In this document: piece after piece, positions 1-64,000 of the stretch
How positions within the stretch are numbered: position 1 is the stretch's first letter
Layout of the letters: each line of letters begins with the position of its first letter
DNA from: Thermoguttaceae bacterium
Lineage (GTDB): Bacteria > Planctomycetota > Planctomycetia > Pirellulales > Thermoguttaceae
Assembly: GCA_031549705.1 (NCBI GenBank)
Contig: JAVBPI010000043.1
Location: 30,770 to 94,769 of the forward strand
Reading direction: 5' to 3'
Length of the DNA stretch: 64,000 bases
Program-made: the position numbers and the translations under genes
The notes under the pieces: model-generated
What the model was told of the DNA's origin: nothing
What the model saw: the letters and a program-made list of their open reading frames with translations, nothing else
The model's database searches: none

Positions 1-1
1 A

Positions 2-1078
2 GGATCGTCCGAAATTTCCGCCGCTGTCAATATGCTTGGTGCCCAAGGATGCATGTTTCACGTTTGCTCGTTTTCAAACCTCGGAACCTACGCCATCGAC
101 ATGAAAACAGGTTGTTCCGACAATATCATCGACCAAAGTCGGTTTCACAACTTATCGGCGGGAGGAATTCGTATCAACGGCGGCGGGGCGGGTTCGAATC
201 CGTTGACACATACCAAAGGCAACAAGATATACGGCAATGAGATCTCGAATTACGGCCTGAACTATCCGTCGGCGGTCGGAATTATCGTCCAAAACAGTTA
301 CGAAAACCTCATTACGGCGAATCATATCCACCACGGATACTACACCGGCGTTTCGCTCGGTTGGGTCTGGGGGTACGGCCGGAGCATTTCACAAAACAAC
401 ATCGTCGACTATAATCACATTCACCATATCGGCCGGGGACTGCTCTCCGACATGGGGGCGGTCTACACGCTCGGACCATCTTATGGAACAAAAATTCAAA
501 ACAACTTGATTCACGACATCGACGCCAACAAGTACGGCGGTTGGGGAATCTACAACGACGAAGGCTCGACGGGAATTCTGATCGAAAAGAACATCGTGTA
601 CAACACGAAGTTCGCCGGATACGACATGCACTACGGCAAGGAGATCACGATCCGTAACAATATTTTTGCCTTGGGCCGAATGGACCAAATCAACCGGACT
701 CGCGGCGAGAACCATCCGAGCCTGTATTTCGAGAACAATATTGTTTACTGGAAGGAAGGTAAGCTTTTCAGCGGCGACTGGAAGGATCGAACGTACAAAT
801 ATTACATCCAACCGAAGAATCTGGATGGAGCGGAGTACAAACGTAATTTCTGGTCGAACTGGAACTTGTTCTACAATCCGACGAAGAAGGTCGAAGAGAT
901 CGACTTCGGCGGCGGCAAGTTCGCTGACTGGCAGAAACGGGGATACGATACGAATTCGGTCTACGCCGATCCGATGTTCGTCGATCCGGACAACGGCGAC
1001 TTCACGTTGAAACCGGAATCCCCGGCGTTGAAACTCGGTTTCGAACTGATCGACATGAGCGTCGTGCCGGGACGGTGA
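2..1078 (+). CDS. Right-handed parallel beta-helix repeat protein (pectate-lyase-like fold); 5' end lies outside the window
   Basis: The frame is open from nt 2 to the ATG at 32 with no stop, so the listed 348-aa ORF is probably N-terminally truncated by the window edge. Periodic Asn/Ile/His-rich turns (GNKIYGNEISN, NLITANHIHH, NNIVDYNHIHH, QNNLIHDI, EKNIVYNT, RNNIFAL, ENNIVYW) are typical beta-helix (PbH1) repeats. Confidence 0.75.
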   Translation, partial: GSSEISAAVNMLGAQGCMFHVCSFSNLGTYAIDMKTGCSDNIIDQSRFHNLSAGGIRINGGGAGSNPLTHTKGNKIYGNEISNYGLNYPSAVGIIVQNSYENLITANHIHHGYYTGVSLGWVWGYGRSISQNNIVDYNHIHHIGRGLLSDMGAVYTLGPSYGTKIQNNLIHDIDANKYGGWGIYNDEGSTGILIEKNIVYNTKFAGYDMHYGKEITIRNNIFALGRMDQINRTRGENHPSLYFENNIVYWKEGKLFSGDWKDRTYKYYIQPKNLDGAEYKRNFWSNWNLFYNPTKKVEEIDFGGGKFADWQKRGYDTNSVYADPMFVDPDNGDFTLKPESPALKLGFELIDMSVVPGR

Positions 1079-1086
1079 TTCGAATT

Positions 1087-2553
1087 TCAGACGTCAAACA
1101 TCACCGTTTTCGTCGCAACGGTATCGATGAAATGTCGGTCGTGTTCGATGAAAACGACGGTCGCGCCGCCGTCGAGCATCGCGTTCTCGATTTGCGTGCG
1201 GGAAATCACATCGATGTAATTCAACGGCTCGTCCCACAGATAAAGGTGCGCCCGCTCCGTCAGACCGGCGGCGAGCAACACCTTTTTCTTTTGGCCGGCG
1301 CTGAACGCTGACATGTCGTTACCGAAATCGGGACGGGCGAACCCGAGTTTGCGGAGCATCGCCTTGAAAAGCGGTTCGTCCAAACCGCGTTCCTCGATAA
1401 ATGTCCGCAATTTCCCTTGGAGAAACGACGAGTCCTGCGGAATGTACGAAATTTTCAACGACGGCGAAATTCGGCAACGTCCCGTAAACGGGACCTCTTC
1501 TCCTGCAAGGATTTTCAGCAAGCTCGATTTGCCGCAACCGTTTCGACCGCAAAGCGCGATCCGGTCGCCGCCGTCAACCTGGAGCGAAAGGTTTTCGAAC
1601 AACGGCAACGCGCCATATTGAAGCGAGACGCCATCCAACTCCGCAAACCGATGAACACGGTGGGGAAGCGGCGAAAGCACGAGTTTGTCGTCGATTTCGA
1701 CATTGTTGAACAGTTTCGATTTCTCGTCGATTGCCTGTTGTCGCCTGGCATCGGCAGCTTTGGCACGGCCCATGATTTTCGCCGCTTTCGAGCCGAGGAA
1801 ACCACGGTCGACAGGCCCGTTGCCGTATTTCTCACCTTCGGCTTTTCCCGACCATTCGGCGGATCGCCTTCCCGTTTCGTAGAGTCGCTCGATGTCGCGG
1901 CGGAGTTTTCGGTTCGCCGACTCTTCGAATTTGTTGCGATAATCCTGGTTCTGCTCCCACGTCGAGAAATTCCCTTGTGAGAGTTCGATATCGGAGCGGT
2001 TGATCGACAAAACATGATCGACGCAACGGTCGAGCAACATTCGATCGTGGGAAACGAGAATGAACCCCGACTTTTTGCTCAAATAATCGGCGACGGTCGC
2101 CCGCCCCTCCAGATCGAGATGGTTCGTCGGTTCGTCGATGAGAAGAAAATGGTTTTCGTTCAAAAAAAGTGCCGCGAGGAGGACTTTCGTCTGTTCGCCG
2201 CCGCTGAGGGTTTCGAACGGTCGTGAAAGAACGCCTGCGTCGACGTCGAGAAACGAAAGCTCCCGTTCCAGTTCCCACGGTTCGAATTCCGCGATCGACT
2301 CGGCGATTTTCAGCGTCGTCCGACCGGGAGCTTCAATCGTGTACGGAAAATAATCGACGCCGACCGGAACGTCGATTGTTCCCTCGAACGGAAGTTCGCC
2401 GAGCAGCAAGCGGAGCAGCGTCGTCTTGCCGCGACCGTTGCGGCCGATCAAACCGAGCTTCCAGCGGGTGTCGAGTTGGAGATGAACGTCATCGAAAAGC
2501 GTTTCGCTGCCGTCGTAACAGAAATACAGATTCGTAATGCGGATCGTTGCCAT
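1087..2553 (-). CDS. ABC-F family ATPase, Lsa-like (soluble, two ABC cassettes; possible ribosome-associated/antibiotic-resistance type)
   Basis: Walker A motifs are GRNGRGKTT and GRNGCGKSS. Signature motifs are LSGGE and FSAGQ. Walker B motifs are LLIDEPTNHLD and LYLWDEPLNYID. There is a charged inter-cassette linker and no TM segment. The N-terminus (RITNLYFCYDGSETLF..DTRWKLGLIGRNGRGKTTLLRLL) resembles Lsa-type ABC-F proteins as I remember them. I chose the ATG at 2553 (MATIRITN) over the listed upstream start at 2643. Confidence 0.85.
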   Translation of the reverse strand: MATIRITNLYFCYDGSETLFDDVHLQLDTRWKLGLIGRNGRGKTTLLRLLLGELPFEGTIDVPVGVDYFPYTIEAPGRTTLKIAESIAEFEPWELERELSFLDVDAGVLSRPFETLSGGEQTKVLLAALFLNENHFLLIDEPTNHLDLEGRATVADYLSKKSGFILVSHDRMLLDRCVDHVLSINRSDIELSQGNFSTWEQNQDYRNKFEESANRKLRRDIERLYETGRRSAEWSGKAEGEKYGNGPVDRGFLGSKAAKIMGRAKAADARRQQAIDEKSKLFNNVEIDDKLVLSPLPHRVHRFAELDGVSLQYGALPLFENLSLQVDGGDRIALCGRNGCGKSSLLKILAGEEVPFTGRCRISPSLKISYIPQDSSFLQGKLRTFIEERGLDEPLFKAMLRKLGFARPDFGNDMSAFSAGQKKKVLLAAGLTERAHLYLWDEPLNYIDVISRTQIENAMLDGGATVVFIEHDRHFIDTVATKTVMFDV

Positions 2554-2937
2554 GAAATACAATGGAGAAAGCCGCCCCCAACCGCTTGCGTTTTGCCGCG
2601 CAGCGCGAACAAAACACACGGAACAGGGAACGGAAAGCGACAAAAAAGAACGCGAACACAGCGATAGCGCTAAGGCATCGTCGAGATCGAACCGAATGGA
2701 AGTCGCTTATTTCATGAATCCGATGGGTGAAACCAAGAATCGCCAACCGACATGCGTTCATGCCGATTGGTTGCATTATCGGCCGAAAGCGCGAAAAAGT
2801 CAAGGGAAATTCCGCAAAATTTTTCCGGGGTTCACAAAAAATATTTTTTGCGGGAAAAAGTTCCGTCGGTGACGTCAATCATGTAAACTGGAGCGGAACT
2901 CCAGAAAGCCATCCCTTTTTCCGAAAACGAGCGACCG

Positions 2938-3432
2938 ATGTCCTTGACCGTGCAAGAGATCAACGACCTTGTCCGCATTTGGACGCCGCGTTTGCTTCTC
3001 TTCGCAAGACAACGGACCGATGCCCCGGAAGACGCCGTCCAGGAAGCGTTCCTGGGCCTTTACCGGACGAGAATTCGCCCCGACGATGTCGTTGCGTGGC
3101 TTTTCCAAGCGACCCGAAACGCCGCCGTCGACGGAAGCCGGTCAAGGACGAGACGCCGGAGCCGGGAAAATATCGTTGCGGAATCGGCTCCGAATTGGTT
3201 CGAACCGTCGGAAGGAAACCGGCTCGACGCAGAGCTTGTTACGGAAAAGCTGTGTGAACTTCCGTCGGAACTCCGTGAGGTCGTCGTCGCCCGGCTTTGG
3301 GGAGAGCTATCTTTCGAACAGATCGGCAAATTGACGAAAATGTCCCATGCAACCGCCCATCGGCGATACCACGAAGCCATCGAGACGTTGCGCCGACTCT
3401 TGAGAATCGACGAACAAAAGGAACGACGATGA
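2938..3432 (+). CDS. ECF-type RNA polymerase sigma-70 family factor
   Basis: It has a region 2-like segment (EDAVQEAFLGLY..VVAWLFQATRNAAVD) and a region 4 HTH (LSFEQIGKLTKMSHATAHRRYHEAIETLRRLL). The small size (164 aa) fits an ECF factor. Confidence 0.85.
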   Translation: MSLTVQEINDLVRIWTPRLLLFARQRTDAPEDAVQEAFLGLYRTRIRPDDVVAWLFQATRNAAVDGSRSRTRRRSRENIVAESAPNWFEPSEGNRLDAELVTEKLCELPSELREVVVARLWGELSFEQIGKLTKMSHATAHRRYHEAIETLRRLLRIDEQKERR

Positions 3433-3851
3433 ACGAAAAACATCTTTCTCCGTACGAAAACGCCCTGGCAACGCTCCGGCCCGAATCGGCGGCGATGTTG
3501 ACGGAATCGATCCTCGAAACGCTCCGTTTGGAGGAACTTCGTCACGCTCGACGAAAGTCGCTCGGCATCGGGTTGTCGATCGGTTCGATTTGCGGAGCGG
3601 TTGTCGCGCTGCTTCTGGCGTTCGCTCTTTTTCGTCCGGAAACGAAGCCGTTTGTCGAAAACATCGGAACGGTTGCAGTCGAGCTTCCGAACCGGGAGAA
3701 GGATCCGCTTCTCAACGACTTGGACGCGATGATCCGGAATCGACAACGTTCGGAAATTCATTCGGAAACGGCTGTTCCGTCAAAGCGAGAACGAATTATC
3801 GCCCGACAACTACTCAAGGAATTGGCGACCGGTCGACCGGATGACATTTAA
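3429..3851 (+). CDS. Putative anti-sigma factor (single-pass membrane protein)
   Basis: The ATG at 3429 overlaps the sigma gene stop (ATGA). It has one hydrophobic helix (LGIGLSIGSICGAVVALLLAFALF). The call rests on position and topology only. The listed ORF start at 3297 would overlap the sigma gene. Confidence 0.55.
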   Translation: MNEKHLSPYENALATLRPESAAMLTESILETLRLEELRHARRKSLGIGLSIGSICGAVVALLLAFALFRPETKPFVENIGTVAVELPNREKDPLLNDLDAMIRNRQRSEIHSETAVPSKRERIIARQLLKELATGRPDDI

Positions 3852-3877
3852 CTTTTGTACCAACCGCAAGAATCATC

Positions 3878-5413
3878 ATGAAACGAATAATTTTCGCAAC
3901 AGTGCTGTTTATCTTTCTGTCCGAAAACATCAACGCCGCCGAGTGGTTCGAAATACGCGGCGAAACGGAGACCGTGCTCGGCTGGAAAATGACGGTCTCT
4001 CCGGCGAAGGAACCGGCGTCGACCGAAACGCTCCATTTTCGGCCGCCGTTGGAGAAAACGATCGATCGTGACGCGCTGCCGTTCTACGACCAGGCGTCGA
4101 TCGAGTTTTGGAAATATCGACAAGATAAAGCCAGAGGAATCGCATTGAATGAAAAATACCTCAGGGAAGCCGCCGATGAAGCCGACAAGGAAAAGCGGTA
4201 CAAAATTTTTTTAACGCAACAAATACATGCGATGCCGTTGCAACCGGTTTGGGGCGATCAACGACTTTTCAAGTCGCTGAATATTTCCGACACGGAAAAA
4301 CGTCGCTGTATCAACGAGCTTTCAGCGTTGTTCGCACAGTTGGACGAAGCGGTTCGAAGCACTCGATTCGACGCCGATCGAATTCATTCGATCGAACGGC
4401 TCCAGGAGTTACGAAATCACGCCCGCCTGCTGACCGTCAAGTCGGATGTCGAAATGCATGAAGAAAAATTCGACCGTGCCTGCCGGACGATCAACGTCTT
4501 CTATCGGATGGCGGGGCACGTCAGCCGTGATTCGTCGTTGGTCGAATTTCTCGTCGGCGTTTCGATGCAAGGAATCGGCAACGCGCAGCTCATGAAACTG
4601 TCCGAAATTCCGAACGCTCCGTCGCTGTTGTGGGCGGTACGGGAACTCAAATCGATTCCCTGCGATCCGATCGACATTGTTCGTGACGAATACACACGGG
4701 AGTTGAGCACTCAACTGCCGGGATTCCTGAAATTCGCCGATCCGAACGCCCTGAACGACGAACAGGCCAGGACGTATCTCCATTCGAAGGAATTCACCAC
4801 GAACATGATCGCCAATTTCGCCCCGGAATATGACCGACCGGACACCAAGGAACCGGATGCGGCGAAGATCGAAGAAAAACTCGAAACGCTCCTGAAACGC
4901 GGCGACCCGATTGCGCGACGAAAACTTCTCGAAGACGGTCTTTCCAAGGAAACGGTCGATTCCCTCTCCCGGGAAAAAGCGTTCCTCGTCGCCTCGGCCC
5001 GTGAATTGAACGAGTTTATCGAAGAGATTTATCGGCTCTTTCTCTCCCCGTACTGGATTTCGCAACCGAAATTCAAGGAGCTCGAAAAACAGGTTCGCCC
5101 GGAAAACGAAACATATGTCCTCTTGCAACAAACACAAGTCGAAGCCTGGGGCGGCCTTCAGGAAGCGATGTTGCGGACGCAATTTCAGCACGAAATCATG
5201 ATGCTCGTCGAAGGAATTCGGCTCTACGCCGGAAAACACGACGGCAAACTTCCCGAAACACTCGCCGATCTCGAAGCAATGTCGCTTCCCGTGCCGCAGA
5301 CCAATCCGTTCACGGGAAAAACGTACGGTTGGACCAAAACCGATGAACGGACCCTGCAAATCGACGGGCCCGGCCGGTTCACCTGGCGATATCTCGTTAC
5401 GGTGCGAAAATAA
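3878..5413 (+). CDS. Secreted hypothetical protein
   Basis: It has an N-terminal signal peptide (MKRIIFATVLFIFLSENINA) and protein-like composition, and lies in the same direction as the sigma/anti-sigma pair. I recognise no family. Confidence 0.7.
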   Translation: MKRIIFATVLFIFLSENINAAEWFEIRGETETVLGWKMTVSPAKEPASTETLHFRPPLEKTIDRDALPFYDQASIEFWKYRQDKARGIALNEKYLREAADEADKEKRYKIFLTQQIHAMPLQPVWGDQRLFKSLNISDTEKRRCINELSALFAQLDEAVRSTRFDADRIHSIERLQELRNHARLLTVKSDVEMHEEKFDRACRTINVFYRMAGHVSRDSSLVEFLVGVSMQGIGNAQLMKLSEIPNAPSLLWAVRELKSIPCDPIDIVRDEYTRELSTQLPGFLKFADPNALNDEQARTYLHSKEFTTNMIANFAPEYDRPDTKEPDAAKIEEKLETLLKRGDPIARRKLLEDGLSKETVDSLSREKAFLVASARELNEFIEEIYRLFLSPYWISQPKFKELEKQVRPENETYVLLQQTQVEAWGGLQEAMLRTQFQHEIMMLVEGIRLYAGKHDGKLPETLADLEAMSLPVPQTNPFTGKTYGWTKTDERTLQIDGPGRFTWRYLVTVRK

Positions 5414-5476
5414 ATGAAGCGACGTCTATTTCTCAGGGAGACGCATCGGTAGAATAGAACATAAACACCGGAACCT

Positions 5477-7753
5477 TCATTTCACGGGCTCTTCGGCGAA
5501 CCGTTTTTCGAGCTCCCGGGCGAGAACCGCGTCGTCGGAACCGACCGTCATGAATCGGACCTTGCCGCTCCGATCGAGGATCATCGTCGTCGGGTTGCCG
5601 GTGATTCCGTAATAATTATTGTAATCCTTCAGTCCCTTTTCCTTCGAGAGGAGCAGCGAACCGGTCAGCCACGGATATTTCGTTTTTGCGACGAACTTTT
5701 GGAGCGTTTCGAGATCGTCGCCGCAACTGTAGGCGATCATTTCATAACCTTGCGGCTTGTATTTCTCGTAAAGCGTTTTCATGTGCGGAAATTCCTTGAG
5801 GCAGGATCCGCATTGCGTGTTCCAGAAATTGACGAGCACGACCTTGCCGCGAAGTTCTTTCACGTCGACTTTCGAGCCGTCGATCAACATCGTTTCGAAT
5901 TCCATTTCGGTACCGGGCAGCATCAGACGTCGCAGAACGTTTTCGAGTCGCCGGGCTTCCTGTTGCGCTTCGAGATTCTTGGAGGCGGCGAATACCGGAA
6001 TCACTTGTTCGATGTATGAGCGGCTCAGTTGCGTCGAGTACTCCGCATCGATATCTTCAAGGGCGTTGAGAAAGAACATCGCATGCATTCTTAGATTTTC
6101 CCAAAAACTATCCGGCGCCTGCTTGCTAATCGCAAGAAATCGATTCGTGATTTCTTGCGCATATTCCGCTTGGCCGGTTTTCATCTTTTTCAAGTATTGT
6201 TGCATCTGGTACAACACTTCCATTTTTCGAAAAAGAACATTGTGATGAAATCCCTTTTCTTTCGACTTGAGCAATTCATCCGCTAGGGCATCGACTTCCC
6301 TGTACATGATTTCCGGCTGCACTTCAGGATTTGCTTCAGCTTTTTCCCGTGCGATATCCGCAAGAATGTCAAGTTTTTCGTAAAGCAGCACAGCATGCTG
6401 CACGGCGGGCAACGCATCGGAGGAAAGCAATAAATCGATGAGCGGCAAACGGAATTTCGGTGGAGCGACCGTGGCGATCTTCGTTTGGAAAGCGATCAAA
6501 TCTTTCAGCGTTACAGGGAGTTCTCCATCGGTCGCTTCCTGCCATTTTTTTTGATCTTCTTCGGATTTCTTTCGAACGTCGTCGTCGATGCCGCGAATTT
6601 TTTCGACGATTTCCGTAATCGTTTTCGACTGTTCCGGAAAGAGCGGCTTGAGCCCTTCGAGAATCACCGGGCTGATCTTGTCCGCACGGACACGAACCAC
6701 CGTTCCTTCCCGGTCGACAAGAAACGCGAATTCATATGTACCGAAATGCTCCGCGTAATCGATCCAATCTTTCGAACCGCGGTTTCCGTAACGAGTCGTC
6801 ACGATCCACGGTGCGCCGTCGCTCTTGAGCTTCTGTCGGGCGATTTCCGGATTGTCGTGACTGTAAAGGATGATCTCAAGCCCATCCTTTTTCAACGTCC
6901 CGGCAAGTTCATGGAGCGGGACGATTTTTTCCTGTTCCCATTGATACGGTGCCGTGACGATCAGGACGACTTTTCCTTTCAGGTTTTTCACGTCGACCGG
7001 TTTGTCGTCCACATCAACGGACTTGAACTCCATTGGTTTGCCCGCCATATCGAGACGACGGAGCGAGTTGAGAGCACTTTGGGCGCAATAACGGAGAAGA
7101 TCGTGTTTCGTTCGCTTGACGTCGGCTTCGAGAACGGGCCGCAGCTTTTCGACGGTCGTACGAATCAAACCGAGCGAGCCGTCCGGATCGAACCTTTCGG
7201 CGTACTCGACGATAATGGTCGGCAACTGCTCGTTCTCGATGCGTTTTTCGTCGATAAAATACTTGTTGATCGACGGCGCCCAGCGGTCGACGAGTTCGGA
7301 GAACGCCTTGGCTTGTTCTTCCTTTTCGAGTTTTGAAATCTCGTTATTCGCTTTGTAAAACCGTTCGGCAATCCAACGGCGATACCGGGGGTAATCCTGT
7401 ACCGATTCGAGAAACACCTCGTACTTTTTGTCGTATTCCGCTTCGTCGAAACCGTAACGAAAAATCAGGCCGAGATGCTTTTGGTCCGTGAGATATTTCT
7501 TGTCGTCCGACGAAAGATCGGACGACTTCAAAAGCGGTTCGACAAGAGCGAGGATTTCGTCTCCCAAACGCATTGCATACGCCGGATAGTCGTCGAGCGT
7601 TCCGCAGTACGGCTTTTCGGTCAGCGCAGCGACCTGCGACCGAGCGTCGTCGACCGTTTCAGCCGGGAGATATTTCGCAACAACAAACAGGAACAAACAC
7701 GATAAAGCAATCGGTCGAAGCATAAAATTTGCCTTTGACACATTGAGCAACAT
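5477..7753 (-). CDS. Secreted protein with two thioredoxin-fold (TlpA/redoxin-like) modules
   Basis: The C-terminal module has KGKVVLVNFWNTQCGSCLKEFP with an intact CxxC motif. The central module (KGKVVLIVTAPYQWEQE) has the same fold signature but no cysteines. A signal peptide is present. An alternative ATG at 7723 (MLRPIALSCLFLFVV) is equally plausible. Confidence 0.8.
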   Translation of the reverse strand: MLLNVSKANFMLRPIALSCLFLFVVAKYLPAETVDDARSQVAALTEKPYCGTLDDYPAYAMRLGDEILALVEPLLKSSDLSSDDKKYLTDQKHLGLIFRYGFDEAEYDKKYEVFLESVQDYPRYRRWIAERFYKANNEISKLEKEEQAKAFSELVDRWAPSINKYFIDEKRIENEQLPTIIVEYAERFDPDGSLGLIRTTVEKLRPVLEADVKRTKHDLLRYCAQSALNSLRRLDMAGKPMEFKSVDVDDKPVDVKNLKGKVVLIVTAPYQWEQEKIVPLHELAGTLKKDGLEIILYSHDNPEIARQKLKSDGAPWIVTTRYGNRGSKDWIDYAEHFGTYEFAFLVDREGTVVRVRADKISPVILEGLKPLFPEQSKTITEIVEKIRGIDDDVRKKSEEDQKKWQEATDGELPVTLKDLIAFQTKIATVAPPKFRLPLIDLLLSSDALPAVQHAVLLYEKLDILADIAREKAEANPEVQPEIMYREVDALADELLKSKEKGFHHNVLFRKMEVLYQMQQYLKKMKTGQAEYAQEITNRFLAISKQAPDSFWENLRMHAMFFLNALEDIDAEYSTQLSRSYIEQVIPVFAASKNLEAQQEARRLENVLRRLMLPGTEMEFETMLIDGSKVDVKELRGKVVLVNFWNTQCGSCLKEFPHMKTLYEKYKPQGYEMIAYSCGDDLETLQKFVAKTKYPWLTGSLLLSKEKGLKDYNNYYGITGNPTTMILDRSGKVRFMTVGSDDAVLARELEKRFAEEPVK

Positions 7754-7796
7754 AAAGCTCGGCGACGCGCTGCGAGGCTAAAACGAAGCGTCTTGC

Positions 7797-9071
7797 TTAC
7801 AGCGGCGGCTGCCCACCCATTCCCGGTTGGGCTCCACCCATTCCCGGTTGGGCTCCGCCCATCATTCCCGGTTGGGCTCCGCCCATCATTCCCGGTTGGG
7901 CTCCGCCCATCATTCCCGGTTGAGCTCCACCCATCATTCCCGGTTGAGCTCCGCCCATCATTCCCGGTTGGGCTCCACCCATCATTCCCGGTTGAGCTCC
8001 ACCCATCATTCCCGGTTGAGCTCCACCCATCATTCCCGGTTGAGCTCCACCCATCATATTCGGGTCGGTTCCCATACCAGGCTGCATTCCGCCTCCCATC
8101 ATATTATTCGGGTCGGTTCCCATCCCCATTCCCTGTTGCATTCCGCCCCCCATTTGCATTTGCTGTTGCTGCAAGGCGAGCTGTTCGGCGGCAACTTTCG
8201 GGTCCCAGCTTCGAATATCGTCTTCGGTGAAGTCGATGCCATCGTATCCGGCGGACCAAACCGCGGGTTTCCGGTCACCGGTCTTGGGATTGACTCCGTT
8301 GACCAGCGTGTACTCATATCGGAACGGCAAACCCCACGGATCCAACGGAACCGAGTCGCTCGTCAAATAGGGGTCGGGGCGTTTCCGGGCGTTCACATAA
8401 AGCTGCGGATTGTAGGTCGGTTGCGTCCATCCGGAACCGACCATTCCGGTCTGTCCGCTCATCATTCCGGGTTGGCCCCCCATCATGTTATTCGGGTCGG
8501 TTCCCATGCCCATGCCGGGTTGCATGCCGTTCCCCATCATATTCGGGTTGGCGCCCATTCCCCCCATTCCGGTTATTCCACCGGGGGGCGTGTTCATATT
8601 CATGTTGCCGCCGACCGGCGTCGCTCCGGCACCGCCCATATTCGGATCGGTCCCCATTCCCATGTTAGGCTGCATTCCGCCCATTCCCTGGCCGAACGCT
8701 TCCGCGCCGCCGACAGGGGTTGCGCCCATTCCCATTCCGGCGTTCGGATCGTTCGGATTAGCGGTTCCCGGCTGCATCGGCATTCCGGTACCGGTCTGCC
8801 CTTCGTTCTGTGGAATGTAAATCAACGCGTTCAACCCCTGTTCCGTGGTCGGAAACGCCCCGTGGTCGACGAAATACGCCTGAAGTGCTTTTTCGAGGTT
8901 CTTCACCCACGATTCCGCGATTCGGACGTTCGATTTGTTCCGGTACGACATCACCGTCGGAGCGAGAATCGCGAACAACGCCACGATGATCGCCAACACA
9001 ACGAGGAGCTCAAGCAGCGTAAAGCCGGAGTTGTCCTGCCGCGCCGATGGTCGAATATTCGATAAATTCAT
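7797..9071 (-). CDS. Type II secretion pseudopilin GspG-like protein with Met/Gly/Pro/Gln/Asn-rich insert and repeat tail
   Basis: It has a prepilin cleavage/methylation motif (G-FTLLELLVVLAIIV). GspG core blocks are present: FPTTEQGLNALI, DPWGLPFRYEY and VWSAGYDGIDFTEDDIRSWD. A low-complexity insert of about 150 aa sits after the N-terminal helix region. The C-terminal tail ends in about ten GAQPGM(M)G units. Confidence 0.85.
   Translation of the reverse strand: MNLSNIRPSARQDNSGFTLLELLVVLAIIVALFAILAPTVMSYRNKSNVRIAESWVKNLEKALQAYFVDHGAFPTTEQGLNALIYIPQNEGQTGTGMPMQPGTANPNDPNAGMGMGATPVGGAEAFGQGMGGMQPNMGMGTDPNMGGAGATPVGGNMNMNTPPGGITGMGGMGANPNMMGNGMQPGMGMGTDPNNMMGGQPGMMSGQTGMVGSGWTQPTYNPQLYVNARKRPDPYLTSDSVPLDPWGLPFRYEYTLVNGVNPKTGDRKPAVWSAGYDGIDFTEDDIRSWDPKVAAEQLALQQQQMQMGGGMQQGMGMGTDPNNMMGGGMQPGMGTDPNMMGGAQPGMMGGAQPGMMGGAQPGMMGGAQPGMMGGAQPGMMGGAQPGMMGGAQPGMMGGAQPGMMGGAQPGMGGAQPGMGGQPPL
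7812..8050 (-). repeat. Tandem 24-bp (two 21-bp) coding repeat encoding (GAQPGMMG)n
   Basis: There are eight near-identical units (cccatcattcccggttgRgctccRc on the plus strand) plus two shorter units lacking one Met codon. Variation is only R = A/G at two positions. Confidence 0.9.
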
Positions 9072-9218
9072 GAGAGTTGGTCTCCGTGCAAGAAAAAGAA
9101 TCTTTTGTCAGTAATGCGCTCATTATACCGAACCGGATGAAAAAAAACAGACCTTTTTTCCGGATGATCGGACTTTTGGGGACTTGCCAAACCGACGCCG
9201 ACAACGGACAATGAAGCA

Positions 9219-11267
9219 ATGTCGACAACTCTCGAAACCAGCACCGTTCCCGGCGTCCGAAATCTTTATCGGTTGGCGATCGTTTCCGCGATCGTCAGCG
9301 GGATGTTTTGTGCGGCGTTTATCGGACTGCTCCTTTACACGTTTAACGTTCCGTACCGCCCCGACAAACTCGACGCGATGAACGCCCCTGTCCCGGAAAC
9401 CACGGTGGACGGCAGTCCGATCCTCGCCAGTGATCCGAATTACCGGATTCCGGCGTCCGACCCGTTCAACCTGTTGCCGAGCGATTTCAAGGATTTTCTC
9501 GACCTGAAACGCCGTCTCGCTGCCGACAAAACGAACGAACAGCTCAAAACGCGGATTCGGGAGCTCGACCAAAAACTGCGGCTCGATTTCTTTAAGCGGC
9601 GGGACACGATCCGTTCGGCATCGCCGTTCCTGCTGCTCGCGGCGGTCGTTTTTCTCGTTTCGGTCCGAACAGCGGGAGTTCTTAGGCGGCGGCTCCCGAT
9701 TCCGTCCGGCGATCCCAAAGTCAAAGCCAGAATCGCAGAAAATCGACGGCTCCAACTCGGTTTCTTCGCCGTGGTCGCGGTTTCCATGACGTTCGTCGGC
9801 TTTGCAGTCGGCCTGCTCCTCGTTCCGGCGCCGGCGTTTGAACAGGTCCTCATCGGAAAACTCGCCCATGATACCGCCGCTGCGGCGAAACTCCACGCCG
9901 GCAGGGAAATGCCGGCTGCGTCAACAAAACAACCGACATTGACGGACGAACCGGTTCAGCGTATTACAGGCGACACGCCAAAAGAGGAACCGCTCGACCG
10001 GGACAAACTTCTCGCTGAACTCGAAAAGAATTGGCCGTCGTTCCGAGGACCGGACGGCAGCGGAATCTCGAAAGCCCAAAACCTTCCCCTGAAATGGGAC
10101 GCGACCAAGGACGAAAACGTCGTTTGGAAGACGGAAACGCCGCTGCCGGGAAAATCGTCGCCGATTTTGTGGGGAAACCGCCTGTTTTTGACCGGGGCCG
10201 ATAAAGAGAAACGGCAGGTGTTCTGCTTCGACACCGAAACAGGAAAACTCCTCTGGACGGCCGACGCCCCGTCGACACCGGAAAGCGCGAAAGCGTTCGA
10301 AGTAAGCGACGACACCGGATTGGCCGCCCCGACCGCCGTCACGGATGGACAACGGGTTTACGCAATGTTCGCCAACGGAGATATCGTCGCCGTCGGTTTC
10401 GACGGCAACGTCGTCTGGAGCAAGTCGCTCGGAATTCCGGACAGCTCCTACGGCTTTTCGAGTTCTCCCGCCCTCTATTTCGATCGGCTGATCGTTCAAT
10501 ACGATTTCGGCGACGGCTCCGAGGGGAAGTCGAAATTGTACGCTTTTGACACGAAAACCGGCAACATTGCCTGGGAAACGCCCCGTGAGCTGCCGAATTC
10601 CTGGGCGTCGCCGATCGTTCGGAAGATCGGCGAGAAATATCAGATTATTACCTGCGCGGATCCGTTCGTGGTGGGATACGATGCCGAAGACGGCAAGGAA
10701 CTTTGGCGCTGCAAATGTTTGAGCGGCGATATCGGGCCGTCGCCGACCGGTTTCGGGAATTTCGTCGTCGTCACGAACCAGGGCCCGCGAACTTCGGCGA
10801 TCGACGCAACGGGAACCGGCGACGTTACGAAAACGAACGTCCTCTGGAACGGCTCAAACGCGTTGCCCGACACGCCGAGTCCGTTGGCGACCGGAAAAGC
10901 GGTTTACACATTCAGCTCGCAAGGATATTTGACCGCTTACGATCCGTCGAATATCAAGAACAACAAAGCGATGTACTGGGAGCTCGAGGTCGGCGGCGGC
11001 GAAGCGAGTTTCTACACGTCGCCGCTCCTCGTCGGCAACTTGATTTATCTCTTCTCGATGACGGAAGAAAGTCCGAAAGCATATATCGTCGACTTGTCGA
11101 AAGCGGAAATCGACGACAAGGGTTCGCTCAAGGAAGAGTGCACGGAAACGATGATCGTCGCCGCGAACCCGATGAGCGAACCGTGTGTGACAACCCCGGC
11201 GGCGCAGGACGGTCGAATTTTCATCCGCGGAAATAAGTCGGTATTTTGCTTTGGCGAGAAAAAGTAA
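9219..11267 (+). CDS. Membrane-anchored PQQ-like beta-propeller repeat protein (BamB-like fold)
   Basis: Three N-terminal hydrophobic helices are followed by repeated blades, for example VVWKTETPLPGKSSPILWGNRLFLTG..GKLLWTAD and GNIAWETP..SPIV, ending in GRIFIRG. Confidence 0.8.
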   Translation: MSTTLETSTVPGVRNLYRLAIVSAIVSGMFCAAFIGLLLYTFNVPYRPDKLDAMNAPVPETTVDGSPILASDPNYRIPASDPFNLLPSDFKDFLDLKRRLAADKTNEQLKTRIRELDQKLRLDFFKRRDTIRSASPFLLLAAVVFLVSVRTAGVLRRRLPIPSGDPKVKARIAENRRLQLGFFAVVAVSMTFVGFAVGLLLVPAPAFEQVLIGKLAHDTAAAAKLHAGREMPAASTKQPTLTDEPVQRITGDTPKEEPLDRDKLLAELEKNWPSFRGPDGSGISKAQNLPLKWDATKDENVVWKTETPLPGKSSPILWGNRLFLTGADKEKRQVFCFDTETGKLLWTADAPSTPESAKAFEVSDDTGLAAPTAVTDGQRVYAMFANGDIVAVGFDGNVVWSKSLGIPDSSYGFSSSPALYFDRLIVQYDFGDGSEGKSKLYAFDTKTGNIAWETPRELPNSWASPIVRKIGEKYQIITCADPFVVGYDAEDGKELWRCKCLSGDIGPSPTGFGNFVVVTNQGPRTSAIDATGTGDVTKTNVLWNGSNALPDTPSPLATGKAVYTFSSQGYLTAYDPSNIKNNKAMYWELEVGGGEASFYTSPLLVGNLIYLFSMTEESPKAYIVDLSKAEIDDKGSLKEECTETMIVAANPMSEPCVTTPAAQDGRIFIRGNKSVFCFGEKK

Positions 11268-11286
11268 TTTTAACAACAAAAACAAC

Positions 11287-11549
11287 GTCATCCCCGCGCA
11301 GGCGGGGACCTAGACGAAAAAGATCCAACCGTTTGCATCCGTAATTTACGGACAAATACAATCAATATCGTGTGCAACGGTTCAACGAAGTTTTAATGTG
11401 GTGGCAATAAAAAATGAACGGAGCCGTGTTTTGTACGGAGCGTAGCATAGTTCAAAACACGGCGGACCATCCAAACAGTCGGTCAAGCACCGGATCAAAT
11501 TTTATCACCTGCTCAATATTCTCTAGATCCCCGCCTGCGCGGGGATGAC
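11287..11549. repeat. REPIN/MITE-like element, repeat family 1
   Basis: It has 28-nt terminal inverted repeats, GTCATCCCCGCGCAGGCGGGGACCTAGA (11287-11314) and its complement (11522-11549), with one mismatch. Each arm contains a CCCCGC/GCGGGG hairpin. The interior carries the ~120-nt module also found at 49971-50090. Confidence 0.8.
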
Positions 11550-12516
11550 GGATTATTTTACAAGGAAACCTCTCTTGTCCACGGCTCAGCAAACGCGTAC
11601 CTATTTGATGAAGAAGTTCGAGGCGATGGGAATCCATCCGCAATCGCGACTCGGACAGAATTTTTTGATCGACCTGAACTTGTTGCGGTTGCTGCATGAA
11701 TCGGGGACCATCGAGCCGCACGACGTGGTGCTGGAAGTCGGCACCGGAACCGGTTCGCTCACCGCTCCGATGGCGGACAAGGCGGCCGTCGTGATTACCG
11801 TCGACGTCGATCCCGTGATGCAGGAATTAGCGCGACAAGAACTTTTCGGTCACGAAAATATCCGGTTCCTCAAAATGGATATTTTGAAGAACAAAAACCG
11901 GCTGCGGCAGGAAGTGCTCGACATGGTCAAGGAAGAGCTCGCCAAGCCGGGCCCGGACGGGATGCAGCGACGGTTCAAACTCGTCGCGAATTTACCGTAC
12001 AGTATTGCAACGCCGCTCATTTCGAATCTGCTGCTGACCGACACGCCGCCGGCGCTCTGTTGCGTGACGATTCAAAAGGAGCTCGCCGACCGGATCGTCG
12101 CCAAGCCGGGAACCAAACATTGGGGGGCTCTCGGGCTCTGGCTGCAATCGCAATGCCGCACGGAAATCGTCCGGATCATGCCGCCGAGCGTTTTTTGGCC
12201 CCGTCCGAAAGTCGACTCGGCGATCGTTCGTTTATATTTGGACGAAAAGAAGCGGAAGAAGATTCCGGACTTGAAGTTCTTCAACGAGTTTTCCCGGGCG
12301 ATCTTTTTTCATCGTCGGAAGTTTTTGCGTGCGGAATTGTGCAGCGCGTTCAAGTACACGATTCCGAAACAACGGATCGACGAAATCATGGACGAAATGG
12401 AATTCGACACCAACACCCGCGCCGAAACGTTGCCGATCAAAACAATGCAACGGCTCTGCGAACTTTGCCGCCAGGAATTGCTCAAACTCCCCGTAGAAGA
12501 CCGCAAAATTCTTTGA
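11545..12516 (+). CDS. rsmA: 16S rRNA (adenine1518/adenine1519-N6)-dimethyltransferase
   Basis: Motifs present are RLGQNFLIDLNLL and the SAM-binding VLEVGTGTGSLT. Length is right for KsgA. The ATG at 11545 lies inside the right arm of the family-1 repeat. An alternative ATG is at 11608. Confidence 0.9.
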   Translation: MTDYFTRKPLLSTAQQTRTYLMKKFEAMGIHPQSRLGQNFLIDLNLLRLLHESGTIEPHDVVLEVGTGTGSLTAPMADKAAVVITVDVDPVMQELARQELFGHENIRFLKMDILKNKNRLRQEVLDMVKEELAKPGPDGMQRRFKLVANLPYSIATPLISNLLLTDTPPALCCVTIQKELADRIVAKPGTKHWGALGLWLQSQCRTEIVRIMPPSVFWPRPKVDSAIVRLYLDEKKRKKIPDLKFFNEFSRAIFFHRRKFLRAELCSAFKYTIPKQRIDEIMDEMEFDTNTRAETLPIKTMQRLCELCRQELLKLPVEDRKIL

Positions 12517-12538
12517 GGATGTCCCGGAGCCGCCGTCG

Positions 12539-13246
12539 TCAGGAGCCAATCTCAAATTCCGTCCAAGCGGAGGGAAGGGGAGCGACGAGTTGGACCGGCT
12601 CCTTCGTCATCGGATGCAGAAACGCGATCGATCTTGCATGGAGAGCGACGGCCCGTTGCCGTTCATCGTCGAACCGTTCGCCGAACGGACGTGTCGAGCC
12701 GTACATCGCATCGCCGAGAATCGGGTATCCGTGCGTCGACGCCTGCAAACGGATTTGATGCATCCGCCCCGTTTCAAGACGGATTTCAAGGAATGTCGCG
12801 TTTTTGTCCGCAAATCGTTTCAGGACGATAAATTGGAGAATCGCCTCCCGTGCATCCGGATTGATCGGCGCAACGATTTCCGCGACCGCTTTGTCCGGAA
12901 CCTTCCGCATGTAATCGATCCATGTCCCGCTTTCCTCGGCAACGAGACCGTCGACGATCGCCCAATACGTTTTGTCGACCTGTCGGGCTTCAAACTGTTC
13001 GGAAATTCGATGCGTCGCCCGGGAGTGTTTTCCGAACAGAATCACGCCGGAAACGGGCCGATCCAACCGATGCGGCACGCCGAGATATCCGTTTTCGCCG
13101 CGTCCCTCGGTTTCCATCAGATACGCCTTGACCCGCGTTTCCAGCGAGTCGATGCCGATGGGCGCCTGCGAGAGAAGTCCCGACGGTTTGTTCACCGCAA
13201 GGACCGGTCCTTCTTCGTACAAAATATCGAAATCGGGTTGGGGCAT
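12539..13246 (-). CDS. RluA-family pseudouridine synthase
   Basis: It has the catalytic block HRLDRPVSGVILFGK, and KTYWAIV and HQIRLQ blocks. I chose the ATG at 13246 (MPQPDFDILYEEGPVLAVNKPSG). The listed longer ORF would overlap the upstream gene. Confidence 0.85.
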   Translation of the reverse strand: MPQPDFDILYEEGPVLAVNKPSGLLSQAPIGIDSLETRVKAYLMETEGRGENGYLGVPHRLDRPVSGVILFGKHSRATHRISEQFEARQVDKTYWAIVDGLVAEESGTWIDYMRKVPDKAVAEIVAPINPDAREAILQFIVLKRFADKNATFLEIRLETGRMHQIRLQASTHGYPILGDAMYGSTRPFGERFDDERQRAVALHARSIAFLHPMTKEPVQLVAPLPSAWTEFEIGS

Positions 13247-13254
13247 GTCGTTCC

Positions 13255-15000
13255 TCAGGGGAGAACCCGGTAGAAAAAGCGTCCTTCCGGGGCGGTGTCG
13301 CCGTTCAAATAGAGGTCCATCGGATCGCCGGGGGACTGGGCGTTGTCGATCCATTTGAAGTCGGGCAATTTTTCGGACGTTTTCATTTCCAGTAACGAAA
13401 TCGGAACACTCAGCTGCAATTCGTTGCCGACCATCTTGTAGTCGACCTTGCCGACGGTCTTCCATTCCCAAGCATTGCCGACAATTCGTTCGACGCTCAT
13501 CGTCGTGCCGTCGGTTTGGCGACCGATCAACACGTCACCGCCGATCCAACCGGTTTTCAAATCGTGGTCCGTGTCGAGGAGCAACCAGACCCCATGTGGG
13601 ACCGGCGACGGCTTGATCGGTTCGACCGTCTTCAGGTAGAAATAAACGTTCTTGTCGTCTCTCACGATTTTCGAAACGGATAAATCGTTCCGGCCGCTCG
13701 TGTTTCGAATCGGCCTGCCGACTTGGTCGAGATGGTCGCGGTGGATGGTTTCGCCGTGATGGTCCCGCAATTCAGGAGCAACGTCGTTCCATTGGCTCAT
13801 CGGACCATTCAAGTTGATCGTTTTCGGAGCGGAAAATTTCGGCAGCGACGGAACTCCTTTGTACTTGCGAACACCTTCGACGAGTTGCATGTAATAGCTG
13901 TCGCCGTGTCCACCCTTCACCGGCTCAATGTCGCGGCTGTGCTCGGCATCGAATTGGTCGACGAACGCAACCGGCTGCCCCGGATATTGCCAACGCCCGG
14001 CGATCCATTCGTTCCAACCCGTTACGAAAACGACCGGCGGGTCGAGTTCATAAGCCCGCTTCCACTGTTCGGCGAAGTTGTGTCCCTTTTCCGTTTCCCG
14101 GGGATACTCCGTCAACCCGTCGTGAAAGGAGCGGCCCCGGGCGTTTCCGGAGCTCATATTCGTTACAGTTCCGTCTTTCCGGGACAAATTCTGCGCAACG
14201 GAAACATTAACCATCTCCGGCTTTTTCGGATCGGTCGTGTATCCGTACGGTTGCGGATACGTCGCTTCCCAATGCCAGGCGAACGGCGTATCGACCATTT
14301 GGAACGGCCAATGGGCTTTACGCAACGTGAAAAACGCCTTGAGTTCGTCGTCCGCGGCGGCCGGGTCGCAGATCATGAGCGGTTTGTCGTCCCACTGGAA
14401 CCAGAGTTCGCGGTAGTCTCCCGGTTTGTAGAGATCGTCGTAGATTTTCCGTGCCGTTTTTCCCGCCTCCGTGTTCACCATGAACGCGATCTGCGGCGTC
14501 TTCTCCCCTTGGGCACGGAGTTCCGAGAAAACCTTGCACAAAGCCCGATACGCTTTCGGATACGTTACGGCGTTTGTCGTGTCGAAAATCAGGAAGTCGA
14601 TTCCCGCATCGGACAAGAGGTAAGCGTGCCGCCGGAGCACCCACGGATCGTCGGTTTTGTAATATCCGTACAGCGGCTCGTTCCAATAATGGGACAAGCC
14701 GACCTGATTCGTCCAAAGCTCCATGTTCGGTTTTTTGACCGCATCGGGATCGAGCTTGAGAACTTGCGAAACGTCCGGCGGGCCGTCGTGGTACGCCGCT
14801 TTCGGGAGCGTCGCGTCGTGCCAGAGGAAATAGAACATTGCCGTAACGCGATTCGGTTTCGTCGAAGAAATCGTCTGTGCCGTTTCGACCGGTCGTTCCA
14901 AAGCGTCGATGCCCGGCCAAGGGGTTCCGTCATTCTGTGCGAAAATCGACGAAACCGACAGCAAGAATAGGACGGCGACCGCCCATCGGGAGAGAGTCAT
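13255..15000 (-). CDS. Secreted protein, possibly glycoside-hydrolase-like; function uncertain
   Basis: It has a signal peptide (MTLSRWAVAVLFLLSVSSIFA). The N-terminal region (FYFLWHD..WNEPLYGYYKTDDPWVLRRHAYLLSDAGIDFLIFDTTN) looks like a TIM-barrel glycosidase-type domain, and the C-terminal ~150 aa looks like a beta-sandwich. The gene is confident; the product name is not. Confidence 0.6.
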   Translation of the reverse strand: MTLSRWAVAVLFLLSVSSIFAQNDGTPWPGIDALERPVETAQTISSTKPNRVTAMFYFLWHDATLPKAAYHDGPPDVSQVLKLDPDAVKKPNMELWTNQVGLSHYWNEPLYGYYKTDDPWVLRRHAYLLSDAGIDFLIFDTTNAVTYPKAYRALCKVFSELRAQGEKTPQIAFMVNTEAGKTARKIYDDLYKPGDYRELWFQWDDKPLMICDPAAADDELKAFFTLRKAHWPFQMVDTPFAWHWEATYPQPYGYTTDPKKPEMVNVSVAQNLSRKDGTVTNMSSGNARGRSFHDGLTEYPRETEKGHNFAEQWKRAYELDPPVVFVTGWNEWIAGRWQYPGQPVAFVDQFDAEHSRDIEPVKGGHGDSYYMQLVEGVRKYKGVPSLPKFSAPKTINLNGPMSQWNDVAPELRDHHGETIHRDHLDQVGRPIRNTSGRNDLSVSKIVRDDKNVYFYLKTVEPIKPSPVPHGVWLLLDTDHDLKTGWIGGDVLIGRQTDGTTMSVERIVGNAWEWKTVGKVDYKMVGNELQLSVPISLLEMKTSEKLPDFKWIDNAQSPGDPMDLYLNGDTAPEGRFFYRVLP

Positions 15001-15044
15001 GGGGCTCGGCGGGGAAGAGGATTATGTACGGAGTACCAAACTCC

Positions 15045-15184
15045 GTCATCCCCGCGAAGGCGGGGACCTAGAGAATAGACGCGAACATTTTTTGCACACG
15101 GATCCAATGGGATTCGTCCGTTGATTGCGTGTGCAAACGGTCAACAAAACCATTCGTCCAGGTCCCCGCCTTCGCGGGGATGAC
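15045..15184. repeat. REPIN-like element, repeat family 1
   Basis: The arms are GTCATCCCCGCGAAGGCGGGGACCTAGA (15045-15072) and its inverted copy (15157-15184). It lies between the rplS stop and the start of the downstream gene. Confidence 0.8.
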
Positions 15185-15206
15185 GAAAAATGATTTCACT
15201 GTCGAT

Positions 15207-15647
15207 TTATTCGGCCTTGGGGGCTTTCGCGGTCTTTTGCTTCCCCTTCGAACCGCGACGAACCTTCTTGACGGCGGTCTCGGCGGTCACTTTGCGTTCG
15301 ACACGACGTTCCTTGAGACGGACCGCTTTGCCGACACGATCACGGAGGAAGTACAGCTTCGCACGGCGAACCACGGCGCTGCGGACGACTTCGACCTTGG
15401 CGATGCGCGGCGAGTGGAGCGGGAACTTTCGTTCGACCCCTTCACCGGCAACGATTCGTCGCACCGTGAACATTTCACGCGTTCCGCCGCCGCTGCGGGC
15501 GATCACGACGCCGTTGAAAATTTGAGTCCGTTCTTTTTCCCCTTCGAGGATCCGGCAATGAACGTTGACGGTATCACCGATTTCAAACTCCGAGACTTCC
15601 GCCTTCTTGCTGTGCGCCTCGACGATATTAAGTAGTTTCTGGGACAT
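15207..15647 (-). CDS. rplS: 50S ribosomal protein L19 with basic C-terminal extension
   Basis: The sequence MSQKLLNIVE..FEIGDTVNVHCRILEGEKERTQIFNGVVIARSGGGTREMFTVRRI..GVERKFPLHSPRIAKVEV is unmistakably L19. The ATG is at 15647. The listed start at 15737 reads through the heptamer array. Confidence 0.95.
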   Translation of the reverse strand: MSQKLLNIVEAHSKKAEVSEFEIGDTVNVHCRILEGEKERTQIFNGVVIARSGGGTREMFTVRRIVAGEGVERKFPLHSPRIAKVEVVRSAVVRRAKLYFLRDRVGKAVRLKERRVERKVTAETAVKKVRRGSKGKQKTAKAPKAE

Positions 15648-15655
15648 GATATAAA

Positions 15656-15752
15656 CGTGGTTCGTGGTTCGTGGTTCGTGGTTCGTGAAGAATTCATCAT
15701 CGACGGCCGGCTTTCTAAAGCACGAACCACGAATCACGAATCACGAATCACG
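15656..15752 (-). repeat. Inverted pair of heptamer arrays at the trmD/rplS junction
   Basis: On the plus strand, 15656-15687 is (GGTTCGT)x4, which reads ACGAACC on the coding strand and ends 8 nt before the rplS ATG. 15721-15752 is CACGAAC/CACGAAT units and overlaps the trmD stop. A 33-nt spacer lies between them. Confidence 0.9.
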
Positions 15753-16447
15753 GTAATCAAATCTGGTCTTTTTTCTTTCGTTCGTTCCAAACTGTTTTGC
15801 TCTCTCCAGCGGGCGATTTCGGCGTGGTTGCCGCTGAGGAGCACTTCGGGAACTTCAAGTCCCCGGTATTCTCTGGGCCTCGTGTAATGAGCACAGTCCA
15901 ATAATCTCTTTCCGGGACAAACACCGTCGGACGAAAACGAATCAAACCGATTCGAGTCTTCGTCCCCCAGCACACCGGGGATCAATCGCATCACGGCTTC
16001 GATCACGACCATCGCCGCGACCTCACCGCCGTTGAGCACATAATCGCCGAGGGAAATCTCCTCCGGTTTCAGGAGGTTCACGATTCGCTCGTCAAATCCC
16101 TCGTACCGTCCGCAAAGCATCAGCAAGCGTTTTTCGTTCGCCAATTCCTCCGCAAGCCGCTGGTCGAACCGTCGTCCTTGCGGCGTAAACATCAACAAAC
16201 GACCCGATTCAGGTTCACGGCTCCGAACGTCTTCGACAGACGGCACAACACAATCGGCTTTCAGCACCATTCCTGGACCGCCGCCAAACGGTCTGTCGTC
16301 CATCTTCGCATGCTTATCGGTCGCCCAATCCCGCATGTTGTGCAACCGGACCGCCAGTTTTTCCGCGTCGATCGCCGCTTTCAACATGCTTTCCGAGAGA
16401 AAACCCTCAAAAATTCCCGGGAATAACGTGAAAACATCGAAGTCCAT
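15734..16447 (-). CDS. trmD: tRNA (guanine37-N1)-methyltransferase
   Basis: Motifs present are MDFDVFTLFPGIF, DDRPFGGGPGMVLK, LMLCGRYEGFDERI and SLGDYVLNGGEVAAMVVIEAV. The last codons (..IRDS-stop) are encoded by the heptamer array. Confidence 0.95.
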   Translation of the reverse strand: MDFDVFTLFPGIFEGFLSESMLKAAIDAEKLAVRLHNMRDWATDKHAKMDDRPFGGGPGMVLKADCVVPSVEDVRSREPESGRLLMFTPQGRRFDQRLAEELANEKRLLMLCGRYEGFDERIVNLLKPEEISLGDYVLNGGEVAAMVVIEAVMRLIPGVLGDEDSNRFDSFSSDGVCPGKRLLDCAHYTRPREYRGLEVPEVLLSGNHAEIARWREQNSLERTKEKRPDLITVIRDS

Positions 16448-16493
16448 TGGCCGTAAACGCCGGAACCTTCGGTTCGCGGGCTAAACAGGGAAA

Positions 16494-16961
16494 CTATTCC
16501 GCGGCCGCTTCAGTGGCTACCGGTGCTGCAACCGCTTCTTGAACGGCAGCTTGGGCCTTCGCTTCGACGGCTTCAGCGGCTTTTGCGGCCTCGGCGGCTT
16601 TTTCCTTCTTCGACTTGACCTTCAACGCCGGCGGCAGTTCGGTCGGAACCGACGGACGACGACGCAACGTACCAAGTCGGGCGACGGCCGCTTTCTGCGC
16701 TTCGAGGTGGGTTCCCTTCGTGCCGTATTTCTTGACGAGCGTCGCAACGCGGTCCGACATTTGGGCACCGACGGAGACCCAATAGTCGATCCGTTCGTTG
16801 TTCAGAACGGCGCGGGCGTCCGTTTCGGGGACCATCGGATCGTAGTATCCGACTTCTTCGATCACTCGACCGTCACGCGGGGAGCGAGCGTCGGTAACGC
16901 AAACACGGAAAAACGGTCGATGCCGCCGTCCCATCATCTTCATGCGAATTTTGACTGCCAT
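16494..16961 (-). CDS. rpsP: 30S ribosomal protein S16 with Ala/Glu/Lys-rich C-terminal extension
   Basis: The sequence begins MAVKIRMKMMGRRHRPFFRVCVTDARSPRDGRVIEEVGYYDP. The ATG is at 16961. The listed longer ORF translates the heptamer array as (EPRTTNH)n and is not credible. Confidence 0.95.
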   Translation of the reverse strand: MAVKIRMKMMGRRHRPFFRVCVTDARSPRDGRVIEEVGYYDPMVPETDARAVLNNERIDYWVSVGAQMSDRVATLVKKYGTKGTHLEAQKAAVARLGTLRRRPSVPTELPPALKVKSKKEKAAEAAKAAEAVEAKAQAAVQEAVAAPVATEAAAE

Positions 16962-17059
16962 GGTTCGTGGTTCGTGGTTCGTGGTTCGTGGTTCGTGGTT
17001 CGTGGTTCGTGGTTCGTGGTTCGTGGTTCGTGGTTCGTGGTTCGTGGTTCGTGGTTCGT
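16962..17059 (-). repeat. 14 perfect tandem copies of GGTTCGT (ACGAACC on the coding strand) directly abutting the rpsP start codon
   Basis: The 98 nt equal 14 x 7 with no mismatch, and there is no spacer before the ATG. Confidence 0.95.
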
Positions 17060-17073
17060 ATACCACGGCACGT

Positions 17074-17445
17074 CTACGACTCGCGATCCTGTTTAACTTT
17101 TGTACGTTTTTTGATTGAAACAGCCAGTCGATGCAGCATTGCCGATATTCGATTCGTTGTCGCAATACATTGTTTTCCGAAATCTTCGGGAAAATACCCG
17201 ATATTAATTCCGACATACAGTTGCGAGCGAACTTCGCCGCACGATCCCTTTGCATATCGGAGGAACAACAATAAATCTTTCGAAGTGTCTCGATCTGATC
17301 CTTCTGCAATGTTGCTTGAAATGGAAAGAGCAGCACGAGTAATCTGATCCCTGAATCCCCTGTCTTTCAGTGTAGATGTACTGGAATAAATATCCGCAGC
17401 CAATTGAACGGCGACTTTCCAAACATCCAAATCTTCAAAACGCAT
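17074..17445 (-). CDS. Four-helix-bundle protein (23S rRNA intervening-sequence protein / Avd-like family)
   Basis: Family hallmarks as I recall them are present: MRFEDLDVWKVA, SISSNIAEG and GSCGEVRSQL. It is about 120 aa. I chose the ATG at 17445. The listed start at 17463 is a GTG inside the repeat arm. Confidence 0.8.
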   Translation of the reverse strand: MRFEDLDVWKVAVQLAADIYSSTSTLKDRGFRDQITRAALSISSNIAEGSDRDTSKDLLLFLRYAKGSCGEVRSQLYVGINIGYFPEDFGKQCIATTNRISAMLHRLAVSIKKRTKVKQDRES

Positions 17446-17460
17446 TGGTTCCCTCTTCTT

Positions 17461-17492
17461 CACGAATCACGAACCACGAATCACGAATCACG
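17461..17492 (-). repeat. Heptamer array (CACGAAT/CACGAAC units), inverted partner of 16962-17059
   Basis: The sequence is cacgaatcacgaaccacgaatcacgaatcacg. It overlaps the ffh stop codon, so ffh also ends ..RDS-stop. Confidence 0.9.
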
Positions 17493-18968
17493 TTTTTTCT
17501 TCTCTTTCTTCTTTTTTTCTTTTTCTCGTTTTTTGCGGGCTTCTTCTTTTTCTTTCGTGGTAAGCCGTTTGCCGGTTCCTTTTTTGACTTGCTGGATTCC
17601 GGCGGTCGGGTTGTTCGACATCATTTGGGTGAGCTGCTGCATCGCGCCCATTCGGTCCCGCATGTTCATCGACGACATCGACTTCATCATTTCGGCCATC
17701 GGGAGAAACGCCTTGATGAGGTCGCTCACCTGATTCGGTTGCACCCCGGCTCCGGCGGCTATTCGGCGTCGACGGCTCTGGTCGATCACCTTCGGATTCC
17801 GTTTTTCCTCGGCCGTCATCGAGTCGATGATTCCGCCGACCCGTCGCATTTCGTCGTCGGCGTCGACATTCATGGAGCCCATCATTTTCGTGATTTGGCC
17901 CATTCCGGGAATGAGTCCCAGCACTTTGCTGAACGAACCGAGCCGTTTCGCCTGGCCCATTTGGTTCCGGAAGTCGTCAAGCGTGAACTCCCCTTTGGCA
18001 AGGCGTTCCTGCTGCTTTTCGAGCGCTTCCTTGTCGAGCTTTTCGGTTGCCTGCTCGATGAGCGAGAGCATGTCCCCCATACCGAGAATTCGGCCCGCCA
18101 TCCGGTCGGGGTGGAACTCCTCAAGGGCTTCGACCAGTTCACCGGTTCCGATATACTTGATCGGAACCCCGGTAATATGTTTGACGGAAAGAGCTGCTCC
18201 ACCACGAGCATCACCGTCGAGCTTCGTGAGAATCACGCCGTCGAGTTCCAACGCCTCGTTGAACGCTTTGGCGGAGTTCACGGCGTCCTGACCGGTCATC
18301 GAGTCGACGACGAAATAGACCTGATCCGGCTTGATCTGCTGCTCGATCCGCTGGAGCTGCTTCATCAGCTCCTCGTCGATATGGAGACGACCGGCGGTAT
18401 CAAGAATCAGGACGTCGACGCCGAGCGATTGGGCTTTCTTGACGGCGTTCAGGCAAACGAGAACGGGATCTTTGTTTTCGCGGTCGGTGTGGACCGGAAC
18501 GCCGATCGATTTACCGAGAATTTCGAGCTGGTCGATCGCTGCCGGACGCTGAAGGTCGGCAGCAACGAGCATCGGTTTGAGATTGCGCTTGACGAGCAGC
18601 TTGCCCAATTTACCGCATGTCGTCGTTTTTCCGGAGCCCTGCAAGCCGCAGAGCATAATCACGCTGAGCGAACCTTTCGGCTTGAGATGCAGGTCGTGAT
18701 CGACGGGCCCCATAAGGGCGATCAACTCTTCGTGGACGATCTTGACGAGCTGTTCGGTCGGGTCGAGGAGTTTCAGGACATGTTCGCCGAGAGCCTGCTC
18801 GGTGATTCTCGCCATGAAATCCTTGACGACGGGGAAGCTGACGTCCGCTTCAAGGAGCGATTGGCGAACGAGTTCGAGCCCTTCGCGCATATTCGATTCC
18901 GTGAGCTTTCCCTTCCCTCGAAGGGTCCGAATCGCGGACATCAAATTGTCTTGGAGGTTTTCGAACAT
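17481..18968 (-). CDS. ffh: Signal recognition particle protein Ffh with Lys-rich tail
   Basis: It has the N domain, GTPase motifs GLQGSGKTTTCGKL, DTAGRL and TKLDGDARGG, and a Met-rich M domain. Confidence 0.95.
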   Translation of the reverse strand: MFENLQDNLMSAIRTLRGKGKLTESNMREGLELVRQSLLEADVSFPVVKDFMARITEQALGEHVLKLLDPTEQLVKIVHEELIALMGPVDHDLHLKPKGSLSVIMLCGLQGSGKTTTCGKLGKLLVKRNLKPMLVAADLQRPAAIDQLEILGKSIGVPVHTDRENKDPVLVCLNAVKKAQSLGVDVLILDTAGRLHIDEELMKQLQRIEQQIKPDQVYFVVDSMTGQDAVNSAKAFNEALELDGVILTKLDGDARGGAALSVKHITGVPIKYIGTGELVEALEEFHPDRMAGRILGMGDMLSLIEQATEKLDKEALEKQQERLAKGEFTLDDFRNQMGQAKRLGSFSKVLGLIPGMGQITKMMGSMNVDADDEMRRVGGIIDSMTAEEKRNPKVIDQSRRRRIAAGAGVQPNQVSDLIKAFLPMAEMMKSMSSMNMRDRMGAMQQLTQMMSNNPTAGIQQVKKGTGKRLTTKEKEEARKKREKEKKKKEKKKRDS

Positions 18969-19193
18969 GATTCACTCAGGCGTTCGCCTGTTTCGGTACG
19001 GATCGAACCGTAGATCAGGAAAAATCGTAAAAACCGTCAGAAAAAGAGGTCGAGGTCTACTCGAACTCGTTTCCGGCGATATAATTCAATCTGGTTGGGA
19101 AACGGCACTGTTCGGGAGTTTCCCGGAAAATCTCTATATTATCAGGAAAGTTGGCGTTTTGACAATGAGGGACTCACCGCTTTTTTATTGATT

Positions 19194-19234
19194 CCTCTCC
19201 GCTCTCCCTTGGGAGAGAGCTAGGGTGAGGGACG
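19194..19234. repeat. Short palindromic element, repeat family 4 (CTCTCCC..GGGAGAG core)
   Basis: The sequence is cctctccgctctcccttgggagagagctagggtgagggacg. Related copies are at 19323-19355 and 42761-42796. Confidence 0.6.
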
Positions 19235-19322
19235 TTTGACGTTAAAAGCGTGTAAAATTTGCATGAATAAATGGTTGACGAACAGGATTTTTCAGCGATT
19301 TCCCATCATTTGCGACACAGAG

Positions 19323-19355
19323 CCCCTAACCCTCTCCCGGGGGGAGAGGGGACGG
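19323..19355. repeat. Short palindromic element, repeat family 4
   Basis: The sequence is cccctaaccctctcccggggggagaggggacgg, a perfect CCTCTCCC/GGGAGAGG hairpin. Confidence 0.6.
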
Positions 19356-19393
19356 TAGGTCGGACCTAACTCACTTCAGACACATACGGAAAT

Positions 19394-20623
19394 ATGTCTT
19401 CTTTCACGAAAAACCTTATCGCCGCACTGATGTTTCTGGCGGCTTTTCCTTCGTTGTTGGTCGCCCAGTATCCGATTGCACAGCCGTACTATTATGGTCC
19501 CCCGGGACGAGGGCCGATCGTTCAACCGTCGTATCGTCCGGCGCCGATGTATCGAACGAACTATCCGCCGATTTACAACTCGCCGATGCAGCAGCAGGCG
19601 TTTGCGGAACGGATCAACCGTGCCGAATCGGATTGGACGCGGCACATGATCAAGCCGGAAGACCGTTTTCACGATTTCAAGACGGTCGCCAAAGGGGCGA
19701 AATGTGAGTATCGCTTCGAAATTTACAATCCGTTTGTAGAAAAGATTCACATTGCCGACGTCAGGGCGAGTTGTACCTGCACGACACCGATTGTCGAAAA
19801 AGAAGAGCTGGAAACCTACGAAACGACGGCGATTGTCGCCCATTTTCACACGGAACGGCTGAACGGCTTCAAAAACGCGACCCTCACCGTCGTCATTGAT
19901 AAGCCGTATCCCGCCGAATTCCAATTGCAAGTCCAAGGAAACGTCCGCACCGACATTTCGGTCTCCCCGACGGAAGTTCGCCTGGATAACGTCAAAGAAG
20001 GAACCGAAGCGTCCCGAACGATCAGTATCGTCTACACCGGCAACAACACGGCTTGGAAAATTCTCGATTTCAAGAGCGCGAACAAACACCTTTCCGGTGA
20101 AATCGTCGAAACGCAAGCAACTCCCGGACGGGTCGTGTTCAAGGTCAAGGTCACGCTTGACGCTTCCGCTCCAAAAGGGGAAATCAACGATCGAATTTTC
20201 GCGATTTCCAACGATTTGGTTAATCGGCGTGAAATTCCGATCATGGTACGCGGCGTCGTCGGAAAGACCTTGACCGTGACGCCGCCGACTCTTTTCCTCG
20301 GTACGCTGGAGCCGGGCGAAAAGTCGTCCGACAAGGATGTTATGGTTTTAGGCTCCGAACCGTTCAAAATCACCAAGATTGAAAGCGACGATCCGAACGT
20401 CAACGTCGACTTCGACGCCGCATCGAACACGGAGGCGAAACGATTTTTTCGGGTCAAGGTGCGATTTTTGAACCCGGCAGGGGGGTCTAAAAAACTCGAC
20501 GAGGACGGCAAACTCCTTTCCGTCGTCAAAATCGAAACCGATGACCCGAACGTCAAAACGGCGTTCAATGTTACCGCAGGAGTCGTCAAAAAACGTGCTG
20601 ACGCGGCGGATAACCAACCATGA
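19394..20623 (+). CDS. DUF1573 domain-containing protein (three Ig-like modules)
   Basis: It has a signal peptide. The first module has the family signature HDFKTVAKGAKCEYRFEIYNPFVEKIHIADVRASCTCTTP. Confidence 0.8.
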   Translation: MSSFTKNLIAALMFLAAFPSLLVAQYPIAQPYYYGPPGRGPIVQPSYRPAPMYRTNYPPIYNSPMQQQAFAERINRAESDWTRHMIKPEDRFHDFKTVAKGAKCEYRFEIYNPFVEKIHIADVRASCTCTTPIVEKEELETYETTAIVAHFHTERLNGFKNATLTVVIDKPYPAEFQLQVQGNVRTDISVSPTEVRLDNVKEGTEASRTISIVYTGNNTAWKILDFKSANKHLSGEIVETQATPGRVVFKVKVTLDASAPKGEINDRIFAISNDLVNRREIPIMVRGVVGKTLTVTPPTLFLGTLEPGEKSSDKDVMVLGSEPFKITKIESDDPNVNVDFDAASNTEAKRFFRVKVRFLNPAGGSKKLDEDGKLLSVVKIETDDPNVKTAFNVTAGVVKKRADAADNQP

Positions 20624-21033
20624 AAAACCGCCCCCCGAAATCATCGAAACCGCCGGCGTACCATCATTTGCACGGCAAACGATCCTGGCGTCAAAAATGG
20701 GCGGACGCTTTTCGTGGGTTGCGGCAGTCGGTTCACCAACAATCGAGCTATCACGTCCATTTCACGGCAACGGTCGCTGTACTTGGCACGGCGTGGTATC
20801 TCGGTAACTTCGACACGGTTCGTTGGTGTTTGCTTGTTCTCTGCATTACCATGGTGATCGGCTGCGAAATGATCAACACGGCGATCGAGACGTTAGCCAA
20901 AGCGATCACGATGTCGTACAATCCGCTGATCGGCCGCGCGTTGGACATTGCCAGCGGCACGGTGTTGATCGTTTCGTTCGGCGCCGCCGTCGTGGGAACG
21001 ATCCTTTTTTGGGAAGCGATTTACGTCCGCTAA
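20620..21033 (+). CDS. dgkA: Diacylglycerol kinase family protein
   Basis: It is small with three TM helices and has the motifs EMINTAIE and ALDIASGTVL. The ATGA start overlaps the upstream stop. Confidence 0.8.
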   Translation: MKNRPPKSSKPPAYHHLHGKRSWRQKWADAFRGLRQSVHQQSSYHVHFTATVAVLGTAWYLGNFDTVRWCLLVLCITMVIGCEMINTAIETLAKAITMSYNPLIGRALDIASGTVLIVSFGAAVVGTILFWEAIYVR

Positions 21034-21070
21034 CCTTTCAGAGCCCGAAGCGTAAACGAGGGGTTGGGTC

Positions 21071-22000
21071 TTACAACGGCGTCGGCTCGAAACCGTTCAG
21101 CTTCAGGATTTCGCGGCCTTTGGGGGAGATGAGAAAATCGGCGAACCGCTTGCCGTAGAGTTGGTTCGTCGCCGTACTGAGTGAAATCAGCGGCATCTGG
21201 AGGGTCGTTTTTTCATTGTCGGGAAGCGTAACCGGATCGGCGAAGCTTTTCGCTTGAATGCCGAGCGATTTCCAGACGAGCACGGCGTCGACCTTTTTCT
21301 CCTGCAATCCCGCCAACAGTTTGTCGTGGCGTTCGAACACGATGATTCGCTCCTCTCCCTGGTTCCCGGTGAGCGATCGCGAATATCGTTCCGCCAACCG
21401 GAACGCCGCTTCTCCCATGCCGTCGTGGGCCGGGTTGGCGATTCCCAATTTCAGGCCCGACTTGAGCAGTTCCGCGACGGATTTGATACCGTGGGGGTTT
21501 CCTCGCTCGGTCAGCAATTCCAACGACAAAAGGGCGAAGGAGTACTCGAACGAGGCGGTCGTACCGCTTTTGAGCAGTTCCAGTTGCCGTTCGGAATCCG
21601 TGAGGAACAGATCGCCGCTCCTTTTGTTTTCCGCAATCGCCAAAACGAGATCGGAAACTTCCTGATTCATTTTAGTCTCACCCGACTTCGGAAGACGATG
21701 CTCCGAAGGACGTCCCCGCCAAGACGAAAGAGCGCGACGTTTCGGCTCAGGATCAGATTCGGCGGTTTCCGTTGACGCCGCTTGTTCCGCAACGGGGCGC
21801 TCGTCGAGCACCAAAAAAATCGGGCGGAGCCGGAGTCGGATTCCGTAAACGGACTCAAAGAGGCTCGCTTCCTCGGACATCACCGTGAGAAAGGTTTCGG
21901 AGCAATAAAAGTCGAGCTGAATCGGTTCCTTTTTCCCGCCACAGCCCGCCCCAAACAGGACGAGCACCAAGAAAAGGAATGGAATCGCTGAATTCCTCAT
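21071..22000 (-). CDS. ModA-like periplasmic substrate-binding lipoprotein with an internal ~55-aa insertion
   Basis: It has a lipobox-like LFGAGC. ModA-like blocks present are LKLGIANPAHDGMGEAAFRLAE, KVDAVLVWKS and FADFLISPKGREILKLNGF. The ligand is not inferable. Confidence 0.6.
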   Translation of the reverse strand: MRNSAIPFLFLVLVLFGAGCGGKKEPIQLDFYCSETFLTVMSEEASLFESVYGIRLRLRPIFLVLDERPVAEQAASTETAESDPEPKRRALSSWRGRPSEHRLPKSGETKMNQEVSDLVLAIAENKRSGDLFLTDSERQLELLKSGTTASFEYSFALLSLELLTERGNPHGIKSVAELLKSGLKLGIANPAHDGMGEAAFRLAERYSRSLTGNQGEERIIVFERHDKLLAGLQEKKVDAVLVWKSLGIQAKSFADPVTLPDNEKTTLQMPLISLSTATNQLYGKRFADFLISPKGREILKLNGFEPTPL

Positions 22001-22018
22001 GCCGCATCCCCCAAACGA

Positions 22019-22705
22019 TTACTCACAAGCAAGAAGATGTTTGTGGATCGTCGGCAATGCATCGGTGAGGAAAGCGCTGGCGACATCGGCGGTTCCGGAA
22101 GCGGCACCGAGCGCTTCGGTTTGCATTTTGTACACGAAACGATAGCGGCTGAATTCCGAACGAGGGTTCTCCACGGCAACCCACGTCTGCCCGGTGCTGA
22201 CACCGTAATAGAACGAAATCTTATCCGCCTGAATATCCTTGTTGATGAAATTCACCTGCCAAAACGTGTCGTCCGTCGGTGCATTCGCGGCGGGAGCGAC
22301 GATCGGAAATGAAACGGGCGTCCGACCTTCTTCTTTGGTGTAATTCTTACCGCCGAAACAGAATTCGGGAGTATGAACGACAATCCGTCCCGTTGGGCCG
22401 ACCATCAGCGTCAGGAAGACTTCGGAATGGGATTTGCTGTTGCGATAACGTCGGCAAATGTATCCGTTTTCGATTTCCAGCTGATCGACGTCGGTCTTGG
22501 GAAGAAGCTCTTCTTTTTCGGCAACCCAATCACCGATCGTCATGGGAAGCTCCTTGAGAAGCTTGCCCGCTTCTTGTTGTTTGTGAGAATTCCCAAAGCG
22601 GCCGGTCAGGTTTCCGCAGTAGACGGTAACGGCCAAGGTAAGAACGGCGACAATGAAAATTCCGACGAACAGGGAACTCGACGGAGCGGATTTTGTTGAA
22701 GGCAT
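22019..22705 (-). CDS. EpsI-like (exosortase-associated, DUF3485-type) protein
   Basis: It has an N-terminal TM helix, then LPMTIGDWVAEKEELLP...YICRRY...VFLTLMV...HTPEFCFGG. This matches the EpsI pattern (IG.W.g..l...Y..R.Y...HSPE.C) as I recall it. Confidence 0.6.
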   Translation of the reverse strand: MPSTKSAPSSSLFVGIFIVAVLTLAVTVYCGNLTGRFGNSHKQQEAGKLLKELPMTIGDWVAEKEELLPKTDVDQLEIENGYICRRYRNSKSHSEVFLTLMVGPTGRIVVHTPEFCFGGKNYTKEEGRTPVSFPIVAPAANAPTDDTFWQVNFINKDIQADKISFYYGVSTGQTWVAVENPRSEFSRYRFVYKMQTEALGAASGTADVASAFLTDALPTIHKHLLACE

Positions 22706-22762
22706 TGCGATAAAAATTCGGGGGTGATTTTCAGATCAATTCGTCGACGATGGAGCGACCGA

Positions 22763-24496
22763 TCAGTTGGCGTATTTCATGCGAAGATAATCGAACATGT
22801 CTTTGTTGTCCGGTGAGAAATGATTGGCTCCGCTTTCCAAGTCCGGAAGCACTTTGTTGAACCAATCCTTCGCGGAGCTTGTTCGACCGACCGTATCCAG
22901 TGCCTTGGCGAGGTGCATGACGTAAATCGGACGCTGGCATGAAAGTTCGACGCATCGTTCCAACACGGGAATCGCTTCGTCCGGTCGACTGTCGTTCATG
23001 AGAACGAGTCCTTTCGAGTCGAGCAGGATCACGTTGTCCGCCTGATCCTTTTTCATGGCGGCGTTGATGATATTCAACGCGCCTTCGTTGTCTTTCATCG
23101 TCGTTGAATAGATCATCGCAAGATTGTTCTGAAACAAGACATCGTCCGGTTTCGCTTTCAATCCGCGTTCATACAACGGAATCGCCCGCTCCGGTTTTCC
23201 ACGAACGATCCAGAAGTCGGCCAACGGAACCAGTACGTCGGGGTTGTCGATCTGTTTCGGTTCGGCGCCGACGTCTTCAAGTCGGTTATCGAACGTCACT
23301 TCGAGCTTTCCGGTCATCGGGCCCGTCAATTTGACGCCGCCGATGTCGGTAAGGTTTGCCCATTCGACATAGTATCCGCCCTTGATCGGCGTGATTTTGG
23401 GGGGCGCTGCCGGAGCTTGGGGATCGGTTGCCGGATCATATTTTTCCGCAGCGGACAACGAAGGGGTCGTTCCAACATGTTCGGCACCGGTTGCGGAAAG
23501 TCGTTCGCCGCTTCCACGGAGTTGCGTGGACGCTTCGGACAAAATCTTTTGAACTTCGGCGGCACGACTATCACCGGTTCCGACCGATTGAAGTCGTTCG
23601 GCGGCTTGCGTCAGAATTCCCTGGATTTCACCGGCGCGGGTTTGACCCGTCGGCGTCGCTTTCAGATTTCGGACGGCTTCGATCAGCGCCCCTTGAATTT
23701 CGGTATCCCACGCCTCGCCGGTTGCCGTCAGGTTCAACCGTTTTCCGGCTTGGGAGATTGCTCCTTGAACTTCATCGTTCCAACCGGCATGGGCGCCGGC
23801 GTTGGCGGAAAGACGCTCACCGCTTCCACGGAGTTGCGAGGTCGCTTCCCCCAGAATTTTCTGGACTTCGGCAGCACGGGCATCACCGGAACCAACCGAT
23901 TGGAGCCGTTCGGCGACTTTCGCCAAGGCTCCTTGAATCTCGTCGCCGCGTGTCTGGCCGGTCGAGGTCGCTTTCAACCGCTTGGAAGCCTCGGAGAGCG
24001 CTCCCCGGATTTCGTTGTCCCATGCTTCACCGGACGCTGTCGATGTCAGCCGCTTGCCGGTTTCGGAAAGAATTCCCTGAACTTCATCGTTCCAACCGGC
24101 GTGGGCGCCGGCGTTGGCGGAAAGACGCTCACCGCTTCCACGGAGTTGTGTGGAAACCTCCGAAAAAATCTTCTGAACTTCAGCGGCCCGCGCTTCGCCG
24201 GACTTGACCGATTGCAACCGTTCGGCGGCTTTCGTCAACACCCCTTGAATGTCTTCGCCGCGTGTTTTGCCGGTCGACGTTGCTTTCAAATTTCGGACCG
24301 CTTCGACGAGCGCTCCTTGAATCTCGGTATCCCACGCTTCGCCGGACGCCGTCGATTGGAGCCGTTTTTCAGCTTCGGAAAGGACACGCTGAACGTCGTC
24401 GTTCCAATTCGACGCGTCTTGAGCCGACAAAAGGCGGCCGACAACCAAAACAACCACGCCAAGGACGAAAGGAAGGGAGAATCGAATCGTTTTCAT
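22763..24496 (-). CDS. Secreted repeat protein with C-terminal TPR domain
   Basis: It has a signal peptide, three tandem 104-aa units each built from four ~26-aa helical sub-repeats (..EIQGAL.EA.KRL..T..G..), and TPR-like helices (AIPLYERGLKAKPDDVLFQNNLAMIY..). Confidence 0.8.
   Translation of the reverse strand: MKTIRFSLPFVLGVVVLVVGRLLSAQDASNWNDDVQRVLSEAEKRLQSTASGEAWDTEIQGALVEAVRNLKATSTGKTRGEDIQGVLTKAAERLQSVKSGEARAAEVQKIFSEVSTQLRGSGERLSANAGAHAGWNDEVQGILSETGKRLTSTASGEAWDNEIRGALSEASKRLKATSTGQTRGDEIQGALAKVAERLQSVGSGDARAAEVQKILGEATSQLRGSGERLSANAGAHAGWNDEVQGAISQAGKRLNLTATGEAWDTEIQGALIEAVRNLKATPTGQTRAGEIQGILTQAAERLQSVGTGDSRAAEVQKILSEASTQLRGSGERLSATGAEHVGTTPSLSAAEKYDPATDPQAPAAPPKITPIKGGYYVEWANLTDIGGVKLTGPMTGKLEVTFDNRLEDVGAEPKQIDNPDVLVPLADFWIVRGKPERAIPLYERGLKAKPDDVLFQNNLAMIYSTTMKDNEGALNIINAAMKKDQADNVILLDSKGLVLMNDSRPDEAIPVLERCVELSCQRPIYVMHLAKALDTVGRTSSAKDWFNKVLPDLESGANHFSPDNKDMFDYLRMKYAN
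23476..24418 (-). repeat. Three tandem 312-bp coding repeats
   Basis: Near-identical stretches recur, for example ggcgccggcgttggcggaaagacgctcaccgcttccacggagttg near 23789 and 24101. The protein period is 104 aa. Confidence 0.8.
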
Positions 24497-24694
24497 AATT
24501 TTGTGCCGATGAAAAATGAACAGAGCAGCGCCCGTGCGCAGCGAAGCGGAGCTAAGGAAACTGCAGCCCGCGTAGGTTAGGCGGAATCACCAGTCAAGTT
24601 TTTCGCGAATCCCAAAACACTCCGGTGGGGGAGAATGTACGCAGTATACAAGTTCATTCTACTTCGAACCCGTTCGTTTATCAAGGAGGAAAAT

Positions 24695-25633
24695 TTAATT
24701 TCCCATTTCTCGGCGTCGCTGCAATTCGGCGATGATTCTGTCGGCCCCGGCTTGGAGAAGAAGCGTTCCGACCCGCCGACCGAGCGATTCCGGCGATTCC
24801 CCCGAAGCCGCCGCCTCCGTCCGTTCGAACATTGCGGCGCCGTCGAGGGAAAGAATCCGTCCGTGCAGCGTCAGTCGGCCCGCCTCGACGGTTCCCAGAG
24901 CGGCGATCGGAGCGATGCACCCCCCTTGGAGCGTTCGGAGCATTTCCCGTTCCGCAAGAACCGCTGCAAAGGTCGACTCGTCCCGGAGCCGGACAACCGC
25001 TTCCGTCGCCGTCGAATCGTCGGTTCGAACTTCGATTCCCAACGCTCCCTGTCCGACCGCCGGAAGGAACCACGGTGGTTCAAGGAAGGACGCAATCCGA
25101 TCCGCGAACCCCAGTCGGCTCAACCCGGCTTCTGCAAGAACGAGGGCGTCGACCTCGCCATCGGTCAATTTCCGCAGCCGGGTCTCCACGTTGCCGCGAA
25201 TATCCTCGACACGGAACCGATCGCCGAAGCGGTGCACGATTTGCGTTTGCCGCCGCAAACTTCCCGTTCCGATCACCGAGCCGGGAGGAAGTTCGTCGAG
25301 TGTTTTCGCGTTGCGGCTAAGAAAAGCGTCCCGATACGCGGCCCGTTTCGGAACCGCTGCAAGGGTCAACCCGTCGACCCGTTCGGTCGGCAAGTCCTTC
25401 AAACTGTGGACGGCGACATCGACGGTTCCGTCAAGCAGCGCCCGTTGAATCTCTTTCGTGAAAACGCCGGTCGCTCCGATGCGGGCGATCGGTCCTTCCT
25501 GCACAAGATCGCCGCGTGTCTTGATTTCGATGATTGCGACGTCGATTCCGTGCTGCCGCAATGCACCGGCGACCCAATCGGCCTGCCAGCGAGCCAACGC
25601 GCTGCCGCGTGTTCCCAAACGTATTGTTGTCAT
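24695..25633 (-). CDS. hemC: Hydroxymethylbilane synthase (porphobilinogen deaminase)
   Basis: Motifs present are MTTIRLGTRGSALARWQA, IIEIKTRGD and GGCIAPIAAL. The ATG is at 25633. Confidence 0.9.
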   Translation of the reverse strand: MTTIRLGTRGSALARWQADWVAGALRQHGIDVAIIEIKTRGDLVQEGPIARIGATGVFTKEIQRALLDGTVDVAVHSLKDLPTERVDGLTLAAVPKRAAYRDAFLSRNAKTLDELPPGSVIGTGSLRRQTQIVHRFGDRFRVEDIRGNVETRLRKLTDGEVDALVLAEAGLSRLGFADRIASFLEPPWFLPAVGQGALGIEVRTDDSTATEAVVRLRDESTFAAVLAEREMLRTLQGGCIAPIAALGTVEAGRLTLHGRILSLDGAAMFERTEAAASGESPESLGRRVGTLLLQAGADRIIAELQRRREMGN

Positions 25634-25680
25634 GGATTGATCGAGGTAGGCGACGCATTTAAGAAATACTGGCCGCACTA

Positions 25681-25869
25681 GTACAAAGTTAAGGTAATAA
25701 TGTTCGTGAAAAGGGACAAGGTATCGTCATCCCCGCGCAGGCGGGGACCCAGAGATCCGTTTTTCATGGGCTCTTGCACCCGTTGTTCACGGCTGCAAAC
25801 GGATGTTGGCCTTTTTGTCTAGGTCCCCGCCTGCGCGGGGATAACGAACATTATTTCCTTAACTTTGTA
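25681..25869. repeat. Family-1 REPIN nested inside a second 26-nt inverted repeat
   Basis: The family-1 arms are at 25726-25753 and 25818-25845. The outer arms are GTACAAAGTTAAGGTAATAATGTTCG (25681-25706) and its imperfect complement (25844-25869). Confidence 0.8.
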
Positions 25870-25870
25870 C

Positions 25871-25937
25871 GAGATGCTATTCACAGGGTTTGAGTCCGGA
25901 GTACCGGACGTTGCCGCCCGGCGGTCGGCAACCTACC
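25871..25937. repeat. Half copy of repeat family 2
   Basis: The sequence gagtccggagtaccggacgttgccgcccggcggtcggcaacctacc is the reverse complement of the left half of the 55767-55877 element. Confidence 0.7.
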
Positions 25938-25940
25938 ATC

Positions 25941-26960
25941 TTATTCATACACCGCAACGATATTCTCCGCGGGAACGTCCGGTTGGAAAAGGTGGGCCGG
26001 CGCCAAAATATATCCGCCGTTTTGTCCGAGAACGTCGCAATACCGTTTCGAGGCGGCACGAACTTCATCCGGTGTTCCGTGCGGCAGTAGTTGCTGCATG
26101 TCGATGCCGCCGTGAAATGAAAGTCGGTCGCCAAACTCCGATTTCAGCGTTTCAGGAACCATCTCGCCAACCGGTTGGATCGGATCGAGTACGTCGACAC
26201 CGAGTTCGATCAGCTCCGGAATCAGCGGCCGAATGCTCCCGCAACTATGGTAGAGGACTTTCGCACCAAGTCCGTGGATGCAATCGCACATCTCCTTAAT
26301 ATATGGGGCGACGAATTCCTTGAACATCCGCTTCGAGATCAGCGGCCCACGCTGGCTGCCGAGGTCGCTGATGAGAAGAAACATATCGATTCGGCCGTTC
26401 GTCGTCTCAGCGGCGCGGGTGTAATCCTCTTTGTAGAAGTCGGTGAATTTCCGGCAGAGATAATGGACCCAATCGGGGTGATCGACCATATCGACGAACA
26501 TGTTCTGCAATCCGCGAACCAGCGCCGGCCGCTCCCAAATGTCCGCGAAACCGTAAAGCAACGCGTGATCTTTCCAACGGGAACATTGTTCCGGGAGGCT
26601 CGAATAATCGAACCCGTCCGGCGTCGGCCAGGGTAACCGCTCCCAATCGTCGAATGTTGCCGCATCGCTTAGGGCTCCGGCGACGTCTTCGCGCATCGGC
26701 CCCCAAGGGGTTTGCCGATAGATGAATTGTTCTCCCCAGAAATTCCGATACACGCCGTTGTCCAATTCCGTGTCCGGCGGCCCGGCAACTTCCAGCGAAC
26801 GGACGTCGATTTTCAGATCGGTGAGAACCCGTTCCTTGTCGCGGTGTCCGACGTGTTCGAACAATCGGTTCCACGTCGGCGGCTCCGCCCAGAAATTTCG
26901 CGGCGTCCGGTCCGGCGTCTGGTGATTCAGCGCCGCCAATACACGGTCTCGGGAATTCAT
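25941..26960 (-). CDS. Uroporphyrinogen-decarboxylase-family (URO-D/MtaA-like) protein, not a canonical HemE
   Basis: It has a URO-D-type TIM-barrel pattern (..LISDLGSQRGPLIS..VLYHSCGSIRPLIPELIELGVDVLDPIQP..) but lacks the HemE N-terminal MRQAGR motif. Confidence 0.65.
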   Translation of the reverse strand: MNSRDRVLAALNHQTPDRTPRNFWAEPPTWNRLFEHVGHRDKERVLTDLKIDVRSLEVAGPPDTELDNGVYRNFWGEQFIYRQTPWGPMREDVAGALSDAATFDDWERLPWPTPDGFDYSSLPEQCSRWKDHALLYGFADIWERPALVRGLQNMFVDMVDHPDWVHYLCRKFTDFYKEDYTRAAETTNGRIDMFLLISDLGSQRGPLISKRMFKEFVAPYIKEMCDCIHGLGAKVLYHSCGSIRPLIPELIELGVDVLDPIQPVGEMVPETLKSEFGDRLSFHGGIDMQQLLPHGTPDEVRAASKRYCDVLGQNGGYILAPAHLFQPDVPAENIVAVYE

Positions 26961-27008
26961 CGGCTCGAATGTGTTGCTGTTGAGCCCGCGAACCGAAGGT
27001 TCCGGCGA

Positions 27009-27740
27009 TTAAGTCGAAATCGGTTTGGAGAGGTCCGCCAACATTGCCTCGACCGCTTCCGAGTCGGTATCGTCTGCGGCGTCGGCGGCGGAAACGTCCG
27101 GAAGCGGCGGAAGATGAACCGGCGTCTCCTCAGTATGATCGTTTCCGAGAACGGCGTCAATATCTGCCAACGACGGAATTTCCGGAACCGGCGGTTGAAC
27201 GGCTTGCGGCTCGTCGTTGTGCCCGAGAACCGAAGCTTCCGGCGCCGGAGCTTCAATCGGTTCGGGAATTTCCGGAACTTCGGAAACCTTGGCAACCGCA
27301 TCGCCTGTCGGCGATGCGACAGGTTCGGCGATCATGGATTTCGGAACAGTGGGCATCGACGAATCCTGCGCAACGAGGCCGAGTTTCTTCGCCGTATCGA
27401 AGAATCGGGTCACGGCGGGAAACGCTTCGGTGAACATCGATGCAACCGCGGCATGAGCGGCGGCGATTTCAGCGTTTCCGCCCGCTTCGGATTTTGCGGT
27501 AACGAGACCTTGGGCGACGCCGTCGAAGAGTTGTCCGAGTCCGGCGATTTCTTTTTCGACGTCGGAGATTTCCGTTTCGAAAGCGCCCAGAATCGTCGTC
27601 AGGCTTGCGAGATGTTGACGAACGGCGTCGGCGTGTTGGTTCAACTTGGCCGTTCGCTCGGCAAGCGGGGCGAGTTTCCCCTTCGCGGTGGTGATTTGTT
27701 GTTCGAGATTGTTGAGATGCTTCTCAAGATGGTCGGTCAT
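27009..27740 (-). CDS. Hypothetical acidic protein (coiled-coil N-terminus, Pro/Glu-rich C-terminus)
   Basis: The ORF has heptad-like N-terminal sequence and good codon usage. I recognise no family. Confidence 0.6.
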   Translation of the reverse strand: MTDHLEKHLNNLEQQITTAKGKLAPLAERTAKLNQHADAVRQHLASLTTILGAFETEISDVEKEIAGLGQLFDGVAQGLVTAKSEAGGNAEIAAAHAAVASMFTEAFPAVTRFFDTAKKLGLVAQDSSMPTVPKSMIAEPVASPTGDAVAKVSEVPEIPEPIEAPAPEASVLGHNDEPQAVQPPVPEIPSLADIDAVLGNDHTEETPVHLPPLPDVSAADAADDTDSEAVEAMLADLSKPIST

Positions 27741-27957
27741 CGTCAGCTCCGTTCAGCGTAAAAGGAAGGTATCTTGCTTCGGTCGCCTTCACGCTTACGT
27801 TTTTGCCGCGCAGCGCATCAACCGAGGGAATTCTCTCCATTATTCTACGCAATTTACCCGACCGGGAGAGTTTTTTCCTTCGGACTATTCCATTTTTCGC
27901 CAAAACTCCCTCCTGATAAAACGGTTGTACCGTTTTTAGCGCATACCGATCCGTGCT

Positions 27958-30207
27958 CTACCACCGTTGCATGAACCCAAGCGAGGCGTAATGTCCTGAA
28001 CTGCGTTCGGAGCCGTTGTAATCGTAATCGGCGATAAAGCTTCGGCACGGATCGAATTGCCAACGCATCCCGACACCCAGGTTGAGATAATGCTTACCGG
28101 CATCGACGCCGCACACGGACATCAACACGCTTGGGTCGGCGATGAACCGACTGCGGGAAACCGGATACGGGTTGCCTCCCATTTGGTAACTGTAATTGAC
28201 GCGGCCCCGGAAACTCAGCGGCGAATCGTCGGTCACGGAGCCCCATTGTCCGGTCATTCCGACACGGAAAAACGTCCGGTCGAAGAATCCGCGGTCGTAT
28301 TGCTGTTCGAATCCGGTGTCGCCGGTTTCCGTGAACGGAAATTGCCAACTCAGATCGGAGTCGAGCGCGATGAGCGGTCGCAACTGGAGCATCGCGAAGT
28401 CGAACGGGGCGGCGAATTCGAGCGACATCGACATCGAGTTCCCGGTGTAATCGCCGTTGATTCGTTCGCCGTTCGGCTGCGTCGACAGGGCGGGACTTCG
28501 GAGAAACCGCCGTGTGTCGTATTCCTGAGCGCCGACGCCGATGAACATTTTCGTCTCGATCATATTCAGGAGATATGTTCCGCCGTAGAATCCGAACTGC
28601 AAATCGGTCGCTTCGTATTTGTCACCGTTACTGTACAGGAACGGTTTCGAGTACCCGATAAGCATCCCGTACCAGCAGTCTTCGACACGTTCTTCCGAGC
28701 CGAGTACGGCGCCGGTCCGTGATATTCCGTAACCGCGGCTGTTGCCGTCGAAATCGAAGTCGGTCGTTTCATGGATGCATTCCAACCACAACGATCCGCA
28801 ATGCTTCATGCCGTCGGGGGTCATGTCGAGATGGTTCATGCCGTACCGCGAGGTTCGCCATTGTCCGAGCATCATCGAGTTCGCCTTGACTTCGCCGCTG
28901 AGTTCGTGGTACGCCTCGTCGATATCGGCTTGGTCCATGTTGCTCATGTTCGTCATCGCCCACCAAAGCACGGGGGACTCCGTTTGGTCGAACACCGTTG
29001 CGACTTGTCCCTGGTTGTCGGTTTGGGCGCGACGGGTGAAATAGTCCGGAATCCGTGTGAGCCGCACCGAGTTCGGGTTTTCCGTGACGTTTTCAAACGT
29101 GAAAAATTTTTGCGCAACGGAAATATTGCCCGTGTTGAAATTCGCGATGTTCGTTCCGGAGAAATCGACCAAAAACGAGTCGTAGGTTTGCGGATCGGCG
29201 TATTCACCGGCGATGGCGTAGATTTCGAGGTTCGCGTTGTCGTCCACGTTGGTGAACGCTCCGCCGACGACGACGTTGTCGGAATTTCCGGCGTCGTCGA
29301 CCCGAATACTCAGCGTACTTCCGGCGTCGAGTGTCAAGTCGTTGTTCACCGTCAACGTGCTGGTCGACGTCACATCTTCGCTTGTTCGCGTCCCCGGAGC
29401 GAGAAAGCCGCCCGAAGCGACGTTGACGTCATAAAAAGTTCCGGAACCGCCGAGAACCGCGCCGTCCGCAACGCTTGCCGTTCCACCGTCGACGCCGAAA
29501 TATCCGTTGACGAACAGCATTCCGTCGACGACGTTCAAATCGACCGCCGAGCTCGCCGAACCGCCGAGCACCATGAATCCCGCGCCGACTTTCGTCAGCG
29601 TTCCCGTTCCGGTGAATGCGCCGCCGTAAATCGTGTCGGAATGATCCCCCCCCGTCGTCAAGCTGCCGGCGCCGGTCGAACCGAAAGCGACGGTTCCCCC
29701 GCCGGTGAGCGATGCGATTTCCTGGACCGTATCGTTCAGGTCCAGTGTTCCGCTGCTGATCGAAAACGCGGAGTTCGGCGAAAAGACTCGATTCTTTCCC
29801 GCTTGAAACGTTCCGCCGGTGATGATCGTTTCGCCGGTTTGCGACGACGCCGAATTCAAGAGAAAGATTCCGTTACCGGATTTCGTCAACGCACCGCTTC
29901 CGCTGATTCCTCCGTCGACCGCAAACGTCGTCGTCGAACTGGCGGTCGTTGACGTCGTGACCGCGATTGTCCCCGCCGCTTCCATGACGATTTGGCCGGT
30001 CCAGACGGTGCTTGTGCCGGCGGTTGCCGTTGCACCGGCCGTGGTGAACGTCATTTTTTGGTTCGTCGCCCCGGAACCGATCGTGTAGGAACTTCCTTGG
30101 TCGACCGAACCGATCCGAATATTTTGCGCCGGGATCGTTTGGATCAACACAAAAAGGAACGCCAGGGCGACCAAAAAACGGCTGACTTGAAAATCTTGTC
30201 TGGACAT
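27958..30207 (-). CDS. Autotransporter (type Va) outer-membrane protein
   Basis: It has a signal peptide and a passenger with autotransporter-associated beta-strand repeats (GALTKSGNGIFLLNSASSQTGETIITGGTFQAG, GTLTKVGAGFMVLGG). The C-terminal ~280 aa has alternating beta-barrel strands and ends ..ASLGFMQRW. Confidence 0.8.
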   Translation of the reverse strand: MSRQDFQVSRFLVALAFLFVLIQTIPAQNIRIGSVDQGSSYTIGSGATNQKMTFTTAGATATAGTSTVWTGQIVMEAAGTIAVTTSTTASSTTTFAVDGGISGSGALTKSGNGIFLLNSASSQTGETIITGGTFQAGKNRVFSPNSAFSISSGTLDLNDTVQEIASLTGGGTVAFGSTGAGSLTTGGDHSDTIYGGAFTGTGTLTKVGAGFMVLGGSASSAVDLNVVDGMLFVNGYFGVDGGTASVADGAVLGGSGTFYDVNVASGGFLAPGTRTSEDVTSTSTLTVNNDLTLDAGSTLSIRVDDAGNSDNVVVGGAFTNVDDNANLEIYAIAGEYADPQTYDSFLVDFSGTNIANFNTGNISVAQKFFTFENVTENPNSVRLTRIPDYFTRRAQTDNQGQVATVFDQTESPVLWWAMTNMSNMDQADIDEAYHELSGEVKANSMMLGQWRTSRYGMNHLDMTPDGMKHCGSLWLECIHETTDFDFDGNSRGYGISRTGAVLGSEERVEDCWYGMLIGYSKPFLYSNGDKYEATDLQFGFYGGTYLLNMIETKMFIGVGAQEYDTRRFLRSPALSTQPNGERINGDYTGNSMSMSLEFAAPFDFAMLQLRPLIALDSDLSWQFPFTETGDTGFEQQYDRGFFDRTFFRVGMTGQWGSVTDDSPLSFRGRVNYSYQMGGNPYPVSRSRFIADPSVLMSVCGVDAGKHYLNLGVGMRWQFDPCRSFIADYDYNGSERSSGHYASLGFMQRW

Positions 30208-30479
30208 CGCATTCTACCTAAATCTTCGTTTAGCGACTATCGTTAAGCGCATTACAAGCATTTCTATCGTTACTATCGGCACAAAGTCCCGCGTCAAAAT
30301 GGGAATAATCGGATTATTTTATCCGAATCGACGGAAATTTCGTTCCCCATGGCAGCCGGATGCAATGGGAACTCCCGAAGCGTCCGGTTGGATGAACTCG
30401 TTCGACAACCATGGCAAACCGAAACAGAATCAGGTAAAATTTTCGTTTTCCGCCCATCATTTTTTTTCGGAAACACCTC

Positions 30480-31271
30480 ATGTCCGCCCCCCTCAGAATA
30501 CGGCTGAAAGAACTCAACGAAGATCTGGCGAAGATGCTCTCCGAGTGTTACGCCGGAAGAACCCCGTTGATCTTCCCTGAAAAGCGCAACCGCGAAAGGA
30601 GAGTCTCCGAACAGGAATCGAGAGTACTGTTCTGCCAACTGTTGAACGGCAAGGGACTCCGGTATTCGGTGGAAGCTCCGACGACCAACAAATACTGTTT
30701 TCAAACCGGAAAAGAAGAAAAACCTCGGAGCGGTAACACGGACATGTGCATTTACGATGAATGTGATAAGAAAATCGTCAACATCGAACTGAAGTCCGGC
30801 CAACCGGGGAGCAAAGGAATCAGCATCTCCAAAGATTTGGAAAAATTGATCTGCGAAAACGTGGAATGTGATAGCAGCGGTGAACCGGTTCAAATACGGG
30901 ATCCCCTCGTTCTCGGTAATTGGTTTCATACGCATGTGATACGTAAACCGGAATCTGGAGTACGAAAATCAGAGACACGCAAAGAGAAATCATTGCCGAC
31001 TCTCTTGGAAAAATTTCACAAGAACATGATTGACGTGGTGAACGAAAACAAAAGAATCAACGCCATGCCGGACCTTCTTTCAAAACTACCGATCCACATT
31101 CTGTTCAGCTTTATCGTGTTGGACGAACAAACGCCGAATGAATATGATTTCGTTTCGGAATGGTTCGATTTCGATGGCAACGGCAGCGAAAAATTGGACC
31201 AATACTCGGAGCGTTTTTTTGTCAAAAACGACGGCATCCTGAAATCTTCGCATAAAAGACATCATGTCTGA
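30480..31271 (+). CDS. Hypothetical protein with possible PD-(D/E)xK nuclease core
   Basis: It is A+T-richer than its neighbours. The arrangement E45/E47 ... D88 (TDMCIY) -x14- E103-L-K105 (VNIELK) fits a restriction-endonuclease-like motif. The opposite-strand ORF 30294-30935 has junk-like composition and is rejected. Confidence 0.55.
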   Translation: MSAPLRIRLKELNEDLAKMLSECYAGRTPLIFPEKRNRERRVSEQESRVLFCQLLNGKGLRYSVEAPTTNKYCFQTGKEEKPRSGNTDMCIYDECDKKIVNIELKSGQPGSKGISISKDLEKLICENVECDSSGEPVQIRDPLVLGNWFHTHVIRKPESGVRKSETRKEKSLPTLLEKFHKNMIDVVNENKRINAMPDLLSKLPIHILFSFIVLDEQTPNEYDFVSEWFDFDGNGSEKLDQYSERFFVKNDGILKSSHKRHHV

Positions 31272-32565
31272 CACGCCCTACCTGATCGTCCACCGTTCGG
31301 CTGACGAGCTCGGCGGAAACTGCATCGAAATCGGCGACGGCAACGGCCGTCGGCTCATTCTCGACGTCGGCATTCCCGTCGAGACGCCGGATTCCGAACG
31401 GAAAAAGATCGGCTTGCCCACGACGCTCGACACGACGAAGCCGGTCGACGGGCTCCTGATTTCCCACGCCCACCAGGACCACTACGAGTTATTGGACGAA
31501 ATTCCGGAACGTTGGCCGATTCATTGCGGAAAAGCGACCGGCGAGTTGATCCGTTTTACTCGCGACTATCAAGCTCGCGGTCATTCCAGGAGCAAACACA
31601 AACCGATCGCGGTCGAACGCTTCGCCGCGCCCTGGAAGGATCGAACCCCTTTTGCCGTCGGTTCATTGATCGTAACGCCGTTTTCGACCGACCACAGCGC
31701 TTTCGGCGCATCCATGCTCTTGATCGAAGTCGGCGGCAAGCGAATCCTCTACTCCGGGGATTTTCGCCGCCACGGTCGCCAGTCCCACCGGGTCGACGAG
31801 ATGTTGGAACATCTTGAGGACACGACGATCGACGTGCTGATCCTCGAAGGAACCAATATCGAACGGGAATCGACCGCGGTTTCGGAACAGGCCCTGGAAG
31901 ATCGGTTCGTCGAAATGCTCGGCGATGCACGGGGGCGGGTCTTCGTTTTTTATTCGTCGCAAAATATCGAACGGTTCCTCACGATCTTCAACGCCTGCCG
32001 TCGCAGCGGTTGGCAGTTCGTCATCGATCTTTACACGGCGGAAATCCTCGACATGCTCGCCTCGCCGGAAAACGGCCTGCCGGTTCCATGCCCCAAGTAC
32101 GGCAGGCACCTTCGGGTCATGTGGACCAAGGCCCAAGTCAGGAAAAACATCATCTCGGGCCGGGAAGATTTCAATGCCCGAATGCTGAATCCGTCAGTGG
32201 GGACCAAGCCCGCATTCATGAACGCTCCCCGGTGTCCTTCGGTCATTCTCACCCGCGAATCGCTCATCGATGAATTCGCCTCCGCCGATATCGTCCCGAC
32301 ACCGCGGGACATTTGGTGTTGGTCGATGTGGAAAGACTACATCGACAGATCCCCCCAAGCGAAGAAATGGTTCACCGACCACCATTGCCGTTACGAATAC
32401 ATGCACACCGGCGGCCACGCACCGGCATCCGACTTGCAGGCGTTCGCCGAAAGGATCAAGGCGTCGATCGTGATTCCCGTGCACGGCGACAACCTTGACG
32501 CCATGCGGGAAAAACTCCCCAATGTTCGGCGACTCGTCAACGGAGCTCGGCTCGAACTGACGTGA
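31264..32565 (+). CDS. MBL-fold metallo-hydrolase, beta-CASP/RNase J-like nuclease branch
   Basis: Motifs present are GGNCIEIG, HAHQDH, STDHSAFG, YSGDF and the C-terminal HTGGHA..VIPVHG. It has an 8-nt overlap (ATGTCTGA) with the upstream gene. Confidence 0.8.
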   Translation: MSDTPYLIVHRSADELGGNCIEIGDGNGRRLILDVGIPVETPDSERKKIGLPTTLDTTKPVDGLLISHAHQDHYELLDEIPERWPIHCGKATGELIRFTRDYQARGHSRSKHKPIAVERFAAPWKDRTPFAVGSLIVTPFSTDHSAFGASMLLIEVGGKRILYSGDFRRHGRQSHRVDEMLEHLEDTTIDVLILEGTNIERESTAVSEQALEDRFVEMLGDARGRVFVFYSSQNIERFLTIFNACRRSGWQFVIDLYTAEILDMLASPENGLPVPCPKYGRHLRVMWTKAQVRKNIISGREDFNARMLNPSVGTKPAFMNAPRCPSVILTRESLIDEFASADIVPTPRDIWCWSMWKDYIDRSPQAKKWFTDHHCRYEYMHTGGHAPASDLQAFAERIKASIVIPVHGDNLDAMREKLPNVRRLVNGARLELT

Positions 32566-32585
32566 ACGGGCATTAACGCACAAAA

Positions 32586-33305
32586 TCAGCGCTCGGCAAT
32601 ACGTTGCAAGCTGGGGAGCGAGATCGTGAACTGGGTTCCGCAGTTCGGTTCGCTTTGAACGGTGATTCGTCCGGCGTGCGCGTCGATGATTTTGCGGGTC
32701 GTCGGCAATCCGAGTCCGCTGCCGCCCCGTTTATTGGAATAGAAAGCGTCGAAAAGATGTTCCATCGTGTTCGCGTCCATGCCGCAACCGGTATCGACCA
32801 AATCGATGGAAACGTCGTTGCCCCCGTGTCGCGTCCGGACCATGAGTTGGCCGCCGTTGGGCATTGCCTGTTGCGCGTTCAACACAAGATTGAGCAGCGC
32901 CCGATGGAACGAGCGCCGATCCAACGGAACCGTCGGCAGATCGCTGGCGAGGTATTCGACGATTTCGATGTTCGATTCCTTCGCTTTCGGACGGAAAAAT
33001 TCGAGCACGTCGCGGATTTCGTGGTTCACGTCCGCCGGTTGGAGTACCAAACGGTGCGCCCGCGTGAAATCGAGAAAATCGTTCAACAATTCTTCGAGAC
33101 GGCGGCATTCTTTTTCGACCGTCCCGACTTTTCGTAACGCTCGGCGACCGGTCGGCGTGTCGATCTCTTCGAGGTCTTCCGCGAGGAGCTCCATGTTCAA
33201 GCGGATCGTCGACAGCGGATTCTTGATTTCGTGCGCAAGACCACCGGCAAGCCTCGCGATTTCCGTGTACTGTGCGGCGATGTCGTTCATTAACCGATAC
33301 TCCAT
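32586..33305 (-). CDS. Soluble histidine kinase core (HisKA + HATPase_c, no sensor domain)
   Basis: It has the H box LAHEIKNPLSTI, N box LLNLVLNAQQAM, and G boxes DTGCGM and GGSGLGL. Its start overlaps the 3' end of cysS by 16 nt. Confidence 0.85.
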   Translation of the reverse strand: MEYRLMNDIAAQYTEIARLAGGLAHEIKNPLSTIRLNMELLAEDLEEIDTPTGRRALRKVGTVEKECRRLEELLNDFLDFTRAHRLVLQPADVNHEIRDVLEFFRPKAKESNIEIVEYLASDLPTVPLDRRSFHRALLNLVLNAQQAMPNGGQLMVRTRHGGNDVSIDLVDTGCGMDANTMEHLFDAFYSNKRGGSGLGLPTTRKIIDAHAGRITVQSEPNCGTQFTISLPSLQRIAER

Positions 33306-34828
33306 TCGGTACCACCGGGCCGGTCTTCCAAGACGACGCCGGAATCCTTGAGCCGGTTGCGGATCGTGTCGGCGGTCGCGAAATCTTTCGCTTTCTTGGC
33401 GTTGGCACGGAGTTCGATCAGCAGCGACATCAACTTGCCGACCAACTCATTCGAGCCTGCGGATTCCTTTTCCTGCGGCGGCTCGCGGAACAAGCCGAGC
33501 GTTAGGCCGATTTCGCGCAACACCATTGCACCGTGAACGAGTGGGCCGACTTCCCCCTTCAACGTTTCCAGTTTATTGTCGTCGACGAATTTATTCAAGA
33601 CGCGAAGCAGATCGAACAGAATCCCGATCGCGCCGCCGGTGTTGAAGTCGTCGTCCATCGCTTCAAGATATTTCGCACGGTATTCGGCGACCTGCTTGCA
33701 CAAAGCGGTTTTCAACGTTGCAGCGTCGCCGTCTTTTCGGCTGATCGGAGCGGTCAGCGAATAAAAATTCGTTCCGGTAATTTTTTCGAACCGCTTGAAG
33801 AACCGATAAAACGTTTCGAGTCCCTTGCCGACTTCTTCAATCCGCTCGGAGCTGAAATCGATCGGTCGACGATAATGGGACGATAAAAGGAAAAACCGAA
33901 TCAACTCAGGATCGAACTGTTTCAGCATGTCCCGGAAAGCGCTCGCCCCTTTCGACTTGCTGATCTTACCGCCTTCCTGCGATGCAAGATCGCCTTCTTC
34001 AGCGGATTTTGTGTTGCGCCCGCCGACTTTGCCGACTTCGTTGGACGCCTGCATGAGACCGTTGTGCATCCAGAGGTTGCACATCGGCTTGCCGTGTCGG
34101 GCTTCGCTCTGGGCGACTTCGTTTTCGTGATGCGGAAAAACCAAGTCGAGTCCGCCGCCGTGAATGTCGAACGTTTCGCCGAGGAGTTCGCAACTCATCA
34201 CGGAACATTCGATATGCCAACCGGGCCGCCCCTTTCCCCACGGCGAATCCCAACTCGGCTCGCCGGGCTTCGCGGATTTCCATAACGCAAAGTCGAACGG
34301 CGTCCGCTTGCGGTCCGCGGTTCCGCCCCCTTCGCCGAGCATTTGTTCCAACGAACGGTGCGACAATTTGCCGTATTCGGAAAACTTGCCGACGTCGAAA
34401 TAGACATCGCCGTCGGAAGCGTACGCAAAATCCTTGTCGATCAAGCCCTGCGTGAACTTGATAATGTTACCGATATGGTCGGTCGCCTTCGGAAAGGCGT
34501 CGACGGAATCCTTGACCCCCATGGCGTCGAGGTTCCGCATGTAATCGGCGGTCATCTCGTCGGCGACGGCGGCCATGGGAATCTTCCGGGCGTTCGCTTC
34601 GGCGATCAGTTTGTCGTCGACGTCGGTGATATTGATCACGAAATTGACGTCGTAGCCGTTGTATTTCAGATACCGTTTAATGGTATCGAAAATTACCGGC
34701 CCGACCATGTGTCCGATGTGCGACGGCTTGTAGACGGTCGGTCCGCAAAGGTACATGCCGACCTTGCCGGGCTGAACGGTCTTGAATTCTTCCTTCGTCT
34801 TCGTCAGGGTGTTGTATACGCGAATCAT
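33290..34828 (-). CDS. cysS: Cysteine--tRNA ligase
   Basis: Motifs present are CGPTVYKPSHIGH (HIGH) and KISKSKG (KMSKS). Length is typical. Confidence 0.95.
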   Translation of the reverse strand: MIRVYNTLTKTKEEFKTVQPGKVGMYLCGPTVYKPSHIGHMVGPVIFDTIKRYLKYNGYDVNFVINITDVDDKLIAEANARKIPMAAVADEMTADYMRNLDAMGVKDSVDAFPKATDHIGNIIKFTQGLIDKDFAYASDGDVYFDVGKFSEYGKLSHRSLEQMLGEGGGTADRKRTPFDFALWKSAKPGEPSWDSPWGKGRPGWHIECSVMSCELLGETFDIHGGGLDLVFPHHENEVAQSEARHGKPMCNLWMHNGLMQASNEVGKVGGRNTKSAEEGDLASQEGGKISKSKGASAFRDMLKQFDPELIRFFLLSSHYRRPIDFSSERIEEVGKGLETFYRFFKRFEKITGTNFYSLTAPISRKDGDAATLKTALCKQVAEYRAKYLEAMDDDFNTGGAIGILFDLLRVLNKFVDDNKLETLKGEVGPLVHGAMVLREIGLTLGLFREPPQEKESAGSNELVGKLMSLLIELRANAKKAKDFATADTIRNRLKDSGVVLEDRPGGTEWSIG

Positions 34829-34879
34829 TTTAATGCTACAAAAATAGAGAACGACGAGCCGGAACCTGCGGTCCCGACT

Positions 34880-35290
34880 TCAAACTTCATTTTCTTCGTG
34901 AGTCGCTTCCGGTTCGGACAAAACAAAGCTGCCGGGGATGCGACGTTGTTTCAACCTTCGATATTCTTCTTCGTCGATCCATTCGGATTCATATGCAATT
35001 TTCCCCATCGCCGGGTATAAAAGATAGTTCAGCGACAAATAGAATAAAACGTTCACGAGTACCATGATTGCTCCTCCGACACCATGATACTCTTTCGGCC
35101 ACTCCGTGACGCGAACCAGATAAAACATTACGAGACAGGACAGGACGATGGTGGGGAGAGTCAGCACGATCAATCCCGCAACCATCACGTTGTTGAAGCT
35201 TGCACCATGTTTCGACAACGGCTTGTTTCGGGGCAACACCACATGCCATTCCCAATAACCATAGCTTTCCTTTCGTGGAATCTGTCTCAT
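34880..35290 (-). CDS. Small hypothetical membrane protein
   Basis: It has two to three hydrophobic helices (VMVAGLIVLTLPTIVLSCLVMFYL; GGAIMVLVNVLFYLSLNYLLY) and is A+T-richer than the flanks. Confidence 0.5.
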   Translation of the reverse strand: MRQIPRKESYGYWEWHVVLPRNKPLSKHGASFNNVMVAGLIVLTLPTIVLSCLVMFYLVRVTEWPKEYHGVGGAIMVLVNVLFYLSLNYLLYPAMGKIAYESEWIDEEEYRRLKQRRIPGSFVLSEPEATHEENEV

Positions 35291-35371
35291 GACAATCGGC
35301 GTTGAATCTGTCTATTTTGGTTTAGCGACATAAAACGTCACGATTTCCAGTCCGTGGATCCCTTCAAAGTC

Positions 35372-35722
35372 TTAGGCGTTGTGCGTGACCAAGGGACAAT
35401 CCAACGCCAATGCCGTTGCGGCAATCCAAGCGTCGCAGACGGAAATCGGCTGATTCCTGCGCTGCGCCCGAATTGTCGCCGAGTATTCGACGATCGTTCT
35501 CGTCGAATGAAATATCTCAAAGGTGTCGATGTAGAATCGAAGTTGCGAAATCCTACGTTCTCCCCAATTTTTCAATCGGGCTCCGTAAAGCGATTCTTCC
35601 AGCGACATGAACGAAATCGCCAACCGTTTTCCATAAAGATAACGCACGTAATCTTCCAAAATGGAATGACGATTGAAAATGTACGACAAAATATTCGTGT
35701 CGATGAGAACGAGTTCGTTCAT
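35372..35722 (-). CDS. vapC: PIN-domain toxin (VapC-like)
   Basis: Motifs present are LIDTNIL (first acidic residue) and CDAWIAATALALDCPLVTHN. It is 116 aa and has a 4-nt overlap with the upstream small ORF. Confidence 0.8.
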   Translation of the reverse strand: MNELVLIDTNILSYIFNRHSILEDYVRYLYGKRLAISFMSLEESLYGARLKNWGERRISQLRFYIDTFEIFHSTRTIVEYSATIRAQRRNQPISVCDAWIAATALALDCPLVTHNA

Positions 35723-35907
35723 GATTTCGGTACTTGGGATAATCGACTATCTTCCAGTGTTTTCATGTAATCTTCAAATTCTTCATCGCTTTCAAACAAC
35801 GGATCGAACTTGCCGTCGAGCAGATCCCGTTGTTTTTGGGGATCATAATCGTTTTCTTTATTTGCCCATTCTTCCGAGTTCTTTCTTTTTTCGGAAATCG
35901 TTGACAT
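35719..35907 (-). CDS. Putative antitoxin (62 aa, acidic)
   Basis: The ATG at 35907 is preceded by AGGAG at 5 nt spacing. Its stop overlaps the vapC start (ATGA). The call is by position only. Confidence 0.5.
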   Translation of the reverse strand: MSTISEKRKNSEEWANKENDYDPQKQRDLLDGKFDPLFESDEEFEDYMKTLEDSRLSQVPKS

Positions 35908-35941
35908 GATTTCTCCTTTCGCCGGCGTCTGCGCCGCTCGG

Positions 35942-36397
35942 CTAAACGGTGAATTCCAAATACGCATGGTCCGGCGGTTCGAAACCGAGTTTGCGGTAGA
36001 TCGGTTCGCCCGCTTCCGTGGCGTGCAGGTCGAGACGCGAAATACCACGATCCTTGGCGTCGCTCATCAATCGTAACATGATTTCCTTCGCCACGCCCCG
36101 TTTTCGGTGCGCCGGATCGACGTAAATGTTGAACACATACGCCGAAACGCCGTCGCGCAACAGATATCCCGGTGCGTAACGGCGAATCGCAAAGCCGCCG
36201 CCGCCGACCACATGGCCGCCGTCCAACGCCAACCAATAGACGCATTCGCCCGTCGGAATCGTTTCGGCATAATACTTCCGATTCGGTTCCCGAAGCGATT
36301 CGGCGTCCATGTCGGGCTTCGCGTCACGGAAAAACCGAAGACGCTGTTCCACCAACAGGTCAAGGTCCGAAATGTCGGCACGACGATATTCCATCAT
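35942..36397 (-). CDS. GNAT family N-acetyltransferase
   Basis: The acetyl-CoA motif A is present (VFNIYVDPAHRKRGVAKEIMLRL). It is 151 aa starting from MMEYRR. Confidence 0.8.
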   Translation of the reverse strand: MMEYRRADISDLDLLVEQRLRFFRDAKPDMDAESLREPNRKYYAETIPTGECVYWLALDGGHVVGGGGFAIRRYAPGYLLRDGVSAYVFNIYVDPAHRKRGVAKEIMLRLMSDAKDRGISRLDLHATEAGEPIYRKLGFEPPDHAYLEFTV

Positions 36398-36402
36398 TTT
36401 CG

Positions 36403-36843
36403 TTACGCGGCGGCACGTCGTCGGCGTTCGTTTTGGGTGCGTTTGGCGCAGGTCGTTAACAGAAGTTTCGCGTCCTGCAGGAAATCCGACGCCTTTTCGA
36501 ACGTTCGCACGGCAATCGTGCTCGACTGGGAAAGATGTTCGCAATCGGCGTATTCGAGCCAACGGTTCACGTCGCCGATGACTCCCGAGACGTCCGCCAA
36601 CCGGATTATCTTTTCCGTCGAGGCGTCCTTCACGGCGGAGTCGCCGAGCTTGTCGCGGAGTTGGTTCTCGATCATGCTCAGGCAGACCTTGAACGTCAAA
36701 TGAAAATTCTGGACCACCGCCGATTGGAGCACGCTCTTGAACTCGATTCCGAGCCCTTGAAACTCCGGCGATCGGGCGTACTTCAACGCATCCTCGAACG
36801 AACGAATCGCGTCCAACAGTTTATCCGAATTTCGTAATCGCAT
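36403..36843 (-). CDS. HEPN-like protein of the HI0074 (nucleotidyltransferase substrate-binding) type, catalytic motif apparently degenerate
   Basis: The architecture and blocks (VVQNFHLTFKVCLSMIENQL; IIRLADVSGVIGDVNRWLEYAD) parallel the HI0074 family. Where I expect R-N-x-x-S-H the sequence reads C-E-H-L-S-Q. A strong SD (AAGGAGG) precedes the ATG at 36843. Confidence 0.55.
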   Translation of the reverse strand: MRLRNSDKLLDAIRSFEDALKYARSPEFQGLGIEFKSVLQSAVVQNFHLTFKVCLSMIENQLRDKLGDSAVKDASTEKIIRLADVSGVIGDVNRWLEYADCEHLSQSSTIAVRTFEKASDFLQDAKLLLTTCAKRTQNERRRRAAA

Positions 36844-36875
36844 GATTTCCCTCCTTGAAAAAGCGTCAAAAAACC

Positions 36876-36903
36876 AAGCGCGTCGGAGGCCGACGCGGCT
36901 AAC
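36876..36903. repeat. Half copy of repeat family 3 (REP)
   Basis: The sequence aagcgcgtcggaggccgacgcggctaac matches the right arm of the REP doublets at 56737-57925. Confidence 0.6.
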
Positions 36904-37423
36904 CCACCTGCATGAGCGACGTACTGACCATGAAGACACGGTCCTGGATCGACAACGTTTCCGGGTCGTCCACCTCGAACGTCACGCTGCAGTACTCGAT
37001 TCCTTTCGAGTACGAAATATGGTAATTGCTCCCTAAAATCACGGACGGCACCGTAATGTTGCCGATCATCCACGGCGTGTTGTACAATCTCGTTTTCAAA
37101 CCGCCGGCGACGATGTTCGTCAGTTCACCGACGCCGTCGACCACTTGGTGGTCCAGCTTCGTAAATTCGTCTTGAAGCAGTCCCGCTACGGCGACCAAGG
37201 CGACGCGTTCCGGGAGGTTCATCGTCAAAAATCCCGTACACTTTCCACTCATCCCGATCATTCCCGTCACGCCGGCGTTCGGGAGCTGTGTCGGAATTTT
37301 CGTAATCCCGACGACGTGCATTTTCGTGTCGCACATTTGAAAGCACCCCTCCACCGCCTGGATGATCGCGTTGACCACCGGATAGTTGACGGACAGACCC
37401 CGGATTGCGTTTGCTTCGGACAC
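36899..37423 (-). CDS. CheX-like chemotaxis phosphatase family protein
   Basis: It has the CheX pattern (GVTGMIGMSGKCTGFLTMNLPERVA..ELTNIVAGGLK). A GTG start lies 4 nt after the upstream stop. Confidence 0.65.
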   Translation of the reverse strand: MSEANAIRGLSVNYPVVNAIIQAVEGCFQMCDTKMHVVGITKIPTQLPNAGVTGMIGMSGKCTGFLTMNLPERVALVAVAGLLQDEFTKLDHQVVDGVGELTNIVAGGLKTRLYNTPWMIGNITVPSVILGSNYHISYSKGIEYCSVTFEVDDPETLSIQDRVFMVSTSLMQVG

Positions 37424-37426
37424 GTT

Positions 37427-39496
37427 TTATTCTCTTTCTAAATCGTAACGTTTGATTTTCCGATCGAGCGTGGTTCGTTCGATGCCGAGTTGCTTCGACG
37501 CCAGGCTCTTGTTCCATTGAACGTGTTCGAGCGTCCGGATGATATGGTTGCGTTCCATGTCTTCCAGCGTCAACGGGATGAACACGTCCTGCGGCTCCGG
37601 ACGGCGGATATCCGAGTCCCCCATCGTGTTGAGCGACGAGAGGAGCAGATCGTGCTCTTGAATAAACGTGTCGGAACCGAGAACGACGGCCCGTTCGATC
37701 ACGTTTTTCAGTTCACGAACATTCCCCGGCCAACGGTATTCGAGCAGCACGCGCATGGCGTCCTGGGTAAAACCCTGGTATTTTCGTCCGGTTTCCTTGC
37801 AATATTTGCTCAAAAAATGTTCGGCGAGGATCGGGATGTCCTCGACCCGTTTGCGCAGCGGCGGAACGATGATTTCCAGCACGCGGAGCCGGAAGAACAA
37901 ATCGTGACGAAAACGTCCTTCGGCGACCTCTTTTTCCAGGTCGCGGTTCGTCGCCGCGATCACCCGAACGTCGACGGAGATCGGAATGTTGCCGCCGACC
38001 CGTTCGAACGGATGTCCTTCGAGCACCCGGAGGAACTACGCCTGGAGCGATTGCGACATTTCGCCGATTTCGTCCAAAAAAAGCGTCCCGGTGTTCGCGG
38101 CTTCGAACTTGCCGATCTTCCGATCGGTCGCCCCGGTGAACGAGCCTTTTTCGTGACCGAAAAGTTCGCTGGCGAGCAAACTCTCGGAAATCGCCGCGCA
38201 GTTCAAGCAAACGAGCGGTTTCGATTTTCGCGGACTCGCGAAATGGACCGCCCTGGCGATCAACTCCTTGCCGACTCCGCTTTCACCGCGGACCAACAGC
38301 GACGTCTTCGCTTCGGCAGCCCGCGAAATCAGGTGATGAATCGTGTTCATCGGCTGGCTGATTCCGATGATCTCGCTGTTCATTTGCAGCATTTCACGGA
38401 GCGACGTGTTCTCCTTTTGCGCCTGGTTCAAATTCGCCGCAAGCTCTTTCTGCTTGTTGACATGCGCCAAAGCGACGCCGACGGTATCCGCGACCGCCAA
38501 GGCGTATTCAAGGTCGTCCTCGTCAAGGTATTTCGACGGCGAAATCGTGTAAAGGTGAAGCAATCCCAAAATGCCGTTTTGGTACCGAATCGGCGAGGCA
38601 AGGGTATTGTTGCCGCCGAATTCCGAACGGGTCCCCAAATCGGTTCCGGCATGTCCGCCGACCCGACGCTTCGATCCCGTTCCCCGTTTCGGGGCGTCGT
38701 TGAAAAGAATCGCCTCTTTTTTGTCGAACACCGTCCGAACGAGCGATTCCGAAATCGGATTGTATTGGTTCTCTTCCAGCGTTGCGTTGGCGACCAACCG
38801 GATATCCGATGCCTGCTGCGACGATTTCAAATTGTACGGAAACAACCAAAGCCCGGCACCTTCCGCGCCGGTTGCGTGGAGAAGTCCTTCAATCGCGATT
38901 TTGGCGACCTGGTCGATTTCTTCCGCCTTGCCCAATTGGTACGCCATTCGACAAAGTTCGACGGCGCCGTAACCGGCCCGCGTCGTGATGCGCTGCGCTT
39001 GCTTCGCGTCGCTGTCCGGCTTCAAAATCGCCGTGTGCTCCCGCTGATGGAGAATCTCCGGCTCCAAATGCTTGTCGGGCTGCGGACCTCGCAAGGTCTC
39101 GCTGGAAACGCCGATGATTCCCGTCCGTTCGGCGATCATTCCGGTTTCGTCGTCGAGCAGGGAAGGTTCCGTCGCCGCAGTGCCCGGTTCACCGCAACCG
39201 AACTGCAACTCCGAACGGCCGACCTGAATCCGGCTGCCGGGAATCAGTTCGTGAATCTGTGTCGAGAGGAGCGTGCCGTCGACGATCGTGCCGTTGCGGC
39301 TGCCGAGGTCCTGCACGAACCACTGGCCGTTTTCGTAAAAGATTTTCGCGTGGTAGCGACTGCAACGGTCGTCCAAAAGCGAGATCGTGTTCTCCGAAGC
39401 GCGACCGACCGTCGCGGCAACGCCGTCCGCCAAGGGAAAGAGTTCCTTCTGCTCTCCGTTACTGAGAAGAACCAAATAAGCGGTTTCCGATTGCAT
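37427..39496 (-). pseudogene. FHA-GAF-sigma54 AAA+-HTH transcriptional activator interrupted by one in-frame TAG
   Basis: The two listed ORFs (38036-39526 and 37427-38026) are in the same frame. The junction reads [35 protein letters not shown], where NtrC-type activators have ..LQAKLLRVL... Also present are an FHA domain ([40 protein letters not shown]), Walker A GESGVGKE, and a Fis-type HTH at the C-terminus. Confidence 0.8.
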
Positions 39497-39617
39497 GGAC
39501 ACGAGAAAAGAGTGTTCGACATTCAAAACGATACAACGTGATGCATTCTATTGTATCGTTTCGATACATTTTTGGGAAGGAGGTTGAGAAAAAGAGCGTC
39601 GGTAGTCGACCGGGTAA

Positions 39618-39720
39618 GGTAGGCTGCCGACCGCCGGGCGGCAGCGTCCGGTACCCCGGACCTGAATCAGAATCCGGTGCGGAGTACCGCACGTCGTCGC
39701 CCGGCGGTCGACGACATACC
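39618..39720. repeat. REPIN/MITE-like element, repeat family 2
   Basis: The left arm is GGTAGGCTGCCGACCGCCGGGCGG and the right arm is an imperfect complement. Internal hairpins are GTCCGGTACCCCGGAC and GTGCGGAGTACCGCAC. Confidence 0.75.
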
Positions 39721-39744
39721 TGATCGGTCAACTTCGTTTTGTCC

Positions 39745-41523
39745 TTACGCAACCCGCCGGATTTTCAACCGTTTTTCCTGTGGTTCGGGGAACGACAGCA
39801 TGATCGGTTCCTCTTCACTCGGCGGAATGTACGATTGCAGGAACCGTCCCAGCTCCATGTGAACATCTTGGAACAGGTCGGACCACGGTTGTCCCATCCG
39901 CTGCCGGAAGAGCCGCGCGGTCGGATGCCAAAGCGAACTCTTGGCTCCGAGCGTCCAACGCCAATCGGCCGGAGCGGGAGCGATCACCCAGGTTCGAACG
40001 CCAAGCGCGGCGGCGAGGTGAGCGACATATCCCGGCGGCGTCAGTACCAAGTCGAGTGACGACAAAAGTCCAGCCATCTCGTCGAGGTCGTATTGGAACG
40101 CCTCCGGATAGAGCCGAATCTGCATTGTCGTTTGCTTGCGATACAGGTCGATCTCCTTCTGCTTCGAGCCGTTTTGGAGGCAAACCCACGCGGCGTCCGC
40201 TTGGTTGCGGAGCATCAGGTTACGGAGTTCGAACATCGGCAGCGCGGTCTGCTGTTCGGTTTCGGCGGTCCATCCTCCCTGCCAGAGAACACCGACTTTG
40301 GCGACGCCCCCCACTTCCGCAAGGCGGTTCGTCCATTTTTCGACGCAATCATTATCGGGAAGGAGATAAACCTTTTTCTGCGGGAACGCTTCGGCGTTCG
40401 GTCGGAAGAATCGGGGGAGGCTTCCGAACGCAATCTGGTTGTCGAACGCCAGATTCCACGGATTGCCGCCCATCGCAACGGTATCCTGAGCGAGTGGAAC
40501 CACGGTTGCGCGGGGAAAGGACCGTTTGAATAGGCCGTGCAACGACGAATCGCATTCGACGACGACGTGTCCGACGCGGTTGATCAGGTCCGGCAGACAG
40601 GACGCGAACATCAGGTCGGCGGCGGTTCCCTCTTCGGAATAAGCGAGAATCGTTTGGTTGTCGTTCTCGGTGCCGTCCCAATTCGGCAGGGCGTGCCGTT
40701 CCCAGCTCCCGAACGCACAGCCGAGACGAAATTCCATCGCGTCCCAACCGTCTTCGAGATATCCGAGGGCGAGGAGCGACTTTCCGTAGCCGACGACCGC
40801 TTGCGGCCATTCCATTGCGACTTGCAGCATCCGTTGGTAATACGGAAGCGAATCTTTGTACCGCTCGACATGCCGGAGCGATTCCGCGAGATAAAAACAG
40901 GCATCCGGCGAGGCGGGATCAAGCCGAGACGCTTCTTCAAGCGGTCGGATCGAGTCGCCGTGCTTGCCGAGCAGCGTCAGAACGTATCCGAGCGTCAGCC
41001 AGGCGGAGGCGTTCTCCGGTTGCAGTTTCGTGAGTTTGCGGAAACTGTCGACGGCGTCTTTCACCCCCCCCGCTTCGAATTGGAGCTGCGCAAGATTGAT
41101 AAGCGGATCGGCGTCCAACGGCGAAAGCCGGGCGGCGATTTTCAGCGCCGCGATCGCTTCGGCCCGATTCCCGACCGCCCGTTGGGCCAAGCCGAGATGG
41201 AAATGGAGCGTCGCCTGGGACTGCGTGATTTCCTCAGCGGAAAAGTCATCGGTCGGGACGTTTTTCCCATTCGGCGGGGGGAGCTGAAGCAGTGCTTCGT
41301 GAAAAAACTCGATTCCTCGTTTCGGATCGTCAATCTGGCAGTAAAGCACCCCCATTCCATCGAGCGCGAGCCAGTTTTCCGGATCCTCGGTGAGAATTTC
41401 CGTGTAGAATGTCTCGGCATTCAGCAAATCGCCGTCGAGGAGCGCGTTGCGAGCCGCTGTTAATTTGTCGTCGCAGATCATCGTCGTCTTTCCTTGATGC
41501 AAGGACCGAAATAATGTCGACAC
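39745..41523 (-). CDS. TPR-repeat protein with C-terminal glycosyltransferase family 9-like domain
   Basis: It has N-terminal TPR helices. The C-terminal block is VGVLWQGG..LDEMAGLLSSLDLVLTPPGYVAHLAAALGVRTWVIAPAPADWRWTLG..SLWHPTARLFRQ, typical of TPR-GT9 fusions. The start is uncertain; an alternative ATG lies 14 codons in. Confidence 0.7.
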   Translation of the reverse strand: MSTLFRSLHQGKTTMICDDKLTAARNALLDGDLLNAETFYTEILTEDPENWLALDGMGVLYCQIDDPKRGIEFFHEALLQLPPPNGKNVPTDDFSAEEITQSQATLHFHLGLAQRAVGNRAEAIAALKIAARLSPLDADPLINLAQLQFEAGGVKDAVDSFRKLTKLQPENASAWLTLGYVLTLLGKHGDSIRPLEEASRLDPASPDACFYLAESLRHVERYKDSLPYYQRMLQVAMEWPQAVVGYGKSLLALGYLEDGWDAMEFRLGCAFGSWERHALPNWDGTENDNQTILAYSEEGTAADLMFASCLPDLINRVGHVVVECDSSLHGLFKRSFPRATVVPLAQDTVAMGGNPWNLAFDNQIAFGSLPRFFRPNAEAFPQKKVYLLPDNDCVEKWTNRLAEVGGVAKVGVLWQGGWTAETEQQTALPMFELRNLMLRNQADAAWVCLQNGSKQKEIDLYRKQTTMQIRLYPEAFQYDLDEMAGLLSSLDLVLTPPGYVAHLAAALGVRTWVIAPAPADWRWTLGAKSSLWHPTARLFRQRMGQPWSDLFQDVHMELGRFLQSYIPPSEEEPIMLSFPEPQEKRLKIRRVA

Positions 41524-41875
41524 GACGAACTCTCCACCGGTACGGCAGAGGAACGTCTTTCAGTCGTAATCGTCCATACAACTCGAAAAGTTCATACAAT
41601 CCGCAAATTTTATCAAAACGAGTCGCTCGGTAGCACGACTGGAAAACCGACTCTCCGCAAAAAACCTCAAAGCGTGCTCGTATTATTCAAACGATATTCA
41701 CCGTTGCGAAAGAAGAAAAAAACGTCCGTGCATGAATATCGTTCGATTGATTTTCCGTAAAAACATGATAAAATACGGCACGAACACCTTTGGTGTTCCG
41801 GCTAAACGGACAACACACAAAATTTGTTTTGGCGGTGTACCATTACCTTTCCGACAATGGGGTGCGAGCGACAAT

Positions 41876-42682
41876 ATGGACTTCCTGAAACTCTCCGGTA
41901 AACGATTTCTGATCTTCGGTGTGGCGAACAAGAAGAGCATTGCGTACCAGATTACGAAAATGCTCCTCGATGAAGGAGCGACGGTCGACCTGGTGGTCCG
42001 GGACGCCAAAATCGCGGAAAAGGTTGCGCCGTTGTTTCCGGGCTCCCAAGTGTTCCCCTGCGACGTGGAAAGCGACACCGAGCTAAAATCGCTCGCCGAA
42101 CAATTGAGTGAACACCTCGGTTCGGAGCGGTACGCCGGGCTGGTCCATTCGATTGCGTTCGCGGATTACAGCGACGGCATGAAACCGTTCCACGAAACGC
42201 CGAAAAAGGCGTTTTTGCAGGCGCTGGACATTTCGTGCTTCTCGTTGATTTCGATCTGCCGCGAGTTGGCTCCGCTGTTGGAGAAAACGGCGTCCGTCGT
42301 GACGATTTCGATTTCGACGACCCGTATGGCAAGCGAAAATTACGGATTCATGGCCCCGATCAAGGCGGCGCTCGATTCGTCGTTGGCGTTCCTGACGAAA
42401 TCGTTCAGCGCGTTTTCGGAGGTCCGTTTCAACGCGGTCGCTCCGAGCTTGCTGAAGACGTCGGCGTCGGCGGGAATCCCCGGTTACGCCGACTCGTATC
42501 TGTACGCCGAACAGGCGATTCCCCGCAAACGGGCCTTGGAAACCGAAGAAGCGGCAGCGGTCGCCGTGTTTCTGCTGAGCCCGCGTTCCAGTGGAATCGC
42601 GGCCCAAAAAATCGTCGTCGACGCCGCCATGGAAACGAACTTCTTCGACAAGGAAATCATCGAAAAAGTCGTCGGGGAATAA
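41876..42682 (+). CDS. fabI: Enoyl-[acyl-carrier-protein] reductase (NADH)
   Basis: Motifs present are [16 protein letters not shown] and [19 protein letters not shown]. It is 268 aa from the ATG at 41876. The listed start at 41732 adds an implausible leader. Confidence 0.85.
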
Positions 42683-42760
42683 AATACCACATTTTTGTAT
42701 GAGAGAGTTTGGCGTTTAGGGGCGAAAACGGTGGTGGTGTTTGGTGAGACGCCGAGATTA

Positions 42761-42796
42761 CCGTCCCCTCTCTCCCTCCGGGAGAGGGGAGGGCAG
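42761..42796. repeat. Short palindromic element, repeat family 4; possible bidirectional terminator
   Basis: The sequence is ccgtcccctctctccctccgggagaggggagggcag. It lies between the convergent fabI and kinase genes. Confidence 0.55.
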
Positions 42797-42807
42797 ATTG
42801 CCCCTTT

Positions 42808-44169
42808 TCACGAGACCGTCCGAAACTCGTAATCCTCGCCGGTATCCATCGTCGCGGCATCGTCTTGAAATCCGAGTTTCTCCGACAATCCGAGCGGCGG
42901 AATCCACGGTTGCAGCCGTTCGACGATTTCCCGAGCCGTTCGGATCCGTCGGTTCGGATCCTTGGCAAGCATCGCCCGGAGAATTTGCACGATATCGAAC
43001 GGAATCGTCTGATTGAAGACGCGCGGATCGGTCGGCTCGTACAATAAATGGGCGCGGAATTTTTGTTTGTTGTCCCCCTTGGGAAAAGGGACGACTCCCG
43101 TCAACACCAGATAAAACGTGCAACCGAGCGAATAAATGTCCCACGACGGCGTCGGTTCGTCGGGAGAACGGATTTGATCCGGCGCCAGAAAGTCGACCGT
43201 TCCCGCGACTTTGCCGCTCAAACCGGTCGCCTTGTCGATTTGACGCTCCAGGATCGTCCCCTCTTCGATCTTTTCGTTGGCGACATAGGTCGAGCTCAAC
43301 CGCGACGGAACCGTGAGCCCCATATCGCCGAGCTTGGCGGTCCCTTCACTGGAAAGCATCACGTTCGCCGGTTTGATGTCCCGATGAACCAACCCGTTTT
43401 CGTGGAGACACTGAAGTCCTTGGGCAAGATGCGAAATGATCGCCGCCGCGACATCAAACGGCAACTTCCCTTCGGTTCGCAAAAGCTGCCGCAAGTCGCC
43501 GCCGTCGACGAATTCGTGAACCATGTAATGAACGTTTCCGTCCCGTCCCGACGCAAAGTACCGGACCAGATTCGGGTGCTGCAGGTTTTGTTGGACTTCG
43601 ATTTCATGCAGAAATCTCGCCGTCAGTTCCGGCGTTGCGCGACCGAACGGCAACACCTTGATCGCATAGAAGGGCTCCACGGCGAAAAACGAATGAGCCC
43701 CCTTCTCCCGTTTTTTGCGGACCTCGCGGTCTTCACGGCCGAGAAAAACGTGTCCGTACCCCCCTTTACCGATGGAGTCGAGAATCCGATAGTCGCCGAG
43801 CGAAAATTTCGTTCGACCGTCCAGAAGCTGCGTCGCCTGCCAGGTATTCAGGACCCCCCGTTTGACCAATTCGTCCGCAAGGCGGCGGTCTCCATCGGTA
43901 ATTCTGCTCTTCGCAACGGTCGTGGAATCTCCCTCCAGCGACTCGTCGGAATCCGATGACGGTTCGTCCACGATCGACGCGACCGGTCCGACATGGTGCT
44001 CCGCTCCCTTTAACCGTGCCGTATGCTGGTATTGCTCCACCCCCGTTGCCGCCGAAGCGGACAACGGCGTTCCACCGGATTGCCGAAGCGATTCCAAAGC
44101 TTCATTGAGCACCGCCTCGGTGACGAGGCGGCTCGCCTTGGCGTAGTGATAAAATCGGGGCGGCTCCAT
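42808..44169 (-). CDS. Serine/threonine protein kinase
   Basis: Motifs present are a Gly loop GKGGYGHVF, AIKVL, the catalytic loop HRDIKPANVML, and DMGL. An N-terminal extension of about 130 aa has unknown function. Confidence 0.9.
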   Translation of the reverse strand: MEPPRFYHYAKASRLVTEAVLNEALESLRQSGGTPLSASAATGVEQYQHTARLKGAEHHVGPVASIVDEPSSDSDESLEGDSTTVAKSRITDGDRRLADELVKRGVLNTWQATQLLDGRTKFSLGDYRILDSIGKGGYGHVFLGREDREVRKKREKGAHSFFAVEPFYAIKVLPFGRATPELTARFLHEIEVQQNLQHPNLVRYFASGRDGNVHYMVHEFVDGGDLRQLLRTEGKLPFDVAAAIISHLAQGLQCLHENGLVHRDIKPANVMLSSEGTAKLGDMGLTVPSRLSSTYVANEKIEEGTILERQIDKATGLSGKVAGTVDFLAPDQIRSPDEPTPSWDIYSLGCTFYLVLTGVVPFPKGDNKQKFRAHLLYEPTDPRVFNQTIPFDIVQILRAMLAKDPNRRIRTAREIVERLQPWIPPLGLSEKLGFQDDAATMDTGEDYEFRTVS

Positions 44170-44331
44170 GAAACGAAAGGGTTGAATGACTCAAAAGAAA
44201 ATGCCGATTTCATTATAAACGATTTCGACCGACTCTCATAGACCCGCAGGAAGCTCGTTGCGGCTCCGCGAATTTTGAGCTAAAATAAAAGAAAGAACGA
44301 TTCCGCTCTCTCCTGATTTTTGGAATTCTTC

Positions 44332-47300
44332 ATGTCCGACGCAATCACACGATTTATTCTTGACCGGATCGTCAACGATTATGTGCGGCTCCGTAAAGCG
44401 GGAATCGCTCCGGAACCAATTGCCTACGTCAATCTCTGGCCGAAATACTCCGACCGATTGACTCAGGACATCCTGTTCACGGAGTACCGGCTTCGAGCCG
44501 AATGGGGGCAATCCGTTTCCGTGGAGGCGTTTCTCGCCCAAAATCCGTTCCTGAAGACGGACGGCGCTTTCGTGTTGCGGTTGCTCGAATTCGAACTCGA
44601 AAACGCCGACGAGTCGCCGGACACCGATTCCGTCTGCCAACGGTTTCCGCAAATCAATCGGGAGCAGCTTTCGCAAGCCGTGGAACTCGCGCAGTTGCGA
44701 CGCAGTTGGAAACCGAAATCGCAGACCGTTTCATCGCCGACATCCACCCAGTTAAGCCCACAGACCGAAGGTCCCGGCGCCGATTCGAACCAAACCGCCG
44801 CGTTCACGCCGGACGCAACGGTCCAACGGCAACCCGATTCGAACCAAACCGCCGCGTTCGCGCCGGACACAACGGTTCAGTTGAGCCCGCAGACAGGAGG
44901 TTCCGGCATCCAGGAAACGTGGTCGCAAGAAAAATCCCAAACCCTCCAATGGAGCGTCCATCAAACCAACGACGCCGACCAAACGATTGCTCCGACGGGA
45001 ACTCCGACCGCTGCCGTTTCTTCTTCACCGCAACCGAGCCCATTAACCCCGACGGCGAAGGGAGCGGCAGACGTTTCCCAAAAAGCCGGAACGCCCGAAC
45101 CTCGATCAAGGGATCACCTGACGACGACGGAGTTTTCCGTAACGGATACGCTCACCGTGGAGAAATTTCTCGGGAGCGGTCGGTGGAAAGACGTTTACAA
45201 AGCGAAACAGGAAAGCACGCGACAATTCGTTGCGCTGAAGCACTTACGTGAGAAAAACGACGCGGAACGGGAGGGACTCGTTCGGGAAGTCCGTACCCAG
45301 GCGAAGTTGACGCATCAAAACATTCCGCCGGTTTTTGCGCTGGAGACGCTGCCGTCCGGTCAGGCGATCGTCGTTGAAAAACTCGTCGACGGCGACCGTT
45401 GGTCGGACACGATCCGAACGCGGACCTTGGAGGACAATCTCCGCATCCTTTTGGAAATCGCTTATGCGCTGTCGTTTGCGCATCGGCAACATCATATCAT
45501 CCATCGGGACTTGAAGCCGGACAACGTCGTCATCAACGACAAATACGACGAGGTCTACCTGATCGACTGGGGCTTGGCGATCGACGTCGGCGACGCGAAA
45601 TCCGACTCCGAGGACATGGTCCCCCACGTCAGCACCGTGGAAGGGGTTGCGGGAACCCCGTTGTACTGGGCGCCGGAACTTGCGGCGGGAGAACCGTGGA
45701 AGTGTTCGCCGGCAACCGACGTCTTCCTGCTCGGCGCGATGCTTTACGAAGTCCTGACCGGACACGCACCGTACGAAATGTTCGATCCGCGAAAGTACAG
45801 CGTCGGCAATGTTTCCGTGTCGACAAATCCGCAATCACGGATGACCGAAGCGCAAACGGTCGCCGAAGTCGGCCCGATGCTCCGCGCGGTGCGGGCGATC
45901 ATCATCCCGCCGTTGCAATGGCATTCCGAACGATATATGCCCGACGAACTGGTCGCCGTCGCCATGAAGGCGATGGCGTTGGAACCGTCCGACCGTTACG
46001 CCGACGCCGGGAACTTCATCGATGCGATCAAGCAATACCAGCATTTCGCGATCGTAACGAGCAGGTGTGACAAAAATTGGAAGCAGCTCAAAGCGCTGAC
46101 GCGGGAACGATGCAAAACCGCCGGGAAACCTTCGTCGCTGCTCGCCCTGACGCTCCGTTTCCTGGAGACGGCGGATATCTTTCACGGTGTGATCGGCGAA
46201 CTACAGGGACGGGACGACGCCCCGAAACGACGTCCGGATGAAAACGCAACGGAAATTCACCCGACGCTCCTTGCCGCCCGCAAAGGGGAAATCGAAGCAC
46301 GCAAGGAATTGGTCGGCTTGACGCTCGAATCCGGCGACTTGACCCTGGCCGACGCGCAGATCGGTTTAATGGAACGAAATCCGCTCCACGATCCGGCGAC
46401 GACGAACCTGTTACGGCATCAGGTCCGGACGCTCCAACAAGCGAGAAAACGCGCCCGGATGATGAAATGGGTCGCCGTCGGACTGCTCGCCGTGTTCCTC
46501 GGCTCGTCGATTTTATACGGATTCCTGATCAACGAGCAATACAAACAAACCGCGAAGGAATACCGCCGCGCCGAAGAGAACCGGGCTCGCGCCGAAGAGA
46601 ACTTCCAAAAAGCGCAGAGCGCCGTCAACGAATTCTTTACCGAGTTCGCCAAGGAGGACGCCGTCAAGAGCGCGGGCCTGATGCCGCTCCGTCGCAAGCT
46701 CCTTGATTCGGCGAGGCGGTATTACGACGATTTCGCGTCGCAAAAACACGACAATCCCGACGTCATCGCCGGAAAAGTCAGCTCGCTTTTCGACATGGGG
46801 GGGATCGAAGAGGGGTTCGGCAACGGACACGATGCGATCGACTATTATCTCAAGGCGATCCAACTCGGCGAGGCACTGGTTTCCAGGCATCCCGACAACG
46901 AACATTACCTCGAGATCCTCTCGAAGTGCTACAAAGACCTCGCCGTCGTTTACGAAGCGGAAAACTTCGACGCCGGCCGGATTCTCGACTGTAACGAAAA
47001 GGCGTTGACGATTTCGCGAAAACTGGTCGCCGACCATCCGGACGTTCCGGAGTTCCACCGCAACCTTGCGCGGGCACTGCACAATTTCGGCGTCTTCGAA
47101 TTTCGGCACGGAAACGATCCGAAAGCGATCGCGTTCTTCGACGAATCGCTGAACGTCCGCGAGGGGATGCTCCGCTTCCCCGATCCGCCGGAGTACCATT
47201 TCGGCAAATCACAAACCCAGTTCCTGGTCGGAATGGTGTTCGCCAAAGAGGGCCGACCGGACGAAGCGGACAAAAAATTCGACGCCGCGCTGCAAACGAT

Positions 47301-47814
47301 CGAAGAGCTGAAAACAACGAAGCCGGACAAATTCCGTAACGAGGACATCAATCTCCAGGCGACGTTCCTCATGGAACGCGCCAAACTCGAAAAGAACGAA
47401 GTCGCCGCCCGGCAGCACTTCGAAAAGGCGCTGGAACCGCTCGGCGTGCTGGTGAAAAAATCACCCGAAAACATCATGTACCAGGACCGGCTCAACGAAG
47501 CGAAGGCGCACGTTTTCGAATTTCTCGTACGGGAAAACCGTTTCGACGACGCCATGGAATTGTTCAAGGAACGGGAAGAGGAACTCCTCGAAACGGGAAC
47601 GGTTTATCCCGACGTGATCAAGTATCTCGCCGAGTGGTATTTGACCGTCGCCGAACTTCATGTCAAGCAAAACCGCAAGGCGGAAGCGATCGAGGCCTTG
47701 AAAAACGCCGTCGATCCGCTCGAAGTGCTCGGCGACAAACGAACCGTTGACGAAGACGAGCTGTTGCAAAAAATCCGCGACCGCCTCGCCGAACTTGAAA
47801 AAGACAACCCCTGA
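44332..47814 (+). CDS. Serine/threonine protein kinase with TM segment and long TPR-like C-terminal domain
   Basis: Motifs present are HRDLKPDNVVI, DWGLA and YWAPE. One TM helix is present (WVAVGLLAVFLGSSILYGFLI), followed by ~450 aa of TPR-like helices. The ATG is at 44332; the listed start at 44320 is TTG. Confidence 0.9.
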   Translation: MSDAITRFILDRIVNDYVRLRKAGIAPEPIAYVNLWPKYSDRLTQDILFTEYRLRAEWGQSVSVEAFLAQNPFLKTDGAFVLRLLEFELENADESPDTDSVCQRFPQINREQLSQAVELAQLRRSWKPKSQTVSSPTSTQLSPQTEGPGADSNQTAAFTPDATVQRQPDSNQTAAFAPDTTVQLSPQTGGSGIQETWSQEKSQTLQWSVHQTNDADQTIAPTGTPTAAVSSSPQPSPLTPTAKGAADVSQKAGTPEPRSRDHLTTTEFSVTDTLTVEKFLGSGRWKDVYKAKQESTRQFVALKHLREKNDAEREGLVREVRTQAKLTHQNIPPVFALETLPSGQAIVVEKLVDGDRWSDTIRTRTLEDNLRILLEIAYALSFAHRQHHIIHRDLKPDNVVINDKYDEVYLIDWGLAIDVGDAKSDSEDMVPHVSTVEGVAGTPLYWAPELAAGEPWKCSPATDVFLLGAMLYEVLTGHAPYEMFDPRKYSVGNVSVSTNPQSRMTEAQTVAEVGPMLRAVRAIIIPPLQWHSERYMPDELVAVAMKAMALEPSDRYADAGNFIDAIKQYQHFAIVTSRCDKNWKQLKALTRERCKTAGKPSSLLALTLRFLETADIFHGVIGELQGRDDAPKRRPDENATEIHPTLLAARKGEIEARKELVGLTLESGDLTLADAQIGLMERNPLHDPATTNLLRHQVRTLQQARKRARMMKWVAVGLLAVFLGSSILYGFLINEQYKQTAKEYRRAEENRARAEENFQKAQSAVNEFFTEFAKEDAVKSAGLMPLRRKLLDSARRYYDDFASQKHDNPDVIAGKVSSLFDMGGIEEGFGNGHDAIDYYLKAIQLGEALVSRHPDNEHYLEILSKCYKDLAVVYEAENFDAGRILDCNEKALTISRKLVADHPDVPEFHRNLARALHNFGVFEFRHGNDPKAIAFFDESLNVREGMLRFPDPPEYHFGKSQTQFLVGMVFAKEGRPDEADKKFDAALQTIEELKTTKPDKFRNEDINLQATFLMERAKLEKNEVAARQHFEKALEPLGVLVKKSPENIMYQDRLNEAKAHVFEFLVRENRFDDAMELFKEREEELLETGTVYPDVIKYLAEWYLTVAELHVKQNRKAEAIEALKNAVDPLEVLGDKRTVDEDELLQKIRDRLAELEKDNP

Positions 47815-47854
47815 CCCTTTTGACGCCGAACGCGGTTCGTCGCCCCCTCTTTTC

Positions 47855-49972
47855 ATGAAACAGCATCGACAGCCGACGGCATGGGTGGACGCCGCCGTCG
47901 GACTTCTCGTTACGGCAACGATTTTCGGAAACGGCGATCTCAACGAACGGTCCGGCGCGTTCCATCTGCTCGCCGTTTTTTGGATCCTCGCCGCCGCCGT
48001 CCGGGTGATCGTTCCGCTGCTCGGCAAACAGGACGCCGGCCTGAGATTTTTTCGTTGCGATATTCCAGCCTATCTTTTCTTCGTTTGGGTTGCCGTGTCG
48101 ATCACCTGGAATTTGCTCCCCGGCAACGGCGGCGCACCGAGACCGGGTTTGAACATGCTCTCCGTTTGGCTCGCCCTGGGAGCGGCGTGGTTTCTCTTCC
48201 GACAAACACTCGAACGTCCGGAAACACGCAACGCGGCGCTGCGATTGATCCTTGCCGTCGTTCTCGCCGAAGCCGCGACGGGACTCCACCAACAGTTCGT
48301 CGAGTTCCCGCAAATTCTGCACGATTTCCGGACGAACCCCGTCGCAACCGTTGCCGCGGCCGATCCGTCGCTGGAACAGGGAACGCCGGATTGGGACCGT
48401 TTCGTCAAACGACTGGAAACGATGACGCCAATGGGAACCTATCCACTGTCGAATTCGCTCGGCGGTCTCCTTGCCGTCGGGTTCGTGTTGATGCTCGGCG
48501 TCTATTTTTCAAAACCGTCCGTAAATTCCTCGAAGCCCGTCCCGTCCTGGCGAAAAATTCTCGGCGGAGCCTTGCTCGCCGTAGTGTTGTTCTGTTTCGT
48601 GCTGACGAAATGCCGTAGCGGATTCGTCGCCGTTGCCGTCGGCCTTGCGCTGTTCGGCTGGTTTTCGTTCCCCCGTTTCAACGCGCGCTGGACGAAACGA
48701 ATACTGATCGGAACCGCCGTCGCCGTCGTGTTTGTCGCCGCCGTATCCGTCGCTGTCCCCGGAAAATCGATGATTTCCGGCGCAAAAAGATCGCTCGGTT
48801 TCCGTCTCGAGTATTGGCAGGCGTCGACGGCGATGATTGCAGACCACCCGCTCTTCGGTTGCGGCAGTGGAAATTTCAAACAGGCGTACACAAAATACAA
48901 GTTGCCGTGGGCAAGCGAAGAGATTGCCGATCCGCACAACTTCGCCGTCGAACTCGCCGCCGTCGCCGGACTTCCGGCGCTCGCTCTTTTCGTAACGGCC
49001 GTCGTTGGGCTGATGTTTCGTCTCGGATTTTCGCGATGCACGGCCAAAACGCAAGCGGCATCCCCGGCGGACGCAAACACGAAACTCTTCTATTGGTCCG
49101 GTCTCGGCGGCGGCGTTCTTGCGTTCGTCGTGTCGCTTTACGCCGAATCGCAAATCGCTTTCGAGCCGATCCTTTTCCTGCTGGTCGCGTTTCCGTTGGT
49201 CGATCTGGCGTTCGGCGACCGTCGTGAAATTCCTCCGTGGGTTCCGGCAATCGGGCTTGTCGTTTTTCTCGTTCACTTATCGGCGGCCGGTGGAATTTCC
49301 GCGACGAATTCGGCGATACTCGTTTGGCTCCTCGCGGCAATCCTCTTGAACGAAACGGCCCCGACCGACGGAACGGAAAACAAGAAGGTGTGCGGCATGT
49401 TTCTGTGCGTTTTTGTCGGGTCGCTTCTCGCCGTCAACCATTTCGGCCTGCAACCGATGCTCCGGTCGTTGCCGTTCCTTCTCGATGCCGACGAAGCCCG
49501 GGACGTTCCCCGCCGCATCGAGTCGTTACGCAAAGCGGCGGCCGTCGATCCATGGTCGGCGACGATCCAGGAGCGACTTTCGACCGAAGCGTTTCGCGGT
49601 TGGTTTGCACATCCGAACGATAAAGCATGGAAAGCGACGACGTGCGAATCATTGGAGAAATCGCTCGAACTCTCGCCTCGTTCGGCGGGACTGCGGTTCA
49701 TGTATGCGGAGCGGCTCTTCGCCATGTACGAAAAAACCGGCGACGTCGCTGTGCGGGACCGGGCTTTGGAACTTTACCGTGAAGCGATCGACCGGTATCC
49801 GAACCATGCGAAGATTCGGGGACCGTACGCCGTCGCACTCTGGAAATCCGGACAAAAAGAGGAATCGCTCCGCCAACGGGACGAAGCATTGCGGCTCGAC
49901 GACATCATGCCGCATGACGACCAGAAACTTGCCGACGAGTTACGAAAACGGCTGGTCGAGTTTTATTATTGA
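47855..49972 (+). CDS. O-antigen ligase (Wzy_C)-family polytopic membrane protein with C-terminal TPR domain
   Basis: It has at least 10 TM helices, the ligase-type loop ..PHNFAVELAAVAGLPAL.., and a TPR tail. The ATG is at 47855. Confidence 0.8.
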   Translation: MKQHRQPTAWVDAAVGLLVTATIFGNGDLNERSGAFHLLAVFWILAAAVRVIVPLLGKQDAGLRFFRCDIPAYLFFVWVAVSITWNLLPGNGGAPRPGLNMLSVWLALGAAWFLFRQTLERPETRNAALRLILAVVLAEAATGLHQQFVEFPQILHDFRTNPVATVAAADPSLEQGTPDWDRFVKRLETMTPMGTYPLSNSLGGLLAVGFVLMLGVYFSKPSVNSSKPVPSWRKILGGALLAVVLFCFVLTKCRSGFVAVAVGLALFGWFSFPRFNARWTKRILIGTAVAVVFVAAVSVAVPGKSMISGAKRSLGFRLEYWQASTAMIADHPLFGCGSGNFKQAYTKYKLPWASEEIADPHNFAVELAAVAGLPALALFVTAVVGLMFRLGFSRCTAKTQAASPADANTKLFYWSGLGGGVLAFVVSLYAESQIAFEPILFLLVAFPLVDLAFGDRREIPPWVPAIGLVVFLVHLSAAGGISATNSAILVWLLAAILLNETAPTDGTENKKVCGMFLCVFVGSLLAVNHFGLQPMLRSLPFLLDADEARDVPRRIESLRKAAAVDPWSATIQERLSTEAFRGWFAHPNDKAWKATTCESLEKSLELSPRSAGLRFMYAERLFAMYEKTGDVAVRDRALELYREAIDRYPNHAKIRGPYAVALWKSGQKEESLRQRDEALRLDDIMPHDDQKLADELRKRLVEFYY

Positions 49973-50090
49973 GCAGGTGATAAAATTTGATCCGTTGTTT
50001 AACGATTGTCGTGTATGGTCCGTCGCGTTTTGAACTCCGCTACGCTCCGTACCAAACACGACTCCGCTCATTTTTTATTGCCACCACATT
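49971..50090. repeat. ~120-nt conserved module (second, inverted copy of 11395-11513)
   Basis: The sequence gagcaggtgataaaatttgatccg...cattttttattgccaccacatt aligns with the reverse complement of 11395-11513 with scattered substitutions. It starts at the stop codon of the upstream gene. Confidence 0.8.
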
Positions 50091-50144
50091 TGACCGGGGA
50101 CCACGACAGAGTACCGTCTTCGTCCCCGGCTCTTTGGTGAACGG

Positions 50145-50243
50145 TTATTTCATCCGCCGTCGCAGAAAACCGATTCCGGCGAGTCCGAGTCCGCCGATCA
50201 ACATCGACGCCGGTTCCGAAACGATAAACGGATGAAATGTCAC
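50145..50243 (-). other. PEP-CTERM sorting-signal coding segment, out of frame (-1) with the giant Fn3 gene
   Basis: It translates to VTFHPFIVSEPASMLIGGLGLAGIGFLRRRMK-stop, i.e. a PEP-like motif (SEP), a hydrophobic helix and an Arg cluster. It has no credible start codon of its own and overlaps the TGA at 50240-50242. Confidence 0.75.
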
Positions 50244-53200
50244 ACGAACTTCGGCATCGTCAACCGGGTCGCACTGGAAAGCGATGTCCCGAGCCCGTCG
50301 CCGAACACGGCGCCGATCTGGAACGACACCGACGTCGGCTTCGCGCCGTCCGCGTAGCCGAGCTTCGTGAGCAACTCCGTGAACAGCAACGTCGCCGTTT
50401 TCGTGCCGGAAGCAAGCGACGCCTGGTCGAGCGTCGACAATTCGATGAACGTTCCCGCTTTCCCCGTCGTCGAGGCGAATATTTTGTACGTTATGGCGAC
50501 GTCGCCGACGGTCGTCAGTTTGGGCGGCTTCCATGAAACCATGCACGAAAATTTATTGCCCGTCGTCAACGTGAAGCCGGCCTTGCCCGACGAAACCGTC
50601 GGAAGCTTTGCCGTGGTGAACGTCGCAATGCGGGACATCGCCGACGATTCCGTCTCCCCTTCGCCGTACACCGATTTCACGACGTAGGTATAAACGGTCC
50701 CCGCTTTCAGGTCCGTCAGCACCGCCGAGAGGGTCGTTCCGGATATTTCGATGGTCTTCACGCCGGCTCCGTCCTCCGGCCAGGTCGTCGTCTTTCCTTC
50801 CTTGTACTCGATGGTGTACTTTTTGTCCGCGGCGGAGACCGTTTTGTCGGAATCCGTAAACTTGATTTCCGCCGTCGAAATCGTGATGTTTTTCGCCGAA
50901 AGAGCGCTCGGCGCCACCGGCGACGGCGGCGTGGCGGTGACTTCCACGGCCGTCGATTCGCCGTAAGTCGTGCTCGACGTCGACGGACTGATCGCGATCA
51001 CCCGGAATTTGCAGGCGGTTTTCGCGGTCAGTTTGACGGTCGTTTGGTCGGCGGAATCGCCGTATTTAAACGATGAAGTGATCGTGTACGTTTTTTCGGT
51101 CACGGTGGCGACTTCGTACCACAATTTCGTCGTCGTGTCGTAGTATTCGATACGGAATTGTGTCGGATCCGCGATGTCCGTCACCGTCTTGATCGCCCAC
51201 GTCAGCGTGATCGACGTCGGCGTCGTCGCCGCTTTCAACGTCGTAACGGCATTGGGACGGGAAACGTCGAGCGTGGTGAAATTCTTTGCAAGGGTGGCGG
51301 CGGCCGAGTTTCCTTCGCTGCCGGTCGCGTAGATTTTGATCGAATACGTCGTCTTCGCGTTCAGGTCGGTTAGTACATATTCCGTCAGGCCGGTCCCGTT
51401 GACGGGTGGACGGACGATCTTTTCCGTGGCGCCGGTCGAGGTGTTCGTCACTTCGATCACATAACCGTCCTCGAACTCGCTGTTATCCGTCCATGAGATC
51501 TTCGCGCTGTTGAGCTTGATGTCGCTCACGGCGATGTTGCTAGGGGCATCCGGCACGCTGACCGGTGTCTTCACATACCGTGTCTCGGTTTGCTTGTCGC
51601 CGCTGAAGTAGACCAATTGAAATTCGTAATCGACTCCCGGTTTCAACGGGGTTGCCGTATAGGAAGTCGTTCCGATGGCAAGCGAAACTTCCGTCCAGTT
51701 GCCCGTTCCCGCTTCCTGATAACGAAAAAGGTACGTCGTTCCGGAGTCGGTCGGCAGATCCCAATTAAACGTGACGCTTTTCGCCGTGATCGAACCGTCG
51801 GCGATGTGGAATCCCCGGAGCGTCGAGACTGTCTTTTCGTCGGAATAAACGTACTCGCCGCTCTTGACGCCGTACTGAACGCGGAACGTATATTCCGTTT
51901 CGGATTTGAGCGATCCGGCGTCCGGGCCGGCGGCGAGCGTCGTGATGTCGACGTAACGGGAAGCGGTCGTCGAAACGGTCGTCGCGGCGTACCACTTGCC
52001 GTCATCGGCCTTGTACTGGATGACGTAGTTGCCGACGGTCGCAACCGTCCAAGCGACGCGCACTTTACCGTACTGCGTCGATGTCGCGGTAATCGTCGGT
52101 TGACCGGTCGTCACGGTCTTGACGGTCGAATACGCCGTGGCGTTGGCGGCCGTTGCATACTTGACACGAAATTCGTAAGTCTTGTTCGGATCGAGCTTCG
52201 ACGAGACCGTGTAGGACTTCGCGGAGGTTCCGAGCGCCGCGCTGGTGCTCCAAGCGTCGGTGGAACCGGCGAGTCGCCATTCGACGTAATACTGAGCCGA
52301 GGTCGCCTTGTCGGCAAAGCTCGACGGGTCCCATGAAATCGTCACGGAGCTTGAGGTTACGTCCGACGGATTCAGGTCGTCGGAAATCGTTACGGTTTTA
52401 ACGTGCGAGTCTTGTGAAACGGTGCTTCCGGAGGCGTTCGACACATACACGACTTTAAGTTCATATTCCGTTTCGGGAACGAGGTCGGACAGTTCGAACG
52501 TCACGGTGCCGTCGGCTGCCGCGCCGACCACATACGGCAAGCTCGTCGTCCATTCGGCGTCGGATTTCGGACGGTAATAGAGCTTGAAGTCCGATTCGAT
52601 GCCGGTGAGATACCGCATCGTGACGGTCGCCGACGCCTTGTCGGTTCCCATGGTGACGTCGCTGATGATCTGTTTCGAGATCACGGACATTTCGTAAGTC
52701 GTCGTTTCCGCTTCGAGGATCGGCGTTGTCTTCGAATTGCCCGTCGAGTTATCCGTGTAGGTGACTTGGAATTCGTACTCGGTATTGGCGGCCAGTCCGG
52801 TGACGGTTGTCGACGTCGAGGTCGTTCCGCTGAGAACCGTCGACCATGTCGTGGTTCCCTTGACACGTTTTTCGAGGGTGTATGTCGTTCCCGACTTGGC
52901 GGGCGGATTCCACGAGATCGTCAACGAGTTGACGTTCGCGCTTTCCAGTTTCACGTCGTTGAGCGTTTGAACCTTGACGACTTCCGAGAATTTCGTAACG
53001 AGCGGCACCGTCCATTCCGTGCCGGCGAGGTTCTCGGCGACACCGGTTTCGTAAGTATAGGCGACACGATAATACTGCGTCGAACCGGTTGCCAAATCAG
53101 GGATCGTGTAATACTTGTTCGCGCGGATCGGTTCGCCGATCGTGACCCAATAACCCGATTCGGTCAGACCGCGAAGTCTGTCCGCTTCGGTCGGTTCGCC

Positions 53201-55483
53201 GGTTCCGACGAATTTCTGGACGACATAATGGCCTTCGCCGTCACCGGCTTCCGTCTTGTTGGTCGCCTTGTCTTTGTAGGTGTCGAACGTCCAGATGAGC
53301 TGAGCGCTGTTCTTGCCGAGCGAGTTGATCGTCACGGCGTACGGCTCGGTTCGAACATCGGTCAGTTCCGCGAGAGGGTTCGAGTAACCGGCACCGGTGA
53401 TGCAAATGCGGATGTCATAATTCGTGTCTCCGATGAGACCGGTAATGGTGTGCGTATTCGCCGAGGACGAGAGATTCGTGGCGACTTCGACCCAGGTTTG
53501 TGCGCCGGTGCGTTCCGATTTCTCGAATTTCCAGATCGTGTAGTTCCGGCCTTCGGTGTCCTGCGTGAAAGCGGTTTTCGCCCAACGCAACTCCATGCTC
53601 GTTGATGTGACGCTCGTCGTGATCATCTTGCCGACCTGCGTGGCGATTTTCGTCGTGGTCGACGTCTGTTGATCGGGGGTTTCTTTCGTGTCGTACAGGA
53701 CGCGGAAATAGTACGTTTTTCCGGGAATCAGGCCGGTCACGATGCAGCCGGTGCTCCAGTCGGATTTCAAGAACGATACCGAAGCATTCGCCCAAGAGGC
53801 TTCACTCGGGGCGCTTTCCCCCTGGTACATCTGGACGGTCGGCGTCTTCGTCGGATCGAAGTCCCATTCGAGCCGCACGGTGTCGAGTTCGGACGAAACC
53901 GCCTTGATGACCGCGTTCGTCACCGCCGTTACATAAATCGTGTGTTGCGTGTTGCCGGAGCCGTCCGTGTATTCGACACGGTAATAGTATTGCTGGTTCG
54001 AACCGATGTTATTGTTCGTAAATTCGCCTCCGGCGACGTTCTTCTTGATCGTCGTCCAGTTCGTGGAAACCGTCGGTTTGAGCGAACCGTCGCAGCGCTG
54101 GACGTTGAAGTTCGTCCCGATGGCGGTGTCCCAGGAAATCGTCGCGGACTTTTCCGTCACGCTTTTGAGCGTCGTTTCGACGCCGGTCGTCGCTTCCGAA
54201 TACGCGGTGTACGCCGTGTACGTCTCGGTTCCCTTGACGGCGGTGTACCGGACCCGGACGTAATACGTCTTGCCGGGATCGAGATCCGTCATCGTGTACG
54301 ATTTCGCCGTCGTGGTGCCGCCGGGCCAGTCCGACCAATTCGTCTTGTCCGAGCTGTACTGGACGTAGTACGAATATCCCGAGGAACCGGAGAACGTCCA
54401 CGAGACCTTGATCGAGGTCGCCGTCACGCTGTCGACCGTGATGCTCGTCGGCGTCGAGAACGCCGTCACATCGCTGTAGGTCGTGACGGGTTTGCCGTTT
54501 TCGTCGTTGACGGTGTATTTGACACGGAAATAGTACGGTGTTTGTCCCTTCAAGCCCGTGACCTTGTATTCCGTGTTGCTGACCTTCTCGGTGGTCGCGG
54601 TCGACCAGATGGACGTACTCGTCGGCGCGCTGGAGCTTTGGAACATCTGGATTTCATGCGAACCCGTGTTGCCCCCCATCGCGGAATTCCATGACACAAG
54701 GACGGTATCCGCCGAGTCGGTCGCTTCCGCGTTCAGGGCGTACAGCGTCTTGCCGACGACTTCCTGCGTCGTCCGGAGAACGTTGTTCGTGTCGTAGTAT
54801 TGAACCTGGAAACGATATTCCTGTCCGGTCGTCAGTCCGGTAACGGTGTACGATTTCGCCAACGTGGAATCCGCCTTGATCGATGTCGACGGATTGACGG
54901 TGACGAATGTCGAACCGTTCCATTGTTGTACCTGAAAATACGTCGAACTGCGTGCCAGGACTTCCCACGAGAGTTTGATCGAAGTCGAAGTCAGTCCTTC
55001 CGCTTTCAACTCGACCGATTTGGTCGTCGCCTCAACCGCCTCGGTCGCGGCACGGCCTTGGGTAAGCGAGCCGAACGAAACGCGGAACGTGTATTGGGTC
55101 GACGCGGTGAGATTCTTAATCTCGTAAGTGTAGACGTCGGCGTTCGCCGGCGTGTAGTAGAGATCGCTGCCGACTTGAGTCCAGACCTGATTGCCGTCCT
55201 TGTCGAGCACCGCGTTGCCGCTGGAATCGACCGAGAGCTTTTCGACCTTGATCGCATCGGTCGACCGCATGTTCGTCAGGTCGGAAATCTTCCATGACAA
55301 CTTGATGCTGCTCGCGGTGGTATCGGCTTCCACGACTTCCGGTTTCGGGATCGGTGTCGCTTCCGTCTGCACCACGCTTGAAGCGGCGTAGGCGAACGAC
55401 AGCGGCGACACGGAGAGCATCTCACGGTTTTCCAAGGATTCGAAACCGAGTGAACGCGCTTTGAATTTTTTGAGAAAAGCCAT
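50240..55483 (-). CDS. Giant fibronectin type III repeat protein (1747 aa)
   Basis: I chose the ATG at 55483 (MAFLKKFKARSLGFESLENREMLS). At least 15 modules of ~90-100 aa are marked by S(I/V)(K/T)(L/V/I)SW and Y-x-F-(R/Q)-V-x-Y, for example YTFRVSF, YRFQVQY, YYFRVKY, YEFRVKY. It ends ..ATRLTMPKFV-stop. Confidence 0.9.
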   Translation of the reverse strand: MAFLKKFKARSLGFESLENREMLSVSPLSFAYAASSVVQTEATPIPKPEVVEADTTASSIKLSWKISDLTNMRSTDAIKVEKLSVDSSGNAVLDKDGNQVWTQVGSDLYYTPANADVYTYEIKNLTASTQYTFRVSFGSLTQGRAATEAVEATTKSVELKAEGLTSTSIKLSWEVLARSSTYFQVQQWNGSTFVTVNPSTSIKADSTLAKSYTVTGLTTGQEYRFQVQYYDTNNVLRTTQEVVGKTLYALNAEATDSADTVLVSWNSAMGGNTGSHEIQMFQSSSAPTSTSIWSTATTEKVSNTEYKVTGLKGQTPYYFRVKYTVNDENGKPVTTYSDVTAFSTPTSITVDSVTATSIKVSWTFSGSSGYSYYVQYSSDKTNWSDWPGGTTTAKSYTMTDLDPGKTYYVRVRYTAVKGTETYTAYTAYSEATTGVETTLKSVTEKSATISWDTAIGTNFNVQRCDGSLKPTVSTNWTTIKKNVAGGEFTNNNIGSNQQYYYRVEYTDGSGNTQHTIYVTAVTNAVIKAVSSELDTVRLEWDFDPTKTPTVQMYQGESAPSEASWANASVSFLKSDWSTGCIVTGLIPGKTYYFRVLYDTKETPDQQTSTTTKIATQVGKMITTSVTSTSMELRWAKTAFTQDTEGRNYTIWKFEKSERTGAQTWVEVATNLSSSANTHTITGLIGDTNYDIRICITGAGYSNPLAELTDVRTEPYAVTINSLGKNSAQLIWTFDTYKDKATNKTEAGDGEGHYVVQKFVGTGEPTEADRLRGLTESGYWVTIGEPIRANKYYTIPDLATGSTQYYRVAYTYETGVAENLAGTEWTVPLVTKFSEVVKVQTLNDVKLESANVNSLTISWNPPAKSGTTYTLEKRVKGTTTWSTVLSGTTSTSTTVTGLAANTEYEFQVTYTDNSTGNSKTTPILEAETTTYEMSVISKQIISDVTMGTDKASATVTMRYLTGIESDFKLYYRPKSDAEWTTSLPYVVGAAADGTVTFELSDLVPETEYELKVVYVSNASGSTVSQDSHVKTVTISDDLNPSDVTSSSVTISWDPSSFADKATSAQYYVEWRLAGSTDAWSTSAALGTSAKSYTVSSKLDPNKTYEFRVKYATAANATAYSTVKTVTTGQPTITATSTQYGKVRVAWTVATVGNYVIQYKADDGKWYAATTVSTTASRYVDITTLAAGPDAGSLKSETEYTFRVQYGVKSGEYVYSDEKTVSTLRGFHIADGSITAKSVTFNWDLPTDSGTTYLFRYQEAGTGNWTEVSLAIGTTSYTATPLKPGVDYEFQLVYFSGDKQTETRYVKTPVSVPDAPSNIAVSDIKLNSAKISWTDNSEFEDGYVIEVTNTSTGATEKIVRPPVNGTGLTEYVLTDLNAKTTYSIKIYATGSEGNSAAATLAKNFTTLDVSRPNAVTTLKAATTPTSITLTWAIKTVTDIADPTQFRIEYYDTTTKLWYEVATVTEKTYTITSSFKYGDSADQTTVKLTAKTACKFRVIAISPSTSSTTYGESTAVEVTATPPSPVAPSALSAKNITISTAEIKFTDSDKTVSAADKKYTIEYKEGKTTTWPEDGAGVKTIEISGTTLSAVLTDLKAGTVYTYVVKSVYGEGETESSAMSRIATFTTAKLPTVSSGKAGFTLTTGNKFSCMVSWKPPKLTTVGDVAITYKIFASTTGKAGTFIELSTLDQASLASGTKTATLLFTELLTKLGYADGAKPTSVSFQIGAVFGDGLGTSLSSATRLTMPKFV

Positions 55484-55492
55484 CGGATTTGT

Positions 55493-55517
55493 CGTGGTTC
55501 GTGGTTGGCGATTCGTG
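55493..55517 (-). repeat. Heptamer-related motif in the 5' leader of the giant Fn3 gene
   Basis: On the coding strand, CACGAATCGCCAACCACGAACCACG ends 9 nt before the ATG at 55483. Confidence 0.7.
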
Positions 55518-55766
55518 ACGTTTGATTCGCGTCGCGGATCACACCGTTGGAAAGGCGGGATTTCAGCGTATGGCGTATTCTGTATAGGATAAACCGTGGA
55601 GGTTGAAAAAACAACCGAAAATTTTCCAATCCGTTTCCGCAATCGATTTCCCCGGTCAACGGAACCGGCAAAGTCGGCGCAATCGTCAACACCGGGCGAA
55701 TTGCGGACGTTCTCCCTTGGTTTTATCGTTATTTATGGTAAAGTAGCTTTAATCGAATATAGACAA

Positions 55767-55877
55767 GGTAGGTTGCCGACCGCCGGGCGGCAACGTCCGG
55801 TACTCCGGACTCGGCGCTTGTGAGTAGCATCTAGTGCGGGATACCGCACGCAGCCGCCCGGCGGTCGGCTGCCTACC
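55767..55877. repeat. REPIN/MITE-like element, repeat family 2
   Basis: It has the arm GGTAGGTTGCCGACCGCCGGGCGG and an inverted arm with 2 mismatches. It ends 11 nt before the surE ATG. Confidence 0.8.
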
Positions 55878-55888
55878 TTTTTGCCTCC

Positions 55889-56737
55889 ATGCAAATCTTA
55901 TTGACGAACGACGACGGTATTTTCGCCCCCGGTTTGGCGGCCATGGAACGGGCTTTGCGGCGTTTGGGGGACGTTTTTGTTGTCGCCCCGGCCCGTGAAC
56001 AGAGTGGCGTATCCCACGCGATCACGTTTTTGACGCCGTTGACTTCGAAAAAAGTTTTCGTTGACGACGAACACTGGGGATGGGCAGTCGAGGGAAGCCC
56101 GGCAGACTGCGTCAAGTTGGGCGTCACGCAGATTATGCCCCGGTTGCCGGATTTGGTCGTTAGTGGCATTAACGGCGGTCTGAATGCGGGAATCAATGTC
56201 CTTTACTCCGGAACGGTTGCTGCGGCGGTCGAAGGGGCGATGTATGGGGTGACCAGTGTCGCCGTGTCGCTGGAGTATGAGGAAAAAGCGCCGTTTCCAC
56301 AGGCGGCGGAATTGGCGACGGATGTCATTGAGCGGATTTTGAAGCAACAGGGACCGGAACCGCAACTTTACAATTTAAACATTCCGTTGGAAGCGACCCG
56401 CGTTTCCCGGCCAACGGTTAAACTTGTCGAAACGGACGTTTCGCAGTATTGGGAATCGTTCGAAAAACGGGTCGACACGTTCGGCAGGCCGTATTATTGG
56501 TTGTCGGGACGGCCGGACCATCGGCAACCGAAACCGACAAGCGTGAATCGGGAGACGGACATTGCGGCGCTCGCCAAGGGACACATCACGTTGACGCCGC
56601 TTGATTTCGACATGACGAAGCGTTCCCAACTTGCCGCAATGGAGTCGTGGAAACTCGATCCGCAGACACCGGAGCCGGAAACGACGCCGAAAAAAGGAAA
56701 ACGCGGCCCGTCCATTCGGACGAGCATGAAACATTAG
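55889..56737 (+). CDS. surE: 5'/3'-nucleotidase SurE
   Basis: Motifs present are MQILLTNDDGIFAPGL, SGINGGLNAG and YSGTVAAA. Confidence 0.9.
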   Translation: MQILLTNDDGIFAPGLAAMERALRRLGDVFVVAPAREQSGVSHAITFLTPLTSKKVFVDDEHWGWAVEGSPADCVKLGVTQIMPRLPDLVVSGINGGLNAGINVLYSGTVAAAVEGAMYGVTSVAVSLEYEEKAPFPQAAELATDVIERILKQQGPEPQLYNLNIPLEATRVSRPTVKLVETDVSQYWESFEKRVDTFGRPYYWLSGRPDHRQPKPTSVNRETDIAALAKGHITLTPLDFDMTKRSQLAAMESWKLDPQTPEPETTPKKGKRGPSIRTSMKH

Positions 56738-56802
56738 TTAGCCGCATCGGCGCCCGATGCGCGGAATTCGGGGGAAGCGCGTCGGGGGCCGACGCGGCTA
56801 AC
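56737..56802. repeat. REP doublet (REPIN), repeat family 3
   Basis: GTTAGCCGCATCGGCGCCCGATGCGC and GCGCGTCGGGGGCCGACGCGGCTAAC are in inverted orientation. Each arm has a GCRTCGG/CCGAYGC hairpin. The element starts at the surE stop codon. Confidence 0.85.
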
Positions 56803-56804
56803 GG

Positions 56805-57194
56805 CTATTCGATGACCGGCATTTCGAAGCAGGCGACGTTGCTCGTCGAGGTTCCGAAGACTTTACCACTGGTGTCATGGAATTCGGCGTGGAGACGCCA
56901 ATACACGTACCGGCATTTCTTGACGTCGAGTTTCTTTTCCTCCATGAGCCGCACCCATTCGGCGAACGGGACGTCGGCCCGGCGGGTCGGCGGTGTGGCG
57001 ATGGAGCAGCTCTCCGGCGGAACGGCGACGAAACTCTTTTTGTCGACGGAAAATTCGACGCTGTACCGAATTGTCTTGCGTGTGGAATCGAGCTTCCAAA
57101 CGAGCGCGAAGGTATGCGTACCGCTTGGGTCGAGCGAGAAGCCGACGTCCAATTGACTCGGCGCGGGAATGTCCGATTTTTTCGAGAAAAACAT
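56805..57194 (-). CDS. Hypothetical protein (129 aa) enclosed by two REP doublets
   Basis: It has an ATG at 57194 and protein-like composition. I recognise no family. Confidence 0.5.
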   Translation of the reverse strand: MFFSKKSDIPAPSQLDVGFSLDPSGTHTFALVWKLDSTRKTIRYSVEFSVDKKSFVAVPPESCSIATPPTRRADVPFAEWVRLMEEKKLDVKKCRYVYWRLHAEFHDTSGKVFGTSTSNVACFEMPVIE

Positions 57195-57199
57195 GATGC

Positions 57200-57266
57200 G
57201 TTAGCCGCGTCGGCCCCCGACGCGCGGAATGTTAGGGGAAGCGCATCGGGGGCCGATGCGGCTAAC
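57200..57266. repeat. REP doublet (REPIN), repeat family 3
   Basis: It has the same arms as 56737-56802 and contains the stop codon of the RAYT gene. Confidence 0.85.
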
Positions 57267-57834
57267 GGGAATAGGGAACCACGAACGGCCAATGTTGAGG
57301 TTTGAGCCCATCGCGGATGGGGTTTTGCTCGACGTATTCAATGGCACGACGAACGTCGTCATCGGAATCGAGCCAGACCTCCCAATGGCCGCGAGCCCAC
57401 GGTGAGTGAACGCCGTCAAGCGGCCGTAGGTTTTCATGATTCATCTGTTTCGAGGCACGACTTTTCAGGTGTCCGACAATATCGGTGAACGGTTTTTGAT
57501 GCCGCTCGACAACAAGGTGAACGTGATTCGGCATGACGACGCAAGCGAAGACGCCGTAATGGGACTCATCGACAGCGACATGAAAACCGCGAGCGGTGGC
57601 GCGGGCCTGGAGTCCGTTCAGGACGACGGGCGGGACTTCGAGTTGTTTTTTGGCGTTAAGGCGATGTTTCACGTCATGGAAATCGCGGGCGAGGCTGCGG
57701 CTGGTATCGACTTTCGTCGCGGCTCCGGCATATTCGTACAATTTTCGGGAGCCGACGTAGATCGACCACGAACCGCGAGGATCGTTCGGCAACCAAAAAC
57801 CGTGGCACCCGAAAGTGATATGCGCCGCCAACAT
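57262..57834 (-). CDS. REP-associated tyrosine transposase (RAYT; IS200/IS605 Y1 HUH family)
   Basis: It has the HUH motif in VVMPNHVHLVV and a catalytic Tyr helix (RRAIEYVEQNPIRDGL). It is 190 aa and is flanked on both sides by family-3 REP doublets. Confidence 0.85.
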   Translation of the reverse strand: MLAAHITFGCHGFWLPNDPRGSWSIYVGSRKLYEYAGAATKVDTSRSLARDFHDVKHRLNAKKQLEVPPVVLNGLQARATARGFHVAVDESHYGVFACVVMPNHVHLVVERHQKPFTDIVGHLKSRASKQMNHENLRPLDGVHSPWARGHWEVWLDSDDDVRRAIEYVEQNPIRDGLKPQHWPFVVPYSR

Positions 57835-57857
57835 GGGGAAATTTTCGTAAATTTTTC

Positions 57858-57925
57858 GTTAGCCGCATCGGCCCCCGATGCGCGGAATTAACGGGGGAAG
57901 CGCGTCGGGGGCCGACGCGGCTAAC
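57858..57925. repeat. REP doublet (REPIN), repeat family 3
   Basis: It has the same arms and lies 24 nt upstream of the RAYT ATG. Confidence 0.85.
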
Positions 57926-57930
57926 GGGGT

Positions 57931-57965
57931 ATAAACGCCGAAAGCCGCGTCGTTGTCGGCGCGGC
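57931..57965 (-). terminator. Putative intrinsic terminator of the 989-aa repeat-protein gene
   Basis: On the minus strand, a GCCGCGCCG-ACAA-CGACGCGGC stem-loop is followed by TTTCGGCGTTTAT. It lies about 30 nt after the stop at 57997. Confidence 0.5.
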
Positions 57966-57996
57966 CATCGGTTTAAACATCGTGAAACGTCAACAA

Positions 57997-60966
57997 CTAC
58001 GGGGTCACGGGATCAATCGACGTGTACGCCTTGTTGAGGAACTTCGGCATCGAGAACTTCGCGACCTTCGAGAGGGCGACGTTCGTGTTCGTCGTGACGG
58101 TCGGATCCGTGTAGACCGCGACGAGCTGGAACTGGAGCGACTTCAACGTCGAATTGATGTCCGCCTTTTCACCACCTTCAAATGCCTTGGGATTAGCGTC
58201 CGTCAGGGTGAACGTGGCGGAGTCGGTGAATCCATCGATACCTTTCACGTTTCCGGTTCCGTCGACGCCATTGTTAGTGGCAGCATTGTTAAACAATTTT
58301 GCCAGAATCACGTTGAAATCCAGCAGGGTGAGGTTGTACGCCGTCTTGTTGCTGTCGGTCGTTGCAAAGTGCTTATTGGTCTCTTCGCCCAAGTACTTCG
58401 TCACGTCACCCAAGTTGATCGAGTTCATCAGGATACCATTGAGTGGATCGGTCTTGTCGGTCGACTTGAGAACGGCCGATTGCGTCGAGACGAGCAACTC
58501 ATAGGCGACCGGAGCGGTAGCCGTTTGGTTCTTACCTTCCGTGGTGTTCGGCAGCGTCTTGGGGGAACCGTCCTTCACCTGAAGTTGGATTCCCAACACG
58601 GTCGTCGGCGTTGTTTGCGTCTTGTCGATCGTAAGTCCGAAGCCGGTCTTCGCAATGGAAGCCAACGGAGCGGCAGGGGTCTTGAAGTTGCCGACCTTCG
58701 AAATGACGGCCAAGGCCGATTTGCCTGCATTGACATCCGCCGCAGTTCCGGTGGACGCGTCCTTGCTCAGGTCGGCGATTTCGATGATGCGGTAGTAGTA
58801 GGTCTGGCCGGATTTGAGTCCGGTGAACGCCTTTTCCGCGGCAATTTTCGGATCGGTCACATTATCCAATGTTACGGAAACGACGGGATTCGTGTCGGTG
58901 CCATCCCATTTGACGTCGGTCGCCTTGACGAGCTTGCCGTCAACGGACCACGCTTGAACGTATTCAAGGTAGTAGGTCTTTTGGGCATTCGTGACACCGG
59001 TCTTGGCGTCCACCTTATCGGTGACCTGCATCGTGGCGCCGAAAATGTTCAAGTTGGCGGCCTTACCGGCAGCGGCCTTCAGTTCGACGGTCGACAACGA
59101 GATTTTCGTTTCCTTCACTCCCGTGGACGGAAGTTCAGCCGGTTTGGCGTCGGCCTGGAACGACGTGATTCGCACTTCGTACTTGTACTTGGAGTTCAAG
59201 CCGGTGAAGATGATGTCTTTCCCTTCCCATGCTTTCACGGTATCGGCGTCGACGATGTCGATATTGCCAACCAGCGTGCCGCCTTTTGGGGCTTTGCCAT
59301 CGGTGCCCGGCGTCGACATATCGTACAGCGCGATACCGTAGAAATCGGCACCGGCGTCGGCGGTCGTGAGGGTGAAACCGGCGGAGTAGCTGGTCGCTCC
59401 CTTGGCGGCGTCCTTAATGACGGTCGCCTTGACACCGACCAGTTTCGCCGCCGCTGTCGTGAGGGTGACGTCTGTTGCAGCAGCAGCGGCAGTACTCTTG
59501 CTGGTCGCTTCACGACCGACGACGCGAACCTTATAGGTTCCGTCCGGAAGAGCGTCGATGCTGTTGCCGGACGAAGCACTGGCCTTCGCGAGGAACCACG
59601 TCTTGCCGCCGTCCGTCGATAATTCGATGTCGTGCGTGGAGGCCACTTTCACCGTTTCGCCTGTCGATTTACCGGCGGTCCAAGTCACGGTAATCTTACC
59701 GTCTTTGCCGACAGCCTTGACTGCGGTCGGAGCCGCAACCGTGTTAGTGGCAGTCTCAGCAAGCATCTGCAACGACTTGCTGCTCACCGTCATCAGGCTT
59801 GCAGTGGCGTCAGAGCCTTCCAAGGCCAATGTTGTCACCTTGGCGTAGTAATAACCCTCGCCAGCAGCGGCCAAACCGGTTCCGATGTCAAATGTCGCCG
59901 TTGTTGCCGTCGCACTGAAAATAGAATACGATCCGATAGCGGTGACTCCATCGGTTGCTTCGTCCGTTACCGCCTTGAAGACTTCTACCTTATATCCGGC
60001 AACATTGTCTCCGGTAACCGCAGCCCATTTGACGGTCAGATTCGTTCCAGCGACGGCAATTCCATCCGTCGAGTTCGCGGTAACGGCTGTCGGAGCTGTT
60101 GCAGCGGTGGCAGGAACCGTGTGGAAGATCGACGTGCTGATGCTGCCGATGTAGCCGGTGGCGTCTTGGATTTCGCAGTTCACCAAGTAGGTCTTGCCGG
60201 CGGTCAACGCAACCGTGGCATCGGTATTATAGGCAACAGCGCTTGAGGCAACAACGGTCGGTGTCGCCGCACCGACTTCCGTGAAGTAGAATTTGACCTG
60301 CGTCGCACCGGTCGGACCTTCGCTCAGTTTCACCTTTGTGGTAGCGGCAGTCGAGGAATCAATCACGATCTTGCTCGGATCGGCGACCAACACCTTCGGC
60401 GTCGCGGTGGTGGGGGTCGGCGTGGCTGCAGGAATCGTAACGCTTGCCGATGTCACATCGGTTCCCGCAATCGCAGTGCCATCTACCGTCGCACAAAAAA
60501 CGACAAATTGGTCTGCCGAAGTGGCCGGCACCGCTGCAGCAAGGTCAAAAGAAGTTAAAACCGCAGTGCCGTCACCGCTGGCAACGCTAATGGGGCTCCC
60601 CGCAGTTTGCCAGCCAGAAGTTCCACTTCCTTCTGTGCCCACAGTTCCTGCACTTTTCGCCGAGGTTAAGACCTTGTAGTAAACTTGACAGGTTCCGGTA
60701 TCGGTCGCATTGGCGGAAAAAGTCGCTGTAACGCCAACAGCGCTAAGATTGGCAGCGGATGTCGCGACAGAGGCTACCGTTACTCCCACGGCTTCCGTCG
60801 TCACATCGCTTTCGACGCCGAATGTTTGAGCGGTTTGCACATAATCGGCTCCATCGTATCCGAGGGGATTGATGCTGAGCAGTTCACGGTTTTCGAGGGA
60901 CTCCATCCCCAAAGCTCGCTTCGAAATCTTTTTCGAGTTTCCTTTGCCTGAGAAAATACTGATCAT
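57997..60966 (-). CDS. Large Thr/Ala-rich Fn3/Ig-like repeat protein (989 aa), paralogous termini to the giant Fn3 protein
   Basis: The ATG at 60966 has AGGAG 6 nt upstream. The N-terminus has KRALGMESLENRELLS. Repeat modules have TVKW/TVTW and Y-x-V-R-(V/I) motifs. The C-terminus is ..VAKFSMPKFLNKAYTSIDPVTP. Confidence 0.9.
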   Translation of the reverse strand: MISIFSGKGNSKKISKRALGMESLENRELLSINPLGYDGADYVQTAQTFGVESDVTTEAVGVTVASVATSAANLSAVGVTATFSANATDTGTCQVYYKVLTSAKSAGTVGTEGSGTSGWQTAGSPISVASGDGTAVLTSFDLAAAVPATSADQFVVFCATVDGTAIAGTDVTSASVTIPAATPTPTTATPKVLVADPSKIVIDSSTAATTKVKLSEGPTGATQVKFYFTEVGAATPTVVASSAVAYNTDATVALTAGKTYLVNCEIQDATGYIGSISTSIFHTVPATAATAPTAVTANSTDGIAVAGTNLTVKWAAVTGDNVAGYKVEVFKAVTDEATDGVTAIGSYSIFSATATTATFDIGTGLAAAGEGYYYAKVTTLALEGSDATASLMTVSSKSLQMLAETATNTVAAPTAVKAVGKDGKITVTWTAGKSTGETVKVASTHDIELSTDGGKTWFLAKASASSGNSIDALPDGTYKVRVVGREATSKSTAAAAATDVTLTTAAAKLVGVKATVIKDAAKGATSYSAGFTLTTADAGADFYGIALYDMSTPGTDGKAPKGGTLVGNIDIVDADTVKAWEGKDIIFTGLNSKYKYEVRITSFQADAKPAELPSTGVKETKISLSTVELKAAAGKAANLNIFGATMQVTDKVDAKTGVTNAQKTYYLEYVQAWSVDGKLVKATDVKWDGTDTNPVVSVTLDNVTDPKIAAEKAFTGLKSGQTYYYRIIEIADLSKDASTGTAADVNAGKSALAVISKVGNFKTPAAPLASIAKTGFGLTIDKTQTTPTTVLGIQLQVKDGSPKTLPNTTEGKNQTATAPVAYELLVSTQSAVLKSTDKTDPLNGILMNSINLGDVTKYLGEETNKHFATTDSNKTAYNLTLLDFNVILAKLFNNAATNNGVDGTGNVKGIDGFTDSATFTLTDANPKAFEGGEKADINSTLKSLQFQLVAVYTDPTVTTNTNVALSKVAKFSMPKFLNKAYTSIDPVTP

Positions 60967-61086
60967 GAAAGTCTCCTAAGTTAAAACGAGAGTGAGGGGT
61001 GGTTCGTACCCATTCAGTGACGTGTCACGTCGACGCACGACGCGTCACCGTGGCGGGATGTATCGGGGGAAGGTACCGGTAATCCG

Positions 61087-61116
61087 GAAAGCGTATCGGG
61101 GGCCGATGCGGCTAAC
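61087..61116. repeat. Half copy of repeat family 3 (REP)
   Basis: The sequence is gaaagcgtatcgggggccgatgcggctaac. Confidence 0.6.
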
Positions 61117-61466
61117 TGGGTAAAATATCCGGCAGTTTGGTTTTCTACGTAAAGTTACCCTATTCTAGTTCATTAAAATCTGCCGTCAACGAAAATTTTT
61201 TGAGTTTTTCCTAAAATATGCCGGAAATGCCTCAAGAACCGGTCCTGACGTTTGGATCGTAACGGACGATTAGGTTATAACGGTTTTCAAATTTCGTGCC
61301 AAGTTCGTTTTGCGGCTTATTTTTTTCGTTTTCTTGAGTCAAAATCATCATTTTCCGCAAATTAATCAAAAAACAATGCCGCGTTTCGATACACAAATAC
61401 CCCCTTTTGTGCGAAACAATACAGCAGCAGCAAAGTGATGTTTTAGTACAAAATGGCGGTCAAACG

Positions 61467-61575
61467 ATGGTAGCCGGAAGCGAAGGGTACTCCCGCAGCG
61501 CCCGGTTTGATGGTCGTACCACGCCAAAAAACCGGGCGCTCTCGCCGGACTACCGGCTTCGCTTCCGGCTACCAT
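61467..61575 (+). other. 109-nt nested GC-rich hairpin upstream of the URO-D-family gene (unclassified; possible cis-regulatory RNA or repeat)
   Basis: The outer 19-bp stem is ATGGTAGCCGGAAGCGAAG / CTTCGCTTCCGGCTACCAT. The inner stems are GGTA/TACC and GCGCCCGGTTT/AAACCGGGCGC. It ends 77 nt before the ATG at 61653. Confidence 0.5.
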
Positions 61576-61652
61576 GCGTATCTTGAATTCGATCGGACGC
61601 CGGAGTAGAATCGGACGCCAACGGTTGAATCCCCTCACTTTTCAAGACGACC

Positions 61653-62846
61653 ATGAGCGACAAACAGACGTTATTCCAAGAACGGTTGAAACGGTACGTC
61701 ACGGCAATGCGGAACGAAAAACCGGATCGGGTTCCCGTTCGACCGTTCGCCGCGGAAGTCACCGCCGTTCACGCCGGATTCACCTGTCAACAGGTGACCC
61801 ACGATTATCGGTATGCTTTCGAGGCGATTCTCCAATGTTGCCGCGATTATGATTGGGACGCCACGGTTCCCAACATGGTGTATGTCTGGACCGGCTTGGT
61901 GAAGTCGCTCGGCATCAAATATTACGCCGTGCCGGGTATCGAAGTCTCCGCCGACACCGGATTCCAATATATGGAGCCCCCGGAAAACGGTGCGTGGATG
62001 CGGGAAGACGAATACGACATTTTCGTCAAGGAACCGATCGATTTCCTGGCGAACGTCTGGTTTCCCCGTGTCACGCAACACGTCGCGCCGCCGGGTTCTC
62101 CCGCTTCGTTTCGTGGCAACATGGCAATGCTCAGCGGCATGGCGTCGATGAAAAATTACTTCGCCGCTTACGGTCCGCACATCAACCGGATGACGAACGA
62201 AACGGGAACGCCGTGCGCGATTTCCGGAATTCTGAAAGCGCCGTTCGATATCATCGCCGACAAATTTCGCGGCTACCGTGCCCTTTGCATGGACCTTTAC
62301 CGCCAACCGGACAAAGTGGTCGCCCTGACGGAAGCCCTGACACCGCATCTCGCCTTTGTCGCCGAACAGACCGCCGATCCGGGCCGAAATCTGCCGGTCG
62401 GGTTGTGGTTGCATCGCGGCTGCCTGCCGTTTTTGTCGCCGAAACAGTTTGAGAAGTTTTTCTGGCCGTCGCTCAAGCAGATTATCTGCACGCTTTGGAG
62501 CAAGGGGATCCAAACGCTTTTCTACGCCGAAGGGGAATGGAACGGCAACCTGAAATACATTTCGGAGCTTCCCGACAAGAGCATCGTGTACCATGTGGAT
62601 CGCGGCGACATTTTCGAGGTCCACAAAGCGGTCGGGCATAAATTCTGCATCAGCGGCGGCATTCCGAACGATTTATTGGCGTTCGGCACGCCGGACGAGG
62701 TGAAACAGTTCGTGAAAAAGGTGATCCAGGGAGTCGGCAAGGACGGCGGATACATCGTCGACGCCTGCGCGATCATGCAGAACGACACGAAGCTCGAAAA
62801 CCTTCGTGCCATGGGGGAAGCGGCATACGAATACGGCGTGTATTAA
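61653..62846 (+). CDS. Uroporphyrinogen-decarboxylase-family (MtaA/URO-D-like) protein
   Basis: The N-terminus (RLKRYVTAMRNEKPDRVPVRPF) and barrel blocks resemble the URO-D methyltransferase/decarboxylase superfamily. It is a distant paralogue of 25941-26960. Confidence 0.6.
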   Translation: MSDKQTLFQERLKRYVTAMRNEKPDRVPVRPFAAEVTAVHAGFTCQQVTHDYRYAFEAILQCCRDYDWDATVPNMVYVWTGLVKSLGIKYYAVPGIEVSADTGFQYMEPPENGAWMREDEYDIFVKEPIDFLANVWFPRVTQHVAPPGSPASFRGNMAMLSGMASMKNYFAAYGPHINRMTNETGTPCAISGILKAPFDIIADKFRGYRALCMDLYRQPDKVVALTEALTPHLAFVAEQTADPGRNLPVGLWLHRGCLPFLSPKQFEKFFWPSLKQIICTLWSKGIQTLFYAEGEWNGNLKYISELPDKSIVYHVDRGDIFEVHKAVGHKFCISGGIPNDLLAFGTPDEVKQFVKKVIQGVGKDGGYIVDACAIMQNDTKLENLRAMGEAAYEYGVY

Positions 62847-62866
62847 TTTCAACAACGATCAATGCA

Positions 62867-63031
62867 ATGAACGAACAACAAACGAAGCACCCCGGCGTCT
62901 GCGTTCCCTTTGAGGAGGCGAAAGCCGACTGGCCGGAGATCCAAGGGGACGAGGAAATCGTCCGAAAAGTCTGGGAGGAGAACGACGCCGAAGCGTACAT
63001 GTTCCTCTGGCAATGCGTCCTCTCGTTCTGA
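62867..63031 (+). CDS. Possible small ORF (54 aa), low confidence
   Basis: I read this by hand and it is below the ORF-track cutoff: MNEQQTKHPGVCVPFEEAKADWPEIQGDEEIVRKVWEENDAEAYMFLWQCVLSF. It fills the gap between two plus-strand genes. There is no homology evidence. Confidence 0.25.
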   Translation: MNEQQTKHPGVCVPFEEAKADWPEIQGDEEIVRKVWEENDAEAYMFLWQCVLSF

Positions 63032-63057
63032 TAACGATACAAAACCGATCGGATCTG

Positions 63058-64000
63058 ATGCGACGTTTCATCGCCGTATTCGTGCTCTTTTTGTTTTTGT
63101 TCCACGAAACGTTCGCTTACGTCGGCAACACCGGAACGCTCGGCGACGTCTCGATCACGCTGGAGAAGCCGCCGCGAATCGACGCTCTCGAACAACCGGT
63201 TACGGTTGCGACCATTCTCCACAACAAATCCGACGCCGACGTTTCCATTCGGCTCGATTACCGGACCATCGAAACGCTCGAATTCCCCGACTCGGACGGC
63301 AAGGACAAACGGCTCCTCACGAAAACGGTCGTCGTCCCTGCCGAAGAGACCGTTGAAATCGAAGTCGAGGTCAGGATTCTCGCGCATGCCGGGACGTACA
63401 ACGCTCATTATCCGATCTCGCTGGACGCAACGGCGACCGTCGACGGCAAGGAAACGACCGTTCACATGGTCCATCCGATCGAAACGAAAGTCGGTCCGAA
63501 CCCGAACTGGAACCCGACGGTCCGTTATCCGGAAACGATTCTCAAGCCTTGGCCGAAACCGACCCAAAAAAACGAAACGGAATTTGCCCTGCCGCTGACG
63601 TTGTCGTACCATTTTTCCGGAAAGCGTCGTTGCTTCATCGAACACGGAAAAAAGGGGCTCCTCGATGGAACGATTGCGCTGATCGACGGTGAGCGAAGTA
63701 TTGCGATTCAAGGACTTCGTATCTGGATTGCCGGACATCCACTGACGGAATTCGTCACCGCATCGCCGCAATTCGTCGGAAGTCCGAATTCGTCGGGTAA
63801 TGTATGGAATTACGACGTCGAGGTCGACGGGAAGAAAACAACCGTCTCCTTCACGATCAAAGCGGAACAGGACGCGTTGCGGCTTTCCGTCGACTCGCCG
63901 GAGCCGGGTCTGATCACCGCCGTCGAGTTCGGACCGATGGGCAAAACGGCGAACCGTGTTTATTTCGGACACGGTTACGTCGTCGAACAGCCGGGACAAT
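63058..64000 (+). CDS. Secreted hypothetical protein, 3' end outside the window
   Basis: I translated this by hand. The ATG at 63058 gives a signal peptide (MRRFIAVFVLFLFLFHETFA), and the frame is open to nt 64000 with protein-like composition. It is absent from the ORF track because no stop occurs in the window. The listed minus-strand ORF 62773-63999 is its antisense shadow. Confidence 0.75.
   Translation, partial: MRRFIAVFVLFLFLFHETFAYVGNTGTLGDVSITLEKPPRIDALEQPVTVATILHNKSDADVSIRLDYRTIETLEFPDSDGKDKRLLTKTVVVPAEETVEIEVEVRILAHAGTYNAHYPISLDATATVDGKETTVHMVHPIETKVGPNPNWNPTVRYPETILKPWPKPTQKNETEFALPLTLSYHFSGKRRCFIEHGKKGLLDGTIALIDGERSIAIQGLRIWIAGHPLTEFVTASPQFVGSPNSSGNVWNYDVEVDGKKTTVSFTIKAEQDALRLSVDSPEPGLITAVEFGPMGKTANRVYFGHGYVVEQPGQ

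What the first reader, a model, noticed from the sequence alone, without database searches (positions are those of the whole stretch)
15656..17492. Heptanucleotide (ACGAACC)n arrays in inverted pairs through the ffh-rpsP-trmD-rplS operon; 14 perfect copies butt directly against the rpsP AUG
On the coding (minus) strand the rpsP start codon (16961) is preceded by 14 perfect tandem ACGAACC units (16962-17059), with no spacer and no Shine-Dalgarno. A 4-unit array (15656-15687) ends 8 nt before the rplS AUG. Each array has an inverted partner built of GTGATTC/GTGGTTC units (17461-17492 and 15721-15752). These partners overlap the 3' end of the upstream gene, so ffh and trmD both finish with the same repeat-encoded ..RDS-stop (CGT GAT TCG TGA). 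The variant unit GUGAUUC contains UGA, so the upstream arms place stops in all three frames within 21 nt. The arms can pair into long stems, with a 33-nt loop at trmD/rplS and a ~400-nt loop at ffh/rpsP. In the sense mRNA every variant unit gives an A.C mismatch, whereas in an antisense transcript it would be a G.U wobble. I know no described feature class that explains a 7-nt array fused to the start codons of essential translation genes. Candidate roles are a translational enhancer or standby site, RNase III processing stems that split the operon, a binding array for an RNA-binding protein, or a slippage-prone copy-number rheostat.
Basis: partly seen in the sequence, partly recalled or inferred. 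Interest (0 to 1): 0.8.

Follow-up and report, generated by a model that had tools for sequence, protein, structure and literature searches.

The report
Heptamer-repeat hairpin cassettes in ribosomal operon
The 7-base repeat arrays are real. They form the two arms of a hairpin that encloses a small, overlooked 'four-helix-bundle' gene of the kind found inside 23S rRNA intervening sequences, plus a gene-less copy one spacer downstream, so this belongs to a known but unexplained bacterial repeat class and links that class to a gene family for the first time I could find.

Summary
On the minus strand, (ACGAACC)14 abuts the rpsP ATG and (ACGAACC)4.6 ends 8 nt before the rplS ATG. The inverted GTGATTC/GTGGTTC partners supply the stop codons of ffh and trmD.

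The ffh/rpsP pair is therefore an IVS-like hairpin cassette. The trmD/rplS pair is an ORF-less hairpin built from the same unit.

Heptamer arrays of this kind are already described: GGGAATC inverted pairs in Xanthomonas, TAACTGA before start codons in Beggiatoaceae, and 'long SSRs'. None of the papers I found links them to this gene.

- In 65 IVP genes chosen by protein similarity alone, 28 are bracketed by inverted arms, against 1 of 93 neighbouring ORFs.
- The crystallised XCC0516 orthologue sits the same way between accB and accC.
- Relatives of this planctomycete lack the arrays and have ordinary Shine-Dalgarno sites, or carry different heptamer hairpins. The closest IVP relative found lies in another operon.

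Best reading: a slippage-prone, hairpin-forming intergenic element that has replaced the native spacers. RNase III processing and ribosome-driven unzipping are inferred, not shown.

The parts
17481..18968 (-). ffh (SRP54). Its last three codons and its TGA stop (17483..17481) are encoded by the upstream repeat arm.
   Evidence: ORF. Pfam SRP54/SRP_SPB/SRP54_N. Sequence.
17461..17492 (-). 5' arm of the IVP cassette: GTGATTC GTGATTC GTGGTTC GTGATTC GTG (4.7 units). The GTGATTC variant carries TGA.
   Evidence: TRF. Inverted-repeat pairs I13-I22. Sequence.
17074..17445 (-). 123-aa four-helix-bundle protein gene (23S rRNA IVS protein / S23p / Avd-like, 'IVP'), pI 9.4, lying in the loop between the arms. 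A GAGGGA motif sits 7 nt before its ATG.
   Evidence: Pfam PF05635 E 1e-28. NCBIfam TIGR02436 and NF008912 above cut-off. PDB 2GSC XCC0516 E 4.5e-12. pI.
16962..17059 (-). 3' arm of the IVP cassette: 14 perfect ACGAACC units ending at the base before the rpsP ATG. No Shine-Dalgarno sequence.
   Evidence: TRF (14.1 copies, 100%)..
16494..16961 (-). rpsP (S16). Its start is ATG here, GTG in relative L120 and TTG in L122, and both relatives have an SD.
   Evidence: Pfam. Comparison.
15734..16447 (-). trmD. The conserved C-terminus ...KRPDL is followed by a repeat-encoded tail ITVIRDS and the TGA stop (15736..15734).
   Evidence: Pfam. C-termini of 120 homologues.
15721..15752 (-). 5' arm of the ORF-less hairpin: GTGATTC x3 + GTGGTTC + GTG.
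   Evidence: TRF. I3. Fold.
15688..15720 (-). 33-nt loop of the ORF-less hairpin.
15656..15687 (-). 3' arm of the ORF-less hairpin: (ACGAACC)4 + ACG, ending 8 nt before the rplS ATG (15647).
   Evidence: TRF..
15207..15647 (-). rplS (L19).
   Evidence: Pfam.
55491..55516 (-). Degenerate solo tract ACGAATC GCCAACC ACGAACC ACGAC, 7 nt upstream of the ATG (55483) of a 1747-aa ORF.
19136..19165 (-). The only sigma-70-like promoter match in 15100-19300, upstream of ffh. This is consistent with, but does not prove, one transcript running ffh-IVP-rpsP-trmD-rplS.

Best explanation
The arrays are the arms of two copies of one kind of intergenic hairpin element whose stems are inverted tandem heptamers.

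- The ffh/rpsP copy is a full cassette: 5' arm, then a PF05635 'IVS protein' gene, then the 3' arm. This is the same plan as the ORF-bearing intervening sequences of 23S rRNA, but it sits in an mRNA operon.
- The trmD/rplS copy is an ORF-less version with the same unit.
- Both have replaced the native spacers. The purine/G-T-rich 5' arm, whose GTGATTC variant puts TGA in all three frames within 21 nt, now terminates the upstream gene. The A/C-rich 3' arm has no start codon, stop codon or SD-like sequence in any frame, and it now forms the leader of the downstream gene in place of its Shine-Dalgarno site.
- The arrays gain and lose whole units by slippage.

Shown here: the anatomy, the gene family, recurrence of the same architecture across phyla, its specificity to IVP genes, turnover between relatives, and unit-sized indels.

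Inferred, not shown:
(a) The element is transcribed with the operon and IVP is expressed by read-through.
(b) The stem forms in RNA and is cut by RNase III, as 23S IVS stems are. This would separate the cistrons and leave an unstructured ACC-rich leader.
(c) A ribosome terminating inside the 5' arm melts the base of the stem and frees the adjacent downstream start, keeping translation coupled across the insert.
(d) The element spreads or persists as a largely selfish passenger that is tolerated because of these properties.
For: - Gene in the loop: PF05635 E 1e-28, TIGR02436, PDB 2GSC.
- The same architecture surrounds every IVP gene inspected. This covers window, L070 (deltaproteobacterium), L058 (Flavobacteriaceae), L028 x2 (Clostridia) and L021 (Dehalococcoidia). 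Unit sequences differ between cassettes but the two arms of each cassette are complementary.
- Sample of 80 metagenome IVP loci chosen by protein similarity only:
  - Period-7 arrays occur in 42.6% of 136 flanks. Periods 4-6 and 8-11 occur in 0-1.5%.
  - Upstream-versus-downstream flank complementarity reaches score 34 or more in 28/65 IVP genes against 1/93 neighbouring ORFs (Fisher 4e-12).
- Xanthomonadales: orthologues of the crystallised XCC0516 lie between accB and accC. They are bracketed by GGGAATN x4 and NATTCCC x4, and the 3' arm ends 0-10 nt before the accC ATG. These are the GGGAATC repeats of PMC4692102.
- Tight fit to neighbouring genes: in 41 cassettes, an upstream ORF stop lies at or near the 5' arm in 28. 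A downstream start lies within 20 nt of the 3' arm in 23. Neighbours are co-oriented in 47/58 cases upstream and 32/46 downstream.
- Orientation rules hold across 119 ACGAACC loci: sense arrays lie before ATGs in 21/117 against 1/102. GGTTCGT-orientation arrays lie at ORF ends in 42/113 against 22/98. Paired arrays within 300 nt are always GGTTCGT-first (16 loci against 0).
- Replacement and turnover in relatives:
  - L122 (TrmD 80% identical) has no arrays and has AGGAGAA SDs before rpsP and rplS.
  - L120 (87% identical) has heptamer hairpins of other units at rpsP/trmD and trmD/rplS, and a PIN module instead of IVP.
  - The closest IVP homologue (69% identical) sits between dxr and rseP in the same assembly as L121.
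- Slippage: L175 and L186 are identical over 967 nt except for a 14-nt, two-unit indel in the array.
- Hairpin stability.
- Precedent for RNase III excision of an IVP-bearing stem-loop: PMC4990558.
Against: - No mobility mechanism is visible. There is no transposase or integrase. No target-site duplication was found, because the spacers look replaced rather than simply interrupted.
- Most ACGAACC arrays are solo. Only 4 of 119 loci hold an IVP gene within about 8 kb.
- Heptamer arrays are also common in other spacers of IVP-bearing contigs: 8/28 against 13/33 next to IVP, p 0.43.
- Arms are only about 83% complementary. Mismatches are mostly transversions and show no G.U bias on either strand. 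In this window the sense-strand mismatches are A.C, so selection for sense-RNA pairing is not demonstrated.
- The Xanthomonadales cassette is conserved at one site across genera. That looks domesticated or neutral rather than actively mobile.
- In full-length RNA folds the leaders of rpsP and rplS are substantially paired. Efficient translation therefore needs an extra step that has not been shown.
Confidence: 0.6

Rival explanations
1. Host-beneficial translational leader. The ACGAACC tracts are selected cis-elements (unstructured standby or SD-independent enhancer, or a binding site for S1 or a Csp-like protein) that drive initiation of rpsP and rplS. The IVP gene and the inverted partners are incidental.
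For: - Arrays sit 0, 8 and 7 nt before three ATGs in the window.
- There is a strong sense-orientation bias before start codons in other genomes.
- The arrays replaced functional-looking SDs of essential genes, so initiation must work without an SD.
- The same idea was proposed for TAACTGA repeats (PMC4679880).
- SD-like motifs are rare before ORFs in this window: 5/36 against a 10% background.
Against: - It does not explain the inverted partners, the stops in the 5' arm, or why IVP genes are specifically bracketed.
- Unit sequences differ widely between elements, which argues against one sequence-specific factor.
- Downstream genes belong to no particular class.
- The leaders are predicted to be partly paired.
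Confidence: 0.15
2. Neutral slippage product. Heptamer arrays arise and expand by replication slippage wherever tolerated, and quasi-palindrome template switching keeps arms matched. There is no function. The position relative to stops and starts only reflects purifying selection against harmful placements.
For: - Unit-sized indels occur between otherwise identical sequences.
- Units are highly diverse, and one element has a period of 8.
- Arrays are common in many spacers of the same contigs.
- Heptamers are reported as the dominant long SSR class in prokaryotes (PMC4679880, citing Mrazek 2007).
Against: - The exclusive period of 7 is not explained.
- The same GGTTCGT-first arrangement appears in 16 of 16 pairs.
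- An identical ACGAACC unit occurs in more than 10 phyla.
- Bracketing is specific to IVP genes.
- The cassette is conserved over the long term in the accBC operon.
Confidence: 0.12
3. The arrays are binding sites for the IVP protein itself. This would be a TRAP-like ring binding about 4-5 periodic motifs on RNA or single-stranded DNA. The IVP cassette would then be an autonomous element and the ORF-less pairs its non-autonomous partners.
For: - IVP is basic (pI 9.4), and its family forms homopentameric toroids (2GSC, as described in PMC4990558). It is homologous to nucleic-acid-binding Avd (PMC10053308).
- Three of the four arms here have 4.6-4.7 units. Four units are preferred in Xanthomonas (PMC4692102).
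- Each unit has a conserved 4-5-nt core plus variable positions.
- In this window the IVP cassette and the ORF-less hairpin share one unit. In the GCA_003324365.1/L120 clade the IVP arms (GTGAATG/CATTCAC) resemble the ORF-less hairpin units (TATTCAC, TGTTCAC).
Against: - Pseudoxanthomonas has GGGAAT arms on its IVP but ACGAACC solo arrays in the same genome.
- Single contigs carry pairs with three different units.
- IVPs 50-64% identical to this one have unrelated units.
- No binding data exist.
Confidence: 0.1
4. Assembly artefact: the arrays or their copy numbers are produced by the assembler.
For: At least 14 of the 119 related arrays lie at contig termini, so short-read assemblers do struggle with them.
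Against: - There are four arrays in consistent register with the reading frames, stop codons and start codons of four conserved genes.
- The same architecture appears in independent assemblies, including complete or long-read genomes (L066, L088, L007, L214).
Confidence: 0.02

Closest known systems
GGGAATC-type heptameric repeats and their convergent inverted pairs in Xanthomonas and Nostoc (Rehm et al. 2015, PMC4692102)
   Same: - 7-nt tandem units, with about four units preferred.
- Pairs in convergent orientation between co-oriented ORFs.
- The G-rich arm lies at or over the stop codon and the complementary arm lies less than 50 bp before the next start.
- Length varies between strains, and the repeats are transcribed.
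- I show that the XCC0516-type IVP gene lies inside one such pair.
   Different: - The unit here (GTGGTTC/ACGAACC) has no G3 tracts, so the proposed G-quadruplex cannot form.
- That paper made no link to PF05635.
- Here the arrays have displaced the SDs of ribosomal-protein genes.
TAACTGA direct repeats of Beggiatoaceae, Cyanobacteria and Bacteroidetes (MacGregor 2015, PMC4679880)
   Same: - Heptamer arrays in forward orientation ending 0 to a few nt before start codons.
- They overlap the expected RBS, occur in ribosomal-protein operons among other places, and have a patchy cross-phylum distribution.
- Some overlap the end of the upstream ORF.
   Different: - The TAACTGA sets are almost all solo direct repeats, with one inverted case. 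Here they are inverted pairs.
- The unit is different.
- No associated gene was reported. In passing, L162 shows an IVP gene next to TAACTGA arrays.
ORF-bearing intervening sequences (IVS) of 23S rRNA in Coxiella, Leptospira and Brucella (PMC4990558)
   Same: - A PF05635/S23p ORF lies in the loop of a stem formed by terminal inverted repeats of about 28-32 bp.
- The distribution is sporadic, suggesting horizontal transfer.
- The element rides on a host transcript without its own promoter.
   Different: - This one sits between protein-coding cistrons, not in 23S helix 9, 25 or 45.
- Its stem is built of tandem heptamers.
- RNase III excision has not been shown here.
REP/BIME, Correia/NEMIS and other intergenic palindromic or MITE-like elements
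   Same: Short imperfect palindromes within operons, just after stop codons, co-transcribed, able to affect mRNA stability or processing, and present in many copies.
   Different: - The arms here are tandem heptamer arrays of variable copy number.
- There is no RAYT or transposase partner and no TSD.
- A specific non-transposase gene is the only cargo.
Avd accessory protein of diversity-generating retroelements
   Same: The protein is a homologous, basic, pentameric four-helix bundle (PMC10053308).
   Different: There is no reverse transcriptase and no TR/VR pair. The neighbours are ffh and rpsP.

Membership tests
Heptameric long SSR / inverted heptamer-pair class (PMC4692102, PMC4679880) | Head-to-tail tandem repeats with a 7-nt unit | tested here: met
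   TRF reports period 7 for four arrays, at 92-100% matches.
Heptameric long SSR / inverted heptamer-pair class (PMC4692102, PMC4679880) | Intergenic, between co-oriented ORFs. One arm lies at or over the upstream stop codon, and the complementary arm lies less than 50 nt before the downstream start. | tested here: met
   The stops of ffh and trmD lie inside the 5' arms. The 3' arms end 0 and 8 nt before the ATGs.
Heptameric long SSR / inverted heptamer-pair class (PMC4692102, PMC4679880) | Convergent (purine/G-rich arm first) pairing of two arrays | tested here: met
   Across other loci the arrangement is GGTTCGT-first in 16 of 16 pairs.
Heptameric long SSR / inverted heptamer-pair class (PMC4692102, PMC4679880) | Preference for about four units, with occasional long expansions | tested here: met
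   4.6, 4.6, 4.7 and 14.1 copies.
G-quadruplex-forming GGGNATC subclass (PMC4692102) | Four or more G3+ tracts per array | tested here: not met
   The units GTGGTTC, GTGATTC and ACGAACC contain no GGG.
23S rRNA intervening sequence (IVS) with S23p ORF | Encodes a PF05635 / TIGR02436 protein | tested here: met
   E 1e-28 and 1.5e-26, both above the curated cut-offs.
23S rRNA intervening sequence (IVS) with S23p ORF | ORF bordered by complementary termini forming a stem | tested here: met
   32-nt arms, 91% complementary. The MFE structure pairs them.
23S rRNA intervening sequence (IVS) with S23p ORF | Inserted in a 23S rRNA helix (9, 25 or 45) | tested here: not met
   It lies between ffh and rpsP. 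There is no rRNA or any Rfam family in 15000-19400.
23S rRNA intervening sequence (IVS) with S23p ORF | Excised from the transcript by RNase III | not testable with these tools
Diversity-generating retroelement | Avd-like gene adjacent to a reverse transcriptase and a TR/VR repeat pair | tested here: not met
   The only neighbours are ffh, rpsP, trmD and rplS. Repeat searches found only the heptamer arrays.
MITE / IS-derived element | Terminal inverted repeats flanked by a target-site duplication, with an empty site in relatives differing only by the insert | tested here: inconclusive
   Relatives L120 and L122 have differently composed spacers rather than a clean empty site. No TSD was recognisable.
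Phase-variation (contingency-locus) SSR | SSR controlling a surface or host-interaction gene by frame or promoter-spacing changes | tested here: not met
   The flanking genes are essential housekeeping genes. In other genomes they are diverse housekeeping genes. The arrays lie outside the conserved coding sequences.

The most novel reading that the evidence does not exclude
PF05635 'IVS proteins' and inverted heptanucleotide arrays together form one widespread, unrecognised genetic element. In this reading the pentameric Avd-like protein recognises or propagates hairpins built of 7-nt repeats. IVP cassettes are the autonomous form. The far more numerous ORF-less pairs and solo arrays are its derivatives, including much of the unexplained excess of heptameric SSRs in prokaryotes. 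These elements can take over the stop, spacer and ribosome-binding region between essential genes.
Probability: 0.2. Interest if true: 0.9.

Novelty: new variant of a known kind. Interest (0 to 1): 0.68.

Why it matters
Two puzzles have stood apart for years. One is why 7-nt tandem repeats are the dominant long SSR in many bacteria and sit exactly between stop and start codons. The other is what the very common 'four helix bundle / 23S IVS protein' family does.

This window, and the comparative data it led to, place the two in one architecture. That architecture recurs from Planctomycetota to Xanthomonas, where the accB-IVP-accC cassette offers a genetically tractable test case. It also shows that essential, highly expressed genes (S16, L19, AccC) can lose their Shine-Dalgarno sites to such arrays. 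This bears on SD-independent initiation and on translational coupling across inserted elements.

On the practical side, the arrays break short-read assemblies. They also mislead gene callers, which produce extended S16 and TrmD models that read through the arrays.

Tried and rejected
- Exact-protein look-ups of rpsP, trmD and P0002 found nothing on record. A 6-sequence IVP alignment was too diverse for the search for related loci.
- Phage vector idea: only 8 viral contigs carry (ACGAACC)4, and no close IVP relative is present in viral contigs. There is no support for phage carriage.
- Known RNA family: no Rfam family reaches significance in 15000-19400.
- Intrinsic terminator: the hairpins are not flagged as terminators, and the only promoter-like site is upstream of ffh.
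- Wobble-bias test for which strand folds: 30 G.U-sense, 44 A.C-sense and 154 transversions. This is uninformative, and pairing is imperfect on both strands.
- Simple enrichment of period-7 arrays next to IVP against other spacers in the same contigs: not significant (13/33 against 8/28). My earlier contrast with all 150-nt windows (42.6% against 3%) overstated the specificity, because most control windows are coding. I replaced it with the arrangement-specific test.
- 'One IVP, one unit per genome' rule: contradicted by Pseudoxanthomonas and by multi-unit contigs.
- G-quadruplex explanation: rejected for this unit because it has no G tracts.
- Gene-class bias of downstream genes: none was seen.
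- Literature: no paper in the searchable library contains the ACGAACC repeat string or links PF05635 to heptamer repeats.
Full report
**1. Observation**

Read on the minus strand, the window carries ffh (18968..17481), a small ORF (17445..17074), rpsP (16961..16494), trmD (16447..15734) and rplS (15647..15207). Pfam confirms the four named genes.

Tandem Repeats Finder reports four period-7 arrays:
- 16961-17059: 14.1 copies, 100% matches.
- 15656-15687: 4.6 copies, 100%.
- 15721-15752: 4.6 copies, 96%.
- 17460-17492: 4.7 copies, 92%.

The double unit ACGAACCACGAACC with up to 2 mismatches occurs 23 times, against 1.65 expected by chance.

The 14 ACGAACC units run up to the base before the rpsP ATG. 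The 4-unit array ends 8 nt before the rplS ATG. Both ffh and trmD terminate ...CGT GAT TCG TGA inside the inverted GTGATTC/GTGGTTC arms. Arms are 86-93% complementary, with 33 nt between them at trmD/rplS and 402-470 nt at ffh/rpsP.

The sense-strand trmD/rplS hairpin folds at -45.6 kcal/mol (z -6.8). It has 31 pairs and three A.C mismatches. The antisense version folds at -58.8 kcal/mol (z -9.4).

**2. What was missed**

The ~400-nt 'loop' at ffh/rpsP encodes a 123-aa basic protein (pI 9.4).
- It matches Pfam PF05635 (23S rRNA-intervening sequence protein) at E 1e-28.
- It matches NCBIfam TIGR02436 'four helix bundle protein'.
- It matches PDB 2GSC, XCC0516.

This family is encoded inside the stem-loop intervening sequences of some 23S rRNA genes. 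Those stems are bordered by roughly 28-bp inverted repeats and are excised by RNase III (PMC4990558). The family is also homologous to the Avd protein of diversity-generating retroelements (PMC10053308). I call the protein IVP below.

The ffh/rpsP pair is thus an IVS-like cassette (arm, IVP ORF, arm) sitting in an mRNA operon. The trmD/rplS pair is an ORF-less hairpin with the same unit.

**3. The repeat is not private to this genome**

These span Acidobacteriota, Planctomycetota, Verrucomicrobiota, Bacteroidota, several proteobacterial classes, Firmicutes, Synergistota, Chloroflexota and Actinomycetota.

Position and orientation follow rules:
- In the ACGAACC orientation, an ATG-initiated ORF of at least 80 aa begins within 15 nt in 21/117 cases. 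In the opposite direction the figure is 1/102.
- In the GGTTCGT orientation, a long open frame ends at or near the array in 42/113 cases. The figure is 22/98 for the other orientation and 241/1190 for random windows.
- Where two arrays lie within 300 nt, the order is always GGTTCGT array, loop, ACGAACC array. This holds in 16 loci, with none in the reverse order.

Genes downstream of the arrays are diverse housekeeping genes: ArfB-like, radical SAM, RibBA, SpoU methylases, a SerA-like dehydrogenase, AccA and others.

A third, degenerate tract in the window (55516..55491) lies 7 nt before the ATG of a 1747-aa ORF.

**4. Link to IVP**

Only four of the 119 loci hold a total of five IVP genes. 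In every case, as in the window, the gene is bracketed. A G/T-rich heptamer arm lies just before the IVP start, and the complementary A/C-rich arm lies just after its stop, directly before the next gene's start.

The two IVP genes that lie far from the ACGAACC arrays used to select those loci have their own different units: GAGGTTA/TAACCTC in L028 and AGTTYGT/ACAAACT in L021.

I then sampled 80 metagenome loci by IVP protein similarity alone.
- Period-7 arrays occur in 42.6% of 136 flanks. Periods 4-6 and 8-11 occur in 0-1.5%.
- A fairer control showed that heptamer arrays are also frequent in other spacers of the same contigs (8/28 against 13/33, not significant). The presence of arrays alone is therefore not specific to IVP.
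- The arrangement is specific. Complementarity between the upstream and downstream flanks reaches score 34 or more for 28/65 IVP genes, against 1/93 neighbouring ORFs (Fisher 4e-12, Mann-Whitney 9e-20).
- In 41 cassettes, an upstream ORF stop lies at or near the 5' arm in 28. A downstream start lies within 20 nt of the 3' arm in 23.
- IVP is co-oriented with its upstream neighbour in 47/58 cases and with its downstream neighbour in 32/46.

**5. Bridge to published repeats**

Rehm et al. (PMC4692102) described GGGAATC heptamers in Xanthomonas. These prefer four units and form 70-75 convergent inverted pairs between aligned ORFs. The G-rich arm lies at or over the stop codon and the complementary arm lies less than 50 bp before the next start. 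They are transcribed. A G-quadruplex role was proposed, and no gene association was noted.

I recovered orthologues of the crystallised XCC0516 from Xanthomonas, Pseudoxanthomonas and Lysobacter. All lie between accB and accC.
- The 5' arm, GGGAATN x4, begins 3-9 nt after the accB stop. In the Pseudoxanthomonas, Lysobacter and Xanthomonas sp. A2111 copies (L215, L217, L214) the called IVP start codon lies inside this arm.
- The 3' arm, NATTCCC x4, ends 0-10 nt before the accC ATG.

MacGregor (PMC4679880) described TAACTGA heptamers ending mostly 1 nt before start codons, including in ribosomal-protein operons. That paper cites Mrazek 2007 for heptanucleotides being the most abundant long SSRs in prokaryotes.

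So the feature class is known. The connection with PF05635 was not found in any searchable paper.

**6. History at this locus**

TrmD homologues identify the organism as a member of the Planctomycetaceae. All 120 best homologues end ...KRPDL(L) plus a variable tail. None ends in RDS.

- L122 (TrmD 80% identical) has no arrays. It has AGGAGAA Shine-Dalgarno sites before rpsP (TTG start) and rplS.
- L120 (87% identical) keeps GAGGAG plus a GTG start at rpsP. It carries heptamer hairpins of other units at rpsP/trmD (AGTGAAC.../TGTTCAC) and at trmD/rplS (AGTGAAT.../TATTCAC, ending 7 nt before the ATG). There the 5' arms again supply the upstream stop codons.
- The ffh/rpsP spacer holds an unknown gene plus a PIN-domain gene in L120. 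In L121 and L122 it holds a ParE module and an HSDR_N gene. It is an insertion hotspot.
- The closest IVP homologue (69% identical) is in the same assembly as L121, but it lies between dxr and rseP. Its arms are GTGAATG-type and CACATTC-type.

In the window's lineage the arrays have therefore replaced the native spacers and SDs. The rpsP start has become ATG. The IVP cassette occupies different operon spacers in related genomes.

Two otherwise identical metagenome cassettes differ only by a two-unit indel in the array. This shows slippage.

**7. Mechanism**

Shown: the anatomy, the gene family, the recurrence, the specificity, the turnover and the slippage.

Follows directly from the sequence:
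- Because 7 is not a multiple of 3, a unit that contains TGA (GTGATTC) presents a stop in all three frames within 21 nt.
- The ACGAACC unit has no start and no stop codon in any frame, and no SD-like sequence.
- The purine-first order is therefore the only one that terminates the upstream gene in the 5' arm and leaves a clean leader for the downstream gene, whichever strand is transcribed.

Inferred:
- (a) The element is co-transcribed with the operon. The only promoter-like match lies upstream of ffh, which is weak evidence.
- (b) The stem forms in RNA and is processed by RNase III, by analogy with 23S IVSs (PMC4990558).
- (c) The upstream stop codons lie 9-18 nt into the 5' arms. A terminating ribosome should therefore melt the outer part of the stem, which is exactly the part paired to the nucleotides next to the downstream ATG. 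This would give hairpin-mediated translational coupling across the insert.
- (d) Arms stay matched through quasi-palindrome template switching, a mechanism known from the general literature.

Predicted full-length folds leave the rpsP and rplS leaders substantially paired. Some such opening step is therefore needed.

**8. Weaknesses**

- No mobility machinery and no target-site duplication were seen.
- Most arrays are solo.
- Arms are only about 83% complementary, and the mismatches show no wobble bias on either strand.
- Units differ between pairs within single contigs. The Pseudoxanthomonas IVP arms (GGGAAT) do not match that genome's ACGAACC solo arrays. Both facts argue against a simple sequence-specific trans factor.
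- The Xanthomonadales cassette looks vertically conserved.
- Copy number (14) cannot be verified, and at least 14 of the 119 related arrays lie at contig ends.

**9. Verdict**

The feature is real and non-random. It is a new variant (unit ACGAACC/GTGGTTC, in the ffh-rpsP-trmD-rplS operon of a planctomycete) of a known but unexplained class of inverted heptamer arrays.

The added value is the recognition that these arms bracket an Avd-like IVS-protein gene. That architecture is specific to this gene family and is widespread. It gives both the repeat class and the protein family a concrete, testable context.

Noticed in passing
window 55491-55516 (minus strand): A degenerate ACGAACC-type tract (ACGAATC GCCAACC ACGAACC ACGAC) lies 7 nt upstream of the ATG of a 1747-aa ORF. 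It is the third sense-oriented tract in the window that lies right before a start codon, and it has no inverted partner.
   Followed up: partly
L120 3486-4470; L121 484-2579; L122 1928-4023: The ffh-rpsP spacer is an insertion hotspot in related Planctomycetaceae. It holds an unknown 128-aa gene plus a PIN-domain gene in L120. In L121 and L122 it holds a 68-aa gene plus a ParE toxin gene and an HSDR_N gene. In the window it holds the IVP cassette.
   Followed up: partly
L026, L034, L056, L076, L092 (5650-5780), L105, L106 (Planctomycetota MAG maxbin.317): A genome-specific palindromic family has the form CATTGCCCC-(GGTTCGT)4-GGTTCCGC-loop-GCGGAACC-(ACGAACC)4-GGGGCAATG. It often sits between divergent ORFs, so the element appears to contain an SD-like GGGG/GGAGG and the ATG of the genes on both sides.
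   Followed up: partly
L059 2296-2344 and L075 3334-3396: (ACGAACC)7-9 lies 11 nt upstream of a SpoU/RlmB-type rRNA methyltransferase gene in both a betaproteobacterial MAG and a Pseudoxanthomonas MAG. This could be coincidence, old conservation or transfer.
   Followed up: no
L162 1187-1468 and 2218-2305: An IVP gene lies next to TAACTGA / CTGACAA heptamer arrays, the repeat type described in Beggiatoaceae (PMC4679880). This hints that that repeat class also co-occurs with PF05635 genes.
   Followed up: no
L219 470-515: The 3' arm of this IVP cassette (IVP 62% identical to the window's) has a period of 8 (TTCACTCT x3.5) instead of 7.
   Followed up: no
L008, L015, L030, L038, L048, L050, L074, L077, L093, L099, L102, L108, L116, L118: Many ACGAACC arrays sit exactly at contig ends, and many IVP-bearing contigs are only 0.5-3 kb long. 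These arrays evidently break short-read assemblies. Gene callers also read through them: rpsP has an open 280-aa frame through the array in the window, and trmD in L120 is called from upstream of the (TGTTCAC) array.
   Followed up: partly
window 7818-8057 (ORF 7797..9071, minus strand): A 24-nt x10 tandem repeat encodes (GAQPGMMG)n at the C-terminus of a 424-aa Gly/Met/Pro/Gln-rich protein. By eye, its N-terminus (FTLLELLVVLAII) looks like a prepilin-type methylation signal.
   Followed up: no
window 23493-24407 (ORF 22763..24496, minus strand): A 312-nt unit is repeated 2.9 times (75% identity), giving three ~104-aa protein repeats in a 577-aa secreted-looking protein.
   Followed up: no
L120 3486-3500: Just after the ffh stop codon in the closest relative lies CGTGATCCG. 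This is one mismatch from the window's arm unit CGTGATTCG at the equivalent place. It may be a remnant of an older arm, or chance.
   Followed up: no

Follow-up and report, generated by a model that had tools for sequence, protein, structure and literature searches.

Organization of the ffh–rpsP locus

On the minus strand of the window, as we call the whole 64-kb stretch of DNA that was analyzed, ffh is followed by a 33-nt array, an ORF of 123 codons for a four-helix-bundle (4HB) protein, a 99-nt array, and rpsP; trmD and then rplS lie downstream of rpsP. The 33-nt array consists of GTGATTC and GTGGTTC heptamers, and the 99-nt array of 14 perfect copies of ACGAACC. The features of the locus are listed below, with the evidence in parentheses.

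17481–18968, minus strand: ffh (SRP54 GTPase), the upstream host gene (Pfam SRP54, SRP_SPB and SRP54_N; C-terminus ...KKKRDS* read from the sequence)
17460–17492, minus strand: 5′ arm of the occupied stem, with GTGATTC, GTGATTC, GTGGTTC, GTGATTC and GTG in succession (TRF, inverted-repeat pairs I2–I16, predicted fold in which it pairs with the 3′ arm)
17446–17459, minus strand: 14-nt leader from the 5′ arm to the 4HB start codon, AAGAAGAGGGAACCA... (sequence)
17074–17445, minus strand: 4HB ORF, 123 aa, ATG start (PF05635, TIGR02436, NF008912)
17060–17073, minus strand: 14-nt spacer from the 4HB stop codon to the 3′ arm, ACGTGCCGTGGTAT (sequence)
16961–17059, minus strand: 3′ arm of the occupied stem, 14.1 copies of ACGAACC, 100% perfect (TRF score 198, pattern search, sequence)
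16494–16961, minus strand: rpsP (ribosomal protein S16), the downstream host gene (Pfam Ribosomal_S16, E = 3.4e-25)

The original prediction, which described the 123-codon ORF between ffh and rpsP as bracketed by inverted heptamer arrays, is borne out in that exactly 14 nt separate the ORF from each array. The 5′ arm holds 4.7 heptamers in the mRNA sense (CACGAAT/CACGAAC × 4.7 on the plus strand), and the final codons and TGA stop (17481–17483) of ffh are encoded within it. The 3′ arm, which reads as 14.1 perfect copies of GGTTCGT on the plus strand, directly abuts the ATG of rpsP (16959–16961). The inverted-repeat scan gave arms of 32 nt with 91% complementarity. The window contains 23 matches to the heptamer dimer, where shuffles predict 1.28; none of 100 shuffles reached 23. 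In the predicted RNA fold of the occupied region, the arms are paired in the minimum-free-energy structure (−168 kcal/mol, z = −4.0). The arm mismatches, three in number and present in both this stem and the cargo-free stem described below, are all A·C in the mRNA sense and G·U in the antisense RNA.

The 4HB ORF shares its strand with ffh and rpsP and therefore has the sense orientation of the host transcript. A consensus scan, which provides weak evidence, placed a promoter-like site upstream of ffh only and detected no promoter or terminator within the cassette on the minus strand from ffh to rpsP. The window, like several Pirellulales stems, has stop codons in all three frames of the period-7 5′ arm.

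Family and fold of the 4HB protein

The 4HB/S23p/Avd-like proteins are among the commonest small proteins annotated as hypothetical in Bacteroidota, Cyanobacteria, Planctomycetota and Deltaproteobacteria-type lineages (Desulfobacterota, Geobacter relatives). To our knowledge, the role of the family outside diversity-generating retroelements (DGRs) has remained unexplained since the ORFs of the rRNA intervening sequences (IVSs) were found about 30 years ago.

The ORF in the window clearly encodes a member of the S23p/XCC0516/BT_0352 family with an Avd-like fold. Its assignment to PF05635 (E = 1e-28, 100 bits, cutoff 33.8) and TIGR02436 (1.5e-26, 92.7 bits, cutoff 24), which had been proposed from the sequence, was confirmed above the curated cutoffs, and NF008912 was matched as well (1.4e-41, 141.2 bits, cutoff 124). 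A phmmer search against the PDB found 2GSC (XCC0516) with an E-value of 4.5e-12. The AF2 model (pLDDT 95) is an up-down four-helix bundle, as in XCC0516 and BT_0352, with helices at residues 7–23, 29–50, 55–82, and 87–122. The best Foldseek matches of this model were 2GSC (TM 0.84/0.88) and 2RLD (BT_0352; TM 0.76/0.83), followed by Avd (4DWL). The family alignment has identities of 50–70% and 33 invariant columns, and all family-invariant residues are present in the window protein. No match was found in the PADLOC (defense) and PHROGs (phage) model libraries.

Because the protein has the four-helix-bundle fold of Avd (Foldseek 4DWL, TM about 0.72–0.8, and the 8UB7 series), and because PF05635-like proteins are the commonest DGR accessory (PMC10053308), the locus might be a remnant or component of a DGR in which the 4HB protein acts as Avd. 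Such a link, at which the original prediction hinted, found no support in the window. A rough motif screen of the 64 kb, as distinct from an HMM search, revealed neither an RT motif (Y[AILMV]DD) among ORFs of 200 aa or more nor a TR/VR pair, and direct repeats of the TR/VR type were lacking in the vicinity of the gene. The sequence identity to Avd is approximately 10%, the nearest relatives in sequence and structure are the non-DGR proteins XCC0516 and BT_0352, and the neighbors are genes of a housekeeping operon. We consider a DGR origin to be of almost negligible likelihood.

A cargo-free stem at the trmD/rplS junction

A second stem with the same unit lies further downstream in the same operon.

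15734–16447, minus strand: trmD (Pfam tRNA_m1G_MT; sequence)
15721–15752, minus strand: 5′ arm of the cargo-free stem, three GTGATTC units and GTGGTTC, the unit mix of the occupied stem (TRF, inverted-repeat pair I1, fold)
15688–15720, minus strand: loop of the cargo-free stem, 33 nt (sequence, inverted-repeat scan, fold)
15656–15687, minus strand: 3′ arm of the cargo-free stem, 4.6 copies of ACGAACC (TRF, sequence, inverted-repeat scan)
15207–15650, minus strand: rplS (ribosomal protein L19), which follows the cargo-free stem (Pfam Ribosomal_L19)

The view that this stem is an unoccupied equivalent of that at ffh–rpsP stands: it is a cargo-free copy of the same element with a 33-nt loop. Its two arrays have 4.6 and 4.6 copies with a period of 7, and its predicted fold has a free energy of −48.5 kcal/mol (z = −6.0). 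The 5′ arm encodes the final codons of trmD and its TGA stop (15734–15736), and the ffh and trmD proteins both end in an array-encoded ...RDS*. The 3′ arm stops 5 nt short of the ATG of rplS. No further 4HB gene was detected in the 64-kb window by phmmer.

The same junctions in related Pirellulales

The two host genes had been taken to be normally adjacent, and rpsP is indeed located downstream of ffh in 62 of 80 relative loci, mostly at a distance of approximately 50–400 nt. By phmmer, none of these 80 Pirellulales loci contains a 4HB gene, and judged from these sequences the insertion at ffh–rpsP appears to be lineage-specific. Dimers of GGTTCGT/GATTCGT are also missing from all 80, and the heptamer unit of the window is therefore lineage-specific. 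The ffh–rpsP spacers of 45–170 nt in relatives have no arrays. Stems at the ffh–rpsP–trmD–rplS junctions occur in only about 10% of the relatives, and therefore they are not a conserved feature of the operon.

Cargo-free stems composed of other heptamers are found at these junctions in several Pirellulales (L027, L051, L022, L006, L015, and L076), including genomes where no 4HB gene was seen nearby; arrays can thus exist without the gene. Together with the empty stem of the window itself at trmD/rplS, and with the paired arrays between operon genes of Geobacter metallireducens that have no gene inside (PMC2700814), they would fit a reading in which the heptamer stems are host intergenic RNA elements. 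Such elements would act independently of the gene as STRR-like processing, stability or translation signals in a ribosomal-protein operon, and the 4HB gene would have landed in one of them by chance. The restriction to about 10% of relatives argues against this reading, as does the comparison of 4HB genes from other genomes, to which we now turn.

Heptamer arrays around other 4HB genes

The comparison set comprised approximately 90 other loci, including 66 metagenome 4HB genes (65 of which were scored for inverted repeats), against 830 other genes. The question whether 4HB genes beyond the source genome also carry flanking arrays has a clear answer, since tandem arrays were present on both sides of 55 of the 66 genes compared with 32 of the 830 others. 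Strong flanking inverted repeats (score of at least 30) were found for 36/65 4HB genes and 12/830 other ORFs (OR 85, p = 5e-36). The result stands after de-duplication at 80% identity (38 of 45 clusters). The arrays have mostly a period of 7 (43/58 upstream and 50/62 downstream), with some of 8, and reach 14–23 units per arm. The heptamer units differ almost completely between loci, whereas the arms are matched within each locus, with a complementarity of 56% within loci and 7.6% between them. The arms are also polar, 5′ arms being purine-rich in 45 of 54 cases (p = 7e-7).

The surroundings of these genes are similar to those in the window. Co-orientation with the 4HB gene was observed for 49/55 upstream and 46/56 downstream neighbors against a background of 63%. 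The gaps to the neighbors (median 76 nt upstream and 107 nt downstream) are filled by arrays, and the 4HB genes leave no room for a promoter of their own. The density of inverted arrays is approximately 13-fold higher around 4HB genes, where hairpins sharing a unit cluster.

All of the five closest homologues carry arrays on both sides. They reside in other operons, with GTGR-type arms throughout: between dxr and rseP, between eutN and an aldehyde dehydrogenase gene, and, in one case, before a PTS-EIIA-domain gene. The arm/leader junction GTGAAGAA is common to the window cassette and its closest homologue, L081. Arrays also flank the 4HB gene on both sides in three finished Nostoc/Riemerella records and two viral contigs; those around one Nostoc 4HB gene are STRR-like AGTAGGG/TCCCTAC arrays, and the L102 gene is flanked by TAACTGA-type units. 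Exceptions in geometry were observed. About 45% of the 4HB genes lack a strong bracket, and at L081, L116, L131, and L091 the arrays are in direct order or a complete hairpin lies on one or both sides. In one finished example, Nostoc edaphicum, the 4HB gene is antisense to its neighbors. Most of the bracketed genes outside the 4HB family fall into two groups: ordinary genes that happen to be located between two adjacent stems or cassettes (rpsP in L076 and in L022, gmd in L087, and DegT in L119), and IS or nuclease genes that have inverted repeats of their own. As a rule, and across phyla, packaging in a hairpin of heptamers thus appears to be the normal carriage of the 4HB family in bacterial operons. 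In full-text searches of the literature, the only mention of flanking heptamer arrays in connection with 4HB genes was a passing note on the Coxiella IVS.

The association in these counts is too strong for a coincidental landing in host elements, and the 13-fold density and the transfer of inner arms (see below) point in the same direction. We regard the host-element explanation as decidedly unlikely.

Boundaries and putative movement of the cassette

Near-identical cassettes in unrelated contexts (the comparisons L126/L135 and L092/L093) have in common exactly the ORF and the inner ~30–60 nt of each arm, which indicates that the cassette carries its own arms. The original prediction that the stems serve as landing pads has to be revised accordingly, because cassettes in unrelated contexts bring both inner arm parts along. 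Its notion of site-specific integration was not supported either, as the boundaries of the shared sequence fall inside the arrays and no recombinase or other transfer mechanism was found. Orthologous cassettes stay in place while the copy number and the unit of their arrays change.

A different origin would be a non-autonomous mobile element that acts at the DNA level. Array hairpins or cruciforms in single-stranded DNA would be processed by a trans-acting enzyme (e.g., a Y1, IS200/RAYT-type transposase), and the 4HB gene would be cargo in the manner of a MITE with a passenger. The occurrence of cassettes in unrelated contexts and the truncated cassette ends in L135 are compatible with this, as is the presence in the window of a Y1_Tnp ORF (57262–57834) with flanking REP-like palindromes. 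The arm mismatches at 37 loci likewise give no preference for RNA structure: 31 are wobble pairs in the sense strand and 36 in the antisense strand, with 119 transversions. Because there is no wobble bias on either strand, they offer no positive support of the covariation type that would favor a stem in the RNA over a structure in the DNA. However, the RAYT palindromes (GCGTCGGCCCCCGACGC) are unrelated to the heptamers, and there are no defined termini or target-site duplications, the homology boundaries being inside the arrays. The strong co-orientation and the purine/pyrimidine polarity of the arms further suggest constraints on the transcribed strand. On balance, we judge the DNA-level element unlikely.

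Two candidate lines were set aside. Wobble-pair asymmetry was uninformative as a guide to the folding strand, and a RAYT/REP link was dropped, the RAYT-like ORF being flanked by CGTTAGCCGCGTCGGCCCCCGACGCGC palindromes with no relation to the heptamers.

In orthologous cassettes, the 4HB protein is as conserved as the neighboring enzymes (90–95% aa). A reading that draws on this conservation would make the protein a trans-acting nucleic-acid-binding regulator that is encoded beside its own heptamer-hairpin targets and modulates the flanking genes, rather than a selfish passenger. Its structural relative Avd sits in a ribonucleoprotein with DGR RNA (PDB 8UB7 series), and the clustering of same-unit hairpins around 4HB genes is in line with this. 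Against it, the protein is conserved while the heptamer units are almost wholly different between loci, and sequence-specific recognition by the 4HB protein is therefore unlikely. Empty stems are also found where no 4HB gene was detected nearby. The regulator hypothesis appears quite improbable to us.

Comparison with known elements

Cyanobacterial STRR heptanucleotide repeats were reportedly described by Mazel et al. in 1990. The window arrays resemble these repeats, the TAACTGA intergenic repeats in Beggiatoaceae, Cyanobacteria and Bacteroidetes (PMC4679880), and the inverted octa- and heptanucleotide arrays of G. metallireducens, which are paired on opposite strands between adjacent genes (PMC2700814). 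All consist of tandem 7–8-nt units between the genes of operons and often stop shortly before a start codon or extend into the end of the ORF upstream; the window has 14.1 + 4.7 and 4.6 + 4.6 copies. In contrast, the known repeats were described without a 4HB link and were read as binding sites for regulators, S1/Csp/CsrA or IHF/HU, and the window unit GTGATTC/GTGGTTC (complement ACGAACC) is none of the units described for STRR1–3, TAACTGA or Geobacter.

The analogy with 23S rRNA IVS elements, which was drawn in the original prediction, holds in anatomy. In IVSs with an S23p ORF (Leptospira, Coxiella burnetii, and Xanthomonas-type), the same family occupies the loop of a long terminal stem and is sense to a host transcript with high expression. 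An IVS element is expected to have terminal inverted repeats that form a stem of ~20 bp or more around a sense ORF, and the window cassette has 32-nt arms with 91% complementarity. In the C. burnetii IVS, three to four tandem heptamers (GACAGAT), variable in number among strains, lie upstream of the S23p ORF, and the first of these repeats is the site of RNase III cleavage (PMC4990558). The window cassette differs in several respects. Its host is an mRNA operon, ffh–rpsP, instead of helix 25 or 45 of a 23S rRNA gene, and no Rfam family, including rRNA, was matched anywhere in the window. The window gene is intact and conserved, whereas that of Coxiella is decaying. The cassette arms are long tandem arrays of up to 14–23 units, and excision would be expected by analogy only.

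REP/BIME elements with RAYT, and MITEs, are likewise short repeated hairpin-forming elements between co-transcribed genes with dispersed empty copies, and a RAYT-like gene is present in the window. However, REPs are single imperfect palindromes rather than tandem arrays and carry no ORF, and the REPs of this RAYT are unrelated in sequence. Integron gene cassettes (attC) also combine a small promoterless ORF with an imperfect inverted repeat and read-through expression, but here there is no integrase or attI platform, the cassettes are singly dispersed in ordinary operons, and the inverted repeat brackets the ORF instead of following it.

Proposed model

We favor, with a probability of roughly 0.6, a promoterless IVS-type cassette in which a 4HB ORF with its own inverted heptamer arms lies co-directionally between ffh and rpsP, would be transcribed with the operon and processed by RNase III, and may have spread through its arrays. 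The 4HB ORF and its pair of inverted tandem-heptamer arrays would have been inserted co-directionally between the two genes, and owing to this orientation the ORF would be transcribed within the ffh–rpsP–trmD–rplS operon. In the polycistronic RNA, the arms may pair into a stem of ~32 bp, a probable RNase III substrate as in 23S rRNA IVSs with the same gene family. Cleavage would release the 4HB mRNA and part the ffh and rpsP messages. We thus infer both co-transcription and RNase III cleavage for ffh–4HB–rpsP. The surplus of 3′ copies (14 vs 4.7) may keep the initiation region of rpsP unpaired. Arrays with a common unit might allow cassettes to spread or be lost by recombination or by template switching within them; in that case, cargo-free stems of the same unit, such as that at trmD/rplS, would be both possible acceptors and possible remnants.

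The cassette reading gives the 4HB family a defined genetic anatomy, namely inverted-array packaging, co-directional placement in ordinary operons, and movement as an ORF with arms, and it would carry the concept of the IVS over from rRNA to mRNA. Essential operons, e.g., ffh–rpsP, are split by such cassettes, which can provide upstream genes with stop codons and downstream genes with a 5′ leader, a point of relevance to annotation and to models of operon expression. The cassettes may also account for those intergenic heptamer repeats (STRR, TAACTGA, and the Geobacter "regulator sites") that have so far been interpreted ad hoc.

A far broader generalization, which we find doubtful but worth stating, is that 4HB genes with heptamer arrays form a phylum-spanning, unrecognized class of mobile promoterless "hairpin cassettes." The 23S rRNA IVSs would be its rRNA-resident members, and STRR, TAACTGA, the Geobacter arrays, and empty stems would be cargo-free forms or remnants. 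The Avd-like 4HB protein would belong to the element as a factor that works on the RNA or DNA of the hairpin, perhaps together with a polymerase or RT in the way of Avd, and would generate, homogenize or copy the arrays.

As side observations, the three refutation tests run on the cassette idea, of four set in advance, did not go against it. The period of 7 as a general rule for placing stop codons in 5′ arms was rejected, with stops in 18 of 47 5′ units and 24 of 47 3′ units compared with 31% of random heptamers.

A 4HB cassette and a second stem in the ffh operon

On the minus strand, ffh, a 123-codon ORF, rpsP, trmD and rplS follow one another in this order, with two stems of inverted heptamer arrays between them:

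17481-18968, minus, ffh
17492 to 17460, minus, 5′ arm of the occupied stem, 33 nt (GTGATTC GTGATTC GTGGTTC GTGATTC GTG, mRNA sense)
17074-17445, minus, four-helix-bundle (4HB) ORF, 123 codons, ATG start and TAG stop
17059 to 16961, minus, 3′ arm of the occupied stem, perfect (ACGAACC) x14.1, abutting the rpsP ATG directly
16494-16961, minus, rpsP
15734-16447, minus, trmD
15752-15721, 5′ arm of the second (trmD/rplS) stem
15687-15656, 3′ arm of the second stem, after a 33-nt loop
15207-15650, minus, rplS

The 33-nt 5′ array encodes the last ffh codons and the TGA stop, and a 14-nt leader separates it from the ATG of the 4HB ORF. Another 14 nt lie between the TAG stop and the 3′ array, and the two arms are 91% complementary across 32 nt. 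This confirms the noted 4HB gene inside the stem between ffh and rpsP. The heptamer dimer matches the window 23 times (1.28 expected), and the 64 kb contain no inverted 7/8-mer array pairs other than those formed by the four arrays of the two stems. The trmD gene, like ffh, terminates within an array, and the C-termini of Ffh and TrmD are both the array-encoded RDS*. The trmD/rplS stem has the same unit mix as the ffh-rpsP stem, which bears out the proposal of an empty copy nearby.

Both 5′ arms (17460-17492 and 15721-15752) consist mostly of the A variant GTGATTC, the source of the TGA stop in both ffh and trmD, and both 3′ arms are the pure complement of the G variant. This pattern may reflect common descent of the two stems or selection.

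Family and fold of the 4HB protein

The ORF matches PF05635 (E 1e-28), TIGR02436 (1.5e-26) and NF008912 (1.4e-41), all beyond the curated cutoffs, as well as the solved XCC0516 protein 2GSC (E 4.5e-12). An AlphaFold model based on a 13-sequence alignment has four helices with a pLDDT of 95, and its structural matches rank 2GSC first, followed by 2RLD (BT_0352, 'S23 ribosomal protein family') and then Avd of the Bordetella phage diversity-generating retroelement (DGR). The family assignment of the original prediction was therefore right. The protein groups with non-DGR members. The suggested DGR link was not borne out, as neither a reverse transcriptase motif nor a template/variable repeat pair was found in the window. 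No rRNA or other Rfam family was found in the window.

The operon in related genomes

By comparison of Ffh, the window belongs to Thermoguttaceae/Pirellulales (best identity 81%). Downstream of ffh, 62 of 80 related loci have rpsP, and usually also trmD and rplS; the ffh-to-rpsP spacer is mostly about 50-400 nt. None of the 80 ffh loci encodes a 4HB protein or contains the GGTTCGT/GATTCGT unit, and the nearest relatives have plain spacers of 45-170 nt; the cassette (the ORF with its two arms) is therefore a lineage-specific insertion.

Several more distant Pirellulales carry cargo-free inverted heptamer arrays with very different units at matching junctions (ffh-rpsP, rpsP-trmD and trmD-rplS). 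They occur at ffh-rpsP in loci L027 (AGTGGCC x13 / TCCACTA x11) and L051, at trmD-rplS in L006 and L022, and around rpsP in L022 and L076. The 5′ arm of these stems often holds the upstream stop codon, and the 3′ arm often reaches the next start codon. Examples are:

L027, 6484-6678, cargo-free array
L051, 6477-6614, cargo-free array
L022, 6977-7093 and 7776-7881, cargo-free arrays
L006, 7666-7733, cargo-free array

The ribosomal-protein operon ffh-rpsP-trmD-rplS looks like a hot spot. Species-specific cargo-free arrays were observed in L006, L015, L019, L022, L027, L041, L051 and L076. In a subset of Planctomycetaceae MAGs (L001, L005, L009, L010, L012, L014, L019 and others), the operon is broken, as rpsP-trmD-rplS does not follow ffh within the available sequence; the 3′ end of ffh in this subset (L001, L005 etc.) contains an A-rich AAAAAGA heptamer/21-mer repeat that gives a lysine-rich C-terminus.

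Inverted arrays around other 4HB genes

The closest homologue, P0001 (69% identity), is encoded between dxr and rseP in the layout array, 4HB gene, array, 9-nt loop, inverted array, with the octamers GTGAATGT/GTGAGCGT. Its locus shares the arm/leader junction GTGAAGAA with the window. The genes of four further close homologues, P0003 and P0004 (context eutN / aldehyde dehydrogenase), P0005, and P0007 (a PTS EIIA domain gene downstream), are each bracketed by inverted GTGR-type 7- or 8-mers. Scanning of metagenome contigs with the subfamily alignment yielded 80 more loci (49-59% identity). Flanking inverted repeats were scored by locally aligning 150 nt of upstream sequence with the reverse-complemented 150 nt downstream, with a threshold of at least 30.

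The claim that 4HB genes travel with heptamer stems is supported: 36/65 4HB genes and only 12/830 other ORFs in all loci and the window reached the threshold (odds ratio 85, Fisher p 5e-36), and Tandem Repeats Finder detected two-sided arrays at 55/66 4HB genes vs 32/830 other genes. Two-sided arrays persist in 38 of 45 clusters when the 4HB genes are clustered at 80% identity. Upstream arrays have a period of 7 in 43/58 cases and downstream arrays in 50/62, the remainder being mostly 8, 14 or 21. The heptamer unit varies by locus (GAAAGGC, CAAGAGA, CAGCTGA, GAGGGGC, CCAACTG, AAGCTTG and others), and arms score at least 30 against each other in 56% of within-locus vs 7.6% of between-locus comparisons.

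A typical arm has about 4.5 copies (maximum 20-23), and the arms lie at a median of 23 nt upstream of the ATG and 30 nt downstream of the stop. The 5′ arm is purine-rich relative to the ORF in 45/54 cases (p 7e-7) and the 3′ arm pyrimidine-rich in 39/54. In 49/55 cases the cassette has the same orientation as its upstream neighbour, and in 46/56 as its downstream one (background 63%); arrays take up essentially all of the gaps (medians 76 and 107 nt), leaving no room for a promoter. In 4HB loci, inverted 7/8-mer array pairs number 50 per 292 kb, compared with 10 per 736 kb in the Pirellulales loci, a roughly 13-fold higher density. Around half of those in 4HB loci enclose a 4HB gene and at least 12 more are short-loop empty stems, several with a unit the same as or closely related to that of the neighbouring cassette. 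In L081 (the P0001 locus), L116, L131, L091 and L087, the arrays are in direct order or the gene has a full hairpin on one side or both.

Cultured organisms of other phyla (finished sequences) and viral contigs show the same packaging:

Nostoc sp. ATCC 53789, GGGAAAA/CCCTTTT
Riemerella anatipestifer, AAGGTTY/AACCTTG
Nostoc edaphicum (L168, gene at 2486-2854), STRR-like AGTAGGG x8 / TCCCTAC x5
Two viral contigs, AACGTTS

The window cassette is one instance of this family-wide packaging rule. The arrays resemble the cyanobacterial STRR repeats. They are also similar to repeats with the unit TAACTGA from Beggiatoaceae and others (PMC4679880), and to octa- and heptamer arrays that lie as inverted pairs between the genes of Geobacter metallireducens operons (PMC2700814); these papers drew no link to 4HB genes. 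No general association of 4HB genes with heptamer arrays was found described in the full-text literature searched, and the rule appears to be undescribed.

The Nostoc edaphicum gene is enclosed by nrdB and nrdA and lies on the strand opposite to them, and the units flanking the 4HB gene at L102 355-699 either match the published TAACTGA repeat or differ from it by one step. Two cassettes lie 2-3 kb apart or less in L106, L114, L119 and L126. The order hexapeptide acetyltransferase, 4HB, DegT aminotransferase is repeated across organisms whose heptamers differ (L083, L114, L153), and operons for sugar nucleotides and polysaccharides seem to be preferred as hosts. Other small genes also have inverted-repeat or heptamer-array flanks: a DUF559 endonuclease-like gene (L099 794-1129, score 114), a probable PIN-domain gene (L106 350-1030, judged by eye from the translated ORF) and a PDDEXK_2 'transposase' (L014 3626-4489). 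Hairpin packaging may not be exclusive to 4HB cargo.

Shared unit and conservation of the cassette

Two pairs of near-identical 4HB genes occupy unrelated contexts. Nucleotide homology between L126 and L135 (96.5% amino acid identity) is limited to the ORF with ~27 nt of its 5′ arm and ~44 nt of its 3′ arm, and that between L092 and L093 to the ORF ± 60 nt; the shared unit is therefore the ORF plus its arms. L135 has additional truncated copies of both cassette ends. In both pairs, homology ends within the arrays and there are no defined termini or target duplications, and thus the proposed site-specific landing pads are unsupported.

Orthologous cassettes with identical flanking genes encode 4HB proteins that are 90-95% identical, comparable to the neighbouring enzymes, and vary in array copy number and unit variant (L106 vs L142; the L115/L120/L124/L138/L139 series). 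Thus the arrays turn over fast yet remain complementary, and the protein is under purifying selection.

Proposed RNA processing and array exchange

For the 561-nt region of sense RNA, the predicted fold has −168 kcal/mol (z −4.0) and the arms pair in it as the closing stem; the empty trmD/rplS stem is predicted to fold at −48.5 kcal/mol (z −6.0). A promoter-like site was found solely upstream of ffh (weak evidence). In Coxiella, the 23S rRNA intervening sequence (IVS) has a 28-bp terminal stem and 3-4 strain-variable tandem heptamers ahead of the S23p ORF, and RNase III cuts at the first heptamer repeat (PMC4990558). By analogy with such 4HB-encoding rRNA elements, the arm stem may be an RNase III substrate; cleavage would free the 4HB message and decouple ffh and rpsP from each other, and the surplus 3′ copies could keep the rpsP start region unpaired. 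Because the window element lies in an mRNA operon and not in 23S rRNA, the location that defines an IVS, it is an IVS-like cassette; the original prediction is supported in this core, and its wording on processing is unsupported.

Several observations oppose a view of the arms as acting only in RNA. As the 5′ arms carry the A variant and the 3′ arms the complement of the G variant, each window stem has A.C mismatches in the sense RNA that would be G.U in antisense RNA. No bias towards wobble pairs is seen across loci (31 vs 36), and the Nostoc edaphicum cassette is antisense to its neighbours. The homology boundaries inside arrays point to cassette gain and loss via recombination or template switching between arrays of one unit, and the trmD/rplS stem would then be a possible acceptor or a remnant.

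Other repeats and elements in the window

An IS200/Y1-transposase-like (RAYT-like) ORF (57262-57834, minus strand; PF01797 E 2.5e-06) lies in the region 57199-57926, with a doublet of 27-nt REP-like palindromes (CGTTAGCCGCGTCGGCCCCCGACGCGC) on each side; complementarity is 100% within the outer pair and within the inner pair. A further copy is located at 61091-61116. These palindromes bear no relation to the heptamers. Just 3′ of rplS, a 29-nt inverted repeat (CGTCATCCCCGCGAAGGCGGGGACC...; 15044-15072 / 15157-15185, 97% complementarity, spacing 84 nt) may represent a terminator region or one more dispersed palindrome; a similar motif occurs at L023 7882-7923.

A 24-bp x10 tandem repeat (7818-8057, 95% matches) encodes an 8-residue repeat in ORF 7797-9071 (minus), whose product resembles type II secretion G / pilin proteins and has a methylation motif at its N-terminus. 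A 312-bp x2.9 repeat (23493-24407, 75% identity) lies inside a TPR-repeat protein ORF (22763-24496, minus). Short dispersed similarities (60-125 bp, 79-91% identical) occur in both orientations; the interconnected copies at 11286-11342, 25789-25937, 39616-39721 and 55766-55879 may form a group separate from the isolated pair 11395-11518 / 49967-50090.

Follow-up and report, generated by a model that had tools for sequence, protein, structure and literature searches.

Background

The signal of the PEP-CTERM/exosortase (EpsH) system (Haft et al. 2006, PMC1569441; Pfam PF07589) contains a near-invariant Pro-Glu-Pro motif. About 97% of PEP-CTERM proteins carry a signal peptide, and the domains have been reported only as C-termini of secreted proteins (PMC1569441). 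Antizyme is an established example of a frameshift that depends on a stop codon and has an RNA structure close by on the 3' side, and in prfB the C that follows the UGA of the shift site works against strong termination (review PMC5009743). The review also cites Weiss et al. 1987, a paper whose title mentions +2 events.

At the locus described here, a PEP-CTERM-type signal lies in the -1 frame directly behind the stop of a giant Fn3 protein. The features are collected in Table 1, with positions in the window, that is, the whole 64-kb stretch of DNA that was analysed. The original prediction had read this arrangement as a PEP-CTERM protein that lost its tail. The identity of the signal, its frame and the lack of a canonical slippery site stood up to analysis; the framing did not, since the unusual element is the tail and not the stop.

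Table 1. Features at the end of the giant Fn3 gene and in its surroundings
Feature	Position	Strand	Basis and remarks
Giant Fn3 protein CDS, 1747 aa	50243..55483	-	Translation; ATG at 55483; starts MAFLKKFKARSLGFESLENREMLSVSPL; ends TRLTMPKFV
Stop of the giant, TGA	50240..50242	-	Context GTG TGA C; position is the family's usual C-terminus (alignments)
Tail ORF, 32 codons + TAA, VTFHPFIVSEPASMLIGGLGLAGIGFLRRRMK*	50145..50243	-	-1 frame; Pfam PEP-CTERM; codon log-odds
SEP, variant of the Pro-Glu-Pro motif	50211..50219	-	Read from sequence; inside PF07589 match, tail residues 8-29
Hydrophobic helix ASMLIGGLGLAGIGFL	50163..50210	-	Read from sequence
Basic cluster RRRMK, then stop	50148..50162	-	Read from sequence
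Inverted repeat, left arm ATTTCATCCG, 10 bp perfect	50229..50238	-	Begins 1 nt past TGA; base of the minimum-energy stem
Inverted repeat, right arm CGGATGAAAT	50147..50156	-	Final base coincides with the T of the tail's TAA
G+C-rich hairpin CCGGGGAC..GTCCCCGG	50094..50129	.	Between convergent genes; repeat search and fold
Palindromic repeat element, ~125 nt	49966..50095	+	Fills the remaining intergenic space; fold, blastn
Convergent neighbour, 705-aa Wzy_C (O-antigen-ligase-like) + TPR repeats	47855..49972	+	Pfam PF04932, E 3e-23; P0013
EpsI-like (DUF3485) protein	22019..22705	-	Pfam PF11984, 31.1 bits vs gathering score 26.1

The tail and its identity

On the minus strand an open stretch of the -1 (equivalently +2) frame extends from 50546 to 50145, and the tail corresponds to its last 32 codons. 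The first of these, GTG (50243-50241), overlaps the giant's TGA as GTGA, so that a formal start does exist where none had been thought plausible. The tail matches PF07589 with 27.0 bits (E 4e-6), above the gathering score of 20.7, while TIGR02595 gives 13.7 bits, under its cut-off of 16. Its motif is S-E-P, in which Glu-Pro is retained and the first Pro is replaced; the helix and the basic cluster at the extreme C-terminus, both of PEP-CTERM type, are present. Codon-usage log-odds, trained on the genes of the 64-kb window, are positive in the giant's frame to about 50275 and in the -1 frame across 50240-50185. The Pfam score, together with coding-like codon usage in the -1 frame, confirms the predicted signal as a genuine PEP-CTERM-type module. 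Where PEP-CTERM domains form the C-terminus of a translated protein with a signal peptide, this one lies in the -1 frame behind a stop.

A six-frame motif scan of the window and of 171 kb of related loci revealed no second PEP-CTERM-like tail. The tail with its junction gave no candidate in a word-indexed protein search, a type of search that also missed the giant when fused or chimeric queries were used.

The giant protein and its relatives

Pfam detects fn3 in 14 stretches of the giant (E 4e-87), whose product is a singleton cluster at NCBI (90% cluster, n=1). The protein ends in ..ATRLTMPKFV*. In an AlphaFold2 model its last 142 residues form a complete beta-sandwich (pLDDT 74), with TRLT as the final strand and MPKFV as a short terminal coil; as the predicted fold is complete at the C-terminus, nothing appears to be missing without the tail. 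The N-terminus is basic, continues with FESLENREMLSVSPL and is without a classical hydrophobic core; a classical signal peptide is lacking.

The giant was compared with ten homologous genes and their downstream DNA. Identity is 27-46% over the last 142 residues and 38-49% over the last 700, and P0016-P0020 are full-length homologues that align with the giant end to end. Other Fn3 proteins from the contig scan are only distant (24-32% identity). A divergent SurE neighbour is common to the window and to the related loci L007 and L009, which makes these genes positional orthologues. In the alignments all ten homologues terminate at ..LPKF[VAQ] followed by 0-4 residues, and no PEP-CTERM-like peptide occurs downstream of them in any frame. 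The giant's TGA is therefore placed where proteins of this family usually end, and the tail is peculiar to this lineage. The original prediction had proposed orthologues as a point of comparison; they too lack a fused tail, in all ten cases, and the idea of a PEP-CTERM protein deprived of its tail has to be abandoned, given that the members of the family are tail-less in every frame. The giant is therefore not truncated, and the tail is a recent, probably silent addition.

The giant matches the family pattern of about 1700-1775 aa, an N-terminal FESLExREMLSV motif, an Fn3 array and a C-terminal ..LPKFV. To judge from these sequences, the giant Fn3 proteins form a conserved family with a fixed C-terminus and an unusual N-terminal motif, in genomes of planctomycete-like appearance. 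The 3' neighbourhood of the gene is different in each relative, which indicates that this gene end is often rearranged. The closest relatives read PKFV-x-[Y/F]-x, and the -1 frame of the window continues PKFV with T-F-H; the shared x-F-x hints weakly that the tail was once in frame.

With relatives that are tail-less, the three options first proposed for the junction (indel error, real frameshift and non-canonical recoding) are all conceivable, and each would require that this lineage alone had gained the module beforehand. The list has to be extended by out-of-frame joining of a module that has never been translated, and by a mini-ORF under translational coupling.

The junction and the surrounding repeats

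The absence of a canonical X_XXY_YYZ slippery heptamer, as predicted, holds for the whole 300-nt overlap of both frames. By inspection, -1 re-pairing at GUG, UUC or AAG would be poor. The junction GTGTGAC presents GUG in the 0 frame and an identical GUG in the +2 frame, and GUG-to-GUG re-pairing is possible. The loss of a single base from an in-frame fusion, or the gain of two, would be enough to give the present GTG-TGA-CA, and deletion of TG from GTGTGACA puts ..FV TFHP.. back in frame. The longest runs near the junction are of 4 nt and lie away from the site; the junction itself has no homopolymer.

A 10-bp perfect inverted repeat (ATTTCATCCG-N72-CGGATGAAAT) marks both borders of the tail ORF with an accuracy of 1 nt. 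Such a repeat is present in 1.4% of 111-nt windows of the sequence. The corresponding stem-loop begins 1-2 nt after the stop, its 10-bp base is extended by GUG.GAC/GUUCAC, and its fold z-score is -2.5. A gain of TG templated by the quasi-palindrome was considered and dropped, the opposite arm offering no template for TG on inspection.

Some 50 nt past the tail's stop, beyond the G+C-rich hairpin, lies the palindromic repeat of ~125 nt. A second copy lies at 11395-11517 on the minus strand (87% identity over 119 nt, blastn), from which the G+C-rich hairpin is missing. No Rfam or tRNA match was obtained for this repeat or anywhere else in the 64-kb window. Both the repeat and the tail are absent from the 171 kb of related loci.

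The neighbourhood in the window

The EpsI-like protein represents the sole exosortase-associated family in the window, where NCBIfam EpsI and XrtD score far under their cut-offs. No exosortase ORF was found in the 64 kb. Two candidates were rejected by eye: the ORF at 24635..25681 (+) looks spurious, its opposite (24695..25678) resembling porphobilinogen deaminase, and that at 17376..19013 faces an opposite-strand ORF resembling an SRP54-type GTPase. A 577-aa TPR protein was discarded as part of an exosortase system, as its PrsT match is limited to the TPR end. Synteny through the Wzy neighbour led only to a 55%-identical homologue in an unrelated context.

No indel-broken gene was detected among the long ORFs of the window screened with Pfam or NCBIfam, which counts against a noisy assembly. 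A supposed multi-frameshift pseudogene at 35763-37423 proved to be three small genes (CheX, NTase-binding protein and GNAT). One regulator has a nonsense codon, which shows that genes of this genome can be disrupted. An IS200/Y1-type transposase ORF is present. Shine-Dalgarno sites precede 3 of 27 genes, and a start/stop overlap is also seen at 15734-15737.

Origin and expression of the tail

The explanation that we prefer, and to which we give about an even chance, is that a PEP-CTERM gene end was captured as a module, which today stands out of frame, and that the giant is made without an anchor. Ribosomes would stop at the UGA after ..MPKFV, and the main product would be anchorless, like its known relatives. 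The 99 nt past the stop would be the 3' end of a PEP-CTERM gene, acquired by this lineage recently enough for the sequence of the tail and its codon usage to persist. Two routes can be envisaged. There may have been a brief fusion (..PKFV-TFHPFIVSEP..), followed by a shift through duplication of TG on GTG-TG-ACA or through loss of 1 nt; or the module may have been joined out of frame and never have been in frame. On either route the tail would be essentially untranslated, and the long hairpin just past the stop would serve at most as an mRNA 3' structure. The dispersed ~125-nt palindromic repeat could provide homology for swaps of gene ends. That the module was captured, that the steps took such an order and that the tail is not expressed are inferences, drawn from an arrangement known from one sequence only. 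Neither a donor gene nor a second PEP-CTERM protein occurs within the visible 64 kb, and the limited extent of the visible genome accounts for the lack of a donor. A silent remnant leaves three things unexplained, namely the exact abutment of tail and stop, the GUG/GUG re-pairing and the inverted repeat that brackets the tail ORF; abutment, GTGTGA and bracketing repeat fit better with an expressed or regulated element.

An indel of sequencing or assembly would turn the giant into a true PEP-CTERM protein with its tail in frame (..PKFV[x]TFHPFIVSEP..). The source assembly is a draft or of metagenome type, with a contig of 111 kb (the organism is present in run SRR23967709), and a change of 1-2 nt at GTG-TGA-CA suffices, for example to GTGACA or GTGTNGACA. 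The tail shows no damage and a coding-like codon usage, and its x-F-x after PKFV agrees with the closest relatives. However, the site has no homopolymer, the other screened long ORFs of the window are without frameshifts, and a separate Logan contig (SRR23967709) is 100% identical over the 2 kb that it spans, a stretch that does not include the junction. With a one-member 90% cluster, a fused version is not on record either. We regard such an error as unlikely.

Programmed recoding at the stop would use UGA-C in the A site and a peptidyl-tRNA-Val that slips from GUG to the overlapping GUG, aided by the stem-loop. GUG_UGA_C and the stem-loop would then be a working cassette, acting by a +2 shift or by reinitiation at GUG, and a fraction of the giant would gain a PEP-CTERM anchor (junction peptide FVTFHPFIVSEPASM.., also FVTFHPFIVSEPASMLIGGLGLAGIGFLR), giving a free, released form and one handled by exosortase. 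The identical codons of GUGUGA in the 0 and +2 frames are what this mechanism would need. The stable stem, with its perfect 10-bp base, begins right at the site, and the tail is flush with the stop, intact and codon-adapted. The UGA-C context, the antizyme precedent and, as far as a title can tell, Weiss et al. 1987 also count in its favour. Yet a canonical heptamer is absent, -1 re-pairing is poor, and the text of the review (PMC5009743) holds no evidence of a +2 shift at GUG_UGA. The two-frame arrangement is unconserved, with the tail in none of the ten homologues, the z-score of the fold is modest, and the giant lacks the classical signal peptide that is near-universal in PEP-CTERM proteins. 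Recoding is therefore judged improbable.

Reinitiation at GTGA could instead produce a coupled mini-gene product of 32 aa (fMet-TFHPFIVSEP..RRRMK), a free, single-pass PEP-CTERM-like peptide that might act, for example, as a decoy or partner of an exosortase. A 4-nt overlap of start and stop is typical of translationally coupled genes, and the GTG and TGA overlap here in this manner, a layout seen elsewhere in the window too. A ribosome that terminates here would open the stem in which the start is placed, the charge layout suits an N-out, C-in topology, and a missing Shine-Dalgarno is no objection, such sites being rare in this genome. Given a TGA stop and a -1 frame, however, an NTG overlap is expected by chance three times out of four. 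No homologue of the ten has such an ORF, the protein word search with the tail returned nothing similar, and PEP-CTERM domains are reported only as C-termini of secreted proteins (PMC1569441). We therefore hold a mini-gene to be distinctly doubtful.

More doubtful still is the idea that the tail forms a small cassette with the inverted repeats (ATTTCATCCG..CGGATGAAAT) as its borders and inserts at the 3' ends of genes. The close fit of the repeat to both ends of the module, the other palindromic repeats of the genome and the IS200/Y1-type transposase ORF would agree with a mobile unit, but there is a single copy in 64 kb and none in the 171 kb of related loci, and a target-site duplication was not seen. 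Chance resemblance, with the tail being no sorting signal, is very unlikely and the least probable reading of all, since against the low TIGR02595 score and the SEP in place of PEP stand a Pfam score above threshold, a codon signal in the tail's own frame and the fact that six-frame translation of 235 kb gave no other peptide of this kind.

Significance

If the tail is silent, as the preferred capture explanation holds, the locus would be a small snapshot of C-terminal sorting modules moving between genes. It also carries a lesson for annotation: the giant should not be taken for a broken PEP-CTERM protein, and no 'repair' is warranted. If instead the tail is expressed through a shift at the stop, this would be a rare case of cellular recoding that decides between release of a giant adhesin-like protein and the exosortase pathway. 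Such an unusual +2 event would mean that a non-canonical bacterial frameshift has newly evolved and governs surface attachment. Either way, a conserved family of giant Fn3 proteins has been defined.

Comparison with known systems

The tail shares with the PEP-CTERM/exosortase signal (Haft et al. 2006, PMC1569441; PF07589) the xEP motif, a helix of ~16 residues and the terminal basic cluster (..FIVSEPASMLIGGLGLAGIGFLRRRMK), and the O-antigen-ligase-like neighbour and the EpsI-like protein add to the likeness. It differs in being in frame with no protein and in having serine for the first proline. The giant is without a classical signal peptide, its homologues are without such a sorting signal, and neither an exosortase nor a second PEP-CTERM protein is visible within the window. 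With the bacterial prfB site (CUU_UGA_C) and with antizyme (UCC_UGA and a 3' pseudoknot) the junction has in common UGA-C, a re-pairing codon and a downstream RNA structure. In contrast to both, it needs a shift of +2 (or -1) and not +1, and it lacks an upstream Shine-Dalgarno stimulator, conservation among homologues and a precedent, as far as was found, for the exact site.

In 'authentic frameshift' pseudogenes a module likewise stands in another frame behind a premature-looking stop, and a change of 1-2 nt restores it. Homologues of such genes, however, have the module in frame, whereas here none of the ten does, and the family normally ends where the stop stands. The geometry of coupled ATGA/GTGA genes is identical to that of the tail, with a shared TG and a start buried in a stem, but the tail ORF has only 32 codons, is unconserved and encodes a domain that is known from C-terminal tails alone. 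Rickettsia palindromic elements, Correia elements and REP-type elements are palindromic repeats in or beside coding ends. The tail resembles them in being short, in having inverted repeats at its borders and in standing exactly at the end of a gene, and the genome has further palindromic repeats; unlike those elements it is present only once, and what lies between its repeats can be recognised as a protein-sorting domain and not as generic palindrome sequence.

A PEP-CTERM-type signal beyond the stop of the giant

The giant Fn3 protein measures 1747 aa counted from its ATG and has 14 Fn3 stretches (Pfam, E 4e-87), with otherwise nothing notable. As originally predicted, a PEP-CTERM-type signal was found in the -1 frame directly after its stop. 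Taken alone, the tail reaches 27.0 bits against PF07589, the Pfam PEP-CTERM model (E 4e-6), above the gathering score of 20.7, and 13.7 bits against NCBI's narrower TIGR02595, where the cut-off is 16. Several models of full-length PEP-CTERM families also match it with their ends. When the window was scanned in six frames with a strict motif, no second tail of this type appeared; a slightly looser scan that also took in 171 kb of related loci gave one extra, unconvincing match. By a codon log-odds score trained on genes of the window, the giant frame is favored down to about 50275 and then the -1 frame across 50240-50185; therefore the tail is, or recently was, coding in the -1 frame. Chance resemblance is essentially excluded, and the frame change must sit no more than a few bases from the giant stop.

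Features of the junction and of other parts of the window (window positions)
Feature	Position	Strand	Remarks
Giant Fn3 protein, long ORF	from 55642; first ATG 55483; TGA 50242-50240	minus	starts MAFLKKF.., ends ..ATRLTMPKFV
Open -1 (= +2) frame relative to giant	50546 to 50145	minus
Tail ORF, last 32 codons of -1 frame	GTG 50243-50241 to 50145	minus	reads VTFHPFIVSEPASMLIGGLGLAGIGFLRRRMK*
Inverted-repeat arm ATTTCATCCG	50238-50229	minus	starts one base past TGA
Inverted-repeat arm CGGATGAAAT	50156-50147	minus	ends on T of the tail's TAA
Separate G+C-rich hairpin	50094-50129		downstream of tail
Palindromic repeat (~125 nt), copy 1	49966-50095	plus	fills space up to stop of convergent Wzy_C/TPR gene
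Palindromic repeat, copy 2	11395-11517	minus	inverted
EpsI-like DUF3485 protein	22019-22705	minus	31.1 bits (Pfam threshold 26.1)
577-aa secreted TPR protein	22763-24496	minus	adjoins EpsI-like gene
Sigma-54 activator	37427-39526	minus	FHA, GAF, Sigma54_activat; in-frame TAG at 38036-38038
749-aa protein	27958-30207	minus	C-terminal autotransporter beta-domain, Pfam E 2e-26
190-aa ORF	57262-57834	minus	weak match (28 bits) to IS200-type Y1 transposase

Relatives and the family C-terminus

The 1747-aa product is an NCBI entry in the public collection, encoded on a 111,388-bp contig, and the sole member of its 90% cluster. Although the giant represents this cluster in the collection, word-indexed homologue search misses it, and negatives from that search are therefore unreliable for this protein. 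Relatives were found by exhaustive HMMER searching, with the giant's final 600 residues as query, which returned five full-length proteins (P0016-P0020, 1703-1773 aa) with 38-49% identity to the giant over the last 700 residues. The alignments reach their very last residues (..FRMALPKFVNYV, ..IKISLPAIV, ..GRVTLPKFV, ..SQALPTWAK and ..GKITLPKFA; ..TRLTMPKFV in the giant). Their DNA was examined as loci L006-L011, and a scan of JGI metagenomes added five further genes whose 3' ends are complete (L012-L016, with the termini ..LPKFVPYT, ..LPKFVNYV, ..LPKFVPYVV, ..LPKFVLFV and ..VPKFQ), L013 being a further record of the P0016 gene from another source. A divergent SurE gene lies beside the family gene at L007 and L009 as it does in the window, which makes these two positional orthologues of the giant. 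A comparison with orthologues had been proposed with the original prediction; at L006-L016 no hydrophobic-plus-basic peptide follows the stop in any of the three frames. The last 142 residues of the giant were modelled as a complete beta-sandwich (AlphaFold2, six-sequence alignment, pLDDT 74), with TRLT as final strand and MPKFV as a short terminal coil. Taken together, the relatives' ends, their tail-less downstream frames and the model place the TGA at the family's normal end: the giant is complete, and the PEP-CTERM module is something added, seen in the window sequence only. The original interpretation is supported in part; its central idea, an anchored protein deprived of its anchor, is at odds with the relatives, which end alike and carry no tail, and they contradict it.

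Metagenome Ga0099364 (L012-L015 and L017) holds at least five distinct giant-family members. L017 is the closest to the giant (60% over 284 aa), on a contig that stops short of the C-terminus.

Junction and downstream elements

At the junction (cGTGTGAca) the codon GTG occurs in the 0 frame and again two bases downstream, GTGTGA is followed by C, and within GTGA the first tail codon overlaps the giant stop. The tail ORF is enclosed by the two arms of a perfect 10-bp inverted repeat; perfect inverted repeats of this length occur in just 1.4% of 111-nt windows of the sequence. In the predicted fold (z-score -2.5 for the whole region) the arms pair with each other at the base of a long stem, which is extended by pairing of GUG.GAC with GUUCAC, so that the Val codon and the giant stop lie within it. 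The 300-nt two-frame overlap contains no X_XXY_YYZ site, as had been noted originally, and its homopolymers are of at most 4 nt, away from the junction.

The two palindromic repeat copies are 87% identical, with a closing stem of GGUGAUAAAA/UUUUAUUGCC; the inner CGUGU/ACACG stem differs in sequence between them and keeps its pairing. Copy 1 starts on the Wzy_C stop codon and carries an extra G+C hairpin. No match to the repeat was found in Rfam or tRNA scans. The 190-aa Y1-type ORF could be related to these repeats in a REP/RAYT-like manner.

Origin and fate of the module

No explanation works unless this lineage gained the module, and therefore the question is what followed. The most likely reading, to which we give about an even chance, is that the tail was captured from the 3' end of a gene and now lies out of frame, essentially silent. 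Capture is favored by the 3' neighbourhood of the giant gene, which is different in every relative, and by the dispersed palindromic repeats close to the module, which could have mediated end-swapping. Perhaps the module was at first fused (..PKFV-TFHPFIVSEP..), until duplication of TG on GTG, or loss of 1 nt, shifted the frame; or it may never have been in frame. Deletion of TG at the junction brings the tail back in frame. The pattern x-[Y/F]-x follows PKFV in the closest relatives, and the -1 frame likewise reads T-F-H, which hints weakly that the tail was once in frame. Genes do get disrupted in this genome, as the nonsense codon in the sigma-54 activator shows: the TAG falls within ..SQSLQA*FLRVLEGH.., a stretch that is conserved in the family, with Lys in its members, and the frame stays open for 199 further codons.

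An assembly indel that puts the tail out of frame is unlikely. Sloppy assembly is improbable because no other indel-broken gene was detected among the screened long ORFs of the window. Run SRR23967709 holds the same organism, since one of its Logan contigs (2 kb) matches window 42743-44809, a stretch away from the junction, at 100% identity.

Recoding at the giant stop, giving a tail-bearing product, is more attractive than originally held but still doubtful. The prfB shift site uses UGA-C as a context of weak termination, and there are established cases of stop-dependent shifting with a 3' structure nearby (PMC5009743). GUG/GUG re-pairing would be perfect, and the exact abutment, intact tail and enclosing stem are what a working recoding cassette would show. 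However, a canonical site is absent, that review yielded no precedent for a +2 event at GUG_UGA, and the two-frame arrangement is not conserved at all among relatives. A translationally coupled 32-aa mini-ORF is possible but unsupported and quite improbable, and a mobile cassette bounded by the inverted repeats, likewise unsupported, is the more remote of the two. The PEP-CTERM module is odd, precisely placed and lineage-specific.

Exosortase context

No exosortase ORF was found in the window, nor an exosortase gene next to the EpsI-like/TPR pair. The EpsI-like protein has one N-terminal helix, and its TPR neighbour has three internal repeats of ~95 aa (..SGEAWDTEIQGAL..). The EpsI-like protein and the O-antigen-ligase-like gene that neighbours the giant are hints that would fit an exosortase system in another part of the genome, short of showing that there is one. 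The window also encodes prepilin-type T2SS-G proteins, and just 3 of its 27 genes have Shine-Dalgarno sites; with the FESLENREMLS motif of the giant, these traits look planctomycete-like.

The N-terminus of the giant carries FESLENREMLS, part of the motif ..FESLExREMLSV.. common to P0016-P0020. In all family members L.FESLExREMLSV(S/A)PL comes after an initial basic stretch, with no classical hydrophobic signal core (window 55400-55483, minus strand; P0016-P0020). A signal peptide is present in about 97% of PEP-CTERM proteins (PMC1569441), whereas the giant has no classical one, which makes a functional giant-tail fusion somewhat less natural.
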